Source of the DNA: Candidatus Bathyarchaeia archaeon
GTDB lineage: Archaea > Thermoproteota > Bathyarchaeia > Bathyarchaeales > Bathycorpusculaceae
Assembly: GCA_038883775.1 (NCBI GenBank)
Contig: JAVZLM010000004.1
Coordinates: 64,001-128,000 of the forward strand
Direction: 5' to 3'
Length of the DNA: 64,000 bases
Shown here: piece by piece, positions 1 to 64,000 of the stretch
Layout: every line of letters starts with the position of its first letter
Numbering within the stretch: the stretch's first letter is position 1
Notes under the pieces: model-generated
Databases searched by the model: none
What the model saw: the letters and a program-made list of their open reading frames with translations, nothing else
What the model was told of the DNA's origin: nothing
Translations under genes and position numbers: made by a program

Positions 1-1131
1 GAGAACTGTTAGCTTCTGGATTTCGCTTGTTCCTTCGTAAATTTCGGTTATTTTCGCATCTCTATGATACCTTTCAACCCTATAGTCACCCAAGTAACCA
101 TATCCCCCAAGAGTTTGAATAGCAAAATCTGTCACTTCCATGGCTACTCGGCTTGCGTACTGTTTTGCCATGGCTGTTGCCATCGGATCCATTTTTCCAA
201 CGTCCACAAGCCAAGCAGCCCTATAAGTTAGCCATCTTGCGGCTTCAATTTTTGTCATGGCTTCTGCTAATCCGCAGCCTATTAGTTCGTGTTGGAGTAT
301 GGGTTGTCCGAAGGCTTCTCTTTGTTTGGCGTATTTGAAGGCTATTTCCCATGCGCCTTGTGCCATGCCGACTGCTTGGGCTGCAACGCCCACTCTGGTT
401 TTGTCAAAGAATTCCATGGAACAATAGAAGCCTCTGTTTAATTCGCCTACAATGTTCCAGTCCGTCACTTTAACATTATTGAAGACAACTTCACCAGTCA
501 CTGAACATCTGATCCCCATCTTGTTATGAAGTTTTGTTGTTTCAAGTCCAGGTGTACCTTTGTCCACAACAAATAGGGTTTCGCCTCTGTAGGTGGGTCT
601 AACTTTTGTGTCTGTCTGTGTTAAAACAACTATGAAGTCGGCAAGGGTGGCATTTGTTATGAAAGTTTTTGTGCCATTTATCCACCATTCATTTCCATAT
701 TTTGTGACTGTTGTTTCCATGCGTGTTATGTCGCTTCCACTAACGTTGGGTTCTGTGAAGGCTGCTGCTGACATTGTTTCACCTTTGCATATGGGTGGAA
801 GATACTTTTCCTTCTGCTCTTTTGATCCGTAAGCCAAAATGAGTTCGCTGCCAAAGTTTCCACTCGAAATAGCCACGCCAAGGGAAGAATCAGCCCTGCA
901 CATTTCTTCAATGACCAAGCATGTTTCAAGCAAGCCGCATCCTTGACCGCCATACTCTTGCGGGAAAAACATGCTTGTGAAACCAAGCTTTGCAGCCTTC
1001 TTGTAAAGCTCAATAGGATATTCCTCTTTCTTATCCAGTTCCAAGGCTAGTTCTGGCTTGAACTCTTTTTCGCAAAACTCTTTAACAGCATTTTTTATTG
1101 CCAACTGCTCCTCTGTCAACTCAAACTTCAT
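1..1131 (-). CDS. Acyl-CoA dehydrogenase (3' end runs off the window)
   Basis: Not in the ORF track. Translated by hand from ATG at 1131 (TAATG overlap with the upstream stop): MKFELTEEQLAIKNAVKEFCEKEF...AAAFTEPNVSGSD...GGYGYLGDYRVERYHRDAKITEIYEGTSEIQK. Close paralog of 2420-3574. Confidence 0.92.
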   Translation of the reverse strand, partial: MKFELTEEQLAIKNAVKEFCEKEFKPELALELDKKEEYPIELYKKAAKLGFTSMFFPQEYGGQGCGLLETCLVIEEMCRADSSLGVAISSGNFGSELILAYGSKEQKEKYLPPICKGETMSAAAFTEPNVSGSDITRMETTVTKYGNEWWINGTKTFITNATLADFIVVLTQTDTKVRPTYRGETLFVVDKGTPGLETTKLHNKMGIRCSVTGEVVFNNVKVTDWNIVGELNRGFYCSMEFFDKTRVGVAAQAVGMAQGAWEIAFKYAKQREAFGQPILQHELIGCGLAEAMTKIEAARWLTYRAAWLVDVGKMDPMATAMAKQYASRVAMEVTDFAIQTLGGYGYLGDYRVERYHRDAKITEIYEGTSEIQKLTVL

Positions 1132-2318
1132 TAATAGAACCCCCTTCCAGACTTTTTGCCAGTCCACCCCTTGCTAACATACTCTTCTAACAGTGGGCAT
1201 GGCTTGTAAAGCTCCAGATTATATTTCGCATACAATTCCTTAAGCCTATTAAGCATAGTATCCAAGCCCATTCTGTCAGCATACTCGCAAGGTCCAGAAG
1301 GCCAATAGGTTCCCAACTTCATTCCAGTGTCGATGTCTGCTGGGTTTGCAGCATCATCATGGATAAGCCAAGCGGCTTCGTTGGCAGCCACGGCCCATGA
1401 CCTTTCAACATCATATTCCTCGAGAAGATTAAAGGGTATTCTTGGTCTTCCCTTAGTCCAGTCGTAAAAGCCCATGCCTGTTTTTTGTCCAAGCTTGCCT
1501 CCTTTCACTAAAGGTTCTATCACTTCTGCGCATGGTTTCATTCTTTCGCCATAAGCTTCATACAAAATTTTGCCCACTTCGTAGGCTATGTCTAAACCAA
1601 CAAAATCCGCCAGTTCAAACCAACCCATTGGAAAGCCGCCGCTATATTTTACTGAAGCGTCTATTCCCTCCTTTGTGGCTTCTCCTCTGTGGAATGCCCA
1701 AAAGGCTTCGTTGAAAACTGCGCCCAATATCCTGTTCACTATAAAGCCTCTCACGTCTTTTCGCACCACTATGGGTGTTTTTCCAAGTTTTTTGGCAAGT
1801 TCCACAAGCATGTTTATGGTTTCTTGGCTTGTGCTTTCGCCCTTTATAACTTCAACCAAAGCCATTAGTTGGGGTGGGTTAAAGAAGTGCATTCCAGCCA
1901 CTTTTTCTGGACGTTTTGTGGCTTTTCCCATTTCCGTTATGCTTAACGTTGAAGTGTTTGATGCAAATATGGCATGAGGAGGCGCCAACTGGTCAAGGGT
2001 TGCGAAAACTTTCTTTTTTACCTCAATATTTTCTACAACTGCTTCTATGGCTAGGTCTATGTCTTTCGCTGCTTGCTCATAACTTGTTGTCGTAGTTATC
2101 CGAGCTAAAGCTGCTGCTGCATCCTCTGCCCTTATCCGCTTTTTTTCAACAAATTTATCTAAACTCCATTTAATCTTCTCTTTTCCCTTTTGCAGAAGTT
2201 CGTCGCTTATGTCTACCATTGAGACTTCCTGGCCAGCCATTGCCAAAAGCTGAGCTATTCCATGACCCATTGCTCCAGAACCTATAACTGCCGCTTTTTT
2301 CAAATTTCCAATCGCCAC
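1131..2318 (-). CDS. 3-hydroxyacyl-CoA dehydrogenase with duplicated C-terminal domain
   Basis: GSGAMGHG Rossmann motif, ASNTSTL, GMHFFNP and two GxKxGxGFY C-terminal domains. Start moved to GTG 2318 behind GGAGG; the track starts at 2399. Confidence 0.92.
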   Translation of the reverse strand: MAIGNLKKAAVIGSGAMGHGIAQLLAMAGQEVSMVDISDELLQKGKEKIKWSLDKFVEKKRIRAEDAAAALARITTTTSYEQAAKDIDLAIEAVVENIEVKKKVFATLDQLAPPHAIFASNTSTLSITEMGKATKRPEKVAGMHFFNPPQLMALVEVIKGESTSQETINMLVELAKKLGKTPIVVRKDVRGFIVNRILGAVFNEAFWAFHRGEATKEGIDASVKYSGGFPMGWFELADFVGLDIAYEVGKILYEAYGERMKPCAEVIEPLVKGGKLGQKTGMGFYDWTKGRPRIPFNLLEEYDVERSWAVAANEAAWLIHDDAANPADIDTGMKLGTYWPSGPCEYADRMGLDTMLNRLKELYAKYNLELYKPCPLLEEYVSKGWTGKKSGRGFY

Positions 2319-2419
2319 AAATTTTCCTCCTTCTAATGCATAATGCTGAAGGAGGGCAAAGGTAATAAGATTTTTGAAAATAGAAAGCCGATTTATCAAA
2401 GACAGAAAAGAAGAAAAGG

Positions 2420-3574
2420 CTAAGTTTGTTTTTGTAGGAAATTGATTATGGTAAGTTTTTGAATTTCGCTTGTTCCTTCGTAAATTTCAGTTATCTTCGC
2501 ACAGCGGTGAAAACGTTCCACGTGATAGTCTGCTAAATAGCCGTATCCTCCAAATATTTGAATAGCCTCATCTGTGACTTCCATTGCTACGCGGCTGGCG
2601 TAAGCCTTTGCCATAGAAGTTGCCATTGGATTTGGTTTTTCCTTATCGTAAAGCCATGCAGCCTTATACGTCATTAAGCGGGCTGCCTCTATTTTCATAG
2701 TCATCTCAGCAAGTTTGAAGGATACTCCCTGAAAGTTTATTAGTGGTTGGCCAAATTGTTTGCGAGTTTTGGCATAGTTTAGGGCTCTTTCGAAGGCTCC
2801 TTGAGCCATTCCAACCGCTTGGGCTGCGACGGTTATGCGGGTTCCATCGAAAAGCTCCAACGCATAATAGAAGCCTTTGTTTAATTCGCCAACCAAGTTT
2901 GTTTCTGGCACTTTTAAATCGCTTAGAGAAAGTGAGCCAGTAACGCATGGTTTTATGCCCATCTTTCCATGAAGTTTTGTGGCTTCTAATCCTGGCATGC
3001 CCTTTTCGGCTAGGAATAGGCTTTGTCCTCTGTGGGGTGGTGTTGCATTTGGGTCTGTTTGGCACAGTATTATGAAAGTGTCTGCTATGGGAGCGTTTGT
3101 AATGAATTGTTTATCGCCGTTAATAATCCATTCATTTCCATGTTTGACAGCTGTTGTATCCATGCGTGTTATGTCGCTTCCATGCTCCGGCTCCGTGAAG
3201 GCAGCAGCCGCAATTTTCTCTCCTTTCGCAAGTGGCGGAATGTATTTTTCTTTTTGCTCTTCGCTGCCATGTTTTAGAAGCACATCTGGCACCATAAGAT
3301 TTCCGAGGGATACTGCCACTCCTAAACCTGGGTCGACACGGCACATTTCTTCAACGACTATACAGTCCTCTAGGACGCCGTAGCCTTGTCCGCCATATTC
3401 TGTTGGTATTCTCATGCTTGTAAATCCAAGTTGAGCAGCCTTTTTGTAGAGTGCCATTGGAAACTCTTCTTTTTTGTCGTATTCTAAAGCGAGTTCTGGC
3501 GTGAATTCTTTTTCGCAGAATTCTCTGGCAGCACGCTTTATTTCTTGTTGTTCTTCGTTTAGTTTAAACTCCAT
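2420..3574 (-). CDS. Acyl-CoA dehydrogenase
   Basis: AFTEPEHGSD, KMGIK, IQIFGGYGY, EIYEGTSEIQK motifs. Confidence 0.95.
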   Translation of the reverse strand: MEFKLNEEQQEIKRAAREFCEKEFTPELALEYDKKEEFPMALYKKAAQLGFTSMRIPTEYGGQGYGVLEDCIVVEEMCRVDPGLGVAVSLGNLMVPDVLLKHGSEEQKEKYIPPLAKGEKIAAAAFTEPEHGSDITRMDTTAVKHGNEWIINGDKQFITNAPIADTFIILCQTDPNATPPHRGQSLFLAEKGMPGLEATKLHGKMGIKPCVTGSLSLSDLKVPETNLVGELNKGFYYALELFDGTRITVAAQAVGMAQGAFERALNYAKTRKQFGQPLINFQGVSFKLAEMTMKIEAARLMTYKAAWLYDKEKPNPMATSMAKAYASRVAMEVTDEAIQIFGGYGYLADYHVERFHRCAKITEIYEGTSEIQKLTIINFLQKQT

Positions 3575-3604
3575 TTTCAGTTCTCTCCTTTTAAGGTTTA
3601 GAGT

Positions 3605-4594
3605 TTAGGCTTTCTGTCCCTTCAACTCATAAATCTTGTTTTTCAAAGACGGCACAATTTTGAACAAGTCTTCAACAACGCCATAGTCTGCGAAACTGAA
3701 TATTGGGGCATTTGGGTCTTTGTTTATGGCTATTATTAAGTCAGAGTTTTTCATTCCCAAAACATGTTGGAAGGCGCCGCTTATTCCCACAGCAATGTAA
3801 AGTTTCGGCTTTACGGTTTTTCCTGAACTTCCAACTTGGCGATCGTTGGGAAGCCAGCCCTTATCCACTATTGGACGTGAACATGCGAGGACGGCGCCTA
3901 TGATTTTGGCAAAATCCTCTATTAAAGGTATGTTGCTTTGGTCTTTTATTCCGCGTCCTATCCCAACAAGTTTTTCTGCGGCTGTTATGTCAACTCCGCC
4001 TGGTGGCGGCAGTATATACTGGATGAAGCGTTTTGTGGTTACCTCTTCTGTGAGGGGCGATGGCTTTTCTATTATTTCTCCGTTTGCTGGCGTGGCTGGT
4101 TTTTTGGCGGTAAAGGCTGCTTGGCGAACTGTTATCATGTAGCTTTCTGCTTTGCGCATGGATGCGTTTACGTTAACTTTTCCGCCATACATTTGCCTCG
4201 TAACATTCAGTGTGTCACCCTCCAATGTGAGGTCTATGCAGTCTGTAGAAAGTGGAATATTCAAGGCTGCGGCAAGTCTTGGAGCTAATTCAATGCCATA
4301 AGACGTGTGCCCAATCATTGTTAGGGTTGGCTTATATTCCCTAATGAGGTTTGCGAGCACTTTTTGATAAGCATCAGAATTAAAGTTCTCAAGTTTTGAG
4401 TCTTCAACAACCAAAACTTTTTTGGCATACTCACTCAATGCTTTCGCTTTTTCCTTAACTTCTTTACCGAGAATCACAGCGGTCAATTCCATGCTTGCTT
4501 TTTCTGCGGTTTCTCTGGCTTTTGTCAACATCTCATAAGTTATGTCACGGATTTGTCCTTGCCTATGCTCAGCTAAAACAAAAATTTCTGGCAT
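3605..4594 (-). CDS. etfA: Electron transfer flavoprotein alpha subunit
   Basis: GRG, SRPIVD, QVGSSGKTVKPKLYIAVGISGAFQH, AINKDPNAPIF. Confidence 0.95.
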   Translation of the reverse strand: MPEIFVLAEHRQGQIRDITYEMLTKARETAEKASMELTAVILGKEVKEKAKALSEYAKKVLVVEDSKLENFNSDAYQKVLANLIREYKPTLTMIGHTSYGIELAPRLAAALNIPLSTDCIDLTLEGDTLNVTRQMYGGKVNVNASMRKAESYMITVRQAAFTAKKPATPANGEIIEKPSPLTEEVTTKRFIQYILPPPGGVDITAAEKLVGIGRGIKDQSNIPLIEDFAKIIGAVLACSRPIVDKGWLPNDRQVGSSGKTVKPKLYIAVGISGAFQHVLGMKNSDLIIAINKDPNAPIFSFADYGVVEDLFKIVPSLKNKIYELKGQKA

Positions 4595-5383
4595 TTATAT
4601 CAGCCCCCTTGCCTTTAAGATTTCAGCAATTTTCGCAGCAATCTCATCGGGAGTTCCTTTGAGAAATTCTGCTTGCTTTTCTGCTGGCGGCACGTAAAGC
4701 TTTTCTATTTTCAGCCAAGAACCGGCTTCGCCCACTTCTGCCTCGGACAAGCCTGTATCCGCCAAAGTCATAACTTTTATTTCTTTTTGCATAGCCTTTC
4801 GAATGCCCATTATGGAAACGTAACGTGGCTCATTAATGCCCGTTTGAACCGAAATTAGTGCTGGCAATCGTATTTCAAGCTGTTCTTCTAATCCTCCTTC
4901 AAGTTCACGGTTAACTTTGGCTGCTCCAGCCTCTAACTCAATTTTTTTAACCATCGTTGTATGGGGGATTCCAAGCATCTCAGCCAATATTGGACCTACC
5001 ATGGCGTAACCGTCATCGCCAGCCTGCATACCAGTCAAAATCAAATCATAATGAAGACTTTTAATGACGCTGTGCAAAATTTTCGCTATAGCATAGGCGT
5101 CTGAACCAGCAAATTTTGGGTCTGTTAAGCGTATGGCTTTATCTGCTCCTCGGGCTAAACACTTGCGCAGTGTGCTGTCCGAATCTTCAGCGCCTATGGT
5201 TATGGCTGTAACTGTTCCGCCAAATTTCTCTTTAATGCGCACAGCCTCTTCCAAAGCATAATCGTCCCACTCGTTAATGTCAAAGACCAAACCAGCCTTT
5301 TCTATGCCTTTGCCGCTAGCGTCAATTTTTAGTTCTGCCTCTGCAGTTTCCGGAACATGCTTAACACAAACAATAACATCCAA
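4595..5383 (-). CDS. etfB: Electron transfer flavoprotein beta subunit
   Basis: VCVKHVP, INEWDDYALEEA, RELEGG, INEPRY; abuts etfA. Confidence 0.95.
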   Translation of the reverse strand: MDVIVCVKHVPETAEAELKIDASGKGIEKAGLVFDINEWDDYALEEAVRIKEKFGGTVTAITIGAEDSDSTLRKCLARGADKAIRLTDPKFAGSDAYAIAKILHSVIKSLHYDLILTGMQAGDDGYAMVGPILAEMLGIPHTTMVKKIELEAGAAKVNRELEGGLEEQLEIRLPALISVQTGINEPRYVSIMGIRKAMQKEIKVMTLADTGLSEAEVGEAGSWLKIEKLYVPPAEKQAEFLKGTPDEIAAKIAEILKARGLI

Positions 5384-5525
5384 TTCATTTTACTCTCCAT
5401 CAGACTTTGAGTTTTGATTACACTCGCATTTCATATAATTTTTGCTTACAAAACACTTTCTTGAACATCTCAAATAGCCATAAAACCTTAATAGCAAAAA
5501 TCTAGAGGGGGGAGGTGCTATTGGT

Positions 5526-7756
<2,231 letters not shown>

Positions 7757-7764
<8 letters not shown>

Positions 7765-8986
7765 TTTCTTTTGCCTCCACAGCTTCAATTTTTAATGGTG
7801 GCATAGCAGCTATTTTCTTGAAAAAATTTTCAAATTTCTGATTAAATTCTCCCACACATCTGGGCGAAACTGTAAAAAGTTCAAATCGCTCAAATAGTCC
7901 TGTCTTTTTTATGAAGTTTTTAAGCACATCCATATTTCTGTCGGCTGTTTCTCTTCCCTCTTGAAGTTTGCAGTCTTCTGCCGAACAAACAACAGCCATG
8001 ACGCCGTCAAAACCGCTGTGTAGGGCTTCAACAACGTGAACTGGGTCAAGAGCCTTAAAGCATGGAATTTCCATGACTACAGCCTTCTTCTTAAAAAGTA
8101 GGCATTCTGGGTCATCTAAACAGGAAAATTCTGACCATTGACAGCAGAAAACAAGTATGGATGGAAAGCCGGCTTCAGTTTTCATTTTTTTGGCTGCTTC
8201 TCCGTAAAGCCTCACTAATTTGCTAATGTTTTCGAATTCGAAACCCTTAACTTGGATTGCCAAATGGGGACAAACAAGTGCGCATGCTCCACAACCCATG
8301 CACCTTTCCTGAATTATTCGTGGCGTTGCAAACTCTTCAGCTTCTATTGCGCCGTAGGGGCATATGAAAACGCATTTATCGCAACCAACACATTTTTCTG
8401 TGTCATAAACAGCCTTATGCGAATACTTGATAACCTTCAAAGCCTCTTTGCTATAGCCTAACTGCTCCAAAACAACCTTTCCAAGTATAAGCCTCCTAGT
8501 GTTAATTTTTGTTCCCCTTTTGAAGCGGCAAAACTCATCTTCACATTGAATGGAAACAATGTTCTTTATGCCAGAATTTAACGCTTTAAAAATAAATTCT
8601 GTGGGCACTCTTCCAGAACAAGGTATACGCAATGGAATATAGTTCCTTATGTTTAAACCTTGACTTTCAAGAATATCCTCAATTTCGCATGTAGCAGGAG
8701 AGTTTCCCCTACACATGAGAACAAGCGTATCACCCTTTTCCTTTTCCCTCATACAATTAACATAGTTCAGCAAGCTTTCATAATTGTAATAGACAATTTC
8801 TATCGCTAGGGAGGGACATGCGCTATAGCATATTCCGCAAACTTGGCATTTTTGAAGGTCTATTTCCACTTTTCCCGTTTCAGCATCACGTTTTATAGCC
8901 TCGTAGGGGCATATGGAATGGCATATTGAACATCTGCTGCAATAGTCTGGGTTAATTGTTACTGCGGCGGCGCAAGGTTCACTCAT
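7757..8986 (-). CDS. Ferredoxin-MvhD-ferredoxin-MvhD tandem Fe-S protein
   Basis: Four CxxCxxCxxxCP motifs in two pairs, each pair followed by an MvhD/FlpD-like domain (RIPCSGRV...QCEDEFC; EIPCFKALDP...FDGVMAVVC..EDC). Confidence 0.8.
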
Positions 8987-9004
8987 CTAAATCTCTCCAA
9001 ACGC

Positions 9005-9040
9005 TTTGCGTTAAACGGTTTTGCTTTAAATTTGCGTTAA
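9005..9040. promoter_or_regulatory. Direct repeat TTTGCGTTAA x2 upstream of the Fd-MvhD/nfnAB operon; putative operator
   Basis: Identical 10-mers at 9005-9014 and 9031-9040; the same core recurs at 18135, 25281 and 27487. Confidence 0.4.
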
Positions 9041-9095
9041 GGTTTAGAATTCATGAAAAGAGCGTTCCAAAAATATAATGATTTTGGAGTGATTC

Positions 9096-10040
9096 TCACG
9101 GTTTATAATAATAAGGTCTTCGAATGTAACCATAAGCCTCTAACGCTGCAGTTATACCTTGTCCCACAGCTGTTCCCACCTGCTTAACCGGATGATTCGT
9201 AACATCGCCAGCAGCATAAACTCCCATAATGTTTGTTCTTTGGCGAATGTCAACCAAAATATAACCATCCTCATCAACAGCAACCCCCGCCTCTTTGGCT
9301 AGTTGACTGTTTGGGTCTTCTCCAACCTGAACAAAAACGCCGTCAACAAGCAACTCCTTAGTTTCGTTAGTCTTTTTGTTGAAAATTATAGCTTTGTTAA
9401 CTAATCTTTCGCCCTTAATTTCAGTAATTTCCGTGTTCCACAAAATTTCAACATTCTCCTTAGCCTTCAACGCCTTTACAAGCGCTTCTTCAGCTCTAAA
9501 TTCTTCCCTGCGATGAGCAATTTTAACTTCTGAGGATAAATCTGCCAAGTACAAGGCTGTTATGACAGCAGAGTTTCCGCCACCAATAACAAGCACACGT
9601 TTACCCTTAAACAATGGTCCATCACAAATGCCACAGTAACTAACGCCTCTACCACGAAATTCTTTTTCTCCTGGAACGCTAAGTTCACGATAATGTGAGC
9701 CAGAAGCTATTATAACGGCTTTTGCTTCATATGCAGTTTTACTTGTCTTTACAATTTTTTTATCGCCTTTAAGGTGCATTTCAACAACTTTTTCAAACTC
9801 ATGAATTGCGGCGCCAGCTTTTCTGCAGTGAGTTACCATTTTTTGGGCTAATTCCATCCCGTTTATGGTTTGAAAACCTGGATAATTCTCAATTAGAGGC
9901 GCATCAGCCATTGTTCCTCCTGCCAATTTTTCATCCAAAACAAGCGTTTTCAATCCACTTCTTGCACCATAAATTCCGGCGGCTAAACCAGCGGCGCCTC
10001 CGCCAATTATTATTAAGTCCCAATTTTCCATGTTCAACAA
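9096..10040 (-). CDS. trxB: Thioredoxin-disulfide reductase
   Basis: GGGAAGL, ENYPG, GVSYCGICDG (CxxC), GGGNSA, HRR, AAGDV. ATG 10031 is an alternative start. Confidence 0.93.
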   Translation of the reverse strand: MLNMENWDLIIIGGGAAGLAAGIYGARSGLKTLVLDEKLAGGTMADAPLIENYPGFQTINGMELAQKMVTHCRKAGAAIHEFEKVVEMHLKGDKKIVKTSKTAYEAKAVIIASGSHYRELSVPGEKEFRGRGVSYCGICDGPLFKGKRVLVIGGGNSAVITALYLADLSSEVKIAHRREEFRAEEALVKALKAKENVEILWNTEITEIKGERLVNKAIIFNKKTNETKELLVDGVFVQVGEDPNSQLAKEAGVAVDEDGYILVDIRQRTNIMGVYAAGDVTNHPVKQVGTAVGQGITAALEAYGYIRRPYYYKP

Positions 10041-10083
10041 CCCAGAGACAGAATAGTTTGGATTGCGTTTAAATGGGTTATGC

Positions 10084-10227
10084 CTAATATTCTTCGTCTT
10101 CGTAATCCATGTCCGCTATTTCTATTTCATAACATTCTTGGCATAAGCCATCAAAGTTTTCGTATTCTTCTTTTGTGATTTTTCTGCCACACATTATACA
10201 CTCGTAAACTTCTTCTTTCTCATTCAT
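10084..10227 (-). CDS. 47-aa acidic zinc-finger microprotein (CxxC-x15-CxxC)
   Basis: Hand translation: MNEKEEVYECIMCGRKITKEEYENFDGLCQECYEIEIADMDYEDEEY*. ATG lies 1 nt after the upstream paralog's stop. Below the ORF-track cut-off. Confidence 0.75.
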   Translation of the reverse strand: MNEKEEVYECIMCGRKITKEEYENFDGLCQECYEIEIADMDYEDEEY

Positions 10228-10228
10228 T

Positions 10229-10393
10229 CTACATAACATCTCCAAACATCATGAGCGATTCTTCAGTCATCTGGTCATCCCAGCATTCCCAGCACATTTC
10301 ATCATACGCCTCATACTCTTCTCGGCTAATTTCTCGACCACAAACAGAACAATAATACCTTTCTTCATCTTCCCTCTTTTTCCGTTTTTTCAA
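10229..10393 (-). CDS. 54-aa zinc-finger microprotein (CxxC-x15-CxxC)
   Basis: Hand translation from TTG behind GGTGA: MKKRKKREDEERYYCSVCGREISREEYEAYDEMCWECWDDQMTEESLMMFGDVM*. Paralog of 10084-10227. Confidence 0.75.
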   Translation of the reverse strand: MKKRKKREDEERYYCSVCGREISREEYEAYDEMCWECWDDQMTEESLMMFGDVM

Positions 10394-10497
10394 TTAAAAT
10401 CACCAAATGAGCATCCGATTACTTAAATGAAAAGATAAACCCTAAAAACATTATGAATTAGAAGCAAGTGTTAACACTTCTGCTATGTCACTTTTGG

Positions 10498-11301
10498 TTA
10501 TTTTGGTTTTACGCCGTAAACTGTTATGCTTGCAATCGAACTGGTAAATTTTTTCGCTTCTTCCATGGAGATATTTAAATCTTTCACTATGTCTTCTGCA
10601 CATGAGTCATTAAACAAAAAATCCATAGGAAAGCGGTTTTCTTCAACCAGTTTAACATCGCTAAAGCCTGCATTTTTTATTAGTTCAAGATACTCTTCTT
10701 TCATCATCGCTCCGGAAACACAGCTAACATACGCTTTCTTGCTTGTCTTTATTGCTTTGGGCAGTTCTTTCAGTAAGACAATGTCAGAAATCATTAATCT
10801 ACCACCAGGTTTTAGCACTCTAAAGGCTTCTTCGAATACTCGCTTTTTGTTTGGTGAAAGGTTAATGACACAGTTTGAAATTACAATGTCAACACTGCTG
10901 TCTGCAACTGGAAGGTTTTCAATTTCTCCAAGTCGGAATTCCACATTTTTGTATTTGCCTTTTCTACAGTTTTCCCTAGCCTTATCAATCATTTCAGGCG
11001 TCATGTCAACACCAATAACGTGGCCTTTTTCTCCAACCTTCTTTGCAGCCAAAAAACAGTCAAGCCCGCCACCACAGCCAAGGTCGAGAACTGTTTCGCC
11101 CTCTTTAACTGATGCAAATGCTACTGGATTTCCGCATCCAAGACTGAAAGCGGCACTTTCAGGAATGGATTCTATTTCTTCTTTGCTGTAGCCAATTTTC
11201 TTGTTACATTCGCAACTACAACAGCAAGATTCCTTTTTGGCTGCTTTGGCGTAGCTTTCTCTTACTATTTTTCTAATTTCCTCTTCTTTCACGTCTTCCA
11301 C
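10498..11301 (-). CDS. arsM: Arsenite S-adenosylmethionine methyltransferase
   Basis: N-terminal Cys cluster CCCSCEC, SLGCGNP, VLDLGCGGGLD, GVDMTPEM, ISNCVINLSP, SCVSGA. Confidence 0.88.
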   Translation of the reverse strand: MEDVKEEEIRKIVRESYAKAAKKESCCCSCECNKKIGYSKEEIESIPESAAFSLGCGNPVAFASVKEGETVLDLGCGGGLDCFLAAKKVGEKGHVIGVDMTPEMIDKARENCRKGKYKNVEFRLGEIENLPVADSSVDIVISNCVINLSPNKKRVFEEAFRVLKPGGRLMISDIVLLKELPKAIKTSKKAYVSCVSGAMMKEEYLELIKNAGFSDVKLVEENRFPMDFLFNDSCAEDIVKDLNISMEEAKKFTSSIASITVYGVKPK

Positions 11302-11545
11302 CTTCTGTTTGAAAAATCTCTTTCAATACTGGTCCAAGCGTATCCTTTACTGTGTTTTCAAAATTTTGGGCTTTGACCATCATAATACAGCATAATTCAC
11401 CGTTACGTTCACATCCGATTACTACCAATTTATCGTTTGGTTTTAGCTTAGCTTTTTCTCTTAGGTCTTTTGGAAGAACAATTTGTCCCTTTGAATCGAC
11501 TGTGACTACAGCATCTACTTTGCAGCATCCAACATTATCAGTCAT
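11273..11545 (-). CDS. AbrB/MazE/SpoVT-family DNA-binding protein with two Cys-Cys pairs, resembling the HgcAB-associated HgcC family
   Basis: VDSKGQIVLPKDLREKA AbrB signature flanked by GCCKV and ELCCI; overlaps the arsM start. Confidence 0.75.
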   Translation of the reverse strand: MTDNVGCCKVDAVVTVDSKGQIVLPKDLREKAKLKPNDKLVVIGCERNGELCCIMMVKAQNFENTVKDTLGPVLKEIFQTEGGRRERRGN

Positions 11546-11570
11546 TTTTACTCGCTCATGAAAGACGTGA

Positions 11571-11615
11571 TCGGAATATTTAGCTTTTTCGTAAAAATCA
11601 GAATATTCAGAAAAT
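11571..11615. promoter_or_regulatory. Three 9-bp direct repeats TCRGAAWAT bracketing the BRE/TATA-like element of the AbrB-arsM operon
   Basis: tcggaatat 11571-11579, tcagaatat 11598-11606, tcagaaaat 11607-11615. The minus strand reads CGAAAAAGCTAAATATT between the first two copies. Confidence 0.45.
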
Positions 11616-11646
11616 CCAACAATGTTCTAGAATAGCATAAATAATA

Positions 11647-12756
11647 TTAAATGGCTAAAGCGAGCAGTTCTGCAACATCCATTACTTGGATTTTGCCCTC
11701 ATTCCCAGTTGTCTTAACCGCATCTTCGATAGTTAACAAGCAGAAGGGGCATGCCACAGCCAAAATTTCTGCACCAGCAGCAACAGCATCCTTAACACGA
11801 ATTTCTGCTAAGCGCGGTCCTGGAATGTCAACCCACATTCTTCCGCCACCGCCTTCGCAGCATAAGCTTCTTGCCCTTGAACGATCAAACTCCAACAGTG
11901 TTACGCCTGGTATGCTTTGAATGACTTTTCTGGGTTCTTCGTAGATGTTGTTTTGTTTTCCAAGGAAGCATGGGTCATGATAAATAACTCTCTTTTTTAC
12001 TTCTTTCGAGAAAGTCAATTTTTGTTCATCAATTAGTTTTGCAAGCAATTGTGTGTGATGTTGAACTTCAAAGCTTGTTTGGTTGTAACGATTTTTGAAG
12101 GCATGAAAACCATGGGGACAATTTGTCACTGCTTGTTTTATGTTGTATTTGTTGAAGATTTTCATGTTCTCTTCGACGAGAAATTCGAATAAGCCCTTCT
12201 CGCCCATGCCGTAAACTTCGCTTCCACAACAGCTTTCTTCATCGCCTAAAACGCCAAAATTTAAACCAGCCTTTTGAAAACATGCGACAAGGGCTTTGGC
12301 TACGTTTTGAACTCTTGGGTCGTAGGCTGAAGTGCAACCCACATAATATAGGATTTCTGCGCCCTGAGAAACATGTTTAACGTTTAAGCCTTGAAGCCAC
12401 TCTGAACGTTTGCTGCGAATTCTAGCCCAGGGATTACCATTTTTGAATATGCTTTCAAGGGCATCACGGATGGTTGGGGCAATCTGTCCATCTTCAACCG
12501 CCATGCTGCGAATATCAATCAAAAATTCGTAGGGGTTAAGGTCTTTTGGACATCGAACGCCGCAGGTGGAGCATGTTGTGCAACTCCACAATTCATTCTG
12601 TGGATGTATTGCTAACTTGCCCAAGGCGGAAACTTCTCGCATATACCGCCTAATATTCAAATTAGCTTTCTTTGAAACTGGACAAGCGCCCGTGCACATT
12701 CCGCATTGGATGCATTCTAGAAGCTTATGTTTTTGAATGAGTTCTTGAACGTTCAT
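11647..12756 (-). CDS. HdrD/GlpC-like Fe-S oxidoreductase (2x[4Fe-4S] plus two CCG domains)
   Basis: CIQCGMCTGACP, WSCTTCSTCGVRCP, YVGC..SCCG, YHDPC..CCEGG..ACPFC. Confidence 0.85.
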   Translation of the reverse strand: MNVQELIQKHKLLECIQCGMCTGACPVSKKANLNIRRYMREVSALGKLAIHPQNELWSCTTCSTCGVRCPKDLNPYEFLIDIRSMAVEDGQIAPTIRDALESIFKNGNPWARIRSKRSEWLQGLNVKHVSQGAEILYYVGCTSAYDPRVQNVAKALVACFQKAGLNFGVLGDEESCCGSEVYGMGEKGLFEFLVEENMKIFNKYNIKQAVTNCPHGFHAFKNRYNQTSFEVQHHTQLLAKLIDEQKLTFSKEVKKRVIYHDPCFLGKQNNIYEEPRKVIQSIPGVTLLEFDRSRARSLCCEGGGGRMWVDIPGPRLAEIRVKDAVAAGAEILAVACPFCLLTIEDAVKTTGNEGKIQVMDVAELLALAI

Positions 12757-12856
12757 TTTCTACATCACTTTTGTTGCCTTTAAGAGGTAAGATTTTTAAT
12801 AAGTCTTATCCTTTCTATCAATCCAAACGTATCATGAAAACTGGAGATAAGCGCCG

Positions 12857-15226
12857 ATGGAAAAGAAGATGCCAAGAATTGGAATTTTTGTCTGCGAATG
12901 CGGTGGAAACATAGGCGATGTTGTAGACGTTAAAGCTGTTGTTGACACAGTTAAAAACTGGGAAGGCGTGGTAACCGCAAAATACCACAAATATTTATGC
13001 AGCAAACCAGCCCAAGAAATGATACTCGAAGCCATAAAGAAAGAGAACCTTGACAGAGTGGTTGTCGCCAGCTGCACCCCAAGAATGCATTTGGCAACAT
13101 TCCAAAACGTTCTGGAAAGGGCTGGCTTAAACCCTTACATGCTCGAGTTTGTAAACATAAGAGAGCAAGACTCATGGGTTCATGGAACACATGGATTATC
13201 CGCGGAAGCAACAAAAAAGGCTATAAGCCTAATAAGAGGCGGATATGAGCGAAGTTTAGAGCTTGAACCCCTCCAGCCCATAAGCGAGAAAGGTTCACGG
13301 GAAATCCTCATTATAGGCGGAGGAATAGCCGGCATAACCGCTGCCCTCGAGCTTGGCTATTTAGGCTTTAAAGTGCACTTGGTGGAGAGAAAACCAAGCA
13401 TAGGCGGAAACATGGCAAAATTAACAAAAGTTTTTCCAACATTGGACTGCGCCCAATGCATACTCACGCCGAGAATGGCGGAGGTGGGAAGAAACCCCAA
13501 CGTGAACTTGCTGACTTATGCTGAAGTGCAAGAGGTCAGCGGAAGACCAGGCAATTATACAGTTAAAGTTTTCATGAAACCCCGTGGCGTAGACGTCGAA
13601 AAGTGTAGAAGTTGTGGCGTGTGCGCAAAAGTTTGCCCCGTGTCTGTTCCAGACGAATTCAATGAGGGCTTATCCCAACGAAAAGCAGCTTACATAGAGT
13701 TTCCACAAGCGGTTCCATCCGCTTATGCCATAGACTTTAATGCATGCACAAAATGCCGAAAGTGTGAACAGCTCTGTCCAGCCAAAGCTATAAACATAGA
13801 CGACCCGGGCAAAATTGTTGAGTTAAATGTTGGAGCAATAATTTTGGCTACTGGATACGAGCTTTATGATGCGCATAATTTGGAAATTTATGGGTATGGC
13901 AATTATAAAGACGTTATAACAATGATGGATTTAGAAAGGCTCACTTCCGCAACTGGACCAACAGGCGGCTATGTTAAGCGTGCCGACGGAAGTGACGTGC
14001 GTAAAATGGCTATTGTTTTGTGCGCTGGTTCCAGAGATAAGAATTACATTCCCTATTGCAGCCGAATCTGCTGCATGTACTCATTAAAACAAGCTTTCGT
14101 GCTTAAGAAAATGTTAGGAATAGACGTTACAGTCTACTATATCGATATAAGGGCTACGGGAAAAGGCTACGAGGATTTGTACTGGCGTGACCAAGAAGCC
14201 GGCGTCGTTTTTGTAAAGGGAAAAGTTGCTGAAATTTACAAGAACAATGAGAATGGTAAGCTTGTTGTTTTGGCTGAGGATACGTTAACTGGCGAGATGC
14301 GCGAAGATGAATATGATATGGTAGCCTTAGCCACACCCATGATTCCACCATCTGGATTGAAGGAGCTAGCTGAAAAACTAAAAGTTCCATTGGGCGAAGA
14401 CGGCTTCATTACAGAAAAGCATCCAAAACTTGACCCAGTGGATACGCTTGTTACTGGAATATTTGCAGGCGGCTGCGCCCTCAGCCCAAAAGACGTGCGT
14501 GACACTGTCTCTGATGGTTTAGGAGCTGCTGCTAAAGCATCATTATTCCTCAAAAGCGATTATGTAACCACAAGCCCAGAGAAAGCCTTTGTAATTGCCG
14601 ATTTGTGCAATGGCTGCAAAGCATGCGTGCCAATTTGCCCAGTAAACGCAATAACCATGCAAGAAGACAAAGCAAAAATTGACCCATTCCAATGCATTGG
14701 TTGCGGCGCATGCATCCCAGTCTGTCCACAAGAGGCTATAGACTTTAAGAATTCAACAAGTAGGCAGATTGTTGCCGAATTGCGGGGTGTTTTAGCTGAC
14801 AAGACAGCAGACGAGGTTAGAATTGTAGCCTTTGTGGATAAGAATGTGGGTTATACGGGCATGGACTTTTTAGGGCTTGACCGAGCAGTTTACCCAGAAA
14901 ACGTGAGAATCGTGGCTGTTCCATCCACAGCAATCTTAGGTCTAAAGCATTTACTAACAGCCTTTGCCTTCGGCGCCGACGGAGTCCTAGTCATCGAAGG
15001 AAGCGAAGAAATCGATGAAAAATTCACTAAAAAAAGAATGGTTGATATGACAAGAGAATTAGCCAAATATGGCGTTGAAAGTATGCGAGTACGTTACAGT
15101 TATGTGCCCTTACCAGTTTACAAGAAAGCCGCCGAACTTTTTAACATGTTCACAGACAGAATCAAAAAATTCGGTCCATTAACGGAAGAAGAACGTGACA
15201 CAATAAGACAGCAATTGAAAATCTGA
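12857..15226 (+). CDS. hdrA: Heterodisulfide reductase subunit A fused to a Cys-free MvhD-like domain
   Basis: IGIFVCECG, VVASCTPR, IGGGIAG, FPTLDCAQC, inserted and C-terminal ferredoxin motifs, CSRICCM; C-terminal YPENVRIV...GADGVLV MvhD-like segment without cysteines. Confidence 0.9.
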   Translation: MEKKMPRIGIFVCECGGNIGDVVDVKAVVDTVKNWEGVVTAKYHKYLCSKPAQEMILEAIKKENLDRVVVASCTPRMHLATFQNVLERAGLNPYMLEFVNIREQDSWVHGTHGLSAEATKKAISLIRGGYERSLELEPLQPISEKGSREILIIGGGIAGITAALELGYLGFKVHLVERKPSIGGNMAKLTKVFPTLDCAQCILTPRMAEVGRNPNVNLLTYAEVQEVSGRPGNYTVKVFMKPRGVDVEKCRSCGVCAKVCPVSVPDEFNEGLSQRKAAYIEFPQAVPSAYAIDFNACTKCRKCEQLCPAKAINIDDPGKIVELNVGAIILATGYELYDAHNLEIYGYGNYKDVITMMDLERLTSATGPTGGYVKRADGSDVRKMAIVLCAGSRDKNYIPYCSRICCMYSLKQAFVLKKMLGIDVTVYYIDIRATGKGYEDLYWRDQEAGVVFVKGKVAEIYKNNENGKLVVLAEDTLTGEMREDEYDMVALATPMIPPSGLKELAEKLKVPLGEDGFITEKHPKLDPVDTLVTGIFAGGCALSPKDVRDTVSDGLGAAAKASLFLKSDYVTTSPEKAFVIADLCNGCKACVPICPVNAITMQEDKAKIDPFQCIGCGACIPVCPQEAIDFKNSTSRQIVAELRGVLADKTADEVRIVAFVDKNVGYTGMDFLGLDRAVYPENVRIVAVPSTAILGLKHLLTAFAFGADGVLVIEGSEEIDEKFTKKRMVDMTRELAKYGVESMRVRYSYVPLPVYKKAAELFNMFTDRIKKFGPLTEEERDTIRQQLKI

Positions 15227-15310
15227 ATAGGCATGTTGAAATTGTAGTTTCAAGTCGCAAAGTTTAATTTTCATGTCGAACTCAACACTCACAAAAGAGG
15301 TTATCCTACC

Positions 15311-18106
15311 ATGGTTACTTTGTATTTGGATAAGATTTTTAATCCAAGAAGCGTCGCTATAATCGGCGCCAGCGACGAGGAAGGAAGCGTAGGCTATGCT
15401 TTAATGAAAAATTTTATTGATTTAGATTTTGATGGAAAAGTTTATCCTGTTAACATTCGCAAAAATGAAATTTTAGGTTTAAAAGCTTACCAATCTGTAG
15501 ACCAAATTCCAGAACCCATAGATCTTGCAGTCATCGCAACTCCAGCGAAAACTGTTCCTGAAATTGTTGAACAGTGTGGAAAGGCTGGAATAAAGGGTAT
15601 AATCATAATTAGCGCGGGCTTTAAGGAGGTTGGCGCTGAAGGCAAAGCCTTAGAGGAACAAATTCTTGAAATAAAAAACAAATATGGCTTACGCATTATT
15701 GGACCAAACTGTTTGGGCATAATCCGCCCAAGCATAAAACTAAACGCCACATTCATTAATAAAATGCCGAAATCGGGCAACATAGCCTTCATAAGCCAAT
15801 CTGGAGCCTTAGGCTCGGCAATTTTAGACTGGGCTATTCGGGAAAACATTGGCTTCAGCAACTTCGTATCTATAGGTTCAATGTTGGATGTGGATTTCGG
15901 CGATTTAATAGACTATTTCGGCACAGACCCCCAAACAAGAAGCATACTAATGTACATAGAAGGTTTAACAGACGCAAGAAAATTCCTGTCCGCCGCCCGC
16001 CACTTCGCAAGAACAAAACCAATAATTGTGGTAAAGGCTGGAAAATTCTCGGAAAGCGCAAAAGCTGCAGCCAGCCACACGGGTTCTCTTACGGGCGAAG
16101 ACGTGGTTTATGATGCTGCTTTTAAGCGTGCTGGAATCGTTCGAGTAGAAGAGATCGCCGACTTGTTCAATTGTGCTGAAGTTTTGGGCTTGCAGCCATT
16201 GCCGAAAGGTCCAAATCTTGTCATAATAACAAATGCTGGTGGACCAGGAGTTATGGCTACTGACGCGCTCATAGCTAGAGGCGGAAAACTGGCGAAGCTT
16301 AGCCAAAAAACAATGGAATACCTCAACAGCATTCTTCCTCACTATTGGAGTAGGGGAAACCCCGTTGACATTTTGGGAGATGCAAAAGCGGATCGTTACA
16401 AGGCGGTTTTGGAAGCTTGTCTTGATGATGAGAATGTGGATGGCGTATTAATTATTTATACTGCTCAGGCTGTGGCGGAACCTGTGGAAATTGCAAAAAG
16501 CATAGTTGAAGTATGCAAAAACAAGGGTTACCAAAACAAAACAGTTCTAACCTCTTTTATGGGTAGTGGGGTGGTGGAAGAGGCAAATAGAATTTTTAAT
16601 CAGAATAGCATTCCCACTTACGCTACTCCAGAACAAGCGGTTAAAACGTATCTTTACATGTACCAATACAAACGCAACCTTGAACTGCTTTATGAAACAC
16701 CTGAAGAGTTGCCGGTTGATGCTGCCCCACCCAAACGTCCCATAATGGTAATAATGAGAAATGCTGCCTTGGAAAATCGTGAACTTTTGAATGAAGCAGA
16801 AGCCAAAAAACTATTGGAATATTATGATTTTCCAGTTGTGAAAACTGCAGTGGCTAAAACACCTGATGAAACCGCAGCTGTAGCCATGCAAATCGGCTAT
16901 CCAGTGGTTCTTAAAATTTTGTCCCCTCAAATAGTTCATAAAACCGAGGCAGGCGGTGTAATTCTTGACATAAATTCTGAGGCTGAACTTAGAGAGGCTT
17001 TTGAATGTATCATGGAGAGAGCAAAAAAGTATAATCCAAATGCTGAGATTTTGGGCGTCACGGTTCAGAAAATGGTAAAGAGGCGGGGATACGAGATAAT
17101 AATTGGGGCAAAGACAGATCCGCTTTTTGGTCCAGTTATCCTATTTGGAATGGGCGGAATCGGCGTAGAACTCTTTAAAGATTTTTCAGTTGGGCTTCCA
17201 CCTTTGAACCAGACATTAGTTAGGAGGCTTATGGAAGAAACTAAGGTTTACCAGCTTTTGAAGGGTTATAGAAATGTGCCTCCAGCCAACCTTAAACTTC
17301 TTGAAGAGTTGATAGTTCGTTTCTCCCAACTCCTCATAGACTTTCCACAACTAAAAGAAGTCGACATTAACCCGCTGTTTATAGATGAAAACGACGCCGT
17401 AATCATAGACGCTAGAATAGTTATTGATAAAGAAAAAGTGTTCCAGAAACTTGAGCCTCACCAACATCTGGTAATAAGCCCCTATCCTAAGAAATATGAA
17501 ACTTTGTGGAGAATGCGAGATGGGCGCATGGTTCTGCTTAGGCCGATAAAGCCTGAAGACGAGCCTCTATGGTTGGAAATGTTTAGGAATTTCTCCGAGG
17601 AATCTATACGTTTTAGGTTCTTCCAGATAATTAAGGATACGCCTCATGAGGTGCGGGTGAGATATTGCAATATTGATTATGATAGAGAAATAGCAATAGT
17701 TGCAGAACTAACAGAAAATGGACAGAGAAAAATCCTCGGTGTGGTGAGAGTGAGCTTAGAACCTGACAGAAAAAGTGGTGAGATAGCCTTTATTGTGGCT
17801 GATCCATGGCAAGGTTTAGGCTTGGGAACAAAAATGGTGGATTATACAATTGAAATCTGCAAGGACATTGGAGTCGAAGCTCTCTACGCCATAATGCTTC
17901 CAGACAATTATAGAGCAATAAACCTTACAAAGAAAATGGGCTTTACGCTTAAGTATCAAGAGGATGGCACGGTTAAGGGAATTTTAAACTTGAAGGAAGA
18001 AGCAACACGAAGTCAAGAAGAGAAGCTTAAAGAAAAAGCGCAGGTTGTGGCAGCACCCTCTGAACAAAAAGAGCAAAGAAGAGAAGCAGAAACCGTTAGC
18101 AGTTAA
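15311..18106 (+). CDS. NDP-forming acyl-CoA synthetase (alpha+beta) fused to a C-terminal GNAT; Pat/PatZ-type protein acetyltransferase architecture
   Basis: GPNCLG, SQSGA, ASHTGSL, NPVDILGDA, HKTEAGGV, DPLFGPV, DINPL, then GNAT (RPIKPEDE, GEIAFIVADPWQGLGLG). Confidence 0.88.
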   Translation: MVTLYLDKIFNPRSVAIIGASDEEGSVGYALMKNFIDLDFDGKVYPVNIRKNEILGLKAYQSVDQIPEPIDLAVIATPAKTVPEIVEQCGKAGIKGIIIISAGFKEVGAEGKALEEQILEIKNKYGLRIIGPNCLGIIRPSIKLNATFINKMPKSGNIAFISQSGALGSAILDWAIRENIGFSNFVSIGSMLDVDFGDLIDYFGTDPQTRSILMYIEGLTDARKFLSAARHFARTKPIIVVKAGKFSESAKAAASHTGSLTGEDVVYDAAFKRAGIVRVEEIADLFNCAEVLGLQPLPKGPNLVIITNAGGPGVMATDALIARGGKLAKLSQKTMEYLNSILPHYWSRGNPVDILGDAKADRYKAVLEACLDDENVDGVLIIYTAQAVAEPVEIAKSIVEVCKNKGYQNKTVLTSFMGSGVVEEANRIFNQNSIPTYATPEQAVKTYLYMYQYKRNLELLYETPEELPVDAAPPKRPIMVIMRNAALENRELLNEAEAKKLLEYYDFPVVKTAVAKTPDETAAVAMQIGYPVVLKILSPQIVHKTEAGGVILDINSEAELREAFECIMERAKKYNPNAEILGVTVQKMVKRRGYEIIIGAKTDPLFGPVILFGMGGIGVELFKDFSVGLPPLNQTLVRRLMEETKVYQLLKGYRNVPPANLKLLEELIVRFSQLLIDFPQLKEVDINPLFIDENDAVIIDARIVIDKEKVFQKLEPHQHLVISPYPKKYETLWRMRDGRMVLLRPIKPEDEPLWLEMFRNFSEESIRFRFFQIIKDTPHEVRVRYCNIDYDREIAIVAELTENGQRKILGVVRVSLEPDRKSGEIAFIVADPWQGLGLGTKMVDYTIEICKDIGVEALYAIMLPDNYRAINLTKKMGFTLKYQEDGTVKGILNLKEEATRSQEEKLKEKAQVVAAPSEQKEQRREAETVSS

Positions 18107-18247
18107 AACATTATACTACAATTTAAATTAAACATAACGCAAAGATTTTCATAGTCTTTTTTCTATTTACGAATGGCTAAATTTAAATTATAGAAATGCG
18201 ATTATCTTTCTCTTTCATTGGAAAGCTTCACTTAGTTTGGTGATGAG

Positions 18248-19186
18248 ATGGAGAAGTTAAAAGTAGCCTTTTACTGGGCTGCAAGCTGTGGGGGCTGCGA
18301 AATAGCTGTTTTAGATATAAACGAAAAAATTCTCGATGTAGTAGCAAAAGCAGACATTGTCTTCTGGCCGGTTGCCATAGACATAAAATACAAAGATGTT
18401 GAGGCTATGCCAGACAAAAGCATCGATGCATGCTTCTTTAATGGTGCAATACGTAACAGCGAACAGGAGCATTTGGCAAAACTGTTGAGGCAAAAATCAA
18501 AGATTCTCGTGGCTTTCGGCTCATGCGCTTGTGACGGGTGCGTTGTGGGATTAGGAAATCTTTGGGGCAAGAAAGCAATTTTTGAACGTGCATATTTTGA
18601 AACGCCTTCCACTAAAAATCCGCAATCCGCAACGCCTCAAACTCGCCTCAAAGTGAAAGAAGGTGAGCTTGAACTTCCAGAATTCTACGACACTGTAAAA
18701 ACCTTAGCTCAAACAGTTGAAGTGGACTATTTCATTTCAGGCTGTCCACCACCAGTTCCGCGAATAATTGAAGCTTTCGAAGCAATACTAAGTGGCAAGT
18801 TGCCTCCAAAGGGCTCAAGCTTCCTATTAAACAAGTCCATATGCGACGAATGCCCCAGAGAAAAGAAGGATAGAAAAGTTGCCCATGTAAAGAGAATCTA
18901 CGAAATAGAGGACGATTTTAAAACATGCTTCTTAGATCAAGGAGTCGTATGCATGGGTCCAGCAACCCGTGGCGGATGCGGCGCCCAATGTTTAAAGGCG
19001 AATATTCCATGCACTGGGTGTGGTGGTCCAGCCCCAAGAGTGGCGGACCAAGGCGCTGCGATGATAAGCGCATTTGCCTCCATTGCAACAGAACCCAAAG
19101 TTATAGAACAAGTTGTAGACCCTGTTGGAACTTTCTACAAGTATTCCCTTGCAAATTCCATTCTGCGAAGGAGAGTGATTAAATGA
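18248..19186 (+). CDS. mvhG: [NiFe]-hydrogenase group 3c small subunit (copy 1)
   Basis: SCGGCE, FGSCA, SGCPP, ICDECP, CMGPATRGGCGAQC, PCTGCGGP. Confidence 0.9.
   Translation: MEKLKVAFYWAASCGGCEIAVLDINEKILDVVAKADIVFWPVAIDIKYKDVEAMPDKSIDACFFNGAIRNSEQEHLAKLLRQKSKILVAFGSCACDGCVVGLGNLWGKKAIFERAYFETPSTKNPQSATPQTRLKVKEGELELPEFYDTVKTLAQTVEVDYFISGCPPPVPRIIEAFEAILSGKLPPKGSSFLLNKSICDECPREKKDRKVAHVKRIYEIEDDFKTCFLDQGVVCMGPATRGGCGAQCLKANIPCTGCGGPAPRVADQGAAMISAFASIATEPKVIEQVVDPVGTFYKYSLANSILRRRVIK
18950..18985 (+). repeat. 36-bp tract identical to 35651-35686 (mvhG paralogs)
   Basis: tgcatgggtccagcaacccgtggcggatgcggcgcc occurs in both mvhG copies. Confidence 0.8.
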
Positions 19187-20646
19187 AAGAAATAGTGATA
19201 AACCCAATTACGAGATTGGAAGGGCACGGAAAAATAACAATCTTCTTAAACGACGAAGGAAACGTAGAAGAAGCCTACTTCCAAGTCCCAGAACTTAGAG
19301 GCTTCGAAAAATTCTGCGAAGGAAGAAGAGCCGAAGACTTACCAATAATAACCACAAGAATTTGCGGAGTCTGCCCAGTAGCCCACCACATGGCAGGAGC
19401 CAAAGCCTTAGACGCTGCCTTTAATGTGGAACCTCCAGAAACAGCCAAAAAACTTAGGGAGCTCATGTATTGCGGTTATTACCTTTACGACCACACATTA
19501 CACTTCTACTATCTTGGAGCTCCAGACTTTGTCGTCGGACCAGACGCCCCTCCAGCGAAAAGAAACGTTCTCGGAGTGATAGAAAAGGTTGGTCTTGAAA
19601 TAGGCAAGGAAGTCATAAAACATAGGGCTTATGGACAAAAAATAACAGAAATATTGGGCGGTAAGGCAACCCACCCCGTAAGCGCTTGTGTTCCAGGCGG
19701 AATCACGAGACCATTGTCTGAAGAGGAAAGGCAAGAAATTGAGAAAATGGTGCGCAGCTTCATAGAATTCGCAAAGTTCACCCTCAAAATCTTTGATGAC
19801 GTTGTCCTAAAAAACACTAACTATGTAAACCTAATCAAAAGCGAACCCTACACCCTAAAAACCTATTACATGGGAACAGTTGACAAAAACAACCACGTAA
19901 ACTTTTACGACGGCAAAGTCCGCGTCGTAGACACGCAAGGAAAGGAATTCGTGAAATTCTCTTCAAAAGAATACTTAGACGTTATCGAAGAGCATGTTGA
20001 ACCATGGACCTATGTCAAATTGCCCTACCTAAAAAAGGTTGGATGGAAAGGACTAGTTGGCGGACAAGACAGCGGACTTTATAGAGTGGGTCCCCTTGGA
20101 AGACTCAACGCTGCGGAAGGAATGGCAACACCCATAGCCCAAGCAGAATACGAAAGAATGTATGAAACTCTCGGCGGAAAACCCGTCCATAATACTTTGG
20201 CTTATCATTGGGCTAGAGTTATAGAGCTAATGTATGCGGCTGAAAGAGCTTTAGAATTGATAACAGATCCGGAAATAACTGGAAAGGACATTAGAAACAA
20301 GCCTGGAAAACCAGGCGAAGGTGTTGGCATAGTGGAAGCAGCAAGGGGCACACTTATTCATCATTACCAACTGGATGAGAACGCTCTTGCCAAAAAAGTC
20401 AACTTGATAGTAGCCACAACACACAATGCACCAAGTATTTGCATATCCGTTAAAAATGCGGCAAAGAGCCTCATACAAAATGGCAAGGTTAATGATGGAA
20501 TATTAAACATGGTTGAAATGGCATTTAGAGCTTACGACCCATGTTTCGCATGTGCAACCCATTTTGCAGTTGGACAAATGCCGCTAACCATTGAAATTTA
20601 CAATCATGAAAGGCAATTGTTAAAAACTATAAGGAGGAAGGGGTGA
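19183..20646 (+). CDS. mvhA: [NiFe]-hydrogenase group 3c large subunit (copy 1)
   Basis: TRLEGH, L1 RICGVCPVAHH, EAARGTLIHHY, L2 AYDPCFACATH plus a cleavable C-terminal tail. Confidence 0.93.
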   Translation: MKEIVINPITRLEGHGKITIFLNDEGNVEEAYFQVPELRGFEKFCEGRRAEDLPIITTRICGVCPVAHHMAGAKALDAAFNVEPPETAKKLRELMYCGYYLYDHTLHFYYLGAPDFVVGPDAPPAKRNVLGVIEKVGLEIGKEVIKHRAYGQKITEILGGKATHPVSACVPGGITRPLSEEERQEIEKMVRSFIEFAKFTLKIFDDVVLKNTNYVNLIKSEPYTLKTYYMGTVDKNNHVNFYDGKVRVVDTQGKEFVKFSSKEYLDVIEEHVEPWTYVKLPYLKKVGWKGLVGGQDSGLYRVGPLGRLNAAEGMATPIAQAEYERMYETLGGKPVHNTLAYHWARVIELMYAAERALELITDPEITGKDIRNKPGKPGEGVGIVEAARGTLIHHYQLDENALAKKVNLIVATTHNAPSICISVKNAAKSLIQNGKVNDGILNMVEMAFRAYDPCFACATHFAVGQMPLTIEIYNHERQLLKTIRRKG

Positions 20647-23066
20647 AAATGGATAAGGTTAAGGTTGGCGTATTCCTTTCAGACTGCGGAAACCAAATAT
20701 CCCAAATCCTTGACTTCGAAGCCCTAATTGAATATGTAAAGGAAATTCCGGGGGTTGCGCTTGTTGCTAGAGCTAGCGAATTTTGGCGTGGCGAAGGATT
20801 AAAAACAATAGTCGAAGCCGTTAAAGGCAAAAAAGTAAACCGCGTTGTTGTGGCAGAAACAATTCCAAAACTAAGCGAAATAAACATTCTCGAGTCTGTG
20901 GAAAAAGCTGGGCTTAACCCATACTTAGCGGAGATAATAGACTTGAAAGACCATTGCGCATGGCCCCATAAAGACTCGCCAAAAGAAGCCACAGAAAAAG
21001 CTAAAGCAATGCTTTTGTCCGCCATTGAACGGGCTAAACTTCTCGAACCCATAGAGAAACTTGAGTTTCCAGCAACCAAATCCGTTTTGGTCATAGGCGG
21101 TGGCATAGCGGGAATACAAGCAGCTGAAGACTTGGCGGAAATGGGATTTGTAGTATATTTAATTGAGAAGGAACCATTCCTCGGAGGTTTGGCTGCCCGT
21201 GCTGGACGCTTCTTCCCCACTGATGATTGTGCCATATGCATACAGTCTCCAGCTTCAGACTTGAAAACTGTGACCCATACTTCCCGCAAATGCGTTTATC
21301 GTTCGGGGTTCACGGAAATTCCAAACCTAAACGTGCTAACAAATTCAAGGGTTCTAAAAGTTGAAGGAGTTCCGGGAAACTATAAGGTTACGATAGAGAA
21401 GAAGCCAAGATATGTTAATGAGGAAAAATGTGTTGCCTGCGACTTATGCACAACTGTTTGCCCAGTAGAAGTTCCAGACGCATATAATGCTAATCTTAAA
21501 AAACGCAAAGCCATCTACATAAACACGCCAATAGTTTATCCACCAGTCTACGCCATTGATGCCAGCGCCTGCAAATTTGACGAATGTGCCAAATGCGTGG
21601 AAGTTTGTCCAACAAAAGCTATAGAATTAAACCAGAAAAGCAAGAAAATGACGTTAAACGTTGGCAGCATAATAGTTGCCACGGGCTTTAAAGAGTATGA
21701 CCCAAGCGTAATAAAGGAATACCATTACGGTGAATACCCAGATGTAATAACCCAACTTGAACTGGCAAGGATGATTGACGGTTTTGGTCCCACAAAAGGC
21801 ATGATAATTAGACCTTCTGATGGAAAACCAGCAAAAAGAATAGTTTTCGTGCAATGTGTTGGTTCCAGAGATAGACGTTGGAACCCATGGTGTTCAAGCA
21901 TCTGCTGCATGATATCACTAAAACATGCTACGCTAATTAAATCGGCCTATCCAGACACTGATGTCACAATATGCTACATTGACATAAGAACAACTGGAAG
22001 AGAACACGAATACTATTACGAACGGGCAAGAGAGATGGGAGTAAAATTCGTGAAGGGTAGACCAACAGAAATTTTGCATGACCCAGAAGCGAACGTTTTG
22101 GTTGTTGATGTGGAAGATGAGCTTCTGCGAAGGTTCTTAGAATTGGAAGCTGATTTGGTGGTTTTGGCGCCTTCCATGGTTCCAGCGGATGGCACAAAAG
22201 AGCTTGCTGAAATTTTAGGTTTAGAATTGGACGAGGATGGTTTCTTTAAGGAATATAACGCCAAGCTTAGACCAACAGAAACCAAAAAGAGGGGAATCTT
22301 CCTTTGCGGCGGAGCCACATTTCCAAAGGATGCTCCGACAACATCCCTTCAGGCTCATTCAGCAGCTATGAAAGCCGCCAAGTTCCTTAACATGGGCAAA
22401 ATAGTTAAAGACCAGAGAACAGCTGTTGTAAATGAAGAGTATTGTGGCGACTGCGAATTCTGTCCGGTCACTTGTCCCTATGGTGCTATAACTTTGACTC
22501 CTAAAGGTGACGGGCATTTTGTTGCAAAAATATCCGACCTCCTATGCGAGGGATGCGGCGTCTGTGTAGGCACATGTCCGGTTAACGCTATTGAACTCCG
22601 ACATTCCAGACCAAACCAAATGTTAGCTCAAATGAGAGCTCTCCTCTCAATAAATGGAACATCAAAACCACTAGTTCTAGCCATAACCTGCTTAGAATGC
22701 GGAAATGCCGCTGTGGATTCTTCTGGCATGGCTATGATGCAGTATCCAGCCAACGTAAGAATAATGAGGGTTCCATGCACTGGAATTTTGCAAGTTCAGC
22801 AAATCCTTGAAGCCTTTAGGGCTGGCGCCCAAGGAGTCATGGTTGTTGGATGCAAAACCGACGGCTGCCACTATGAAATTGGGAGTCAAATAGCCCAAAG
22901 AAAAGTGGAATTGGCAAAAATGTTGCTTAAAGAGTATGGCATAGAACCCGAACGGCTGGAAATGTTCAACATGGTTTACATTGAAGGAGACAAATTCGCC
23001 GAAGCTGCAAAAATGATGACTGAAAGAGTAGAGAAACTTGGTCCCATCAAAATAACATCATCTTAA
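20643..23066 (+). CDS. hdrA: HdrA-MvhD fusion with a degenerate N-terminal Fe-S domain
   Basis: IGGGIAG, FPTDDCAIC, ferredoxin motifs, QCVGSRD..CSSICCM; C-terminal MvhD retains TCLEC, RVPCTG and GCKTDGCHY. Confidence 0.9.
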   Translation: MKMDKVKVGVFLSDCGNQISQILDFEALIEYVKEIPGVALVARASEFWRGEGLKTIVEAVKGKKVNRVVVAETIPKLSEINILESVEKAGLNPYLAEIIDLKDHCAWPHKDSPKEATEKAKAMLLSAIERAKLLEPIEKLEFPATKSVLVIGGGIAGIQAAEDLAEMGFVVYLIEKEPFLGGLAARAGRFFPTDDCAICIQSPASDLKTVTHTSRKCVYRSGFTEIPNLNVLTNSRVLKVEGVPGNYKVTIEKKPRYVNEEKCVACDLCTTVCPVEVPDAYNANLKKRKAIYINTPIVYPPVYAIDASACKFDECAKCVEVCPTKAIELNQKSKKMTLNVGSIIVATGFKEYDPSVIKEYHYGEYPDVITQLELARMIDGFGPTKGMIIRPSDGKPAKRIVFVQCVGSRDRRWNPWCSSICCMISLKHATLIKSAYPDTDVTICYIDIRTTGREHEYYYERAREMGVKFVKGRPTEILHDPEANVLVVDVEDELLRRFLELEADLVVLAPSMVPADGTKELAEILGLELDEDGFFKEYNAKLRPTETKKRGIFLCGGATFPKDAPTTSLQAHSAAMKAAKFLNMGKIVKDQRTAVVNEEYCGDCEFCPVTCPYGAITLTPKGDGHFVAKISDLLCEGCGVCVGTCPVNAIELRHSRPNQMLAQMRALLSINGTSKPLVLAITCLECGNAAVDSSGMAMMQYPANVRIMRVPCTGILQVQQILEAFRAGAQGVMVVGCKTDGCHYEIGSQIAQRKVELAKMLLKEYGIEPERLEMFNMVYIEGDKFAEAAKMMTERVEKLGPIKITSS

Positions 23067-23078
23067 CAATGGAGATAA

Positions 23079-23594
23079 ATGGAAATGGCACAACAAAAAA
23101 CCTCCCCAAAAAATTTTTCCAAAGAGATAACAAGCCGACTTGGCGGCGAAACAATAACCTTTTGCTATCAATGCGGAACATGCGCCAGCAGCTGCCCAGT
23201 TGCCAAAATTACGGAAAAGTTCAATCCAAGAGAAGTTATTAGACTGGCGCTTTTGGGAATGAGGGATGAGGTTTTAGCTGGCGATGCCATTTGGCTTTGT
23301 TCTTCATGCTACAACTGTCAAGAACGTTGTCCTCAAAAAGTGGAAATAGCTGATGTCATCTATGCCTTAAGAAATATAGCCATACGAGAAGGGCACATTC
23401 CAAACATTTATTCAGAGTTTGCAGCTGGACTAATGAGTGAAGGACGCATAGTTCCAATCTCCAAATTTTTAGAAAAGAAGAGACCAGAATACGGTTTGCC
23501 ACCCCTAAAACCAGCAGGAGTTGAAGCAATAAGAAAGATTCTTTCCGCCACTGGTTTTGACAAGATTCAATTCAAAAAAGGTGAGACGCCATGA
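23079..23594 (+). CDS. hdrC: Heterodisulfide reductase subunit C (copy 1)
   Basis: CYQCGTCASSCP, FNPR, IWLCSSCYNCQERCP. Confidence 0.92.
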   Translation: MEMAQQKTSPKNFSKEITSRLGGETITFCYQCGTCASSCPVAKITEKFNPREVIRLALLGMRDEVLAGDAIWLCSSCYNCQERCPQKVEIADVIYALRNIAIREGHIPNIYSEFAAGLMSEGRIVPISKFLEKKRPEYGLPPLKPAGVEAIRKILSATGFDKIQFKKGETP

Positions 23595-24466
23595 CCACAT
23601 ACGCTTTATTCCTCGGCTGCACGATACCAGCCCGCCAACCACACTATGAATTGTCTGCAAGGAAAGCCTTAACAAAATTGGGAATAGAACTTGTCGACTT
23701 AGATAATATGACATGCTGCGCTCCTCCACCATTGCAGTCAATAGATTTGGAAACAAGCTTGGCTATTGCCGCGCATAATATTTGTATAGCTGAAGAGGCA
23801 GACCTTAACATAGTTACTCTTTGCACGGGCTGTTTCGAATCCTTGGCGATGGCAAATGCCATTTTAAAAGAGAATGAAGAACTGAAAGCGAAAGTGAACA
23901 AAATCCTTTCCAGTGTCGGTAAAGAGTTTAAGGGCAACAAGGAAGTTAGGCATTACCTTCAAGTTTTGATGAATGATGTAGGCTTAAAGCGCTTAGAAAA
24001 GAGCGTAGTTAAAAAATTAAATAACTTGAAAGTGGCATCCTTTTCTGGTTGTCACCTTCTCAGACCCAGCGCGCTTTTAAAATTTGATGATCCAGAACGC
24101 CCACGAATATTTGATAGCCTCATTGAAGCCTTAGGCGCGAAAAGCATTTGGTATCGAAACAAGCTAAAATGTTGTGGAGGACTTTTGAGAGGCTATGCCG
24201 ATGATGTTGCCTTAGCCATCGCAAAAGACAAAATTGTAAACGCTACAAGAGCTGGCGCCGATTGCATATCAACCCTTTGTCCCTTCTGCTTCTTAACATT
24301 AGATCTGGGGCAGATGCTCATAAAATCCACCTACAAAGAAGAATACAACATGCCAATCATTCACTACTCTGAACTTCTAAGCCTAAGTTTGGGAATAGAC
24401 CCAAAAGAGCTTGCCCTTGACTTTCACAAGGTAAAAGTGGACCCGGTGCTGAAAAAATTAGGTTAA
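23591..24466 (+). CDS. hdrB: Heterodisulfide reductase subunit B (copy 1)
   Basis: FLGCTIP, TCCA, LCTGC, GCHLLRP, KCCGG, LCPFC: two CCG domains. Confidence 0.92.
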   Translation: MTTYALFLGCTIPARQPHYELSARKALTKLGIELVDLDNMTCCAPPPLQSIDLETSLAIAAHNICIAEEADLNIVTLCTGCFESLAMANAILKENEELKAKVNKILSSVGKEFKGNKEVRHYLQVLMNDVGLKRLEKSVVKKLNNLKVASFSGCHLLRPSALLKFDDPERPRIFDSLIEALGAKSIWYRNKLKCCGGLLRGYADDVALAIAKDKIVNATRAGADCISTLCPFCFLTLDLGQMLIKSTYKEEYNMPIIHYSELLSLSLGIDPKELALDFHKVKVDPVLKKLG

Positions 24467-24539
24467 GCCAAAAATTTCGTCTTTACAGATGGAAAGCGTT
24501 AATAGTTTGAAACTTCACCCAATTTTTGGGAAGCATAAA

Positions 24540-24737
24540 ATGAAAGTAGTTGCTTTAAAAGAGCATACTTGTTATTGTTGTGGAGAAACAATAAAAAAGG
24601 GTGAAGAATGCATCGCCTTATTTGTAAACCCTTCCAACCCAGCAAAAAACGAGTTTGATGTGATTTACACTTGTCTAAAATGTTTCGGAGAAGAAGCTTG
24701 CAAGCTTAGAATAGAGAAAAGGAAAGCAGTTCAATAA
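24540..24737 (+). CDS. Small zinc-finger-like protein
   Basis: EHTCYCCGETIKKGEE...TCLKC. Likely ATG at 24540, downstream of a BRE/TATA-like gaaagcgttaatag. Confidence 0.6.
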   Translation: MKVVALKEHTCYCCGETIKKGEECIALFVNPSNPAKNEFDVIYTCLKCFGEEACKLRIEKRKAVQ

Positions 24738-24741
24738 CGCT

Positions 24742-25215
24742 TTAGTTACTATTGTTTACTTTTGGAATGTAAACTTCAAAAGCCTCATTATTATTGCACT
24801 TCATAACCATATCTTCAATTTTTAAATGCTTAACTGGAAGGTTTAGTTTTTGGCATTCGTCAACGCAAACCTCTATTCCATTCGAGTCTTTGTGGCATTT
24901 TTTCTGGCAAATTTCTAAACCGTCCACACCTGTATGAAGTGTAACTTTTTGGTCCTTGCAGCGGCATTGCATCAATATCCTAACGTAGTTTTCATCTTCG
25001 AAAACATCAATTAATGGTTCTTCCAATTGCGGAAGGGGAATAAAATGTTTAACTGGGCTTGGTTCAACTTGTTCGCTTATTATGTATTTTCTGTAAAGAA
25101 GTCTTTCCATCGGTTCCACAACAACATCGCTCTTTTCTTCCTCTTCAGCAATCTTCCTAGCTAAGACCTTGCAGAAAACATCGATATTTCGTAATGCTTC
25201 TTCAAAATCATCCAA
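24742..25215 (-). CDS. Cys-rich Hsp20/alpha-crystallin-like protein
   Basis: EEPLIDVFEDENYVRI...LNLP...NNEAFEVYIPK follows the archaeal sHSP pattern; 8 Cys. Confidence 0.55.
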   Translation of the reverse strand: MDDFEEALRNIDVFCKVLARKIAEEEEKSDVVVEPMERLLYRKYIISEQVEPSPVKHFIPLPQLEEPLIDVFEDENYVRILMQCRCKDQKVTLHTGVDGLEICQKKCHKDSNGIEVCVDECQKLNLPVKHLKIEDMVMKCNNNEAFEVYIPKVNNSN

Positions 25216-25301
25216 GGTCTCGACGCCCTCTGTATTTATGTTATTTACTTTTATCCTTAAAAGGCTTCTTATGTTATAATTAACGCATAAACCATTTATG
25301 C

Positions 25302-26378
25302 TTACGCCTTCTTTTTCACTGGCAATGGTGCGGTTCGAACGTGCTTCACTACCCGGATAATATGCTCCACATCTTTTCTCGGCTGCTCCAACGCTCTGTT
25401 TATTGCTATATCTGCAATTGTCGCCCCTTTATCTGCAATCTTGTTCAGACAAGAAATATTCGCCCTTAAATATGGAATTTCAGGAGCTTCTCGCATAAGT
25501 TTTTCTGCCTCCATTTCCAACACATTCTTCATTTCCAACACTCCATTGGCAACTCTTAGGTCTCGTGTGAAGATGCAGTCTAAGGCTTTCTGGAAGATAG
25601 TCTGCGTTAACTCGCCCATATGATAAATCCTTTCCACAATCTCCTTTGGAATTCTATCTCTATAGGGTTCCAATTCGACAATTTTTCTGGCTATGTCCTC
25701 AGAATAGTCTGCGATTAACTCTAAATACTGCAATATTAAACGGGTGGCTGGAATGAAGAGGATGTCTGTTGCGCCTATTTGCTCTGCCACAGCGGGTTTT
25801 GCTTGTGCAGAAAGGAGCAGACGCACCGCCAAATAATAGATAGTGTCTGCTTCGTCTTCTCGGCTTACCGCCTCATTGGCTAAGGAATAATTTTTCTCCA
25901 AGAAAGCCTGCATGGCTTCAGACAAAATTGTTGAAGCAATTAGGGACAATCGTCTAATAAGCATGTCAATTTTAAACTTGGCTGGGTCCACGGAGCATTG
26001 CAACAAAATATTGTTTGGTGTTTCTTCCAGAATACCTAAACCAATGAGTTTCCGAACAATTCTCCGAATTTCATCCACATGCATCTTCCCTATTCTGCTT
26101 GAAGATGTTATCCTTATAACATCCCGTCCGAGAATGTAGCTTCCAACAATTATTCTTTCCAGCATGCCTTGCTCATCGCATGCGTCCGCATTTATTATGT
26201 ATTCTTCAGCTTCCTCTTTCAGCGCCATTTGACTTGGCACAATTTTTAATGTGCCGTCTCTTTCCGGGATGAGGAAAACAGGGTCTCCGGGGTTAATGTT
26301 GTTTTGTTTTGCCCATTCGCTTGGAAGCGAAACCGTCATTGTTGAGTATCCTACTTTTTGCACTTTTCTACTTTCCAA
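25302..26378 (-). CDS. Archaeal AbrB-domain/PhoU-domain regulator
   Basis: RKVQKVGYSTMTVSLPSEWA AbrB N-terminus, then PhoU helical repeats (EDEAD..Y, LELIADYSEDIA). Likely TTG start at 26378. Confidence 0.85.
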   Translation of the reverse strand: MESRKVQKVGYSTMTVSLPSEWAKQNNINPGDPVFLIPERDGTLKIVPSQMALKEEAEEYIINADACDEQGMLERIIVGSYILGRDVIRITSSSRIGKMHVDEIRRIVRKLIGLGILEETPNNILLQCSVDPAKFKIDMLIRRLSLIASTILSEAMQAFLEKNYSLANEAVSREDEADTIYYLAVRLLLSAQAKPAVAEQIGATDILFIPATRLILQYLELIADYSEDIARKIVELEPYRDRIPKEIVERIYHMGELTQTIFQKALDCIFTRDLRVANGVLEMKNVLEMEAEKLMREAPEIPYLRANISCLNKIADKGATIADIAINRALEQPRKDVEHIIRVVKHVRTAPLPVKKKA

Positions 26379-26417
26379 AATAGATTCCTTCGCATGGTAT
26401 TTACTATTATTTGTTTT

Positions 26418-26434
26418 ATATGCATTACGCATAT
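26418..26434. promoter_or_regulatory. Inverted repeat ATATGC-N5-GCATAT in the divergent AbrB-PhoU/DUF2061 promoter
   Basis: Perfect 6-bp arms overlapping a TATA-like tract. Confidence 0.35.
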
Positions 26435-26512
26435 CTCTTCTATTATGTTATGTATTAGCTAAATATTGAGTAAAAATGATAAAATGTAGCGAAATGTTGA
26501 GAAGGGTAGTTT

Positions 26513-26734
26513 ATGATAGAAAAACCTGTTAGAAGTTTAGTTAAAGCCATTTCTTGGCGAATTGTTGCAACCATAACCACTATACTCTTGGTTGTAGTTT
26601 TCAGTAAGGATTTGGCTTTGGGTACGATTGTGGGCATTACGGAACTTGTGGTGAAGACTATTGTTTATTATGTTCATGAGCGTGTTTGGAATTTGTCCAA
26701 CTTTGGTAGAGAAGTCAAAAGCAAAGTGCAGTGA
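26513..26734 (+). CDS. DUF2061-like small membrane protein
   Basis: RSLVKAISWR...YYVHERVW..FG signature with two hydrophobic segments. Confidence 0.8.
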   Translation: MIEKPVRSLVKAISWRIVATITTILLVVVFSKDLALGTIVGITELVVKTIVYYVHERVWNLSNFGREVKSKVQ

Positions 26735-26782
26735 TTATTTCAATGTCGTCTAAATATGGTATTTACTATTATAATTTATAAA

Positions 26783-26813
26783 TGCACTAAGTATATATTT
26801 AATTCTTGCACTA
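26783..26813 (+). promoter_or_regulatory. TGCACTA direct repeats flanking the TATA-like box of the RHH-GcvH gene
   Basis: tgcacta at 26783-26789 and 26807-26813, around tatatattta. Confidence 0.35.
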
Positions 26814-26847
26814 TATATCACTCAAGGTTAAAGGAGGTTGATAAAAA

Positions 26848-27450
26848 ATGACCGAAAAAACATCAGAATGGAAAACCGTAAGCATAAGACAAGAACTCAT
26901 AAAAGAAATAGAAGAAGCCATAAAAACAGGACGTTACCGAAGCATTTCGGAATTCGTCTCAGAAGCCATCCGCCTACGCTTAGAAGACCTAATGCGGGCA
27001 GAAGGAATCCCAATTGAAAAACGCAAAGAACTTTTAGCAAAACCAGAATTGCTACTCTACACGCCTAAACACACATGGGCTCAAATCACTCCTGAAGGAA
27101 ACATAAGAGTCGGCGTTTCCGAATATGCCCAAAAACACTTGAAAAGCATAGTTCGCGTATTAACCGAGCCAGTAGGAAAGGAAATCACCAAAATGGAGCC
27201 CTTCGGAGTTGCCGAAACCTGGATGTTCATGTTCGACCTTTACGCTCCAGTTAGTGGCAAAATAGTCAAGGTCAACGAGAAATTGAAGAACGAGCCCAAC
27301 ATCATAAACGAAGACCCCTACAATGAAGGATGGATTATTGAGATAAAGCCCAAAAACTCTTTGGTTCTGGAAGAGGAACTTAAAAAGTTACTTAGCGCAA
27401 GAGAGTACAACAAGTGGATAAGCAAGCTTGAAGGAAGATTACGCGAATAA
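26848..27450 (+). CDS. Ribbon-helix-helix DNA-binding domain fused to a glycine-cleavage H-protein-like domain lacking the lipoyl lysine
   Basis: WKTVSIRQELIKEIEEAIKTGRYRSISEFVSEAIR (CopG/RHH), then YTPKHTWA..VGVSEYAQ..DLYAPVSGKIVKVNE..INEDPYNEGWI (GcvH). The ESVK site reads ETWM. GGAGG SD. Confidence 0.85.
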   Translation: MTEKTSEWKTVSIRQELIKEIEEAIKTGRYRSISEFVSEAIRLRLEDLMRAEGIPIEKRKELLAKPELLLYTPKHTWAQITPEGNIRVGVSEYAQKHLKSIVRVLTEPVGKEITKMEPFGVAETWMFMFDLYAPVSGKIVKVNEKLKNEPNIINEDPYNEGWIIEIKPKNSLVLEEELKKLLSAREYNKWISKLEGRLRE

Positions 27451-27571
27451 TTTCCCATCTCCCCCTTTTTATTTGCTGCATTTTTGATGCGTTATAATTG
27501 TGTTAAGTTTAACTTAGGTGGCTTAATATATTAGGCTTATAAAACTTTACATAGGTAAAGCTGGTTCCATA

Positions 27572-29284
27572 ATGGCAGCTAAAACTGAAACAAAAGTGAG
27601 AAAACTTCCACCATGCCGCGCGGCATGCCCAGCCCATGTCAACGTTCAAGGATATGTAGCTTTGTTGCAAATGGGAAAATTCAAGGAAGCCGTTGAAATC
27701 ATAAGAAGGGACATGCCCTTTCCGGCAATATGCGGAAGAGTCTGCTTCAGCCCATGCGAAGATGCGTGTGCTAGAACCAACGTGGATCAAGCAGTAGCCA
27801 TACGCGCCCTAAAAAGACTTGTCGCTGATATTGAAAGAGAAACTGGAAGAGTGAAGGCAGAACCCATACCGAAAAAATACAGCGAAAAAGTCGCCATAAT
27901 AGGCGCAGGTCCAGCGGGTTTAACAGCAGCTTACGAGCTTGCAAAGCTTGGTTATCCAATAACAGTTTTTGAGCGAATGAGCGAGGCTGGCGGAATGATG
28001 CGTTATTGCATACCCGAATTTCGACTTGAAAAATTTGTTGTAGCCAACGAAATAGCCTACATAAAAGATTTAGGCGTCGAAATTAAAACAGGCGTGGAAT
28101 TTGGAAAAGACATAACTATCCAAAGTCTGCAAGATGAAGGTTACAAGGCTATTTTCTTAGCCATCGGAACACAACTGGGCATGAAGTTAAATGTACCAGG
28201 CGAAGATTTAGAAGGCGTGATAAACGCTGTTGACTTCTTGAGAGCTGTGAATTTGGGAGAACATGTTAAGGTTGGAGAAAAGGTTGCGGTTGTTGGAGGT
28301 GGAAACACTGCTATTGACGCTGCGCGCACGGCGAAAAAGCTTGACGCTAAAGAAGTTATGATATTGTATAGACGTTCCCGCGAAGAAATGCCAGCCTTGC
28401 CCCATGAAGTTGAATTGGCTGAGAAGGATGGAATAAAGTTCTATTTTCTTGTTGCTCCAAAACAGATTATAGGTGAAAATGGCAAGGTTAAAGCCATTGA
28501 ATGCTTAAGAATGCGGTTGGGCGAACCAGACGAAAGCGGAAGAAGACGCCCAATTCCAATAAGCTTTTCTGAACATCAATATGAAGTTGACATGGTGATT
28601 CCAGCCCTTGGACAAGTGGCAGAAATATCATGCATACCAAAAGAACTTCTAGACAAAGAAACAAGAGCTCCATCATTAAAAGTTGACCCAACAACCCTAG
28701 AAACAAACATGCCAGGCGTTTTCGCAGGAGGCGACATAGCCACAGGACCAGCAAGCATAATTGAAGCTGTAGGTGCTGGGAAAAGAGCCGCTGTTTCAAT
28801 TCACCGTTATCTTCAAGGGATAGATTTGCGAAGTGGAAGAGAAGAGGTTGAAGAAACAACATGGGTTAAAAACTGGGGATACATTAACAAAAAAGAACGC
28901 AGATATGAGCCTCCAGTGGAGAAGCCGCGGCTGAGTTTTGAGGAGGCAATGGAATATTTAGAAAAGATAAAACAGCAAGCCATGTTTGAAGCTTTTCGCT
29001 GCTTGGGATGTGGACCTTGCGCTGAATGCTTGGCAAACTTGGAATTATGTGAGGGTGACAAGGCTATTATTGATGAAACGTTATGTATAGGCTGCAATGT
29101 CTGCGCTGTCGTCTGTCCATTTGGAGCAATTAAAAAGAACGAAAAGGAAATCGCCCAAGTAAACGAAGACCTTTGCAAGGGCTGCGGAATTTGCGCGGCA
29201 AGATGCCCAGAACAAGCCATAACAATGAAGAAACTGCCAAACGAGAGAATTCTAAGCCTCGCTTTAGCAACTATTAAGGGGTGA
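27572..29284 (+). CDS. DsrL/HdrL-insert-like FAD/NAD(P)H oxidoreductase with C-terminal ferredoxin domains
   Basis: [56 protein letters not shown], two CxxCxxCxxxCP. Confidence 0.8.
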   Translation: MAAKTETKVRKLPPCRAACPAHVNVQGYVALLQMGKFKEAVEIIRRDMPFPAICGRVCFSPCEDACARTNVDQAVAIRALKRLVADIERETGRVKAEPIPKKYSEKVAIIGAGPAGLTAAYELAKLGYPITVFERMSEAGGMMRYCIPEFRLEKFVVANEIAYIKDLGVEIKTGVEFGKDITIQSLQDEGYKAIFLAIGTQLGMKLNVPGEDLEGVINAVDFLRAVNLGEHVKVGEKVAVVGGGNTAIDAARTAKKLDAKEVMILYRRSREEMPALPHEVELAEKDGIKFYFLVAPKQIIGENGKVKAIECLRMRLGEPDESGRRRPIPISFSEHQYEVDMVIPALGQVAEISCIPKELLDKETRAPSLKVDPTTLETNMPGVFAGGDIATGPASIIEAVGAGKRAAVSIHRYLQGIDLRSGREEVEETTWVKNWGYINKKERRYEPPVEKPRLSFEEAMEYLEKIKQQAMFEAFRCLGCGPCAECLANLELCEGDKAIIDETLCIGCNVCAVVCPFGAIKKNEKEIAQVNEDLCKGCGICAARCPEQAITMKKLPNERILSLALATIKG

Positions 29285-29291
29285 TAATTGA

Positions 29292-30047
29292 ATGGAAGCA
29301 GACAAATACAACATTGTTTGTTTCATGTGCAACTGGGCGTTCTGTGAAGAGGAAATGCAAATCCCATCAGACGTGAATGTTGTCCGCGTAATGTGTATTG
29401 GACGATTAGACCCAGTTCTAATTCTGGAAACCTTTGAAAAGGGCGTAGACGGCATCATGCTCGTTGGCTGCAAACCACCAGACTGCCACTACATTGACGG
29501 AAACCTTCACGCAGAACGTACCGTGAAAATGTTAAGAAAACTTCTTAAACTAACTGGCTTAGAAACAGAACGCATAAAACTCCTCTGGTATTCTCCCACG
29601 GACGAGAAAAGTTTTGGGAGTTATGCTAAAAAATTTTTGAAAGAAATTAAAGAAATTGGCTTTTCTCCACTAAGAAGAGAAGCGCCAAAATCTACACTTT
29701 TGGTTAATGTTCTAGCAGCTAAAAATGCCGCCTCAGACTTTAGGCTAAGGGTTTTGCTTGGAAGAGAAAAGGAGTTAACAGAAGGTGTGAACGTTTACGG
29801 CGAAAAATTGTCAGCAGAAGAGTTTGATGCTTTATTAGATGAAATTGTCACGGAAGAATTTGTTCGACACAAAATCCATGTTCTAACCAAAACCGAACCC
29901 CTCTCTGTGAAGGCTTTGGCTGATGTCCTTGAAATGAAAACTGCAAACGTTCTTAGGCACATTGTGAACATGCGCAGAAAAAACATGATAGCCCTAGACC
30001 ATGTGGAGGGCACAACTCCACTTTACAGGGCATTGGAGGTTAAATAA
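29292..30047 (+). CDS. MvhD-like [2Fe-2S] protein with a C-terminal winged-helix-like extension
   Basis: FMCNW, RVMCIGRLDP, VGCKPPDCHY; C-terminal PLSVKALADVLEMKTANVLRHIVNMRRKNMI. Confidence 0.8.
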   Translation: MEADKYNIVCFMCNWAFCEEEMQIPSDVNVVRVMCIGRLDPVLILETFEKGVDGIMLVGCKPPDCHYIDGNLHAERTVKMLRKLLKLTGLETERIKLLWYSPTDEKSFGSYAKKFLKEIKEIGFSPLRREAPKSTLLVNVLAAKNAASDFRLRVLLGREKELTEGVNVYGEKLSAEEFDALLDEIVTEEFVRHKIHVLTKTEPLSVKALADVLEMKTANVLRHIVNMRRKNMIALDHVEGTTPLYRALEVK

Positions 30048-30048
30048 A

Positions 30049-33000
30049 ATGACAGAAGAGAAAGTAGGAGCAGTTCTCGTTGTTGGCGGAGGAGTAGCGG
30101 GAATACAGGCGTCGCTGGATTTGGCGGATTCCGGCTTTAAAGTGTATTTAATTGATGAGGGGGCAAGCATTGGCGGAGTGATGGCTCAGCTTGACAAGAC
30201 ATTTCCAACAAACGATTGTTCAATGTGTATTTTATCGCCTAAGCTTGTGGCAACTGGGAGACACCCAAACATCACAATTTTAACTAACACTGAAATATTG
30301 GGTTTGAAGGGTGAGGCTGGAAACTTCGAAGTGAAACTTCGAAAACGTAGCCGTTATATAATCGAAGAGAAATGCAACGGATGTGGTTTATGCGCACAAA
30401 AATGTCCCATCGAAGCCGTGGACATGTATAATGAGGGTTTAAGCGAAAGAAGCGCAATTTACGTTGATTATCCCCAAGCGGTTCCACTAAAATACAAGAT
30501 TGACCGTGAAAAATGCATTGGATGCGGAACATGCTACGAAATCTGCAAAGCAAAGGCTGTAGCCTACGACCAACAAGACAGCGAAGCCACCCTAAAAGTA
30601 GGCTCAATAATCCTTGCGCCGGGATTTGAACCCTTCGACGCCAAATTGAAAAGTGAATACGGTTATGGACGCTACTTAAACGTGGTTACAAGCATAGAAT
30701 TTGAACGCATCTTAAGCGCTTCTGGACCTTACGGTGGACTTGTTTTAAGACCTTCGGATGGCGAAATTCCAAAAAAGATAGCGTTTATTCAATGTGTTGG
30801 TTCCCGCGATTATAAGCTTGGAAACAATTATTGTTCTGCTGCATGTTGCATGTATGGAATGAAAGAGGCAGTAATAGCAAAAGAACACACCCCGACGAAG
30901 TTGGATGCCACAATTTTCTATATGGATTTGAGGGCTTATGGAAAAGAATTCGATGCTTACTATGATAGGGCAAAGGAAGAGTGGGGCATACGGTTTGTAA
31001 GGTCAAGAGTGGCCTCAATAACAGAAGACCCATCCACTGGAAATCTTTTCGTTCATTACGTGGAGGATGAACAGCCTAAAACAGAAGAATTTGACATGGT
31101 CGTCCTATCCATAGGCATGCAACCGCCAAAAAATGTTGAAAAAATAGCCAAAGTTTTAGGCATAGAACTTAACAAATACAAGTTTTGCGAAACAAAAACT
31201 TTTTCACCATTAGAAACATCAAAACCCGGCATATTCGTCTGCGGAGCCTTCAGTGCACCAAAGGACATCCCAGAAAGCGTTGCCCAAGCAAGCGGCGCCG
31301 CAGCAAAGGCAATGAGCATAATTGCCAGTGAAAGAGGAAAGCTTGTAGCAGTTAAGGAATATCCGCCAGAAAGAGATATTAGCCAAGAAGAACCCCGCAT
31401 AGGCGTTTTTGTCTGCCACTGTGGCATAAACATAGGCGGAGTTGTTAACGTTCCAGAAGTGGTGGAATATGCAAAAACTTTGCCAAATGTGGTTTATGCC
31501 GAAGCCAACCTATACACATGCTCACAGGATACCCAGAAGCTGATTAGAGAGAAAATCCAACAATACAAACTTAACCGCGTTGTTGTAGCCTCTTGCACAC
31601 CGCGAACGCATGAGCCACTATTTAGAGAAACTGTTCAAGAGGCTGGCTTAAACCCATACCTGTTTGAGATGGCAAACATAAGAGACCAGTGCAGCTGGGT
31701 GCACATGCACGAGCCAAAAGAGGCAACAGAAAAAGCAAAAGACCTTGTCCGCTCGGTTGTGGCAAAAGCCAAACTTCTCAAACCACTGAAAAAGCCAGAG
31801 ATAAGCGTAACACCAGTAGGCTTAATCATAGGCGGCGGCGTCGCTGGAATGACAGCAGCCTTAGAACTGGCAAAACAAGGGTTTGAGGTGCATCTTGTTG
31901 AAAGAGAAAAGGAGTTAGGTGGGCACTTACGCAAAATTTACTATTTGTTGGAAGGCGAAAACCCAAAGGAAATTTTAGATGCGCTAATTAATGATGTTAT
32001 GGAAAATGGTAAGATACATGTCCATCTAAACTCGGAAGTAGCGGAAATCAGCGGATTTGTTGGCAATTTCAAATCAAAAATAAAACATAATGACGGCAAG
32101 GAAGAGGAAGTTGAACATGGCATAATAATAGTTGCCACTGGCGCAACAGAATACAAACCCACAGAATATCTTTACGGCAAAGACCCTCGAGTTATGACAC
32201 AGCACGAGTTGGAGGAAAAAATTGCAAAAGGCGACTTCAAAGCTAAAAATGTTGTCATGATTCAATGTGTTGGAGCAAGAAATGAAGAAAGACCCAACTG
32301 CGCAAGAATCTGCTGCGGACAAGCCATAAAAAACGCCTTAAAAATTAAAGAGATAAGCCCAGAAACAGAAGTTTACGTTTTGTATAAGGATATTCGCTCC
32401 TATGGCTTTAAGGAAGACTATTACCGCAAAGCCTCAGAAGAAGGCGTCCTATTCATAAACTACGAGGATGGCAGAAAACCGCAAGTTAGGAATGAGAAAG
32501 GAAAACTGGAAGTGACCTTCTGGGAACCCGTAATAAAGCAAGAAGTAACCATTGAACCAGATCTCGTAATCTTAAGCGCTGCCACAATCCCAAACCCAGA
32601 CAACAAACGAGTGGCAGAAATGCTTAAGGTGCCATTAACAAAAGACGGTTTCTTCTTGGAAGCGCACATGAAACTTAGACCCGTGGACTTTGCGACAGAT
32701 GGCGTTTTTCTGTGCGGAATGGCTCACTCGCCAAAATACATAGACGAAAGCATAGCCCAAGCTTGCGCTGCAGCAGCAAGAGCCACAACCATACTCTCAA
32801 AACCCACACTTGAGATGGAAGGGATTGTGGCAAACGTAAACGAAGATTTATGTAGTGGTTGTAGAATTTGTGAATATCTATGCCCATACGGGGCAATAGA
32901 AATGAAGCAAAAAGACGATAGGCTTATCGCAAACGTAATCGAAGCCTTATGCAAAGGCTGCGGCGCCTGTGGAACAGCATGCCCAACCAAAGCCATCACA

Positions 33001-33069
33001 ATGGGGCATTTCACAACAGAAGAAATCATAGCCCAAGTTAAAGCTGCGCTCTTGGAGGTTAAGGCATGA
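30049..33069 (+). CDS. hdrA: Tandem (two-FAD-domain) heterodisulfide reductase subunit A
   Basis: Two GGGVAG FAD motifs, FPTNDCSMC, internal IGVFVCHCG..ASCTPRTHE domain, C-terminal ferredoxins. ATG 30049 lies behind GGAGG; the track starts at 30001. Confidence 0.92.
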   Translation: MTEEKVGAVLVVGGGVAGIQASLDLADSGFKVYLIDEGASIGGVMAQLDKTFPTNDCSMCILSPKLVATGRHPNITILTNTEILGLKGEAGNFEVKLRKRSRYIIEEKCNGCGLCAQKCPIEAVDMYNEGLSERSAIYVDYPQAVPLKYKIDREKCIGCGTCYEICKAKAVAYDQQDSEATLKVGSIILAPGFEPFDAKLKSEYGYGRYLNVVTSIEFERILSASGPYGGLVLRPSDGEIPKKIAFIQCVGSRDYKLGNNYCSAACCMYGMKEAVIAKEHTPTKLDATIFYMDLRAYGKEFDAYYDRAKEEWGIRFVRSRVASITEDPSTGNLFVHYVEDEQPKTEEFDMVVLSIGMQPPKNVEKIAKVLGIELNKYKFCETKTFSPLETSKPGIFVCGAFSAPKDIPESVAQASGAAAKAMSIIASERGKLVAVKEYPPERDISQEEPRIGVFVCHCGINIGGVVNVPEVVEYAKTLPNVVYAEANLYTCSQDTQKLIREKIQQYKLNRVVVASCTPRTHEPLFRETVQEAGLNPYLFEMANIRDQCSWVHMHEPKEATEKAKDLVRSVVAKAKLLKPLKKPEISVTPVGLIIGGGVAGMTAALELAKQGFEVHLVEREKELGGHLRKIYYLLEGENPKEILDALINDVMENGKIHVHLNSEVAEISGFVGNFKSKIKHNDGKEEEVEHGIIIVATGATEYKPTEYLYGKDPRVMTQHELEEKIAKGDFKAKNVVMIQCVGARNEERPNCARICCGQAIKNALKIKEISPETEVYVLYKDIRSYGFKEDYYRKASEEGVLFINYEDGRKPQVRNEKGKLEVTFWEPVIKQEVTIEPDLVILSAATIPNPDNKRVAEMLKVPLTKDGFFLEAHMKLRPVDFATDGVFLCGMAHSPKYIDESIAQACAAAARATTILSKPTLEMEGIVANVNEDLCSGCRICEYLCPYGAIEMKQKDDRLIANVIEALCKGCGACGTACPTKAITMGHFTTEEIIAQVKAALLEVKA

Positions 33070-33506
33070 GTGAAAAAACAGAATTTGAGCCGAAAATAAT
33101 TGGTTTCCTATGTAATTGGTGCTCCTATGCAGGCGCAGACTTGGCTGGAGTAAGCAGAATCCAATATCCACCGAACATTAGAATAATTCGTGTAATGTGC
33201 AGTGGCAGAATTGACCCCATATTCATTCTCGAAGCTTTGAAGGATGGCGCTGATGGAGTGCTTGTTGCTGGATGCCATTTGCCCTCAGATTGCCATTATA
33301 TTAGTGGGAACTTTAAAGCTTTAAGAAGGATAACTCTATTAAAGAAAGTTCTAAAAGATTTCGGGATTGAACCTGAACGTGTGCGGTTGGAATGGGTCTC
33401 CGCAAGCGAAGGAGACAAGTTCGCCGCCATAGTTCGGGACATGGTTGAGCAAATAAAAAAGTTGGGACCAAACCCATTGAAAATGGGAGGAAAAAGGAAT
33501 GAGTGA
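33066..33506 (+). CDS. mvhD: Methyl-viologen-reducing hydrogenase delta subunit
   Basis: FEPKIIGFLCNWCSYAGADLAG, RVMCSGR, GCHLPSDCHY, WVSASEG. Confidence 0.95.
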   Translation: MSEKTEFEPKIIGFLCNWCSYAGADLAGVSRIQYPPNIRIIRVMCSGRIDPIFILEALKDGADGVLVAGCHLPSDCHYISGNFKALRRITLLKKVLKDFGIEPERVRLEWVSASEGDKFAAIVRDMVEQIKKLGPNPLKMGGKRNE

Positions 33507-34053
33507 AACACAGGAATATGTTCCAAGCGTTATAAAAGCTGAGGAAATGAATCCAAAATTCAAGTATGAAATTAGCAAGAAGCATGGCGCAGAGAGGCTA
33601 ATGCTTTGCTTCCAGTGTGGAACATGCACTGCTGACTGCCCAATCTCAAGATTCAGCGACTTTTACAGACCGAGAAAAATAGCGAGAATGGTGCAGTTGG
33701 GACTGAAGGATAGGCTTTTGTCAGATGAAGCCCTTTGGTTATGCTCATCATGTTTCACATGCGTTGACCACTGTCCTCAAGGGGTGGAAATTGCTGGCAT
33801 AGTGCGAGTTTTGCGAAACCTTTCGGTGAAAGAAAAAGGTGTCATGCCATTAGTTTACAGAGAACTTGCCTCTAACCTTTTGAAAGGCGGATATGTATAC
33901 GAAATTGTGGAGTCACGCCACAAAAAACGGGCGGAACTTGGGCTTCCACCATTGCCAAAGCCTAATCTTGAAGAAATTGCCAAAATTTTTGAAATTACTG
34001 GTTCTTCGAAAATGCTTGAAAATGTGAAAACTTTCGAGAAGGTGAAAAGCTAA
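33499..34053 (+). CDS. hdrC: Heterodisulfide reductase subunit C (copy 2)
   Basis: CFQCGTCTADCP, LWLCSSCFTCVDHCP. Confidence 0.92.
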   Translation: MSETQEYVPSVIKAEEMNPKFKYEISKKHGAERLMLCFQCGTCTADCPISRFSDFYRPRKIARMVQLGLKDRLLSDEALWLCSSCFTCVDHCPQGVEIAGIVRVLRNLSVKEKGVMPLVYRELASNLLKGGYVYEIVESRHKKRAELGLPPLPKPNLEEIAKIFEITGSSKMLENVKTFEKVKS

Positions 34054-34941
34054 ATGCCAAAATACTTGATATTTTTGGGATGCGTCATCCCGTATAGGCT
34101 TTCAAGCTACGAGATTTCTGCAAGAAAAGTTCTAGACAAGCTAGGCGTGGAATTGGTTGAAATGCCAACGTATAACTGTTGCGGGTATCCCATGGACGCA
34201 ATAAACCATGACTTAATGTTGACTTTGGCTGCACGAAACCTCTGCGTAGCAGAACAGCAAAACCTAAACATTTTAACCCTCTGCAATGGATGCTTCTGCA
34301 GTTTAAATGAAACAAACAAGATATTGAAAGAAGACAAGAAATTGCGGGAAGAAGTGAACGCTCATTTAAAAGAGATTGGCATGGAGTTTAAAGGAACAAT
34401 AGAAGTTAAACACCTCGTGCATGTGTTGGCTGAGGATGTTGGTTTTGAAAAGATAAAGAATGCGGTTAAAAAACCGTTAGCGAATCTTTTTGTGGCTCAG
34501 CATTCTGGATGCCACCTTGTTCGTCCAGCAAAATACGTAGGCCACGGCGAAGACCCAGAAAATCCCACTTTGCTTAAAAACTTGATTAGGCTCACTGGCG
34601 CCGAATGTTTAGATTACATGGATGAGACTCAATGCTGCGGAAATCCAATAATTGGCGTAAACGAAGAAGTCCCATTCCAGATGGCTAAAGAAAAACTTGA
34701 CCACGTTAGGGCTGTGAAGGCTCAAGCGTTAATTACGGCTTGTCCCTTCTGCCACATGATGTTTGACATGAACCAACCACGAATAGAAAGAGCCTTCAAC
34801 GAAAAGTTTGGCATACCAGTGCTGCACTATCCCCAACTTTTAGGCTTGGCCATGGGCTTTTCACCAGAAGAACTTGGAATAAACGAGCTTAGAGTTAAAC
34901 CATCCGAACTTTTAAACCAAATTCAAAAAGGAGAAAGCTAA
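34054..34941 (+). CDS. hdrB: Heterodisulfide reductase subunit B (copy 2)
   Basis: FLGCVIP, NCCG, LCNGC, HSGCH, QCCG, ACPFC. Confidence 0.92.
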   Translation: MPKYLIFLGCVIPYRLSSYEISARKVLDKLGVELVEMPTYNCCGYPMDAINHDLMLTLAARNLCVAEQQNLNILTLCNGCFCSLNETNKILKEDKKLREEVNAHLKEIGMEFKGTIEVKHLVHVLAEDVGFEKIKNAVKKPLANLFVAQHSGCHLVRPAKYVGHGEDPENPTLLKNLIRLTGAECLDYMDETQCCGNPIIGVNEEVPFQMAKEKLDHVRAVKAQALITACPFCHMMFDMNQPRIERAFNEKFGIPVLHYPQLLGLAMGFSPEELGINELRVKPSELLNQIQKGES

Positions 34942-34942
34942 A

Positions 34943-35926
34943 ATGGCCAAAGAAAAATTAAAATTTGCCTTCTATTGGGCTGCGAGCTGTGGAGGCTGCG
35001 AAATTGCCGTTTTAGACATAAATGAGAAAATTTTGGATGTTTTACAATTAGCTGACATAGTTTTCTGGCCTGTTGCTATGGACATAAAATATAAGGATGT
35101 CGAAAATATGCCCGATAAATACATAGACGTTTGTTTCTTTAATGGCGGAATCCGCAACAGTGAACAAGAACACATGGCTAAACTTTTGAGGCAAAAGTCA
35201 AAAATACTCATTGCTTACGGTGCGTGCGCCCACCTCGGCGGAGTACCAGGCTTAGCAAATATTTCCAACAAAAAGGAAATTTTTGAAAAAGTTTATGGCA
35301 CAACATTTTCCACTGTAAACCCGGAAAAAATAACGCCAAAACCGAAAGTAAAGGTGAAAGAGGGCGAGCTTGAAATTCCAGAATTTTATGACACTGTTAG
35401 AACTTTAGACCAAACAGTGGATGTGGACTATTATGTTCCAGGCTGTCCACCAGCCGTTGAGCGTACATTATATGCTGTGGAAGTAATCGCCAAAGGCGAA
35501 TTGCCACCAAAGGGTTCTGTACTTGCCCCATTAAAATCCGTATGTGATGAATGTCCCAGAAAGAAGGAGAACAAGAAAATCTCCAAAATATACCGAGTTT
35601 ATGAAAAGGCGCCTGAACCAGAAAGATGCTTGCTTGAGCAAGGCATTATTTGCATGGGTCCAGCAACCCGTGGCGGATGCGGCGCCAGATGCTTAAAGGC
35701 GGATATGCCATGCACTGGATGTGGTGGACCTTGCCCCAACTCTCCTGAACAAGGAGCAGCCATGATAAGCGCATTAGCTTCAATACTTGGTTTAGAAGAG
35801 GAAAAAGAAAAGTATACCGAGGAAGAGGTTGAGAAGCTAATAAGCCAAGTCAAAGACCCTCTCGGAACATTTTACATGTACGCCTTACCAGCCTCGATTC
35901 TTAGGAGGAAGGTGATGAAGGAATGA
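34943..35926 (+). CDS. mvhG: [NiFe]-hydrogenase group 3c small subunit (copy 2)
   Basis: Close paralog of 18248-19186 with the same Cys motifs. Confidence 0.9.
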   Translation: MAKEKLKFAFYWAASCGGCEIAVLDINEKILDVLQLADIVFWPVAMDIKYKDVENMPDKYIDVCFFNGGIRNSEQEHMAKLLRQKSKILIAYGACAHLGGVPGLANISNKKEIFEKVYGTTFSTVNPEKITPKPKVKVKEGELEIPEFYDTVRTLDQTVDVDYYVPGCPPAVERTLYAVEVIAKGELPPKGSVLAPLKSVCDECPRKKENKKISKIYRVYEKAPEPERCLLEQGIICMGPATRGGCGARCLKADMPCTGCGGPCPNSPEQGAAMISALASILGLEEEKEKYTEEEVEKLISQVKDPLGTFYMYALPASILRRKVMKE

Positions 35927-37377
35927 AGAACATAATTATTGACCCAATAACGAGACTTGAAGGTCACGGAAAAATCTCCATATTCTTGAATGATGATGGA
36001 GAAGTTGAAAACGCTTACCTGCAAATTCCAGAGCTTAGGGGCTTCGAAAGATTCTGTATTGGAAGAAAAGCCGAGGACATGCCCCTTTTGACTAGCAGAA
36101 TATGTGGTGTCTGTCCAGTTGCCCACCACATGGCTGGAACAAAAGCCTTAGACGCCGCCTTCAATGTGGAACCGCCATCTGCAGCGAAAAAACTCAGAGA
36201 ACTCATGTACTGCGGCTATTACATTTACGACCATACACTGCACTTCTACTATCTTGGCGGTCCAGATTTTGTGGTTGGTCCGGATGCTCCGCCTGAAAAG
36301 AGGAATATCATTGGCGTCATTGAAAAGGCTGGGTTAGACGTCGGCAAAGAAGTTATAAAGCATAGGGCTTATGGGCAGAGAATAACAGAAATAATTGGTG
36401 GAAAGGCAACGCATCCCGTTTGTGGAATTCCGGGCGGAATTTCTAAGCCATTAAGTGAAGAGGATAGGCAAGAAATTGAGAAAATGGCTTCTTCAGCCGT
36501 AAATTTTGCAAAGTTTTCGCTGAAACTTTTCCATGACATTGTTCTTGGAAACAGTAAATATGTTGATTTGATTAAGAGCGATGCTTATACGTTGAAGACT
36601 TATTATATGGGTTTGGTTGATGAAAACAACAAAGTGAACTTTTACGATGGCAAAATTAGAGTAGTAGACCCAAACGGCAAGGAATTCGTGAAATTCGAAG
36701 CAAAAAACTATCTTGACCACATTGCTGAACATGTGGAAGAATGGACCTACGTCAAATTCCCATACCTAAAGAAAATTGGCTGGAAAGGCTTCGTGGATGG
36801 CCCACAGAGCGGAGCATACCGTGTTGGACCCCTCGGAAGGCTTAACGCTTCAGACGGTATGGCTACACCCTCTGCACAAGAAGAATACGAGTTTATGTAT
36901 AAAACCCTTGGCGGAAAACCAGTACACTCAACACTTGCTTACCATTGGGCTAGACTTATTGAATTGCTTTATGCTGCTGAAAGAGCCTTGGAATTAAGCA
37001 AAGACCCAGAAATAACAAGCAAGGATGTGCGCAACAAGCCAGGCGAACCCGGCGAGGGCATAGGGGTTGTTGAAGCAGCTAGGGGAACTCTAATTCATCA
37101 TTATGTTTTGGATGGGAATGCACTGATAAAAGATGTGAACTTGATAGTGGCAACTGTCAATAATAGTCCATCAATAAACATGTCCATTCGGAATGCTGCT
37201 AAAGGCTTAATCCACGGCGATAAAGTTGACCAGGGAATACTCAATATGGTGGAAATGGCTTTCAGAGCCTACGACCCATGTTTTGGATGCGCAACACATT
37301 TTGCAGTTGGACAAATGCCATTAACAATTGAAATTTATGATAGTGATAAGAAGCTCTTGAAAACTGTGCATAGATAA
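35923..37377 (+). CDS. mvhA: [NiFe]-hydrogenase group 3c large subunit (copy 2)
   Basis: L1 RICGVCPVAHH, L2 AYDPCFGCATH. Confidence 0.93.
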   Translation: MKNIIIDPITRLEGHGKISIFLNDDGEVENAYLQIPELRGFERFCIGRKAEDMPLLTSRICGVCPVAHHMAGTKALDAAFNVEPPSAAKKLRELMYCGYYIYDHTLHFYYLGGPDFVVGPDAPPEKRNIIGVIEKAGLDVGKEVIKHRAYGQRITEIIGGKATHPVCGIPGGISKPLSEEDRQEIEKMASSAVNFAKFSLKLFHDIVLGNSKYVDLIKSDAYTLKTYYMGLVDENNKVNFYDGKIRVVDPNGKEFVKFEAKNYLDHIAEHVEEWTYVKFPYLKKIGWKGFVDGPQSGAYRVGPLGRLNASDGMATPSAQEEYEFMYKTLGGKPVHSTLAYHWARLIELLYAAERALELSKDPEITSKDVRNKPGEPGEGIGVVEAARGTLIHHYVLDGNALIKDVNLIVATVNNSPSINMSIRNAAKGLIHGDKVDQGILNMVEMAFRAYDPCFGCATHFAVGQMPLTIEIYDSDKKLLKTVHR

Positions 37378-37402
37378 ACAGTTTCTCCTTATTTCATTTT
37401 GT

Positions 37403-37915
37403 TTGATGGCGTTTCTTTTGGGCGAAAGAAAGAGCGAAATAAAAAAACAGTTGAAGAAGTGGTTTTCAGACGCTGAAAGGGTTGTTGTAGCTGGAATTGG
37501 AAATCCGATACGCATGGATGATTTTGTAGGCGTATTCGTTGTTCAAAGTTTGCGTGGAAAAGTTTCTGATAAGGTTTTGTTGATCGAATGTGAAACTGTT
37601 CCCGAAAGTTACATCCAACAAATTATAGAGTTTAACCCAACACATATTCTCTTAATAGATGCTGCAATCTTAGGATTACAACCGGGAGAAACAAAACTTT
37701 TAAAACCAGAAGAGTTGGCAAATTTTCCTGCATTCACAACACACATGCTTCCTTTGCGAATTTTCTGTGAATATTTGACCAAAATGACAAGGGCGAAAAT
37801 CGCTTTGCTTTTAATAGAGCTCGAGAAAACCGATTTTGGAGAAGGCTTAACTGCTAAAGTTGCAGACTTCGCAAAAAGGCTTGTGGAGATATTATCTATA
37901 TTGCTGAGGTCATAA
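37403..37915 (+). CDS. hycI: Hydrogenase maturation endopeptidase
   Basis: GIGNPIRMDD, ETVPE, IDAA, TTHMLPL; follows mvhA. Confidence 0.88.
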   Translation: MMAFLLGERKSEIKKQLKKWFSDAERVVVAGIGNPIRMDDFVGVFVVQSLRGKVSDKVLLIECETVPESYIQQIIEFNPTHILLIDAAILGLQPGETKLLKPEELANFPAFTTHMLPLRIFCEYLTKMTRAKIALLLIELEKTDFGEGLTAKVADFAKRLVEILSILLRS

Positions 37916-38455
37916 TCGCCTTCTTTTGCTCTTTCCTTCAGTAGGCGTATATTTAACATGAAGGGTTTTGGCTAATTTTTTCAAATCCTCTTCGCTCATC
38001 CACTCAGTTTTAAGGTATTGCAGTATTTTCTCATCGCTTAATCCTAAACGCTTTGCCTCGTCCACTGCAACACGGTAGGCTTCGATTTCTGTGGGTCTTT
38101 CAACATAGCTGAAATTGTCGTCGAAAAGTTTTTTCCCGTCCATAAACTGTTTCACATGCACAAGCTCATGGATTATATCAAGGTAAATGTCAACTAAATC
38201 GCCATTCTTAAGATAGTCTGCGCTAATGAATAAGTGTCCATCTTCGTCACTGACTCCCATGTAGCCTCTTCTTCCAAAAAACTCAATTCGAAGATTACGC
38301 AAAACTTCCTCAGTTTTCTCGCCAAAAATTCGCCTAACAGCCTCAACATTTTCAAAGCCTTTGAAGTAGTCGGTGAAGGGATAAGTTGTTATCTTGGCTT
38401 TGCGAATTATCTTAACATTTAATTGCGAATTATTCACTTTACATTTCTTCTCCAT
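37910..38455 (-). CDS. Hypothetical zincin-like protein (HExxH)
   Basis: IIHELVHVKQ followed by EIEAY. Confidence 0.55.
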   Translation of the reverse strand: MEKKCKVNNSQLNVKIIRKAKITTYPFTDYFKGFENVEAVRRIFGEKTEEVLRNLRIEFFGRRGYMGVSDEDGHLFISADYLKNGDLVDIYLDIIHELVHVKQFMDGKKLFDDNFSYVERPTEIEAYRVAVDEAKRLGLSDEKILQYLKTEWMSEEDLKKLAKTLHVKYTPTEGKSKRRRL

Positions 38456-38554
38456 AGAGCCAATGTAACATTAATTTAGTAGAAAATTCAATTTCCATTA
38501 TAAGGCTTTTTATATAAGTCAACTCAATCTCAGATACATCGCGGGGATACTCAC

Positions 38555-39400
38555 ATGTTCCTTGTAAGGAAAATGTCCACGGATGATTTGGACTTTGCTG
38601 TCCGTCTCACCGACACTAAAAACTGGGGCTTAACCAAAGAGGATTTTCTCTTCATGATGGAGTTAGAGCCGGATGGCTGTTTTACGTTATTGGAAGGTTC
38701 TGAAAAAGTTGGCATTGTAACCTCAATAAATTATGGAAGAATTGGTTGGTTTGGAAACTTGATAGTGGAGAAAAAACATCGCAGAAAGGGGGCAGCTTCT
38801 CTGTTGGTTAAACAAGTTATTAATTACTTGATGGGGAAAGGAGCAGAAACTGTTGGTTTATACTCCTACATGGATGCTGTAACATTCTACAGAAGATTGG
38901 GTTTCGGAAGTGATGAAGAGTTTACGGTTATAGAAGGAAAAGCCCGAAAATCCGAGAGCGAATCCTTTGACGTCAAAAGAGTGGAAGGTAAGGAGGATTT
39001 AGAAAAGATTATCGAATACGACATTTCATGCCTAAATATTTTGAGAAGAAAATTGCTTGAAGCTATATTTCGTAAACCCGAGAATTTATGCTATTTTTCA
39101 GTAGAAAATGGAGAAATTTGTGGGTATATTATGGCAAAAGTTTATGAGGGTTTTGCTGAAATAGGACCATTAATCTGCAATAGGGAAAGTACAGTTGCAG
39201 CTCTAAACCTTATCGAAGCTGTTTTGAACATGGTTGAAGGTTCCCATGTAACTTTGTGTCTTCCAAAAAAGGAAATATCAATAAGAAACTTTCTTAACGA
39301 AAGGGGATTCAGCGAAAGTTTTGATGTTGTTAGGATGTTTTTTAAGCCGATAAGCATTAAAGATTACATTTACATTGCCGAATCTTTAGAGAGGGGGTGA
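38555..39400 (+). CDS. Tandem GNAT-family N-acetyltransferase
   Basis: LIVEKKHRRKGAAS motif A, FYRRLGF, second GNAT-like domain (EIGPL). Confidence 0.8.
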   Translation: MFLVRKMSTDDLDFAVRLTDTKNWGLTKEDFLFMMELEPDGCFTLLEGSEKVGIVTSINYGRIGWFGNLIVEKKHRRKGAASLLVKQVINYLMGKGAETVGLYSYMDAVTFYRRLGFGSDEEFTVIEGKARKSESESFDVKRVEGKEDLEKIIEYDISCLNILRRKLLEAIFRKPENLCYFSVENGEICGYIMAKVYEGFAEIGPLICNRESTVAALNLIEAVLNMVEGSHVTLCLPKKEISIRNFLNERGFSESFDVVRMFFKPISIKDYIYIAESLERG

Positions 39401-39406
39401 TGCTTA

Positions 39407-40789
39407 TTGGCTAATGTGGATTTGGCAAAATTGCTTGTTACCGATTTTCTTAAAAGTTCATGGAAATGCGTTGAAGTGCTTGTTAATGAGCTTGCAAGTT
39501 TCAGAGAAAGAGAGGATGCGAGTAAGAAGAAAAATGTTAACTTATTCTATTTTAAGAATGGAAAAAGAAATGACGTAACGGTTGAAGGATGGCATTATTT
39601 CATCAGAACTTCTGTTGAGTATTCGAATCCTCAGCTAACGGTTGAAGAAGTTCAAGGAATTATTGCTGCTCGATTATTAGAAGCATGCGCAAACCACTTT
39701 TACTCAGTTGGGCTTCGTGTAGCAAACGATAGAGATGTTGAGGAGATATGCCAAAAATTGAGAAAACCTCCAGAAGGCTTAATCATCCCATTTTTGCTTA
39801 ACACAGATGACATTGAACCCGACAGGTACTCGATGAATCCACTTAAAGAGTCAATAGTTAGCAGTGGACAAAGCGCATTTCCTGTAGCTACTGTGACCAC
39901 GGAAAAGCTTGAGGTAGACCAAAATTTTGTTCAGAAATATGAAGGCGCATTAATATGCAAGAGTGACATTGAACTTATTAAGAGTTATCTTGAGCGATAC
40001 AACTGTTACATGGATATGGTAGATGCGGTGAAGTATGATCTTCTGGAAAAATTTTCAGAAATTTTTGGAATAAACCTTAGCTTGCATGCCTTGCGCATGC
40101 CGCTTACAGTTATGAAAGACGAAACTTCGGATGGGTTGTTACATCACATTATACGGGAAGTGCATAAAGACTATGCCTCAATAGAGACTGTTTATAAGTG
40201 CACAGGTAGAAGCCTCAAAAGTCGAACAACGCTATTGACGATACCTCATTCGCCAAAGGGTTATGGCTCAAAGAGGGCTGCAAAAGGAAAAATATACTTG
40301 GAAAATAATGTGCTGAAGGATGTGAAAGTGGATTATGAGACAACATTGCTTTATCCAAATGCTATTGACCCAGCAGACGTGAGCATTGCGAAAGCTGACG
40401 ACCACTTTAAAGTCAAGGGCGAAAAATTCTTTAATTACAGTTACGCTGAAACGCCCTCCTCTCCACAGTTCTTCTTGTATATGTTGGCTTCGCCTGAGAA
40501 TGCTGCGTTATGGCATGGTATCGGCGCCTTTGGCGCTTCACAACTTGTTAAGAGTTACATTACAGTACGGTTCATGTGCGGTAAGGGTTTGTTAATAAGA
40601 AACCTTGAAACTTATGGCATATCCACAAGAATTCCTTTGCAATTTAATCTCGTGCCAGAACACATGTGGGCGCATCCAATACACCATAACATTGATGCAA
40701 GCATAGGCTGTGTTGAAAATTTGAACTATTTTACACAATTAGGCATGAAGGTGGAAACGCTTCCTGCAGCAAGTTTTATCCGAGAATAG
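39407..40789 (+). CDS. Hypothetical protein, 460 aa, no family recognised
   Basis: Long ORF with a GGTGA SD, tightly spaced between the GNAT and MBL-hydrolase genes. Confidence 0.7.
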   Translation: MANVDLAKLLVTDFLKSSWKCVEVLVNELASFREREDASKKKNVNLFYFKNGKRNDVTVEGWHYFIRTSVEYSNPQLTVEEVQGIIAARLLEACANHFYSVGLRVANDRDVEEICQKLRKPPEGLIIPFLLNTDDIEPDRYSMNPLKESIVSSGQSAFPVATVTTEKLEVDQNFVQKYEGALICKSDIELIKSYLERYNCYMDMVDAVKYDLLEKFSEIFGINLSLHALRMPLTVMKDETSDGLLHHIIREVHKDYASIETVYKCTGRSLKSRTTLLTIPHSPKGYGSKRAAKGKIYLENNVLKDVKVDYETTLLYPNAIDPADVSIAKADDHFKVKGEKFFNYSYAETPSSPQFFLYMLASPENAALWHGIGAFGASQLVKSYITVRFMCGKGLLIRNLETYGISTRIPLQFNLVPEHMWAHPIHHNIDASIGCVENLNYFTQLGMKVETLPAASFIRE

Positions 40790-40804
40790 CGGGGGAGCCT
40801 TAAA

Positions 40805-41416
40805 ATGTTTTTCAAGCAGATAAAACAACACGGCGACAACTTCTCTTATATAATCGCAGACGAAACAACAAAGGAAGCGGCAGTTATCGACCCAAGTTTT
40901 AATGCCAAAATTTTAACAAAACTTCTGAAGGAGAAGAATTTTCACTTAAAATATGTCATTAACACACATGGTCATGGCGACCACACAACAGGAAATGAGG
41001 AAATGAAAAAAGCTTTTGATGCCAAAATAGTTGCCCACAAAATTTCAAGAATAAACAAGGACATAAGCATAGAAGACGGCGACCTCTTAATGATTGGTAA
41101 AATTCCAATAAAAATCATTCACACTCCAGGACACACGCCAGATAGTATATGTCTCCTTGTGAACAATAAACTGCTGCTTACTGGCGATACGCTATTTGTT
41201 GGCGAGTGCGGCAGAACTGATCTGCCGGGTGGAAGCGCCAAAGAAATGTATAACAGTCTTTTTCATAAGTTGATGAAACTTGATGATAACATTGAAGTTT
41301 ATCCAGGACATGATTATGGACCAAAACCACATTCAACCATTGGAATTGAGAAAAGAACAAATTACACCTTAGAAAAGCGCACAATTAAGGAATTTGTAGA
41401 ATTTGTGGAAAGTTAA
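40805..41416 (+). CDS. MBL-fold hydrolase (glyoxalase II / persulfide-dioxygenase-like)
   Basis: THGHGDH, HTPGHT, TGDTLF..CGRTD, YPGHDY. Confidence 0.85.
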   Translation: MFFKQIKQHGDNFSYIIADETTKEAAVIDPSFNAKILTKLLKEKNFHLKYVINTHGHGDHTTGNEEMKKAFDAKIVAHKISRINKDISIEDGDLLMIGKIPIKIIHTPGHTPDSICLLVNNKLLLTGDTLFVGECGRTDLPGGSAKEMYNSLFHKLMKLDDNIEVYPGHDYGPKPHSTIGIEKRTNYTLEKRTIKEFVEFVES

Positions 41417-41455
41417 TAGGGTTCAATGAAGGAAAAATTGGGAGGTTAAGGAACG

Positions 41456-41953
41456 CTATATAGCTTTCAAAGCTTCTTGGAAAAGTTTCTTTGTGGCGGC
41501 AATCCTTGCCTTTTGAGCTAGAACATCACTAGTAACGAGGTCTAAGGCTTCTTCTGGACACCATTTGACACACTGGGGTTCGCCTTTGTCTTTACATAAG
41601 TCACAGACAAAAACAACTTTCCTATCTGGATGTATCATAATTGCTCCATAATCGCAAGCTTCAATGCACCATCCGCAGCCATTGCATTTGTCCTCATCAA
41701 CCATTATTATGCCCGTTTCCTCAGACTGTGTTAAGGCATCTCTTGGACATGCAGCAACACATGGTGGATCTTCGCAGAGTCTGCAAGCAATTGAAACGTT
41801 TACCAGCGGGTTTAACCGCACAACCCTTATTCTTGATTTTAACGGGTTAAAGGCTTTTTCTTTCTCAAAGGAGCAAATGTACTCGCAAACTTGGCATCCA
41901 ACGCATTTGTCTGGATCCGCTGTGACAAATTTTCTTTCATGCACCTTAACCAT
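41456..41953 (-). CDS. 4x[4Fe-4S] electron-transfer subunit of AOR (DmsB/HydN-like)
   Basis: CVGCQVCEYIC, CRLCEDPPCVAACP, CNGCGWCIEAC, CDLC..PQCVKWCP. ATG 41953 behind GGAGG. Confidence 0.85.
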   Translation of the reverse strand: MVKVHERKFVTADPDKCVGCQVCEYICSFEKEKAFNPLKSRIRVVRLNPLVNVSIACRLCEDPPCVAACPRDALTQSEETGIIMVDEDKCNGCGWCIEACDYGAIMIHPDRKVVFVCDLCKDKGEPQCVKWCPEEALDLVTSDVLAQKARIAATKKLFQEALKAI

Positions 41954-41957
41954 TATT

Positions 41958-43826
41958 TTATTCCTCCGTCTTCTTTGTTTTCTCTTCAACTATGTAGATG
42001 AGGTCTTCCATGCCTAGTCCTTTCAGTTTCTCTATTGTGGGTATGCCTTCCCTGTTCCATCCGCGAGCCATGTAATAATCATCCAATAATAAGTCAAGCT
42101 CTTCTTGGCTTACGTAGGCTCCTTTTGATGGTCCCTCATCCGGAATTGGCTGGTGCATAACCTTATAGGGTAATGTGTCATCCTTTCTGCCTAAGCCTTC
42201 TCTGATGTTGAATAATCTGGCAACATTGTTTATTCTCTCGCCACAGCGCCTTATCTCTTCGGGTGAAGTTTCGAATCCAGTAACCAACGAGTAAAGTTTA
42301 GCCAAGTCTTCCGCTTCTTTATAGTATGTTCCCCTTGAGAATTTGCAAATGATTAAGGAGTCAATAATAGTGTACATGTCCTCCATGTCCTTAACCATTC
42401 TTCCTCTGCCTTTCTCAGCTACTAAGCGGTTGACTTTGCCCTTTACGTCGAAAGCGTAGGCTCCATGTCTATTGTGGTCTGCCCCACGGAAGGAAACGGC
42501 AAAGCCTAAGGCAGCTGTTTTTAAGGCTCTTAGGTCGTAACCTGTAACTTCTACTCCCTTGATGTGTTGAGCTAATTTTTCTGCGCCTTTACCTATTTTC
42601 TCTCCTGCAATTTTTACTCCTTCGGCCAGTATGTCGCCTATTCCTTCCCGTTTTCCTATTTTTTCAATTAGTTTAACTAGGGCTTCGTGATTGCCGAAGC
42701 GTGCTTCTATTCCGTTCATGTCTTTTTCAGTTAATATGCCATTTTCGTAACAATCCATGGCGAAACCAACAATTACGCCGGCGCTTATGGAGTCTATACC
42801 GTAATAGTTGCAGAGTTCGCATCCCTTTATTATAGCGTCAAGGCGATCTACTCCACAATATGGTCCCAATGCCCATAATGGTTCATATTCAACCCGAGAC
42901 ATGGCACCTTTGTATGGTCCTTCTGGAACAACAGCAATGTGTTCACATCGCATGGCGCAAGAGCTGCATCCTATGATTTTGGCAACAAATCTTTCATTTA
43001 GGGTTTCCCCGCTGACTCTTTCTGCTGCTTCAAAGCGTGAATTGTTGTAGTTTCTTGTTGGCATACACGAAAGCGCATTGTGAACCAAAACATTTTCCGG
43101 TGTGCCTAAAGTTCTGTATTTTTGTGTGGCTGGGCCTTTCATTCTTTCATGAAATTCCTTAACAAATTCCATAAATTCATCAGGTTTCGCCACGGTAATG
43201 TCATGAGTTCCGCGAACGGCGATTGCCTTAAGATTTTTTGAACCCATAACTGCACCCAGTCCGCATCTGCCAGCAGCCCTTGTCTTTTCGTTAATTATAC
43301 ATGCTATTCTAACGAGTTTTTCTCCTGCAGGTCCTATAGCTGCAACACGAATGTAATAGTCGCCTAACTCTTCTTTTATGGTGTCTTCTGTTTCGGCTGG
43401 TGATTTACCCCACAAGTGTGAGGCATCTAAAATTTGAACTGAATCATCGTCTATCCAAACGTAAACAGGTTTCTCAGCTTTGCCCTTGAAAATCACCGCG
43501 TCATATCCAGCCCTTTTTAGTTCTGTTCCAAAAGACCCGTGGGACTTTGACTCTCCGACTCCATGGCTTTGAGGCGATTTTGAAACAAAGGCATGTCCGT
43601 TTCCGCCAGTTGGCCAGACTGTTCCTGAGATGGGTCCTGTTGTTAGGATTAATGGGTTTTCTGGGCTGAAGGGGTCTACGCCAGCTTTTGAGTAGTCAAG
43701 CCAGAGGCGCATTCCTAAGCCTATGCCGCCAATATATTTTTTTGCGTAATCTTCATTTAATGGTTCAACATGGGTTTTTCCTGTTGTTAGATCTATGTGG
43801 AGTACTCTTCCAGCATATCCGTACAA
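41958..43826 (-). CDS. aor: Tungsten-type aldehyde:ferredoxin oxidoreductase
   Basis: IGPAGE, RAAGRCGLGAVMGSKNLKAI, CSSCAMRC, EYEP, GIDSIS, DSLIICKF. Confidence 0.9.
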   Translation of the reverse strand: MYGYAGRVLHIDLTTGKTHVEPLNEDYAKKYIGGIGLGMRLWLDYSKAGVDPFSPENPLILTTGPISGTVWPTGGNGHAFVSKSPQSHGVGESKSHGSFGTELKRAGYDAVIFKGKAEKPVYVWIDDDSVQILDASHLWGKSPAETEDTIKEELGDYYIRVAAIGPAGEKLVRIACIINEKTRAAGRCGLGAVMGSKNLKAIAVRGTHDITVAKPDEFMEFVKEFHERMKGPATQKYRTLGTPENVLVHNALSCMPTRNYNNSRFEAAERVSGETLNERFVAKIIGCSSCAMRCEHIAVVPEGPYKGAMSRVEYEPLWALGPYCGVDRLDAIIKGCELCNYYGIDSISAGVIVGFAMDCYENGILTEKDMNGIEARFGNHEALVKLIEKIGKREGIGDILAEGVKIAGEKIGKGAEKLAQHIKGVEVTGYDLRALKTAALGFAVSFRGADHNRHGAYAFDVKGKVNRLVAEKGRGRMVKDMEDMYTIIDSLIICKFSRGTYYKEAEDLAKLYSLVTGFETSPEEIRRCGERINNVARLFNIREGLGRKDDTLPYKVMHQPIPDEGPSKGAYVSQEELDLLLDDYYMARGWNREGIPTIEKLKGLGMEDLIYIVEEKTKKTEE

Positions 43827-43902
43827 GATTTTTCCTCCAAGCTTAGCTTAAGAAAAGTATAAGGTGTAAAGCTGGTTATATTAATTTAATGGTTCGCTTC
43901 GC

Positions 43903-45468
43903 TTAAACCGCTTCTTTCAAGAGTTCTAATATATCTTTCACCACAATCTTACCTTCTACATCCAAAACCTTCACAGCATCCTCCAACGTTGTCACACAAA
44001 ATGGGCAAGCGGTTGCTATAACTTCAACGCCCAAGGCTAAGGCTTCTTTAAGCCGCTCCACACCGGGTCTCTTTTCTGGAACCGCCTCCTCAGTCCAAAC
44101 TCTTCCAGCACCTCCACCGCAGCAGAAGCTGTTTTGTCTTATCCTTTTCATTTCTACAAGTTCTAAGCTATTTATGGACTGTAGAATTTGTCTGGGGGCA
44201 TCGTAAATGTTGTTTCGTTTTCCAAGGAAGCATGGGTCATGGTATGTCACTTTTTTCTTTATTGTTTTAGTAGGTTTTAGTTTACCCTTGTTTATGGCTT
44301 CAACTAAAAACTCGGTGTAATGTTGAACGTTAAGTCCCGCATCCTTGTAGGGCTGGTCATTTTTGAAACTATTATAGCAGTGGGGCGACAAAACCACAAT
44401 TCTTTCAGCATTAAACTTCTTTAAAAAGTCAATATTATGTACTGCTAGTTCTTCGAAAAGCCCTTTTTCGCCTAATCTGAGGATGTGGTCTCCGCAGCAC
44501 CACTCCTCAGCGCCCAATGTTGCATAGTTAATGTCCATTTTATCCATTAGCGACGCCATAGATTTAGCCATCTCTTGATTTCGCATATCATAAGCAGCGG
44601 AACAACAAACGAAATATAAAATGTCAGCCTTTGCCACTTCTGGAAAAGTTTTAACGTTTAAGCCCTTAGCCCATTCCATTCTTTTGCTTTGATGGGTTCC
44701 CATGGGGTTATGATATTTGATTACGCTTTCCAAAACATCCTTAACGGTTCTGGGTATGACTCCGGATTCTACGAGGAGGCTGCGGTTGTCAACTATGGCA
44801 TTGGAGCAGTTAACCAGTTTTGGACAGAACATTGTGCATGAATTGCATGAGGTGCAAAGCCAAACGTTGTCTGCCATGGGTTTTAACCTTTCATCTAAAC
44901 CTTCATCCCTAGAGTCAGCTATAAAGCGGTAGTTAGCAGTTAATGTTGATGGACCAAGGAATTTTTGGTCGATGGCTGCTGGACAAGCGGAATAACAAAT
45001 GGAACATTTGGTGCAAAGCGTCAAGTCCCAATACTTTTTCAAGTCCAATTGACTTTGCACGAATTCCACAAGCTTGTTAAGCTCCGCCTCGGGCTTTATC
45101 AAAAATTTCTTAATTTTCTTGAAAGTGTCAAAGAAGGGTTCAATGTCAACAATTAAATCTTTTATAACTGGCAGGTTCGATAAAGGCGCCAATTCAAGCG
45201 TGTCAACGCCAAGGTCGAGAACCTGCGTATAACATGCTAGCATTGGTTGCCCATTAACGTTGATTCCGCAGCTTCCACAAATACCCATCCTACAAGAATG
45301 TCTGAAGGAGAGCGTTTCATCAATATTGTCTCTGATGTATTGGAGGGCCTCAAGGATGCTTGTTCCCTTGCGAATGGGGACCTTATATGTGGATACGTAA
45401 TGCTTTTTAGTTTGAGGGTCAAAGCGATTTATCCTAAACTCAACAATTTTCTCCACTTTAGAGCTCAT
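43903..45468 (-). CDS. tfrB: Fumarate reductase/succinate dehydrogenase Fe-S subunit fused to CCG domains (TfrB-like)
   Basis: SCRMGICGSC..LAC [2Fe-2S], CTKCSICYSACP, CTSCNSCTMFCP, then WCCG and YHDPC..CCGGG..ACPFC. Confidence 0.8.
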   Translation of the reverse strand: MSSKVEKIVEFRINRFDPQTKKHYVSTYKVPIRKGTSILEALQYIRDNIDETLSFRHSCRMGICGSCGINVNGQPMLACYTQVLDLGVDTLELAPLSNLPVIKDLIVDIEPFFDTFKKIKKFLIKPEAELNKLVEFVQSQLDLKKYWDLTLCTKCSICYSACPAAIDQKFLGPSTLTANYRFIADSRDEGLDERLKPMADNVWLCTSCNSCTMFCPKLVNCSNAIVDNRSLLVESGVIPRTVKDVLESVIKYHNPMGTHQSKRMEWAKGLNVKTFPEVAKADILYFVCCSAAYDMRNQEMAKSMASLMDKMDINYATLGAEEWCCGDHILRLGEKGLFEELAVHNIDFLKKFNAERIVVLSPHCYNSFKNDQPYKDAGLNVQHYTEFLVEAINKGKLKPTKTIKKKVTYHDPCFLGKRNNIYDAPRQILQSINSLELVEMKRIRQNSFCCGGGAGRVWTEEAVPEKRPGVERLKEALALGVEVIATACPFCVTTLEDAVKVLDVEGKIVVKDILELLKEAV

Positions 45469-45481
45469 ACACGCACCACCT

Positions 45482-47182
45482 CTAATAGGTTCTCGCTGCT
45501 GGCTGCCACTTAGTTATCGTGACAGGAATATACTCCAGCCTTGGTCCTTCCTTCGTATAATACGCCAACGTATGTTTTAACCAGTTTACATCATCACGTT
45601 TTGGATAATCAATTCTCGAGTGAGCTCCTCTGGATTCGATTCTGGCAAGCGCACTTACTATGGTTACTTCTGCAAGTTCCAACATGAAATCAAGCTGCAA
45701 GGCATCCACCAAACCAGTGTTGAATGGTCCACCTTTATCCTGAACCTTTATATGCTTGAACCTCTCCTTAAGGGTTCTTACTTCTTTTAAGGCGCTTTCC
45801 AGTTGGTCGCCTCTTCTGAATATCCAAACCTTCTCGTTCATAATGTGCCGCATCTCATCCCTAATAACTGGAACTCTTTCGCTGCCTTCGCTGCCCAAAA
45901 TTCCATCAAAAACCCTTTTTTCCTCCGCCAAAAGTTTCTCTTGTGATATTTCTTTTAGACTATTTGATAAGGCATGTTTAGCCGCTTCTTCTCCAGCCAC
46001 CGCTCCAAAAACAAGACATTCCGCTGTTGAGTTTGTTCCAAGCCTATTGGCTCCGTGAAGGCTTAGGCATGAGCACTCGCCAGCAGCATACAAGCCAGCA
46101 ATTGGCGTTTCAGTTTTTATATTAGCCCTTATCCCTCCCATGGAATAGTGGGCTGCAGGTCTTATTGGAATGGGCTCTTTAACAGGGTCAACTCCGCCAA
46201 GTTTTATGGCAACTTCCCGAATAAGCGGCAACCTCTCGTTTATTTTTTCCTCACCCAAATGCCTCAAGTCTAAAGCTATATAAGGTCCATAAGGGCCTTC
46301 TAATCCGCGGCCTTCGTTAATTTCTGTTTGTTCAGCCCTTGAAACCACATCTCGGGGAGCCAGCTCCATTTTTTCTGGAGCATAATTTTTCATGAAACGT
46401 TCGCCTTTTGCGTTAATTAGGTATCCGCCTTCGCCTCTGGCTCCCTCAGTTATCAGCGCACCAGATGGAACCAAACCCGTCGGATGGAATTGGACAAATT
46501 CCATATCCATCAATGGAGCTCCAGCACGGTAAGCCATAGCCATTCCATCACCGGTGGTTGTGTAGGAGAATGTTGTAAACTCATATATGCGCTCGTGTCC
46601 TCCAGTTGCGATAACTATGGCTTTAGCTTGAAAGGCATGCATTTCTCCAGTTTTCAGTTCTATGGCTGTTAAGCCAGTTGCTGTATTATTTTCAACTGTT
46701 AGGGATGTGGCGAACCATTCATCATAAAATTTAATGTTACTGTATGAGGTGGCTTTTCCGTAAAGCGTGTGCATTTCATGAAAGCCAGTCATATCAGCTG
46801 CAAAACAAGCTCTAGGATATGTGTGACCTCCAAATGGGCGTTGGTCTATTTTCCCATCTGATGTGCGGCTCCAAGGCAATCCCCAATGTTCTGTTAAAAC
46901 TATTTCTTTAGGCGCTTGTCTTACAAAAAATTCCACAACATCTTGGTCTGCTAAATAATCAGCTCCTTTAATTGTGTCGAAAGCATGTAAGTCATAGGAA
47001 TCCTTTTCTCGCATTACTGCCGCCGTGCCGCCTTGAGCGCAAACAGAATGGGAGCGTAAAGGATGAAGTTTGGATATTACTGCAATGTCAAGCTTATTGC
47101 TTACTTCAGCCGCTGCAATGGAAGCCCTTAGACCAGCCAAGCCAGCTCCAACAATGATTATGTCGTGGGCATAATTCTCCAT
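45482..47182 (-). CDS. tfrA: Fumarate reductase/succinate dehydrogenase flavoprotein (TfrA-like)
   Basis: [50 protein letters not shown]. No membrane-anchor gene adjacent. Confidence 0.88.
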
Positions 47183-47304
47183 TATTGTTCACCATTTAAG
47201 AGACTACGTAAATTTTGCAATCCAGCCTTTATATTTTTCTGGTTTTGTACGAAAATCTTATTTTAAAGTGAAATTAAGTGCTGGTAAACTAAAACGCGCA
47301 ATCC

Positions 47305-49227
47305 TTGGGGAGACTTAAAATGGTGCAAAAAGTGCCTAAAATAGAAATTTCGCAGAAATTGAAACTAATGCTTCAGAGGGCTTTGGAAAATCCCGAAAAC
47401 TTCTGGGGCGGAATAGCTGGGGAGTTGCATTGGTTTAAGAGGTGGGATAAGGTTTTCGAATGGAACTATCCAAACTTCACTTGGTTTAAGGGTGGAATAA
47501 CAAATCTCTCTTACAACTGCACAGAACATCATGTAGAAAATGGAAGGGGTAATCGTACTGCAATAGTATGGGAGAACGGTGAAGGATTACCTTCCCGCAA
47601 ACTAACCTACCAGCAACTTCTGGACGAAGTTAAAAAGTTCGCTGCTGGGTTGAAAGCATTAGGAGTTGAAAAAGGCGATAGAGTAACAATATACATGCCG
47701 ATGATTCCAGAAGCAGCAGTCGCCATGTTAGCAACCACAAGAATTGGAGCAATCCACTCAGTCGTCTTTGGAGGCTTCGGCTATGGCGCTTTAGCAGATA
47801 GAATCGCTGATGCAGAGCCAAAAGTTATTGTCACGGCTGATGTTGGTTTCAGACGTGGAGAAACAATTAACTTAAAGACCGTTGTGGACGAAGCTCTGAA
47901 AACTTGTGGAAAAAGTGTGAAAAAGGTCATTGTCTTGAAACGAGGTGAGCATGATCCACCAGTGACCTTGGGAAGGGATATGCTTTGGGAAGAAGTCATC
48001 GAAAAAGGGAAAGACATAAATGCTGAAGCTAAAAAGATGCGAGCAGATGAGTTGGCTTTTATCCTTTACACTTCTGGAACCATGGCTAAGCCTAAAGGCA
48101 CAGTTCAACCCCACGGAAGCTATCAGGTTTACATTTACGCCATGGGCAAGTGGGTTTACGACTTAAATGAGAATGATGTTTGGTGGTCGACCTCTGACAT
48201 AGGTTGGATTGTGGGGCACAGCTATGTTGTTTATGCGCCATTACTTTTTGGCTGCACAACAATAATGTATGAAGGAGTTCCAGACTATCCCACACCAGAC
48301 GTTTGGTGGCAAATAATCGAAAAGAATCATGTTACAAAACTTTGGATATCACCCACAGGCGTACGCACTTTAATGAAATATGGTGATGAATGGCCCAAAA
48401 AACATGATTTAAGCTCCGTCAAACTCGTAGTTTGCGCAGGGGAAGTTCTAAACCCGCCAGCTTGGGAATGGCTTCAAAAGAAAGTCTTTCAGGACAAGGT
48501 TCCAGTCATTGACCACATGTGGCAAACCGAAAGCAGCGGTCCAATGGTTGGCAACCCTTACGGCATTGAGCTACTACCTACAAAACCCGGCTCCGCAACC
48601 ATTCCGCTTCCAGGAATTGACGCCGAAATAGTTGACGAAAACGGAAAACCAGTCCCTCCCGGTGTTGAGGGAATATTTGTATGCAAAAAGCCCTTTCCAG
48701 GTTTGACGCCTACTCTTTGGCGGGATCATGAACGTTATGTAAATGATTACTGGAATAGGATTCCAGGCGTTTATTATACCGGCGACGCAGCAATTAAAGA
48801 TGAGGATGGTTACATCTGGTTTTTGGGAAGGGTGGATGAAGTTATCAAGATTTCAGGGCATAGAATTGGCACAATTGAAATTGAAAGCGCTCTGCTTGGG
48901 CATCCCGCTGTTGCTGAGGCAGCGGTTGTGGGGCGCCCAGATCCTTTAAGAGGCGAAACCGCCTGTGCATTTATTGTTTTAAGGCATGGATATGAGCCGA
49001 ACAGTTTATTAAAGGATGCTTTGCGAAAGTTGGTTAAGGAAACTTTGGGACCAATAGTAATTGTTAGCGACATATTCTTTGTGGCTAGGCTTCCTAAAAC
49101 AAGAAGTGGTAAGATAATGCGGCGTCTTATTGGAGCATTAATAGCGGGCAAACCTTTAGGAGATTATTCAACGATCGAAGATGAAACAGCTATAGAAGAG
49201 ATTAAAAAAGTCATAAGCCAGCATTAA
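47305..49227 (+). CDS. acs: AMP-forming acetyl/propionyl-CoA synthetase
   Basis: HSVVFGGF, YTSGTMAKPKG, SDIGWIVGHSY, AGE, WQTE, GHRIG, LPKTRSGKIMRR. ATG 47320 is an alternative start. Confidence 0.9.
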   Translation: MGRLKMVQKVPKIEISQKLKLMLQRALENPENFWGGIAGELHWFKRWDKVFEWNYPNFTWFKGGITNLSYNCTEHHVENGRGNRTAIVWENGEGLPSRKLTYQQLLDEVKKFAAGLKALGVEKGDRVTIYMPMIPEAAVAMLATTRIGAIHSVVFGGFGYGALADRIADAEPKVIVTADVGFRRGETINLKTVVDEALKTCGKSVKKVIVLKRGEHDPPVTLGRDMLWEEVIEKGKDINAEAKKMRADELAFILYTSGTMAKPKGTVQPHGSYQVYIYAMGKWVYDLNENDVWWSTSDIGWIVGHSYVVYAPLLFGCTTIMYEGVPDYPTPDVWWQIIEKNHVTKLWISPTGVRTLMKYGDEWPKKHDLSSVKLVVCAGEVLNPPAWEWLQKKVFQDKVPVIDHMWQTESSGPMVGNPYGIELLPTKPGSATIPLPGIDAEIVDENGKPVPPGVEGIFVCKKPFPGLTPTLWRDHERYVNDYWNRIPGVYYTGDAAIKDEDGYIWFLGRVDEVIKISGHRIGTIEIESALLGHPAVAEAAVVGRPDPLRGETACAFIVLRHGYEPNSLLKDALRKLVKETLGPIVIVSDIFFVARLPKTRSGKIMRRLIGALIAGKPLGDYSTIEDETAIEEIKKVISQH

Positions 49228-49303
49228 AATATGCCTCATTTTTGGTAAACGCTTTATAATGTGTTTAACATGACATTTAAAAATCTATGAGAGGTGAAAA
49301 ACG

Positions 49304-49705
49304 ATGTTTATAGGCGTTGACCATGTGGGCGTGGCAGTTAAAAATCTGGACGAGGCTATTAGCATTTACCAAAATGTTTTAGGCTTTGAACTCGAAGGCG
49401 TTCACGTTTTAAGTGAGAGGAAGGTTAAGGTTGCTTTTCTATTTAGCGGCGGCGAAACCAGAATTGAGCTTTTAGAGCCTTTGGGTAGCGATAGCCCAGT
49501 TGCCAAGTTTCTTGATAGTCGAGGTGAAGGCATTCATCACATCGCTGTAAAAGTTGAGAATATTGAGGCTGTTTTGGATGATTTTAAGCGTAAAGGTGTG
49601 GTTTTAGTTGATGAGAAGCCAAGAATTGGAGCTGAAGGCGCAAAAATTGCCTTTGTTCACCCGAAAAGCACAAAGGGAGTGCTTTTGGAGTTAATAATGA
49701 AGTAA
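49304..49705 (+). CDS. mce: Methylmalonyl-CoA epimerase
   Basis: [33 protein letters not shown]; mutase and carboxyltransferase context. Confidence 0.9.
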
Positions 49706-49713
49706 GTGATTGT

Positions 49714-50832
49714 TTGAATCAAACTAAAATTGCCCTTTCCATCCAATTCTTCCACTCCTTTGTCAGCGGCATTCTTGGAGTCGCCATACCCTTAATGATG
49801 AAAGAAAGGAATGTGGATGTTGTCGTTATAGGACTTATCTTCGCGGCTATGCCCTTGATTATGCAGTTTGGGCGAATGTTTTTTGCAACACTTTCAGATT
49901 TTTTGGGCAGAAACCTCTTCTTTATTTCTAACGGGGTTTTAGGCGTAATTTCAAGTCTAATCTACTATGTTGCGCGGACACCACTAGAATTCTTGTTCGG
50001 CAAACTAATGGAGGGAACCAAAGAGGGTTCAATTTGGGCTGTGAACAGGGCTTTTCTTTTAGAGAGAGAAGGGGGTCACTGGAGAATTTTAGTTTACCTA
50101 AGAACGGTAGTTTATGTTGGCTTCGCCCTTGGAAGTCTGCTTACTGGCTTTTTGGTTGCTTGGCTATTTTTTGATGGAACAATGTTGTTATGCGCTCTTC
50201 TTGGAGTTTTTGTATTCTCGTTGGCGCTGTTGCTGCCTAAAGAAAGAAAAGAACAGTTTAGCATGGTGAAGGCTTTGCAGTTTCTAGATTTCAGAAAGAA
50301 AAAGAAAATTTTCAAAATCTTCCTCTTTCTGTTTTTTATAATAGGTCTTTCCTATGGGTTTCGAGGAAGCTTTGTCATACCACTTTTCTTGGACATGTAT
50401 GGTTTCGACACCGAAATAATTGGACTAATTATAGGCTTACAGATCTTGTTTGCTGGCTTTTCTTCATACCTCTTTTCGAAAACCACTAAGTTAAGGCAGA
50501 TGATTCTTCTACAAGGTATTCTCTTTTCCACAGTCTTCTTTTCGCTTGGCTTTTTAAGTTCTATAGTTGCCGGGGTTCTTTTGGTTGTTTATGGCTTTAT
50601 TGAGGGAATGTCAGGCATCGGACAAGAGGGAATTTTGTCCAAAATCTGCGATAAAGAGTCTTATGGAACCGATATTGGCTTGCTAATGTTTGGGTTGCAT
50701 GTTGGCGAAACCATGAGTTTGGCTTTATCAGGCTTTCTTATTGAAAGATGGGGTTTCCTTGCTCCCTTCCTCTTGGCGGCTTCAACATACGCAATTTTCT
50801 ACATACCCTCATACACTATTCTGAAAGAGTGA
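49714..50832 (+). CDS. MFS transporter
   Basis: Many hydrophobic segments; motif-A-like LSDFLGR. Confidence 0.75.
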   Translation: MNQTKIALSIQFFHSFVSGILGVAIPLMMKERNVDVVVIGLIFAAMPLIMQFGRMFFATLSDFLGRNLFFISNGVLGVISSLIYYVARTPLEFLFGKLMEGTKEGSIWAVNRAFLLEREGGHWRILVYLRTVVYVGFALGSLLTGFLVAWLFFDGTMLLCALLGVFVFSLALLLPKERKEQFSMVKALQFLDFRKKKKIFKIFLFLFFIIGLSYGFRGSFVIPLFLDMYGFDTEIIGLIIGLQILFAGFSSYLFSKTTKLRQMILLQGILFSTVFFSLGFLSSIVAGVLLVVYGFIEGMSGIGQEGILSKICDKESYGTDIGLLMFGLHVGETMSLALSGFLIERWGFLAPFLLAASTYAIFYIPSYTILKE

Positions 50833-50835
50833 ACA

Positions 50836-51627
50836 ATGTTGAAAATTGACAAAATTCAAGAAAAGCTTCAAACCAAAAAAATTGGTAAAAAAATACTATA
50901 CTTGCACAAAACTGGCTCCACAAACGACATAGCCAAAAAATTAGCTAATTATGGAGCCTATGAAGGAGCAATTGTTATAGCGGAAACCCAAACCGCCGGA
51001 CGAGGAAGACTTGATAGAAAATGGTTTTCGCCAAAAGGCGGACTATATTTTTCAATTATTCTAAAACCAAAAATAAAAGCAAAAGAATCCATTAAACTCG
51101 TGTTCTTGGCTGGTTTGGCTGTAGCAGAAGTTCTGCATGAAAAATATGGGTTGCATGTGGAAACTAAGTGGCCAAACGATGTTTTAGTGAGGGGACGTAA
51201 GATTTGCGGGATACTAAGTGAAATGAAGACAAGAGGCGAAAAGGTGGACTATGCAGTAATAGGCTTAGGTATAAATGCAAACGTTGATGTTAAAAAAGAG
51301 TTTCCGGAAGAGCTGAAAACTGTTGCAACATCCATTGAAAATGAGTTAGGTAGAAAAGTTAAGCTGGAAGAACTGCTTAAAGTGTTGCTTGAGAAATTGG
51401 AAAATGTTTATGAACAGTTTACAAAGGAAGGATTCGCTCCAGTTTTGAGGAGATGGAAAGGATATGCGAGTTTTCTTGGCAAAAATGTGGAAGTCATAAA
51501 TGATGTTGGAAAGATGTATGGTTTAGCCTTAGATGTTGACAATGATGGAACATTGCTCGTTAGGCTTGAAGATGGAAGAGTAGAGCATGTGTTTGTTGGG
51601 GACGTTTCTCTGCAGATAAATAAATGA
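50836..51627 (+). CDS. birA: Biotin-protein ligase (no HTH domain)
   Basis: STND, QTAGRGRLDRKW, KWPND, KICGIL, GLGINAN. Confidence 0.93.
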   Translation: MLKIDKIQEKLQTKKIGKKILYLHKTGSTNDIAKKLANYGAYEGAIVIAETQTAGRGRLDRKWFSPKGGLYFSIILKPKIKAKESIKLVFLAGLAVAEVLHEKYGLHVETKWPNDVLVRGRKICGILSEMKTRGEKVDYAVIGLGINANVDVKKEFPEELKTVATSIENELGRKVKLEELLKVLLEKLENVYEQFTKEGFAPVLRRWKGYASFLGKNVEVINDVGKMYGLALDVDNDGTLLVRLEDGRVEHVFVGDVSLQINK

Positions 51628-51753
51628 ATCTTTCGTAACTTTCGTTTTCATGGATTTAAATCCTTAATTAAGCCAGAACCTAACCGTATCTTTAGCCTTT
51701 CCGTATATTCTAAATATTTGAGCTACATTACCTAAAAGCAAGAGGGATTTGAA

Positions 51754-53322
51754 ATGGCTTTGGCGAAAGAGCCTAGTGTTGAGGAAAAGATTAACCGTTT
51801 AAGGGAATTGAATGAGCAAGCTAAACTTGGCGGTGGACAAAAGCGCATTGAAGAGCAACATGCTAAAGGTAAGTTAACAGCCAGAGAACGTATTGAATTG
51901 TTGCTTGATCCTGGCAGTTTCAATGAGCTTGACCGTTTTGTGGTTCATCAATGCACAGAATTTGGCATGGCGGAACGCAAATATCTCGGCGACGGCGTTG
52001 TAACTGGCTACGGCACAATTGACGGCAGACTTGTCTACATTTTCAGTCAAGACTTCACTGTTTTTGGTGGTTCCTTGGGTGAAATGTTTGCAAAAAAAGT
52101 TTGTAAAATAATGGATTTAGCCATAAAAGCTGGAGCGCCAGTCATAGGCTTAAATGACAGCGGTGGTGCACGCATACAAGAGGGCGTGGCAAGCCTTGCT
52201 GGTTACGGAGATATTTTCTTCCGCAACGTCATAAGCTCAGGTGTAATTCCACAGATAAGCGCTATAATGGGTCCATGCGCTGGCGGAGCCGTCTATTCGC
52301 CCGCACTAACAGACTTCATAATTATGGTTGACAAGACAAGTCACATGTTTATCACTGGTCCAGATGTGGTTAAAGCTGCTTTGGGGCAGGAGGTTACGTT
52401 TGAAGAGTTGGGCGGCGCCATGGTGCATAGCACAACCAGCGGTGTAGCCCATTTTATAGCCCAAAGCGAAGAGCATTGTATGCAGATTATTAAGAAACTT
52501 TTGAGCTATTTGCCAAGCAATTATCTTGAAGACCCGCCAGCAGTAGAGCCCACAGATGACCCAGACCGTACCGATGAGGATTTGGCGAGAATTCTTCCAG
52601 ATGACCCGGACAAGCCTTATGATGTTAAGGAGGTTATTACTCGTGTGGTTGATAATGGCGAATTCTTTGAGATTCAGCCCCTTTGGGCGCAGAACATTGT
52701 TATTGGTTTTGCAAGGTTGAATGGCAAAACAGTAGGCATAGTGGCTAACCAACCGTTGCATTATGCTGGAGCCCTAGACATAAACAGCAGCATGAAAGCG
52801 GGACGCTTCATACGCTTCTGCGACTGCTTCAACATCCCAATAATAACATTCGTAGACGTGCCAGGATTCTTGCCAGGTCTTGAACAGGAACACGGCGGAA
52901 TAATAAGGCATGGCTCAAAACTTTTATACGCTTATTGCGAAGCTACTGTGCCAAAAATCACCACTATACTGCGCAAAGCTTATGGTGGAGCATATGACGT
53001 TATGGGCTCCAAACATTCAGGGGCAGACATAAACTATGCTTGGCCAACAGCCGAAATAGCCGTTATGGGACCTCAAGGCGCCATAAACATAATTTTCCGA
53101 AAGGAAATAACTGAGGCTGAAAACCCAGAGCAAAAACGGATGGAACTTGTAAGCGAATATCGCCAAAAATTTGCAAATCCATATGTGGCAGCCCAGAAGG
53201 GCTATATAGATGAGGTGATTGAACCAGCAGAAACAAGACCAAAACTCATCAGTGCATTAGAAAGCCTAATCATGAAAAGAGAGCCTAGACCATCCAGAAA
53301 ACATGGAAATATACCATTATAG
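51754..53322 (+). CDS. pccB: Acyl-CoA carboxyltransferase (PccB/MmdA/transcarboxylase 12S-like)
   Basis: [60 protein letters not shown]. Confidence 0.92.
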
Positions 53323-53382
53323 ATTAATAGTAGCTCAGCCATTCTTTCAAACTCTAAAAATACTAGAGGGGCTAGGCAATTT

Positions 53383-54924
53383 ATGGCTTCGAAACCAGTT
53401 AAAATCACCGACACCACATTTAGAGACGCTCATCAGTCGCTTATGGCTACAAGGATGCGCACTGATGCCATGCTTCCCATAGCTGAAAAAATTGACAAAG
53501 TTGGCTTTTTCTCTTTGGAAATGTGGGGAGGAGCCACATTCGACGTTTGCATACGCTATTTAGGCGAAGACCCGTGGGAAAGAATACGCCAACTAAAACG
53601 CCACATAAAAAGAACCCCGCTTCAAATGCTGTTGCGGGGACAAAACATAGTTGGCTATCGCAATTATCCAGATGATGTTCTCATAAAATTTGTTGAGAAG
53701 GCGGCTGAAAATGGCATAGACATATTTCGAGTTTTTGACGCCTTAAACGACGTAAGAAACATGGAAGTGGCCATAAAAACCGTTAAAAAAATGGGCAAAC
53801 ACGCTCAAGGAACTATTTGCTACACTATAAGCCCAGTTCACACAATCCAATATTATGTTAAAGTTGCAAAAAAATTGACAGAACTCGATTGTGATTCTAT
53901 ATGCATAAAGGACATGGCTGGAATGCTTGCGCCTCAGCCAGCCTATGAGCTTATAACTGCCCTAAAAAAGGAGATAAGCCTACCCATACATTTGCACAGT
54001 CACAGCACAAGCGGCATGGTTATGATGACATACCTCCGAGCATGCGAAGCTGGAGTAGACATAATAGACGCAGCCTTTTCACCTTTCGCATGGGGTACAT
54101 CACAACCGCCAGTAGAATCCATCGTAGCTGCTTTAAAGGGAACCCCGTACGACCCGGGACTTGACTTGGAATTTTTAAGCGAGATTGCAGATTACTTCCG
54201 AGAGTTACGAGAAAAATATTATGACCCTTTAAAGTTAATAGATCAAAAAGCTGAACGGGTTGACACGTCCATCATTGTGCATCAGATTCCGGGCGGAATG
54301 TTCTCCAACCTTCTCGAACAATTAAGGGAACAAAAAGCGCTTGACAGGTTAAAGGAGGTTCTTGAAGAAGTTCCGAGGGTTAGAAAAGAGTTGGGTTATC
54401 CTCCTTTAGTAACGCCTACAAGTCAGCTTGTGGGTATACAAGCCGTTTTTAACGTTATTTCTGGTAAACGCTACAGCATAGTGCCAAAAGAGATAAAGGA
54501 TTATGTGAAGGGCTTATATGGAAGACCGCCAGCCCCCATAGACCCTAAAGTGAAAAAGAAGATAATAGGCGATGAAGAACCCATAACTTGTCGTCCAGCT
54601 GACCTTTTAGAAAGTGCCCTTGACAAAATTCCTGAAGAAGTAAAACCCTACATCGAAAGTGAAGAAGACAAGATAACTTATGCGCTTTTTCCCCAAGTAG
54701 CCCTAGAATTCTTTAAAAAGAGAAAAGCAAAAAAGGAAGAAGCCAAAGCTGAAATTCCAACAGAAAGAATCACAGAGCTGGAGGACGTTGCCGCAGTCTC
54801 TGTGGCTGTTGTTACCTACATTAAAAGTTTGGGAAAAGCCAAAGCATTAATACCCGTGCGACCAAAGGGAATAACATCTGCTTGGGTTTTAGCTGGACGA
54901 AAAAGCTTCGAACTTGGTGTTTAA
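53383..54924 (+). CDS. Pyruvate/oxaloacetate carboxyltransferase (PycB/OadA/transcarboxylase 5S-like), no biotinyl domain, with a delta/epsilon-like tail
   Basis: RDAHQSL, EMWGGATFD, IKDMAG, HLHSH, QIPGGM, LVTPTSQ; tail ELEDVAAVSVAVVTY...SAWVLAGR. Confidence 0.88.
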   Translation: MASKPVKITDTTFRDAHQSLMATRMRTDAMLPIAEKIDKVGFFSLEMWGGATFDVCIRYLGEDPWERIRQLKRHIKRTPLQMLLRGQNIVGYRNYPDDVLIKFVEKAAENGIDIFRVFDALNDVRNMEVAIKTVKKMGKHAQGTICYTISPVHTIQYYVKVAKKLTELDCDSICIKDMAGMLAPQPAYELITALKKEISLPIHLHSHSTSGMVMMTYLRACEAGVDIIDAAFSPFAWGTSQPPVESIVAALKGTPYDPGLDLEFLSEIADYFRELREKYYDPLKLIDQKAERVDTSIIVHQIPGGMFSNLLEQLREQKALDRLKEVLEEVPRVRKELGYPPLVTPTSQLVGIQAVFNVISGKRYSIVPKEIKDYVKGLYGRPPAPIDPKVKKKIIGDEEPITCRPADLLESALDKIPEEVKPYIESEEDKITYALFPQVALEFFKKRKAKKEEAKAEIPTERITELEDVAAVSVAVVTYIKSLGKAKALIPVRPKGITSAWVLAGRKSFELGV

Positions 54925-54925
54925 A

Positions 54926-55480
54926 ATGCCAATTTACGAAGTCCTCATTGACGGCAAACCGAGAAAAATCGAGTTGACAAAGACTGGAGAGAACACTTTT
55001 TCAGTTATACTGGATGGAAAGCCTTTAAAGGTGGAGTTACCAGCTGAAAAGCTTACATTAGAAAAGGTTTTTTCAATAAAAATTGATGACAAAACATATC
55101 AAGTAAATTTGCCCGAACTAAAAAGGGAAGAGCCTTTTTCGGTCAAAGTTGAAGAGGCAGTTTTTAAGGCTGAAGTCAAAGCACCAACAAGAAAACCCAT
55201 ACCGACAACTTTTGAACCCACCACAGTAACGCCTACAATAAGACCGGTAGAAACAAAGCCAGCAGTGGAAGGAACTGTGACTGCGCCCATGACTGGAAAA
55301 ATTCTTTCAATAAAAGTCAAGAAAGGCGAACAAGTGAAAGCCGGTCAGGTTCTCTGCATTCTTGAAGCAATGAAAATGGAAAACGAGATTGCAGCCCCAA
55401 AAAGCGGAACCATTCAAGAAATACTCGTTTCTGAGGGTTCTTCAGTCAACGAAGGAGAAGCCCTCTTCATTATCGTTTAG
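54926..55480 (+). CDS. Biotin carboxyl carrier protein (1.3S/MmdC-like)
   Basis: [16 protein letters not shown], Pro/Thr-rich linker. ATG 54926. Confidence 0.92.
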
Positions 55481-57168
55481 AAAATGGAAGGTGGTTTATA
55501 CTCGCCGAAAACTTCCCGCAGAGTGTCGCAAATTTCTCCTATGGTTGCGTATTCTTTCACTGCTTGAATCATTAAGGGCATCAGATTCACATCTTCTTTC
55601 TCAGCAGCTAAGCGCAATTTATCCAAGGCTTCTTTAACTTTCGCCTGGTTTCTTTGCCGTTTTATTTGTTTTAAGCGTTCCACAAGCGTCTTTTCTATTT
55701 CTGGGTCTATCTGCAAAATTTTTATCGGCGTTTCCTCCTGCGTCACAAAATCGTTTACGCCAACAATTATGCGCTTCTTTGTTTCCACCTCTCTTTGGAA
55801 GCGATAAGCACTTTCCACGATTTCTCTTTGCATAAACCCTTTCTCGATGGCGGCAACAGCCCCTCCCATTTCATCAATTTTTTCAATGTATTTTGCCGCG
55901 CGTTCTTCTATCTCATTTGTCAAGTACTCCACATAATATGAGCCTGCAAGGGGGTCTATGGTTTCGGCTACTCCGCTTTCATAAGCTATTATCTGCTGGG
56001 TCCTAAGCGCAACCGTAACGGCTTGCTCGCTTGGCAAGGCATAAGCTTCATCAAAAGAGTTTGTATGCAAAGACTGGGTTCCACCCAAAACTGCAGCCAA
56101 AGCTTGAATGGCAACTCTGATAATGTTATTGTAAGGTTGCTGCGCCGTTAAGGCAACACCAGAAGTTTGTGTGTGAAAACGCAACATCCAAGATGCAGGG
56201 TTTTTGGCTTTGAAATGTTCTCGCATTATTTTAGCCCACAGCCTTCTGGCAGCTCTAAATTTGGCTATTTCTTCGAAGAAGTTGTTGTGGGCTGCGAAAA
56301 AGAAGGATAATCTTCCCGCGAACCTATCCAAATCTAAGCCCTTTTCGATGGCTGCTTGCACATAGGCGATGGCGTTTGCCAATGTGAAGGCTACTTCTTG
56401 AACGGCTGTTGCTCCCGCCTCGCGGATGTGGTAACCGCTTATGCTTATAGTATTCCATAGAGGCATGTGTTGAGAGCAATATTCGAATATGTCTGTGACT
56501 AAACGCATTGAGGGTTTAGGTGGAAAAATGTACATGCCCCTAGCTGCATACTCTTTCAAAATATCATTCTGCACTGTTCCCCCAAGCTGGGATGGTTCGG
56601 CGCCTTGTTTTTGTCCAACTGCTATGTACATGGCAAGCAAAACGGTTGCTGGAGCATTAATGGTCATGGAAGTTGTAATTTCTTTTAAGGGAATTCCGTC
56701 GAAGACTATTTCCATATCCATTAAAGTGCTAACGCTTACGCCAGCCCTTCCAACTTCGCCTCGCGCCATGGGGTGGTCGCAGTCATAACCCACTTGTGTT
56801 GGAAAGTCAAAAGCCACGCTTAAGCCTCTTTGACCTTGTTGGAGCAAGTATTTGAAGCGCTGATTAGTTTGTTCAGCCGTTCCAAAACCAGCATACTGCC
56901 TCATAGTCCATAGTCTAGCCCTATACATGGTCGGATAAACGCCACGAGTAAAGGGATATTCTCCAGGAAAACCCAAATCTCCTAAATAGTCAAGTTTTTC
57001 AATGTCAACGGGCGTATAAACCCTACTTACTGGGATTTCTGAACTTGTTAAAAATTCGCCTTTTTCTGGAAGCCTTTCAAGACTTTTAGATACGGTTTCT
57101 TTCTCCCACTTTTCCCTACGTTGTTTAATTTCTTCCATCATTTGCTTGTTAAACATCATTGAAAACAC
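55477..57168 (-). CDS. Methylmalonyl-CoA mutase, substrate-binding (large) subunit
   Basis: [17 protein letters not shown] (Tyr), [12 protein letters not shown] (Arg), [16 protein letters not shown]. No B12-binding domain. Confidence 0.92.
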
Positions 57169-57296
57169 CTAACGAGCCTGTTTAGGCATCTTCAATTGTT
57201 TCATATATTTAGACATTTTCTTAAGTGATGCGCTTATAAGAAGCTATTAGCGTCTAATAGTCTTCAACGTATTTTTCATCATAAATCCAATAGAAA

Positions 57297-58061
57297 TCAT
57301 TTTTGCCCAACAACAAAAACGAAATTATCAATTTGTTTTATCCAGTTGCCATACTTTCTCTTAACTCTATCTCGAAAAAATTTAAATCCTTTTTGAAAAG
57401 AATCTTCGCTGAGCAAGGTCAGGGTAGATATGTATTTGTTTTTAACTCTCTTCAAATACTCTTTTGTAGAAATGTATCCCCTATCATATCTAAGGATATG
57501 ATAATGAACATCCTTGAAGTCGACCATTTTCATCATCCTCTTTAACGAAGGAATGGTTGGAAACCTTTTCAGGTCTATCGCTAACACTCCTGGGAAATAA
57601 CGGAGAACATGCTTCTTAATTCGTGCATGTGAGTTCGTCATAATTACACATTTTCCATTCTTCTTTAAGACGCGATGAATTTCTTGCAACGCCAGCTTTT
57701 TATCTTCTATGTGGTGAATAACTAGTGTCATGTAAACACAATCAAAAACGCTGTCTCTGAAAGGTAATCTTTGTCCATCCCCTCGAATCCACAGAATACG
57801 TTTAGATTTATCTTTAGCTAAGGCTTGTTTAAGCATATCAATCGAAAGGTCCAAAGCATAGAGCAAGCAGTTTTTAGCAACAAACAGAGATATTGAAAAT
57901 CTACCCGTGCCGCATCCAACGTCCAAAACCGCGCATTTCTGTTCAATTTTTCCGTATTCAATAATTTTTGAAAGCCAATAGTCAACATCGCTCATTCTAA
58001 ATCTATCATAATGTCTCGCAATTTTCGAATAATCAGTCTTCGGAATCCCAGAGTTATACAT
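57297..58061 (-). CDS. Class I SAM-dependent methyltransferase
   Basis: VLDVGCGTG, LPFRDSVFD, RVLKKNG. Confidence 0.85.
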   Translation of the reverse strand: MYNSGIPKTDYSKIARHYDRFRMSDVDYWLSKIIEYGKIEQKCAVLDVGCGTGRFSISLFVAKNCLLYALDLSIDMLKQALAKDKSKRILWIRGDGQRLPFRDSVFDCVYMTLVIHHIEDKKLALQEIHRVLKKNGKCVIMTNSHARIKKHVLRYFPGVLAIDLKRFPTIPSLKRMMKMVDFKDVHYHILRYDRGYISTKEYLKRVKNKYISTLTLLSEDSFQKGFKFFRDRVKRKYGNWIKQIDNFVFVVGQK

Positions 58062-58111
58062 CGTTCCTTCTAAGTTTCACTTTATTGTCGCTTATTATTT
58101 ATTATTACTAT

Positions 58112-58543
58112 CTAATGCTCTTCCTTCATCATTCTTACAGCTTCTTTTAGAAACTTTTCAAAGAAGCTTCTTTTTAGTTTTGGTCCTTTGCCAATGTTTG
58201 GGCACTCATTTGTATATATAAATTTGAAACAGCCATTTTTACTGCTTTCAAGTTGGAAGGGGTAGAACTTGCATATTAACGGTCTTATCCTATAAATGGA
58301 ACATAGATTATCTTTAAGGAATACACATTTTCCCTCGGCAGTTTTTCTCATTTGATAAACGTAAGGCTGAAAGCCTTTAACCTTTTCAGCAAAATCTTCA
58401 ACATTTTTAAAAGCTTCACTTGCTATGCGTTCAGCCTCCTTCTTTAAAAGAAGAATAGACCTAACCCTTTCTTTAGTGTCGCCGCAGCATATAGCGCATC
58501 TTTCGCATTTGAAATGAACATTTTTAGGATATTCAAAAATCAA
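58112..58543 (-). CDS. YkgJ-family CxxCxxCC cysteine-cluster protein
   Basis: CERCAICC, CVFL...CSIY..RPLICKFYPF. Confidence 0.85.
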   Translation of the reverse strand: MIFEYPKNVHFKCERCAICCGDTKERVRSILLLKKEAERIASEAFKNVEDFAEKVKGFQPYVYQMRKTAEGKCVFLKDNLCSIYRIRPLICKFYPFQLESSKNGCFKFIYTNECPNIGKGPKLKRSFFEKFLKEAVRMMKEEH

Positions 58544-58587
58544 GCGTTTTCTCTCTCAGAAACTTACGTTTATGTTTTTGCATGATA

Positions 58588-59118
58588 TTAGTATTTGCTT
58601 ATTTCTTCTCCAACTTTATAGAAGAAGCCATCTTCTCCTATCCACTTAAACAGCAAACCCTCATTCCACCTGTAACCTTTGCGAACATGAGCTGCAACCA
58701 CTTCGCCTATAAACCAAACATGGTCGCCAACTTCCACCTCTTTAACAACCTTGCATTCAATGCTGACGGGGCTTTCTTTGATGAGTGGTGCGTTTACTTT
58801 ACTTCCCTTTTCAGGAGTAAGCTTAGCCGTTTCAAATTTGTCTACTTCTCGCCCAGATTTTTCTCCACAAATTCGTGTAGCCTCAATAAGTTTTTCATCA
58901 ACTGCATTAACCACATACTCTTTGCTTTGGCGGATTAGTTCATAAGAGTATCTTGAAGGAGCTATGCCAACCCCAACAAGGGTTGGTTTTCCGGAGAAGA
59001 AGGCGAACATACCGATTGTTATGATGTTCTTTTTGCCTTTATGTTCCATGGAAACCAAATAAACTGGTCTTACTGGAAATTGCCTTAACCCTTCGGAAAC
59101 TGGAACCTCCTCTTTCAT
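58588..59118 (-). CDS. Flavin reductase-like (flavoredoxin) protein
   Basis: SGREVDKF, APLIKESP..IECKV, GDH..FIGEV. Confidence 0.85.
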   Translation of the reverse strand: MKEEVPVSEGLRQFPVRPVYLVSMEHKGKKNIITIGMFAFFSGKPTLVGVGIAPSRYSYELIRQSKEYVVNAVDEKLIEATRICGEKSGREVDKFETAKLTPEKGSKVNAPLIKESPVSIECKVVKEVEVGDHVWFIGEVVAAHVRKGYRWNEGLLFKWIGEDGFFYKVGEEISKY

Positions 59119-59251
59119 TCATGCAAACTCCTTAATAGCGTGAAAATGTTAGCAGCACAACCCGATATTAATTTAGCGATTAAAATTGTGATAAATGATT
59201 ATATTAATGAGTTTGAACCATGATATTATAGAAGCTTTCGAGGTTTCGCCA

Positions 59252-59542
59252 TTGAAGGTTAAAGTGGAATACTTCGGCCATGTAAGAAATATCATTAAAA
59301 GTGGTCGAGAAGAAGAGATTGAAATTCAGGATGACGCTTCCATAGCAGACTTACTGCTTAAGCTTTCTGAAAAATACGGCGAACCCTTCCAAAAGGCTTT
59401 TTACGAACCAAAAGGCAAGGATGTAAAAACAAACTACATAATCACAGTGAACGGCTACTTACTGAATCAGCTGGATGGCATAAAAACAAAACTTAAAAAC
59501 GGAGACCATGTGGCGTTGCTTCCCATAGTCAGCGGCGGATAA
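59252..59542 (+). CDS. MoaD/SAMP ubiquitin-like sulfur carrier
   Basis: Beta-grasp pattern ending LKNGDHVALLPIVSGG. Likely TTG start at 59252. Confidence 0.85.
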   Translation: MKVKVEYFGHVRNIIKSGREEEIEIQDDASIADLLLKLSEKYGEPFQKAFYEPKGKDVKTNYIITVNGYLLNQLDGIKTKLKNGDHVALLPIVSGG

Positions 59543-59589
59543 AAGCCAACCCTTTTGCAAAAGATTTTAAACCAAACACTAATCTATGT

Positions 59590-60684
59590 TTGTTTCTGGA
59601 AGGTGAAAAAGTGGATAGGATAGAAGCTTTAAAACAGAAAGCTTTCGAACAAAAAGGCTTTGACGGATTTTTGATTGTAAATGAAATTAACGCTTTATAC
59701 CTTTCGGGGTGCCCCGGATTAGCATGCTTGCTAATACCAAAAAATGGCGAGAATAAGGCATACGTTTACAATGTCAACTATGAGCAAGCGAAGGCCGAAG
59801 CCAAAGGTTTTAATGTTGAGTTGGTGAAGCGCAGCGAAAATTTGATGGCAAAAGTTGCAGAGCAAGCGAAAGCTTTCAAAATAAAAAAGTTGGCCATAGA
59901 CATGCTAAATGTTGAGAATTACCGCAAACTTGCAAAGGAGTTGAGGGGCAAAGTAAAGCTAAGCTTTAAAGGAAATCTTGTCTGGGAACTGCGCAAGGTT
60001 AAGGATGAAGAAGAGCTCGAATATATGCGAAAAGCTGGAAAAATAACAATGGAAGGAATGAAGGTAGCCTATGAAGTAATTAAGCCTGGCATAAAAGAGA
60101 TTGAAGCTGCTGCGGAAATAGAATATGCCATGCGAAAGAGAGATTCTTGGGGAACAGCCTTCGACACCATACTGGCTTCTGGCGTGCGTTCAGCCTTCCC
60201 TCACGGAGGCTGCACAGACAAAGAAATTAAAAATGGCGACTTGGTTGTTGTTGACGTAGGAGCAGCTTACAAGTACTATCGCTCCGACATGACAAGAACC
60301 ATTGTAGCTGGAAAACCATCAAATAAACAAATCAAACTTTACGAGGTTGTTAAAGAGGCGCAGGAAAATGCCTTCCAAGCAGTAAAGCCAAAAGCGAAAG
60401 CAAAGGAAATAGATAATGCTGCCAGAAAAGTCATAGAGAAAGCGGGATATGGAGAATATTTTGTTCACGGATTAGGCCATGGCGTAGGCTTAGAAGTTCA
60501 TGAACCACCAACGCTGAATCCGGAAAGCAAGGATAAACTAGCAATTGGAAATGTTGTTACGATAGAGCCTGGCATATATATTATTGGTTTTGGAGGCGTC
60601 CGCATTGAAGACACGGTTTTAGTTGGGAGGAGTAAGGCTGAAAAATTCACAGAAGGCTTCTACACTTTAGAGAGTGCGAAATGA
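59590..60684 (+). CDS. pepQ: Xaa-Pro peptidase (M24B)
   Basis: DVGA..YRSDMTRT, HGLGHGVGLEVHEPP, TIEPG, GGVRIED. GTG 59611 is an alternative start. Confidence 0.9.
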   Translation: MFLEGEKVDRIEALKQKAFEQKGFDGFLIVNEINALYLSGCPGLACLLIPKNGENKAYVYNVNYEQAKAEAKGFNVELVKRSENLMAKVAEQAKAFKIKKLAIDMLNVENYRKLAKELRGKVKLSFKGNLVWELRKVKDEEELEYMRKAGKITMEGMKVAYEVIKPGIKEIEAAAEIEYAMRKRDSWGTAFDTILASGVRSAFPHGGCTDKEIKNGDLVVVDVGAAYKYYRSDMTRTIVAGKPSNKQIKLYEVVKEAQENAFQAVKPKAKAKEIDNAARKVIEKAGYGEYFVHGLGHGVGLEVHEPPTLNPESKDKLAIGNVVTIEPGIYIIGFGGVRIEDTVLVGRSKAEKFTEGFYTLESAK

Positions 60685-60736
60685 TTAGCTTAAATATGAC
60701 ATAAGGCATAATCAAAATTGTTAAAGGTGTCGCACT

Positions 60737-61303
60737 TTGAATAAAAGTGCAGTAATAATAATCGATATGCTGAATGATTTTGTTACTGGAGACCTAAAAT
60801 GTGAAAGAGCCAAACACATAATTCCAAACCTTAAAAGACTTGTAGAAACTGCCCGCAAATATGACGTTCCGGTCATTTACAGCAATGATGCTCACTACCC
60901 AAACGATCCAGAAGTCATCCATAAGTGGGGAAAACACGCCATAAAAGGAACAAAAGGCGCAGAAGTTATTCCAGAGCTTAAGCCTAAAGAGAAGGATTTT
61001 ATTGTTGAAAAAAGAACTTACAGCGGGTTCTATGAAACGGGTTTAGACCCGCTTCTTAGAAGCCTATACAACGGAGAAGGAGCAAAAACAGTGATTTTGG
61101 GCGGGTTGCACACACACATATGTGTAAGACACACGGCAGCAGACGCTTTCTTTAGAGGATACAAAATAATAATAGCGAAAGACGGAGTGGAATCTTTTAC
61201 GCAAGAAGACCATGAGCAAGGATTGAAGTATTTGGAATATGTTTACAATGCAAAAATAATGACAGTTGATGAGATTATAAAGGAAATGGGCAAGAAAGCT
61301 TAA
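60737..61303 (+). CDS. Isochorismatase/nicotinamidase-family cysteine hydrolase
   Basis: IDMLNDF, EKRTYSGF, HICVRHTA (Asp-Lys-Cys triad). Confidence 0.88.
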   Translation: MNKSAVIIIDMLNDFVTGDLKCERAKHIIPNLKRLVETARKYDVPVIYSNDAHYPNDPEVIHKWGKHAIKGTKGAEVIPELKPKEKDFIVEKRTYSGFYETGLDPLLRSLYNGEGAKTVILGGLHTHICVRHTAADAFFRGYKIIIAKDGVESFTQEDHEQGLKYLEYVYNAKIMTVDEIIKEMGKKA

Positions 61304-61315
61304 GCGTGAATCGCT

Positions 61316-62116
61316 ATGGAGAAAAATGTGAGAATTGAAAATATTCAAGATTCAAACATAGAAGACCTCATTTACGTTTGCTCTTCTAAAAGGCTAGGAG
61401 ACCCAATCCATCAGCAAGGCATGGCGCTGAAAAGACAATGGGTGCATAAGATGCTTAATACTTGGGGGTTATGCGCAAAAATTGCTTACTACAACGAAAA
61501 ACCTGCCGCCCAAATACTCTATTATCCAGAAGAAGCTGACATAACCAAAGGGTTTAGGCGGGAAGGCGTTCTAATAATAAACTGCATTTACAATCCCACT
61601 TCTGAAGCGCAGAAAATTGGAATAGGCACAAGATTATTGCGAGAAGTAATTTTGGATGTTAAAAGGAAGAGGTCATGTTTGGGCGATAAGTCATGCAAAT
61701 TTATTTTGGCAAAAGCTTTTAGCACTGGCGAATTGCTTCCAATGCCAGAATTTTATAAGAGAAATGGTTTTCTCCCAACCCCGGAAGGAGGCATGTTATA
61801 CCTTCCAGTTGAGGGCAAATATGAACACGTTCCAAAAATGAAGTATGAGCCTTTAAAAGAGGATAGGGGTAAGGCAATAATATTTTATGGTCCAATATGT
61901 CAGTTTTCTTATCCCTTTGCAAAAAGAATAGAGCAAATTATCAGAGAAGTTTTACCTAACATAAAAATTGAAATGATAAACGAATGGGAAAAACCTGAAG
62001 AATCAATAAAACGCAATTGGTGGCTAATAGTTAATGCCAAGCCAATACAAACTTTCTTTATGGACACAGAAAATTTCAAAAAAGAAATAAAAGAGGCTGC
62101 AAGCCAAAACCTCTAA
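61316..62116 (+). CDS. GNAT-family (YoaP-like) acetyltransferase
   Basis: AQKIGIGTRLL, FYKRNGF; C-terminal thioredoxin-like YoaP segment. Confidence 0.65.
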   Translation: MEKNVRIENIQDSNIEDLIYVCSSKRLGDPIHQQGMALKRQWVHKMLNTWGLCAKIAYYNEKPAAQILYYPEEADITKGFRREGVLIINCIYNPTSEAQKIGIGTRLLREVILDVKRKRSCLGDKSCKFILAKAFSTGELLPMPEFYKRNGFLPTPEGGMLYLPVEGKYEHVPKMKYEPLKEDRGKAIIFYGPICQFSYPFAKRIEQIIREVLPNIKIEMINEWEKPEESIKRNWWLIVNAKPIQTFFMDTENFKKEIKEAASQNL

Positions 62117-62144
62117 TTACCTACGAAATTATTAATGAATAGTT

Positions 62145-62597
62145 GTGACTGGCATGGCTAAGTTTCTTATTCTTTATTATAGCCGAACTGGGAACACTGA
62201 GAAGATGGCTAAGGCTGTGACGGAAGGCGCCAAAGCTGTGCAAGGGGTTAGTGTGGAAATAGCTTATTATGTGGCTGTTGAAAATTTAACAAGTTTTGAC
62301 GCTTTAGCCTTTGGGGTTCCAACTTATCATCATGACATGCCTTTGAATATGAAGAATCTTTTAGAAGAGGCAGCAGTTAAGAAAATCGCCTTAAAAGGAA
62401 AAATCGGAGCCGCATTTGGTTCTTATGGTTGGAGCGGTGAGGCGCCACGTTTGGTTCTTGAAATTTTGAAGAACAAGTTTGAAATAGAAGTTGTTGAGCC
62501 GCCACTTCTAATCAAGTACACACCAGACAGTGATGGTTTAGAAAAATGTAGAGTGTTTGGAAGGAAAGTTGCCGAAAGACTTATGCACCTAAGCTAA
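62145..62597 (+). CDS. Flavodoxin
   Basis: YSRTGNTEKMA, GVPTY, AFGSYGWSGEA. ATG 62154 is the likely start. Confidence 0.88.
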   Translation: MTGMAKFLILYYSRTGNTEKMAKAVTEGAKAVQGVSVEIAYYVAVENLTSFDALAFGVPTYHHDMPLNMKNLLEEAAVKKIALKGKIGAAFGSYGWSGEAPRLVLEILKNKFEIEVVEPPLLIKYTPDSDGLEKCRVFGRKVAERLMHLS

Positions 62598-62606
62598 CAT
62601 GTTTTA

Positions 62607-63101
62607 GTGAAGGCGAATATTATGAAAACGAAAAATGAATTGATCGAGTTTATGAAGAGGCAGATTAAGGTTGAAAATGAGATTGTGGACTCGCTGAACA
62701 ATGCGTTAATTGACATTAAAAACCCGCCTGTAAAAGGAGTTTTGAAGGGCATATCCTTAGACTCTTTGAAGCATGCTGAAATGTATGCTGCAGCCACAGA
62801 ATTATTGACAAGGGTTTCCCAGGCCATAACGCAAGAGCAACTGGACAAGCAGAAAGCGGTTGTGGAAAAGCACATACGTATGGAAGCTGAGCTTATCAAG
62901 AAAATTAGTAACGTTTTGCCAACGGTTGAAGATGAGAAGGTTAGGCTTCTTTTGAGCGCCATTTTGGAGGATGAGAAGAGGCATCATGGACTGTTGAAAA
63001 TGGTTTTGGAGATTCTTGTTCGCGGTGAAGCCATAACAGAGGCTGACTGGTGGGATTTGCTTTGGAAGAATGTTCCGTTTCATGGTGCTCCTGGAGGATA
63101 A
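62607..63101 (+). CDS. Ferritin/rubrerythrin-like four-helix bundle protein
   Basis: Duplicated E...DSLKH and E...EDEKRH motifs. ATG 62622 is the likely start. Confidence 0.7.
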   Translation: MKANIMKTKNELIEFMKRQIKVENEIVDSLNNALIDIKNPPVKGVLKGISLDSLKHAEMYAAATELLTRVSQAITQEQLDKQKAVVEKHIRMEAELIKKISNVLPTVEDEKVRLLLSAILEDEKRHHGLLKMVLEILVRGEAITEADWWDLLWKNVPFHGAPGG

Positions 63102-63205
63102 AACCACATTATTGACTAAAACGTGTACTCTTTTTCGGTTTTGTTAACCGATAAGCTTTTTATGACGTATGGCATACTAACAATTGATGCTGATAAAGTG
63201 ATAAA

Positions 63206-64000
63206 ATGCACCATCAACACCATGCCCACCACATCCAAGAATTCAAAAACAAGTTCTGGATTTCCCTCATCCTGACAATACCAATTCTGCTTCTATCAGA
63301 AATGATACAAACATGGTTTCCAATTCTCCAAGCATTACAAATGCCATTCAAAAAAGAAATCCTACTCTTCCTATCCCTAATCGTTTACGTCTATTGCGGA
63401 TTACCGTTTCTAAAAGGATTAATGGATGAGATAAAGGCTCGCCAGCCAGGAATGATGACCCTCATAGGAACAGCCATAACAGTAGCCTTCACCTACTCTG
63501 CTGGAACAGTTTTCCTTCCATTAGGCATGGACTTCTTTTGGGAACTTGCCACGCTTATAGATGTTATGCTTTTGGGACATTGGATAGAAGCCAAAAGCGT
63601 CATGGGTGCTTCAATGGCGCTGGAAGAACTGGTTAGGATAATGCCAACCACAGCCCACCGTATAAAAAACAGCGAAGTCGAAGACATCCCAGTTTCAGAG
63701 TTACGTGTCGGCGACAAGGTTCTTGTTCGTCCAGGCGAGAAAATACCATCAGACGGCATTGTTGTTGAAGGCGAATCCTCAGTCAACGAGGCGCTGTTAA
63801 CTGGAGAATCCAAACCCATCCCAAAAAGCGTGAGAGACAAAGTTATTGGTGGCGCAATAAACGGCGAAGGCGTTTTGAAAGTGCGCATAGAAAAGACTGG
63901 GGAGGAAACCTACCTATCCCAAGTTATAAAGCTTGTTAGACAAGCTCAAGAAAGCAAGTCGCGAACTCAGGATTTAGCGAATAGGGCTGCAGCCCTTCTC
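63206..64000 (+). CDS. copB: Heavy-metal P1B-type ATPase, CopB-like (5' part only)
   Basis: Hand translation: MHHQHHAHHIQEFKNKFW...PGMMTLI...FFWELATLIDVMLLGHWIE...RPGEKIPSDG...LTGES. Runs off the window. Confidence 0.88.
   Translation, partial: MHHQHHAHHIQEFKNKFWISLILTIPILLLSEMIQTWFPILQALQMPFKKEILLFLSLIVYVYCGLPFLKGLMDEIKARQPGMMTLIGTAITVAFTYSAGTVFLPLGMDFFWELATLIDVMLLGHWIEAKSVMGASMALEELVRIMPTTAHRIKNSEVEDIPVSELRVGDKVLVRPGEKIPSDGIVVEGESSVNEALLTGESKPIPKSVRDKVIGGAINGEGVLKVRIEKTGEETYLSQVIKLVRQAQESKSRTQDLANRAAALL

Follow-up and report, generated by a model that had tools for sequence, protein, structure and literature searches.

The window analyzed here is the whole stretch of 64,000 nucleotides from the genome of a Candidatus Bathyarchaeia archaeon, and coordinates refer to its first nucleotide unless another contig is named. 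The ORF list, Pfam, and NCBIfam place in it a gene (26848..27450, plus strand, stop codon included) for a protein of 200 amino acids in which a ribbon-helix-helix (RHH)-like module is fused to a GcvH-like domain lacking the lipoyl lysine. The position originally given as the start, 26783, belongs to the promoter (first TGCACTA word) and not to the coding region. Upstream and divergent from this gene is one coding for an AbrB(MazE-like)-PhoU regulator (25302..26432, minus strand; E = 1.6e-17 for PhoU, 9.6e-10 for MazE_antitoxin), and between the two lies the gene of a DUF2061 membrane protein (26513..26734, plus strand; Pfam, 2e-18), which is restricted to some lineages and is found at the same position in loci L039, L040, L042, L047, and L048. 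Directly 3′ of the fusion gene, Pfam identifies an operon (27572..37915, plus strand) encoding, in order, a GltD/NfnB-like protein (570 amino acids), an MvhD with an HTH-like tail (251), a double HdrA (1022), a second MvhD, HdrC, HdrB, MvhG, MvhA, and a HycI protease.

The composite architecture announced by the original prediction, an RHH-like N-terminus followed by a complete GcvH fold, is borne out by Pfam, by alignment with solved H-proteins, by an AF2 model, and by Foldseek. The GcvH-fold domain covers residues 69–192 (27052..27423, plus strand; Pfam GCV_H, E = 6.3e-32). The AF2 model of the protein has a mean pLDDT of 85, with values of 87–97 per 10-residue block in the H-protein part, and Foldseek superimposes it on solved H-proteins with target-normalized TM scores of 0.91–0.94 and rmsd of 1.1–1.7 Å (a weaker fold match is 5a35, from the group of H-protein paralogs used outside glycine cleavage). 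The RHH-like module occupies residues 10–46 (26875..26985, plus strand; RHH_1), with the motif G-R-Y-R-S-I-S-E-F-V-S-E-A-I-R. Its Pfam match is borderline (E = 5.3e-4, 20.3 bits against a cut-off of 20.5); RHH_1 is matched at E ≤ 0.01 by 18 of the 36 family members scanned, the other half falling short of this value. When a profile of the family's N-terminus was compared with solved structures, the top match was the RHH domain of Helicobacter pylori NikR (E = 0.005), with ParD/CopG chains coming next. In the AF2 monomer, the N-terminus consists of two helices and its N-terminal segment is also a helix, without the RHH strand; such a monomer model is unable to display the ribbon of an intertwined RHH dimer. 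Prediction of a homodimer from two copies gave a score of 0.24, against a mark of 0.42. A natural tandem protein of 417 residues (P0121), taken as a proxy for a dimer, was modeled with a mean pLDDT of 62 and with its N-terminal segments below 50, because all homologs aligned to its second half only. The protein of the window contains no cysteine and no obvious metal site, so that no sensing chemistry is suggested by its sequence.

In the lipoyl hairpin of the GcvH-like domain (27214..27237, plus strand), alignment with the solved H-proteins 3ift and 1dxm sets E123-T-W-M-F-M-F-D130 residue by residue opposite ESTKSVSD and ESVKATSD, respectively. Met126 (codon 27223-27225) takes the place of the lipoyl lysine, as had been read from the sequence in the first place. 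The expectation that this loss is no base error also holds. The pattern ETWMF[M/V/I]FD is retained in all 120 close homologs listed (83–100% identical), as ETWMFMFD in 117, ETWMFVFD in 2, and ETWMFIFD in 1. Among the representatives, lysine stands at this column in 105 of 134 nonfused ones but in 0 of the 13 RHH-fused clusters spanning the hairpin; orthologs with lysine, named originally as a refuting condition, are thus absent from these fused clusters. The region is covered by contigs from four sequencing runs (three studies), and none of the 40 differences listed (there are 99 further ones) falls within 27214-27237. An assembly artifact or a sequencing error is ruled out by the conservation among homologs and by the contigs of multiple runs. 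An H-protein domain without the hairpin lysine cannot carry lipoate; as judged from the sequence comparisons, the new hairpin is under purifying selection. It differs by paralog type (ETWMF, E[ST]WWF, and ETSARWPLV), and tandem paralogs with distinct hairpins occur.

Genuine glycine cleavage genes are found elsewhere in the genome. A separate gcvH with its lysine (ESVKAVSD) lies at C1:38173-38532, gcvT is also on C1 and gcvP on C2, neither of them adjoining the fusion gene. The absence of a gcv context noted originally is therefore correct, but the accompanying statement that the window lacks a lipoate-ligase gene needs qualification: it contains a gene of the BPL_LplA_LipB family (50836-51627), which, given its place in a cluster of biotin carboxylase and carrier genes (carrier motif EAMKME), is read as a biotin ligase.

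The fusion gene is preceded by a strongly conserved promoter module (26759..26820, plus strand), defined by the alignment of 23 promoters and made of GTATTTAC (26759-26766), TGCACTA with TATATAT (26783-26798), and TGCACTA/TATATATCA (26807-26820). Both TATATAT elements hold invariant columns; the first probably serves as TATA box, and the second probably as an operator or as part of the start site. A GGAGG ribosome-binding site (26833..26837, plus strand), 10 nt before the ATG, is nearly invariant in the same 23 promoters. With a position weight matrix of the module, this site reaches 49.7 bits, and no other site in the 1.69-Mb genome exceeds 4.1. TGCACTA repeats flanking the TATA-like box had been pointed out before; the two copies are indeed present, 24 nt apart, in a window where the word occurs 3 times against 7.15 expected, but it is not a conserved word, as the 23 promoters retain the first copy alone, in the form GCAYTA or ACGTTA, and vary in the second. 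After the stop codon, a C-run and oligo-T (27461..27474, plus strand), conserved in all 12 of the intergenic regions aligned, resembles a terminator and presumably acts as one. With separate promoter and terminator-like elements, the fusion gene has the sequence signature of a transcription unit of its own. Two sequencing runs labeled metatranscriptomic are flagged as probably DNA and, being available as contigs, give no reading of expression or of transcript starts and ends.

The downstream operon has its own conserved promoter (27488..27531, plus strand; alignment of 12 loci), with TGCGTTA / GTTAT-N6-GTTAA direct repeats 11 nt apart (27488-27506), an inverted GTTAA-GT-TTAAC (27502-27513), and a TATA box, TTAATATAT (27523-27531); TTAATATA is invariant among the 12 loci. 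The L047 locus has GTCAA in the two repeats and TTGAT in the inverted half, a joint change. The matrix of this promoter yields 55.9 bits at this position, and its best score in the rest of the genome is 13.7. The WTGCGTTA-type sites singled out by the original prediction are conserved before the operon in one family (12 loci), but they could not be assigned to the fusion protein over AbrB-PhoU. A search of the genome for a regulon with the operon repeat pattern RYGTYAWNNNNGYGTYAW gave 3 matches, against 4 in the control, so that it points to no operator. The matrix scans place both promoter modules only at the fusion locus, and thus no regulon can be defined.

The synteny of the fusion gene was analyzed in 24 loci from 22 other genomes. 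Its most constant neighbor is AbrB-PhoU, adjacent and divergent in 21 of the 24 loci, and also in L058, L060, and L061-L063. The GltD-like/MvhD/HdrA/HdrCB/MvhGA operon lies downstream in the same order in 17 loci (directly in 13, behind an inserted TauE-like gene in 3, and without a GltD match in 1), so that the position before an Hdr/hydrogenase operon, first remarked in the window, is a property of most of the family. In 5 of the 24 loci, from other lineages, one finds instead TauE and a Hox-type NAD-linked [NiFe] hydrogenase, without Hdr. The conserved neighborhood recurs in three further metagenome loci and two genome loci. Because of the Hox-type loci, the common denominator of the neighborhoods is a cytoplasmic hydrogenase. 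In some lineages (L053-L055), no AT-rich promoter separates the fusion gene from the adjoining GltD-like gene, and there the fusion may be cotranscribed with the enzymes.

Sequence searches find 836 homologs of the fusion protein at E ≤ 1e-3. The fusion-specific N-terminus is present in 24 of the 301 Bathyarchaeia genomes sampled, all from one order. Homologs of the tailed MvhD occur in 71 of the 301, which counts in favor of the fusion being dispensable for the enzymes, although the comparison is no clean ortholog test, since the tailed MvhD is not a clean ortholog marker: six regulator-less genomes examined have it in a differently arranged Hdr cluster. Matches in the ESM Atlas were restricted to the family's own Bathyarchaeota clusters, and a metagenome scan for the context of stand-alone forms lacking the lysine (P0124 and P0126) gave fused relatives only. 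What looks like a stand-alone form of the P0127 type turns out, in genome G062, to be the second half of a gene that is split or frameshifted; this split form adjoins DsrE/DsrE/DsrH genes and is the only one with DsrE/DsrH neighbors. A literature search found no description of the fusion protein in print.

The RHH module, the conserved promoter and oligo-T stop of its own, and the pairing with AbrB-PhoU in 21 of 24 loci argue that the fusion protein is most likely a dedicated gene regulator. It is probably a one-component transcription factor in the style of NikR, with a degenerate H-protein as sensor or oligomerization domain. The N-terminal RHH module would dimerize and read DNA, and the C-terminal globular domain would set the oligomeric state, receive a signal, or both. 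The H-protein has kept its fold, while the V-K-A tip of the hairpin has become an aromatic/hydrophobic W-[M/W]-F unable to carry lipoate, a surface that may serve for docking or sensing. Such a regulator would most likely control its own promoter, which is unusually conserved, and act jointly with AbrB-PhoU on the adjacent cytoplasmic [NiFe]-hydrogenase operon, of the Mvh/Hdr type here and of the Hox type in a sister family. The regulatory role proposed originally thus fits the RHH module, the promoter and oligo-T, and AbrB-PhoU, but its assignment to Hdr/thiol metabolism was too narrow, as 5 of the 24 loci have Hox without Hdr. Points that weigh against the NikR-style reading are the RHH_1 score just short of the Pfam threshold, the all-helical N-terminus of the AF2 monomer, the lack of an assignable operator and of an evident sensing chemistry, and the possible cotranscription in L053-L055.

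NikR offers a close architectural parallel, as in both proteins an N-terminal RHH is followed by a C-terminal beta-rich globular domain, and both are linked to genes of [NiFe] enzymes. In the fusion protein, however, the C-terminus has the GCV_H fold and not NikR_C, and the His/Cys nickel site is missing. Nickel sensing was considered and rejected, as the protein lacks a His/Cys cluster and the genome encodes a true NikR elsewhere (C3:100285-100512; NikR_C, E = 2.9e-29).

A less probable alternative is a repressor of the RHH class whose H-protein fold does no more than hold a dimer of dimers together, like the tetramer of NikR C-domains, with no ligand and with any signal arriving via AbrB-PhoU. 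Two direct repeats 24 nt apart in its own promoter would suit two RHH dimers on a C-terminal core, the AbrB-PhoU pairing is constant, there is neither cysteine nor metal motif, and the variety of hairpins among paralog types would be easier to accommodate in an interface than if the hairpin lined a ligand pocket. A scaffold sits less well with the invariance of the hairpin within type 1 (120 of the 120 homologs listed), and the distinct hairpins of tandem paralogs resemble specificity-determining surfaces.

It is unlikely that the fusion protein does not bind DNA at all and serves the Hdr/hydrogenase complexes as an accessory, adaptor, or assembly factor, LbpA-like without lipoate, whose N-terminal helices form a protein–protein module. 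GcvH-like LbpA proteins do cooperate with Hdr-like complexes in sulfur oxidizers, according to the part of the literature available to us; the gene abuts the operon in L053-L055, the split form in G062 lies beside the sulfur-relay genes DsrE and DsrH, and the AF2 monomer lacks the RHH strand. However, the first matches of the N-terminal profile are RHH DNA-binding domains, in family f1 the gene comes with a promoter and an oligo-T stop of its own, the context alternates between Hdr/Mvh and Hox hydrogenases, and none of the fused members has the carrier lysine (13 clusters covering the hairpin). The likeness to LbpA of the sulfur-oxidizing sHdr systems is in the GcvH-like fold and in the position beside Hdr-type genes. 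The differences are that LbpA retains the lipoyl lysine and is lipoylated (in the portion of the published work accessible to us), that it has no DNA-binding module, and that the Hdr neighbors of the fusion are of the MvhD/HdrABC-hydrogenase type, with no adjacent lipoate ligase.

A more speculative mechanism, to which we give a rather low probability, would make the lysine-less domain a mimic of a carrier. The W-[M/W]-F hairpin would dock at the site where an Hdr/hydrogenase-associated enzyme receives the carrier arm of a lipoyl/GcvH/LbpA-type protein, and the balance of free and bound regulator would signal to the promoter whether the complex is occupied or what its redox state is. If so, a partner switch would have been made from a dead cofactor-carrier domain, and the nonmethanogenic Hdr complexes of Bathyarchaeia would have a lipoyl protein, a protein-bound dithiol, as their substrate.

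Public annotation names the protein "glycine cleavage system protein GcvH", but that it truly is the H-protein of that system is highly improbable. The name agrees with the NCBIfam subfamily model NF002270 (124.6 bits, above the cut-off of 117), but TIGR00527 scores 104.8, under its equivalog cut-off of 115.85, the lipoyl lysine is absent, and the genome has a separate lysine-bearing gcvH, with the fusion gene beside neither gcvT nor gcvP. The protein does share the GcvH fold and 37–40% sequence identity with solved H-proteins; it differs from them by W-M-F in place of the V-K-A tip, by an extra N-terminus of 65 residues of DNA-binding type, and by its position outside a glycine-cleavage context. 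H-protein paralogs outside glycine cleavage are likewise represented by GcvH-L of Streptococcus/Staphylococcus, TIGR03077 ("not_gcvH"), and NF045810, the last two of which match the fusion protein far below their cut-offs. Unlike it, these are stand-alone carriers, and none has an RHH module; GcvH-L is lipoylated, as far as the accessible part of its description goes. Equally improbable is an RHH antitoxin of a type II toxin–antitoxin pair, for which ParD-type models give weak matches (TIGR02606, E = 2.7e-5, below its cut-off), as the flanking genes (DUF2061, AbrB-PhoU, and GltD-like) include no toxin-like neighbor and the context is conserved over 24 loci.

These results have a practical consequence for annotation. 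Because the protein passes the cut-off of an NCBIfam GcvH subfamily and carries the public name GcvH, metabolic reconstructions of Bathyarchaeia may count a nonworking component of glycine cleavage. If the NikR-style reading is true, the fusion would clearly exemplify how a cofactor-carrier domain, having lost its cofactor site, can be recruited to form the half of a transcription factor that does not bind DNA. Docking of the hairpin on an Hdr-linked enzyme, if it occurs, would also point to the physiological substrate of nonmethanogen Hdr complexes. The Hdr/Mvh and Hox hydrogenases are at the core of the H2-dependent metabolism proposed for Bathyarchaeia, and to our knowledge nothing is known of their control in these uncultured organisms. 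The fusion gene and its partner AbrB-PhoU, along with the two promoters that are so sharply conserved, provide concrete, testable parts for the regulation of these hydrogenases.

The fusion gene is a single ORF of 200 aa (26848..27450, plus strand), and the interval of the original prediction corresponds to its promoter (from 26783) plus this one ORF. Pfam identifies GCV_H at aa 69-192 (E 6.3e-32) and RHH_1 at aa 10-46, the latter with 20.3 bits (E 5.3e-4), slightly below the cut-off of 20.5. Among NCBIfam models, the GcvH subfamily model NF002270 scores 124.6 bits (cut-off 117), the equivalog TIGR00527 scores 104.8, below its cut-off of 115.85, and the N-terminus has weak RHH matches to ParD, NikR, and CdrS. 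Against solved structures, the N-terminal profile matches best the RHH of H. pylori NikR (E 0.005) and RHH chains of ParD/CopG, and the motif G-x-Y-x-S-x-S-E-F-V-x-E-A-I aligns to G-Y-S-S-R-S-E-L-V-R-D-M-I of NikR. The AF2 model, built from a 36-row family alignment, has a mean pLDDT of 85 (87-97 in the H-protein part) and superposes on solved H-proteins with a target-normalised TM of 0.91-0.94 and an rmsd of 1.1-1.7 Å. The original description of the protein, an RHH-like N-terminus joined to a full GcvH fold, is borne out.

The lipoyl hairpin of this fold (ETWMFMFD, 27214-27237) aligns in HMMER opposite E-S-T-K-S-V-S-D (M. tuberculosis, 3ift) and E-S-V-K-A-T-S-D (pea, 1dxm), which places Met126 (codon 27223-27225) at the lipoyl Lys. 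The change is focused on the tip (V-K-A to W-[M/W]-F), and conserved H-protein positions outside it are retained (H75, W77, G89, G110, E123, P134, G137, N143, W162). A word-index search with the fusion protein gave 836 proteins with E<=1e-3, of which the 120 best (196-202 aa, 83-100% identical, from Bathyarchaeia or Bathyarchaeota wherever the source gives the organism) all retain the hairpin, 117 as ETWMFMFD, two as ETWMFVFD, and one as ETWMFIFD. Alignments and homologues therefore confirm the remodelled, Lys-less hairpin originally proposed. An exhaustive search of cluster representatives gave 7433 matches at E<=1e-3. Among the best 150, classed via family-HMM alignment, 16 have an RHH-type N-terminus, three of them being N-terminal fragments, and none of the 13 fused representatives spanning the hairpin has Lys at the lipoyl column (ETWMFMFD, ETWMFKFD, ESWWFTRD, ETWLSTYD, ESWMFVHD, ETVArwplVIHD, and others), so orthologs with Lys, which would speak against the prediction, do not appear there. 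The other 134 comprise 105 with Lys and 29 without; several of these 29 show "ETW"-type hairpins, some are fragments, and one type comes from a gene that is split or frameshifted (genome G062), of which it forms the second half. Independent contigs from three studies of hot-spring metagenomes (four sequencing runs) span the fusion gene, and no variant in 27214-27237 is found among the 40 listed differences (a further 99 exist). On this comparative evidence, the fusion protein is no artefact and is subject to selection.

A profile of the fusion-specific N-terminus, run on 301 sampled genomes of the class, gives a bimodal result: 31 matches at E<=1e-25 in 24 genomes, all from the window's order (11 in family f1, eight in f2, three in f4, and two in f5), the remaining matches (E>=2e-14) being located in small unrelated RHH ORFs. 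Paralogues are of type 1 (hairpin ETWMF[M/K]F[D/E]), type 2 (E[ST]WWFTYD and a shorter C-terminus), or type 3 (hairpin with a 4-residue insertion, ETSARWPLVAHD). Tandem pairs, in which a type 1 gene comes after one of type 2 or 3, occur in genomes G077, G118, and G223 and in two more Bathyarchaeia records; P0121 is a tandem pair read as a single 417-aa protein. A divergent cluster (P0131) has the hairpin ETTSNRLFVLF, and one of its members is labelled Candidatus Baldrarchaeota. In G062 (locus L027, G062:C65, 1489-3243, minus strand) the fusion takes the form of two ORFs, with a 4-nt overlap between a 78-aa RHH ORF and the start of an ORF coding for a 122-aa Lys-less H-like protein (hairpin ETWLFMFN). 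This may be an assembly frameshift or a true split; sulfur-relay genes of the DsrE, DsrE, and DsrH families directly precede the pair. Locus L058 has, ~600 nt past its AbrB-PhoU gene, a 119-aa paralogue of the RHH module (MTKWKVIQVEQELADQIEKVLDKSKYQSLSEFVQEAIEKRL...; 7910-8269, minus strand) with a Cys-containing C-terminus instead of the H-protein fold.

In the window's genome (1.69 Mb, 91% complete), contig 1 carries a normal gcvH (ESVKAVSD) and gcvT, and contig 2 carries gcvP; from sequence and context, the fusion protein is not the metabolic H-protein. It shares the fold of GcvH but differs from it in the defining Lys, in the equivalog score, and in context. Of two BPL/LplA-family genes in the genome, one is inside the window (50836-51627), where the original prediction saw no lipoate ligase; it lies in a biotin-enzyme cluster whose carrier bears EAMKME and is therefore read as a biotin ligase. 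The likeness to LbpA goes no further than a GcvH-like fold encoded in the vicinity of Hdr genes, and LbpA is reported to retain the lipoyl Lys, unlike the fusion protein. Full-text searches in the main texts of freely accessible papers gave no description of an RHH-GcvH fusion, in line with the original statement that no characterised example is known; the listed papers that matched dealt with Staphylococcus and lipoate assembly or with an unrelated topic. Most sources call the protein "glycine cleavage system protein GcvH", fewer "ribbon-helix-helix protein, CopG family"; the GcvH naming looks like a systematic misannotation, and correcting it is of practical value.

Synteny was analysed in 24 loci from 22 other genomes, by mapping the window's proteins with tblastn. 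An AbrB(MazE-like)-PhoU gene (25302..26432, minus strand, in the window) is the opposite-strand neighbour of the fusion gene in 21 loci. One exception is L045, which stops ~300 nt upstream of the fusion gene; the others are L056 and L057, which hold second tandem pairs from genomes G118 and G223 and in which window genes other than the fusion pair are unmatched. A same-strand GltD-like/tailed MvhD/double HdrA/MvhD/HdrC/HdrB/MvhG/MvhA cluster (27572..37915 in the window, there including a final HycI gene) lies downstream in 17 of the 24 loci, directly so in 13; in L049, L050, and L052 a ~1.1-kb gene with a TauE-like start intervenes, and the cluster of L051 has no GltD match of adequate coverage. 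In five loci of genus g24 (L041, L043-L046), TauE comes after the fusion gene. Beyond it, L043 has a 124-aa ORF, genes of NuoE-like, NuoF-like, and NuoG-N-like type, and both [NiFe] subunits (small and large), which by gene content is a Hox-type NAD-linked hydrogenase without Hdr. The AbrB-PhoU/fusion/hydrogenase arrangement is also found in L058, L060, and L061-L063. The position upstream of an Hdr/hydrogenase operon thus holds for most loci but not for these g24 loci, and judging from gene content Hdr as such is not the common denominator, which is instead a cytoplasmic [NiFe]-hydrogenase operon with AbrB-PhoU. Two small genes near AbrB-PhoU, coding for an 82-aa Cys-rich protein (24489-24737, plus strand) and a 157-aa protein (24742-25215, minus strand), neither with a significant Pfam family, accompany the pair in many related loci.

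An alignment of 23 promoters over ~110 nt (the fusion gene's, or the first gene's in tandem pairs) reveals a conserved RTATTTAC, then GCAYTA-NN-TATATAT (invariant T26792..T26798), a second TATATATCA ~13 nt beyond the first (invariant A26813, T26814, A26815, A26817), and TAAAGGAGG 7-10 nt ahead of the start codon. The PWM of its 49-nt core scores 49.7 bits at the locus and <=4.1 bits elsewhere in the genome. The first TATATAT is probably the TATA box, and the second would lie at the transcription start, a typical site for a repressor or autoregulator. The predicted TGCACTA pair does occur in the window (three copies against 7.15 expected, two of them spaced 24 nt), but as a word only its first copy is conserved among the 23 promoters. 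In 12 f1 loci, a C-run and oligo-T are conserved 3' of the fusion stop codon, followed by direct repeats (R)YGTYAW-N4-GYGTYAW with GTYA(A/T) cores 11 nt apart, often an inverted TTRAC, and an invariant TTAATATA ~45 nt upstream of the GltD-like start. L047 shows co-changes, with direct repeats GTCAA and an inverted half TTGAT, and the module is unique in the genome (55.9 bits at the locus versus 13.7 elsewhere). With its own promoter and oligo-T before an operon promoter, the fusion gene appears to be a separate transcription unit in f1, where the downstream operon has its own promoter with candidate operators for either the fusion protein or AbrB-PhoU. No AT-rich promoter is found between the fusion and GltD-like genes in L053-L055.

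The word TGCGTTA has 12 copies in the window against 7.3 expected, a number reached by 7 of 100 shuffles. Five are in intergenic promoter regions (sites 9007-9039, 18135-18141, 25281-25287, 27488-27494). Two of these are upstream of a minus-strand operon of MvhD-ferredoxin/NfnAB-like type (7757-8986 and downstream); the MvhG/MvhA/HdrA operon (at 18248) and the GltD/Hdr operon are each preceded by one, and the fifth is in the gap between hyp157 and AbrB-PhoU. Judging from this one window, TGCGTTA may serve several redox operons as a common operator. The window contains several further Hdr/Mvh-type modules between 5526 and 24466: MvhD-2x[4Fe-4S] with PyrK-like and GltD-like (5526-8986, minus strand), an HdrC/B-like fusion (11647-12756, minus strand), HdrA-MvhD (12857-15226), and MvhG-MvhA-HdrA(MvhD)-HdrC-HdrB (18248-24466). 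Such a density of paralogous bifurcating-type complexes is unusual. The gene at 15311-18106 (plus strand) codes for a 931-aa protein with CoA_binding, Succ_CoA_lig, and ATP-grasp_5 domains (ADP-forming acyl-CoA synthetase) and a C-terminal GNAT acetyltransferase, an architecture known from Pat-type protein acetyltransferases. The second gene of the operon downstream of the fusion gene (29292-30047, plus strand) has an MvhD (FlpD) domain and a ~125-aa C-terminal tail with weak matches, below cut-off, to HTH_20 (E 6e-4) and MarR_2 (E 0.09). The full-length form is conserved in related loci and in 71 of the 301 class genomes, and this member of an Hdr operon may combine a redox-cluster protein with a tail of the DNA-binding type.

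NikR consists of an RHH and a C-terminal globular domain, and since the fusion protein follows this plan it is read as a one-component regulator, with the H-protein fold standing in for the metal-binding tetramerisation domain of NikR. It is not itself a NikR, because the NikR_C domain is missing. Thiol sensing is unlikely because the window protein has no Cys, and nickel sensing because a true NikR is encoded elsewhere in the genome. The proposed Hdr/thiol sensor is therefore unsupported, also given the Hdr-less, Hox-type context in g24. The hairpin tip of H-proteins enters partner enzymes, as in complexes such as 3a8i and 3a7a. If exposed, the aromatic tip of the fusion protein would speak for a surface used in docking or oligomerisation and less for a pocket that binds a small molecule. 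Homologues of the tailed MvhD are present in 71 of the 301 genomes versus 24 for the fusion, which would fit a regulatory rather than a catalytic role; the argument is weak, because in the six regulator-less loci examined the tailed-MvhD homologue is in a different gene order. The reading as a putative regulator is plausible and backed by strong comparative evidence. The protein would thus be a one-component regulator of the RHH class whose C-terminal domain is novel, being a lipoyl-carrier fold that has lost its carrier function, of relevance to archaeal regulation and hydrogenase biology.

Follow-up and report, generated by a model that had tools for sequence, protein, structure and literature searches.

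Does a gene cluster of a hot-spring Bathyarchaeia archaeon encode a methylmalonyl-CoA:pyruvate transcarboxylase? Two carboxyltransferases acting on one carrier (12S/5S/1.3S) define the ATP-independent transcarboxylase of Propionibacterium and of syntrophic propionate oxidisers. An initial annotation of the 64,000-nucleotide stretch analysed here (the window) had placed a candidate enzyme of this type at positions 47305-57168, in a propionate pathway linked to H2. It had also suggested searches for accC/pycA, oadB/mmdB, the B12-binding mutase subunit, fumarase, mdh and succinyl-CoA synthetase and a comparison of synteny across archaea, all reported below. It was aware of no characterised archaeal transcarboxylase, and none turned up here, although passages in Imachi et al. 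(2020, PMC7015854) infer transcarboxylase-type propionate metabolism from genomes of Asgard archaea. Based on comparative sequence analysis, we consider it reasonably likely that the two carboxyltransferases and the carrier form a methylmalonyl-CoA:pyruvate transcarboxylase that descends from PccB- and PycB-type ancestors and not from the Propionibacterium enzyme. The initial interpretation is partly supported: its core is upheld, and Propionibacterium-type subunits, the Tfr assignment, the synthetase as a fixed part and the link to H2 are its weaker elements.

Results

The cluster belongs to genome G000, which, like all genomes compared, is a metagenome bin (91% complete, 5% contamination). 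The ten genes of 43903-57168 lie at the coordinates given below, and Pfam and NCBIfam family assignments bear out the gene content initially proposed for 47305-57168. The gene order is kept in more than 20 related genomes, so the arrangement is not due to chance.

CT12S (51754..53322, plus strand; PF01039, 700 bits) is an acyl-CoA carboxyltransferase of the 12S/PccB/MmdA type, and CT5S (53383..54924, plus strand; HMGL-like and PYC_OADA domains) is a pyruvate/oxaloacetate carboxyltransferase of the 5S/PycB/OadA type without a biotinyl domain. Each is present as a single copy in G000. Among solved structures, CT12S scores best with PccB (1vrg, 762 bits; 1xnv, 717 bits) and lower with the transcarboxylase 12S subunit (1on3, 624 bits). 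Its GGAYD stretch aligns with D422 of PccB 1xnv, its score against the NCBIfam mmdA model is 877 bits (cut-off 999), and it is predicted to act on propionyl-/methylmalonyl-CoA. CT5S scores 567 bits with PycB (5ks8), 531 bits with OadA (2nx9) and 479 bits with transcarboxylase 5S (1rqb), and its RDAHQS, KDMAG and HLHSH stretches align with those of all three. Judged by these alignments, the catalytic stretches are intact in both proteins. The NCBIfam 5S model gives 575 bits, below the cut-off of 827. Among the 22 relatives that carry CT5S, three were left out because of a contig end or a broken gene; in the 19 same-order relatives with a whole gene the open frame spans 513-543 aa. Thus, the missing biotinyl domain, which the initial annotation had also recognised, is not the result of a frameshift.

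In a FastTree phylogeny of 92 CT5S-like proteins (midpoint root), the fused PycB of methanogens, rather than the other transcarboxylase-like clade, forms the sister group of this order's CT5S clade (support 95). The proposed 12S/5S/1.3S-like trio holds as two carboxyltransferases plus a carrier; its kinship is closer to PccB/PycB than to the Propionibacterium 12S/5S subunits. Public annotations name CT5S oxaloacetate decarboxylase alpha or pyruvate carboxylase subunit B, and the name transcarboxylase does not occur among its best 120 database relatives. CT5S also has a 45-aa C-terminal tail, whose initial portion alone can be aligned with 1rqb, at low confidence. The tail motif, picked out by eye from the very sequences used for the later count, occurs in 22/23 orthologues and in 0/42 fused or OadB-linked forms. 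Together with a multi-repeat carrier N-terminus, it is also found in CT12S-CT5S-BCCP trios of Anaerolineae, Acidobacteriota, Thorarchaeota and Methanomassiliicoccaceae.

The free biotin carboxyl carrier BCCP1 (54926..55480, plus strand; PF00364, 84 bits) always follows CT5S. It is 184 aa long: three to four short repeats make up an N-terminal domain of ~100 aa, after which come a linker and an EAMKM-containing biotinyl domain; alignment of 20 orthologues favours the ATG at 54926 over the alternative TTG start at 54914. BCCP1 is the only biotin carrier in G000, the second Biotin_lipoyl match being a 368-aa frame for a putative lipoyl acyltransferase. In 5/5 BC-less genomes examined (i.e., those lacking biotin carboxylase, BC), one biotin carrier is left, and CT12S consequently has no carrier other than BCCP1. 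For the same reason, no client besides this carrier is known in these genomes for the BirA-type biotin-protein ligase (50836..51627, plus strand; TIGR00121, 236 bits, cut-off 83), which lacks a repressor domain. We infer that BCCP1 serves both CT12S and CT5S.

Is the BC truly missing? CT12S could be the beta subunit of propionyl-CoA carboxylase and CT5S plus BCCP1 a split PycB, i.e., ordinary ATP-dependent carboxylases with a BC that is unassembled or too divergent. BC-bearing relatives have exactly such an arrangement, with BC and a second carrier, BCCP2, within the cluster; CT5S groups with methanogen PycB and CT12S with PccB; G000 is just 91% complete and encodes an unassigned 431-aa ATP-grasp protein on contig C25. 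Several observations argue against this explanation. First, profile searches for the BC domain Biotin_carb_C (PF02785) gave no match in G000 or its four congeners (87-93% complete), in line with the initial annotation, which had seen no BC in the cluster. Second, the 28 same-order genomes with the cluster, which as relatives are not independent, comprise 12 with an intact BC, one with a frameshifted BC (G048) and 15 with none, and the latter include six that are 96-100% complete (G108 and G214, 100%; G021, 98%; G007 and G150, 97%; G022, 96%). A CPSase_L_D2 search of G007 returned zero matches. The matches to this domain in G000 were rejected as BC; the best of them, the C25 protein, is a generic ATP-grasp_3 protein that has neither Biotin_carb_N nor Biotin_carb_C and no counterpart of comparable score in G001, G007 and G021. 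Third, the assemblies cover the ancestral BC site, where other DNA now lies. In the relatives whose locus was read, BC adjoins BCCP2 inside the same cluster, and in G030, L029 and L030 the pair sits between frdA and the epimerase gene. G000 and G004 have this stretch in one piece, with acs inside it, and G001 and G002 likewise have it unbroken but empty; hence, the absence of BC there is not an assembly gap. BCCP2 is gone as well. Because none of the 18 sampled relatives without the cluster has a BC, its only apparent role is with these carboxyltransferases. Altogether, we consider it unlikely that ATP-dependent carboxylases with an overlooked BC account for the cluster.

On a tree of CT5S, CT12S and the mutase from 23 genomes, the BC label needs five changes, four of them forced by well-supported branches; the direction, loss rather than gain, rests on shared synteny, the one frameshifted BC and an outgroup of our choice. 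Within the BC-less genus, dN/dS at dS 0.3-0.8 is 0.02-0.16 for the trio (0.024-0.035 for CT12S, the most strongly conserved of the cluster genes, 0.057-0.078 for CT5S and 0.10-0.16 for BCCP1) and 0.15-0.22 for BirA. By these comparisons, BC is repeatedly lost while both carboxyltransferases and the carrier are retained under purifying selection. That low dN/dS weighs against a scenario in which the carboxyltransferases were uncoupled after BC loss, with one or both kept for another reaction or on their way to being lost. Decay rather than retention would fit the BC-less G036 (86% complete), in which CT5S is broken into two frames, and can also draw on the inserted genes that split CT12S from CT5S in several relatives and on the loss of the whole cluster in 18 of 40 relatives. 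However, CT12S, CT5S and BCCP1 remain together in every BC-less genome whose contig permits reading, and the conserved BirA is left with a single carrier per genome as its known client. We regard the genes as quite unlikely to be mere remnants.

The beta subunit OadB (PF03977) of Na+ pumps was not found in G000 or its four congeners, in line with the initial annotation, which had seen none in the cluster. A search of 41 genomes sampled from the family and order found OadB in one, and it was found in 0/5 further same-order genomes; the sole match (G005) adjoins an additional carboxyltransferase copy with 54% identity. In other Bathyarchaeia orders, OadB lies beside CT12S and CT5S in 9/9 genomes with these genes, and the N-terminus of the OadB-adjacent carriers has just one repeat, with an Ala/Pro-rich linker after it. 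It is very unlikely that the trio feeds an oxaloacetate/methylmalonyl-CoA decarboxylase through an unrecognised membrane partner, or that carboxybiotin loses CO2 unproductively: these OadB loci, the NCBI pipeline name of the orthologues ('oxaloacetate decarboxylase subunit alpha') and the MFS transporter encoded in the cluster (49714..50832, plus strand; PF07690) speak for it, but OadB was not found in 45/46 same-order genomes searched, the MFS gene is a remnant of 55-75 aa in G001 and G002 and missing in several relatives, and we know of no decarboxylation step in Na+-pump decarboxylases without the beta subunit.

The genes around the trio fit the methylmalonyl-CoA pathway. Epimerase, mutase and fumarate reductase genes adjoin those of the candidate transcarboxylase. 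The methylmalonyl-CoA epimerase (49304..49705, plus strand; TIGR03081) scores 166 bits against a cut-off of 115. The convergent gene for the large, substrate-binding subunit of methylmalonyl-CoA mutase (55477..57168, minus strand; PF01642, 785 bits) encodes the Tyr (in RQYAGF) and the Arg (in RGMYIFPP) that the initial annotation had noted and that human MCM shares. According to the literature, these two residues decide substrate specificity; Ile and Gln take their positions in 2-hydroxyisobutyryl-CoA mutase (4r3u). At G000:C3:120845-123923, the genes for the B12-binding partner and MeaB adjoin a paralogue with 68% identity. Succinyl-CoA synthetase alpha and beta, a class I fumarase and an MDH/LDH-family enzyme are encoded in 5/5 BC-less genomes, and ADP-forming acyl-CoA synthetases in 8/8 genomes. 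Malic enzyme, present in 5/5 genomes, also connects C3 with C4 acids, so that CT5S does not do so alone.

The divergent FrdA/SdhA flavoprotein gene (45482..47182, minus strand; PF00890 and PF02910) also adjoins the cluster in G001, G002, G004, G030, L028, L030 and G214. Next to it lies the gene for a TfrB-like FrdB/SdhB iron-sulfur subunit fused to two CCG (HdrB-like) domains (43903..45468, minus strand; Fer2_3, Fer4_8, CCG). The divergent fumarate reductase is as initially described, whereas its identity as TfrAB is not supported by the family models: the flavoprotein exceeds the cut-off of the general SdhA/FrdA model NF004724 (885 bits, cut-off 826) and not that of TfrA (500 bits, cut-off 718), and the iron-sulfur subunit exceeds that of the SdhB/FrdB subfamily (241 bits, cut-off 228) and not that of TfrB (318 bits, cut-off 385). 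The suggested link to H2 through Mvh-Hdr has as its one basis that those genes lie 6.5 kb away. The AMP-forming acetyl/acyl-CoA synthetase (acs; 47305..49227, plus strand) is present, but it is of the acetyl-CoA synthetase type (TIGR02188 acetate--CoA ligase, 786 bits, cut-off 725; the scores with the PrpE models stay under their cut-offs) and variable: it occupies the cluster position in G000 and G004 only, 2/4 genus genomes readable at that end, and is not, therefore, a fixed part of the system.

Discussion

Homologues of all three subunits of the Propionibacterium freudenreichii transcarboxylase (EC 2.1.3.1; 1on3, 1rqb, 1dcz) are encoded here: besides a small free carrier, there are a carboxyltransferase of PF01039 and one with HMGL/PYC_OADA domains that has no biotinyl domain. 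Both systems also lack BC and a membrane subunit and have their genes within the methylmalonyl-CoA pathway. However, the scores with 12S, 5S and 1.3S (624, 479 and 57 bits) are lower than those with PccB and PycB, and the archaeal host, the score below the 5S cut-off, the 184-aa repeat-built carrier and the different CT5S tail set the cluster apart. The archaeal enzyme probably arose separately.

The two-subunit pyruvate carboxylase PycA/PycB of methanogens and Methylobacillus (5ks8) contains the protein most similar to the CT5S core (567 bits), the archaeal PycB clade is sister to CT5S, and the BC-bearing relatives could form such an enzyme. In contrast to PycA/PycB, the biotinyl domain is here on a separate protein, CT5S is extended by its tail and the carrier by its N-terminal domain, and PycA, the BC, was not found in the genome or genus. 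CT12S resembles PccB of acyl-CoA/propionyl-CoA carboxylase (BC, BCCP, PccB; 1vrg, 1xnv, 1x0u) in score (717-762 bits) and in the Asp that lines up with D422; in relatives, BC and BCCP2 remain beside the epimerase, BirA and CT12S genes, and both are missing in G000. The Na+-translocating OadABG/MmdABCD enzymes likewise have their alpha subunit split and their carrier on its own, as in the BCCP-OadB-CT12S-CT5S-BCCP locus L124 of another Bathyarchaeia order, but they include a beta subunit, and the OadB-linked CT5S has no tail and the adjacent carriers a single repeat. Finally, among the Asgard archaea, for which Imachi et al. (2020) propose transcarboxylase-type propionate metabolism, the Thorarchaeota loci L056 and L063 share the split CT5S, the tail motif and the long carrier, and differ in belonging to another archaeal phylum and another CT5S clade.

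The analysis shows the gene content, the absence of BC and OadB across the genome, the conserved synteny, purifying selection and the presence of the pathway genes. We suggest that the ancestor within this order was a combined propionyl-CoA/pyruvate carboxylase cluster of the order BC-BCCP2-epimerase-BirA-CT12S-CT5S-BCCP1, and that loss of BC and BCCP2 led to the transcarboxylase state. The resulting candidate would be a biotin-dependent, ATP-independent transcarboxylase of three proteins. PccB-like CT12S would take the carboxyl group off (S)-methylmalonyl-CoA, or add it to propionyl-CoA; BCCP1, biotinylated by the cluster-encoded BirA, would carry it between the two carboxyltransferases; and PycB-like CT5S would transfer it onto pyruvate, or take it off oxaloacetate. 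Methylmalonyl-CoA:pyruvate carboxyl transfer, which we infer to be the reaction of the trio, would close a pathway from oxaloacetate via malate, fumarate, succinate, succinyl-CoA and (R)- and then (S)-methylmalonyl-CoA to propionyl-CoA. Depending on the direction of flux, this pathway may serve propionate formation as an electron sink, or the oxidation or assimilation of propionyl-CoA.

A predicted transcarboxylase cluster

Here, we describe a gene cluster in a bathyarchaeal genome (1.69 Mb in 28 contigs, 91% complete, 5% contamination; this and all genomes compared are metagenome bins) that, judged from its sequence, encodes a predicted transcarboxylase with the chemistry of EC 2.1.3.1, i.e., methylmalonyl-CoA + pyruvate <-> propionyl-CoA + oxaloacetate. 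The window covers C4:64001-128000 of this genome (G000). The initial annotation had claimed a propionate pathway gene content for 47305-57168, and the frames and their Pfam and NCBIfam families bear this out. An AMP-forming acyl-CoA synthetase comes first and is followed by a methylmalonyl-CoA epimerase, an MFS transporter, BirA, the PF01039 acyl-CoA carboxyltransferase CT12S (51754-53322, +), the 513-aa HMGL/PYC_OADA carboxyltransferase CT5S (53383-54924, +), which lacks a biotinyl domain, and the free biotin carrier BCCP1 (54926-55480, +). A mutase large subunit lies convergently at the end, and FrdA and an FrdB fused to CCG domains are encoded divergently upstream. CT12S, CT5S and BCCP1 are single copy in this genome. 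BCCP1 is always encoded directly after CT5S and, based on an alignment of 20 orthologues, starts at the ATG at 54926, 1 base past the CT5S stop. An aldehyde:ferredoxin oxidoreductase (AFOR_N + AFOR_C; 41958-43826, −) lies immediately downstream of frdB.

Several observations bear on whether the two carboxyltransferases have another partner. First, neither Biotin_carb_C (PF02785) of biotin carboxylase (BC) nor OAD_beta (PF03977) of the membrane pump subunit OadB/MmdB was matched in the studied genome or in any of its four congeners, all of them bins of 87-93% completeness; the lack of both is what an ATP-independent enzyme would show. All matches to CPSase_L_D2 (PF02786) in the studied genome are non-BC proteins. 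The best of these, a 431-aa ATP-grasp_3 protein on contig C25, was rejected as a hidden BC because it lacks the Biotin_carb N- and C-domains and has no counterpart in the relatives G001, G007 and G021. The MFS protein was rejected as a membrane partner, being degraded or absent in relatives. Of the 41 family and order genomes sampled, only G005 matched OAD_beta, beside a second CT5S copy that is 54% identical; this CT5S-like gene is directly followed by OadB (L017; G005:C48:1239-3789), a probable case of gene transfer or of contamination during binning.

Second, each of the five BC-less genomes examined has only one biotin carrier gene, implying that BCCP1 would be shared by both carboxyltransferases. 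The second Biotin_lipoyl match in these five genomes falls in a frame of 368-394 aa, presumably a lipoyl acyltransferase. Third, the retained genes are under purifying selection. In pairwise Nei-Gojobori comparisons within the BC-less genus (dS 0.3-1.0 over all genes compared and 0.3-0.8 for CT12S, CT5S, BCCP1 and BirA), dN/dS was 0.024-0.035 for CT12S, the most strongly conserved of the cluster genes, 0.05-0.07 for the mutase, 0.057-0.078 for CT5S, 0.10-0.16 for BCCP1 and 0.15-0.22 for BirA. A contrary case is G036 (86% complete, BC not found), in which CT5S is broken: it spans two frames and contains two in-frame TGA codons (L121:6030-7576; G036:C50). BC would have been lost together with its own carrier, BCCP2. 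Because BCCP2 is gone with BC while CT12S is still the best conserved gene, we infer that in BC-less genomes CT12S can work only with BCCP1. When no ATP-dependent carboxylase and no membrane subunit for decarboxylation accompany them, two reversible carboxyltransferases sharing BCCP1 would constitute a transcarboxylase.

Relation to known biotin-dependent enzymes

CT12S matches PF01039 with 700 bits and by homology is a 12S-type acyl-CoA carboxyltransferase, with predicted specificity for propionyl-/methylmalonyl-CoA. It scores below the mmdA model TIGR01117 (877 bits; cut-off 999), is closest to PccB by bit score against solved structures, and retains the Asp aligned with D422 of Streptomyces PccB, which we take to favour propionyl-CoA. 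CT5S is of the 5S type without its own biotinyl domain (HMGL-like and PYC_OADA, no PF00364), and in all 19 relatives with the whole gene the frame is 513-543 aa and likewise free of a biotinyl domain. The stretches aligning with metal- and substrate-binding parts of PycB (5ks8), OadA (2nx9) and the 5S subunit of the Propionibacterium transcarboxylase (1rqb) are retained. Of the curated models, CT5S passes NF006761 for the PycB domain (801 bits; cut-off 402) and NF008985 for OadA (744 bits; cut-off 718), and falls short of NF008984 for the 5S subunit (575 bits; cut-off 827). Among solved relatives, two-subunit PycB scores highest (567 bits), then OadA (531) and then Propionibacterium 5S (479).

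The cluster differs from three known systems. In contrast to the Propionibacterium transcarboxylase, in which the carrier holds 5S dimers to a 12S core, CT5S does not reach the curated 5S model and CT12S is nearer PccB. In contrast to the Na+-translocating oxaloacetate and methylmalonyl-CoA decarboxylases, no beta subunit (PF03977) was found. In contrast to two-subunit PycA/PycB pyruvate carboxylase, no BC (PycA) was found in the genus, and the carrier is encoded separately in all same-order orthologues where the contig extends past CT5S; the 21 BC-adjacent CT5S-like forms of other lineages are all fused. The idea that CT5S and BCCP1 are a frameshifted PycB was rejected because the split is kept in every readable same-order orthologue and because, at 697 aa, CT5S and BCCP1 together exceed the 591-position PycB model. 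The predicted chemistry would be that of the classical enzyme, from which the bathyarchaeal cluster appears to differ in its origin, its accessory domains and its visible route through BC loss.

The 120 closest public proteins carry the names oxaloacetate decarboxylase alpha, pyruvate carboxylase subunit B and pyruvate/oxaloacetate carboxyltransferase, and none is named transcarboxylase. The first two names are probably misleading where a genome has neither the pump subunit nor BC. A protein 93% identical to CT5S is assigned to 'Candidatus Bathycorpusculaceae' in one source. In the openly accessible literature searched, we found neither a characterised archaeal transcarboxylase nor a paper on a bathyarchaeal one. 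For Asgard archaea, a propionate metabolism of the transcarboxylase type has been proposed on the basis of genes of the same kinds (Imachi et al. 2020; PMC7015854).

Phylogeny and accessory features of CT5S and its carrier

We labelled 92 CT5S-like proteins, none of them from Propionibacterium, according to their neighbouring genes and placed them in a FastTree phylogeny. The CT5S proteins of this order form a clade (support 100) whose sister group (support 95) is the fused, BC-adjacent PycB of Methanosarcinales and related taxa. A separate clade holds split, CT12S-adjacent forms from Anaerolineae, Acidobacteriota, Thorarchaeota and one other bathyarchaeon. Despite their separate clades, both groups of split forms have two accessory features in common, a CT5S tail and a carrier N-terminal domain. 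In the C-terminal tail, a Trp...Arg motif comes after an Ala-rich stretch. This motif, defined after inspection of the same sequences in which it was counted, is present in 22 of 23 same-order genomes, 11 of the 14 split forms adjacent to CT12S, 6 of the 23 split forms that have no CT12S inside 5 kb, the single form with both BC and CT12S, and none of 42 fused or OadB-linked forms. The tail recurs in split CT5S of very distant phyla (L046, L056, L058, L060, L063, L064, L071, L077, L078, L081, L085 and L091). It has no match in Pfam at E values up to 10; against solved structures including P. freudenreichii 5S, only its first part aligns, with low confidence (E 0.02). The N-terminal domain of BCCP1 comprises several short repeats, versus one repeat and an Ala/Pro-rich linker in OadB-linked carriers, and gave only chance-level Pfam matches and no family. 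Together, the tailed split CT5S and the multi-repeat carrier may be the signature of a large, so far overlooked family of such enzymes in both Archaea and Bacteria; the proteins concerned now bear the name oxaloacetate decarboxylase alpha in databases.

Probable repeated loss of BC within the order

Of 40 relatives sampled from the same family and order, 22 have a CT5S orthologue (>70% identity). BC is present in 11 of the 40, all 11 of which also have the cluster, and in none of the 18 sampled relatives without it. In G030, G012, G023, L029, L030 and G048, BC lies inside the cluster and is followed by BCCP2 (31-34% identical to BCCP1). The gene order in G030 is frdB-frdA <> BC-BCCP2-epimerase-BirA-CT12S-CT5S-BCCP1 >< mutase. 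The position of BC-BCCP2 is taken by the synthetase in the studied genome and in G004; in G001 and G002, frdA directly adjoins the epimerase gene and the MFS gene is reduced to a remnant. The BC site in these genomes is therefore assembled and BC-free. A wider sample of 200 further genomes from across the class yielded five more same-order genomes with the cluster; neither BC nor OadB is present in G108 and G214 (both 100% complete) or G150 (97%), and G156 has BC. In G048 (100% complete), BC is split over two overlapping frames (L123:12178-13538; G048:C4), with the first ~50 codons cut by the contig end, while BCCP2 is intact; this is either a sequencing error or a decaying BC.

Altogether, 28 same-order genomes have the cluster: 12 of them carry an intact BC and 1 a broken BC, and in the other 15 none was found. 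On a maximum likelihood tree of concatenated CT5S, CT12S and mutase from 23 genomes (quick IQ-TREE run, LG+G4), rooted by our choice on family f6 and comprising relatives with shared ancestry, the BC label needs five changes, four of them forced by well-supported branches. That BC occupies a syntenic position in different families, and that one copy is frameshifted, favours loss over gain. We suggest that the ancestral cluster of the order may have specified two carboxylases, one for propionyl-CoA and one for pyruvate, with a common BC, and that BC and its carrier may have been lost several times, each time leaving an ATP-free transcarboxylase. In other bathyarchaeal orders, both carboxyltransferases lie beside OadB in 9 of 9 genomes; the class therefore shows three partnerships, with the pump, with BC and with neither. 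One such locus, BCCP-OadB-CT12S-CT5S-BCCP in G045 (L124:4492-10322; G045:C1), has a CT5S without the tail and is conceivably a decarboxylase pump fed by two substrates.

Surrounding pathway and direction of flux

The best solved relative of the cluster mutase is 2-hydroxyisobutyryl-CoA mutase (4r3u), which has Ile and Gln where the cluster mutase, aligned with human methylmalonyl-CoA mutase, has the Tyr and Arg typical of the latter. The genome could also supply the other parts of a methylmalonyl-CoA mutase: a paralogous large subunit on contig C3 (G000:C3:121857-123917; 68%, more precisely 67.8%, identical to that of the cluster) is accompanied by a B12-binding subunit and MeaB (G000:C3:120845-122234). 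A second copy of this paralogue with the start of a B12-binding subunit is found on C27 (G000:C27:6-1931); it is 67.4% identical to the cluster mutase and could stem from a variant strain or belong to the 5% contamination. A PLP enzyme of Cys/Met metabolism (L109:9016-10200; G000:C3:124015-125199, +) is encoded divergently from the mutase-B12 subunit-MeaB operon; if it is a methionine gamma-lyase, its 2-oxobutyrate would supply propionyl-CoA to the pathway.

All five BC-less genomes encode both subunits of succinyl-CoA synthetase, a class I fumarase and an MDH/LDH-family enzyme, and all eight genomes searched encode ADP-forming acyl-CoA synthetases. A 931-aa frame at 15311-18106 (+) contains the ATP-grasp_5 domain of such synthetases (match at G000:C4:80766-81425), and its product could convert propionyl-CoA or acetyl-CoA to the acid with a gain of ATP. 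A search for CoA transferases of the AcetylCoA_hyd_C type found none in these eight genomes. PEPC was not found (archaeal type, 0/5 genomes; bacterial type, 0/8) and PEPCK was found only in G022. These absences raised the idea that CT5S is the sole C3-C4 link, which is ruled out by malic enzyme in 5 of 5 genomes.

In the propionate-forming direction, carbon would pass from pyruvate through oxaloacetate, succinate, succinyl-CoA and methylmalonyl-CoA to propionyl-CoA; ATP would be used by succinyl-CoA synthetase and regained by the ADP-forming synthetase, and electrons would be disposed of by reducing fumarate. The genes are just as compatible with oxidation or assimilation of propionyl-CoA derived from propionate or amino acids. 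The cluster synthetase, which passes the acetate--CoA ligase model and is not present in all relatives, leaves both directions of flux possible. The HdrA-MvhD-HdrC-HdrB-MvhG-MvhA run at 27572-37377 (+) is separated by 6.5 kb from the CCG-fused FrdB; it comprises a 570-aa HdrA-like protein, MvhD, a 1022-aa HdrA-like protein, a second MvhD, an HdrC-like and a CCG-containing HdrB-like protein, and the [NiFe]-hydrogenase subunits MvhG and MvhA. That it connects to fumarate reduction is only a guess. Run labels of matching samples point to hot-spring metagenomes, and the best-matching sample may be the one from which the genome came. No RNA sample was listed among them; two runs labelled metatranscriptomic were flagged as probably DNA, and most of their contigs match at 90-95%, the level of relatives.

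We tentatively propose, with slightly less than even confidence in the whole, that transcarboxylases arose several times by BC loss, that they belong to an unrecognised family with a tail and a multi-repeat carrier, and that they serve a Wood-Werkman-type cycle in Bathyarchaeia, in which fumarate reduction would be the electron sink or the entry point. The order has intact, frameshifted and absent BC side by side and so offers a natural series from a BC system to a transcarboxylase. If the proposal is true, passing the carboxyl group between methylmalonyl-CoA and pyruvate without ATP would allow propionate to be made or consumed at a lower energy cost, and would change how the role of Bathyarchaeia in anaerobic carbon and hydrogen cycles is modelled.
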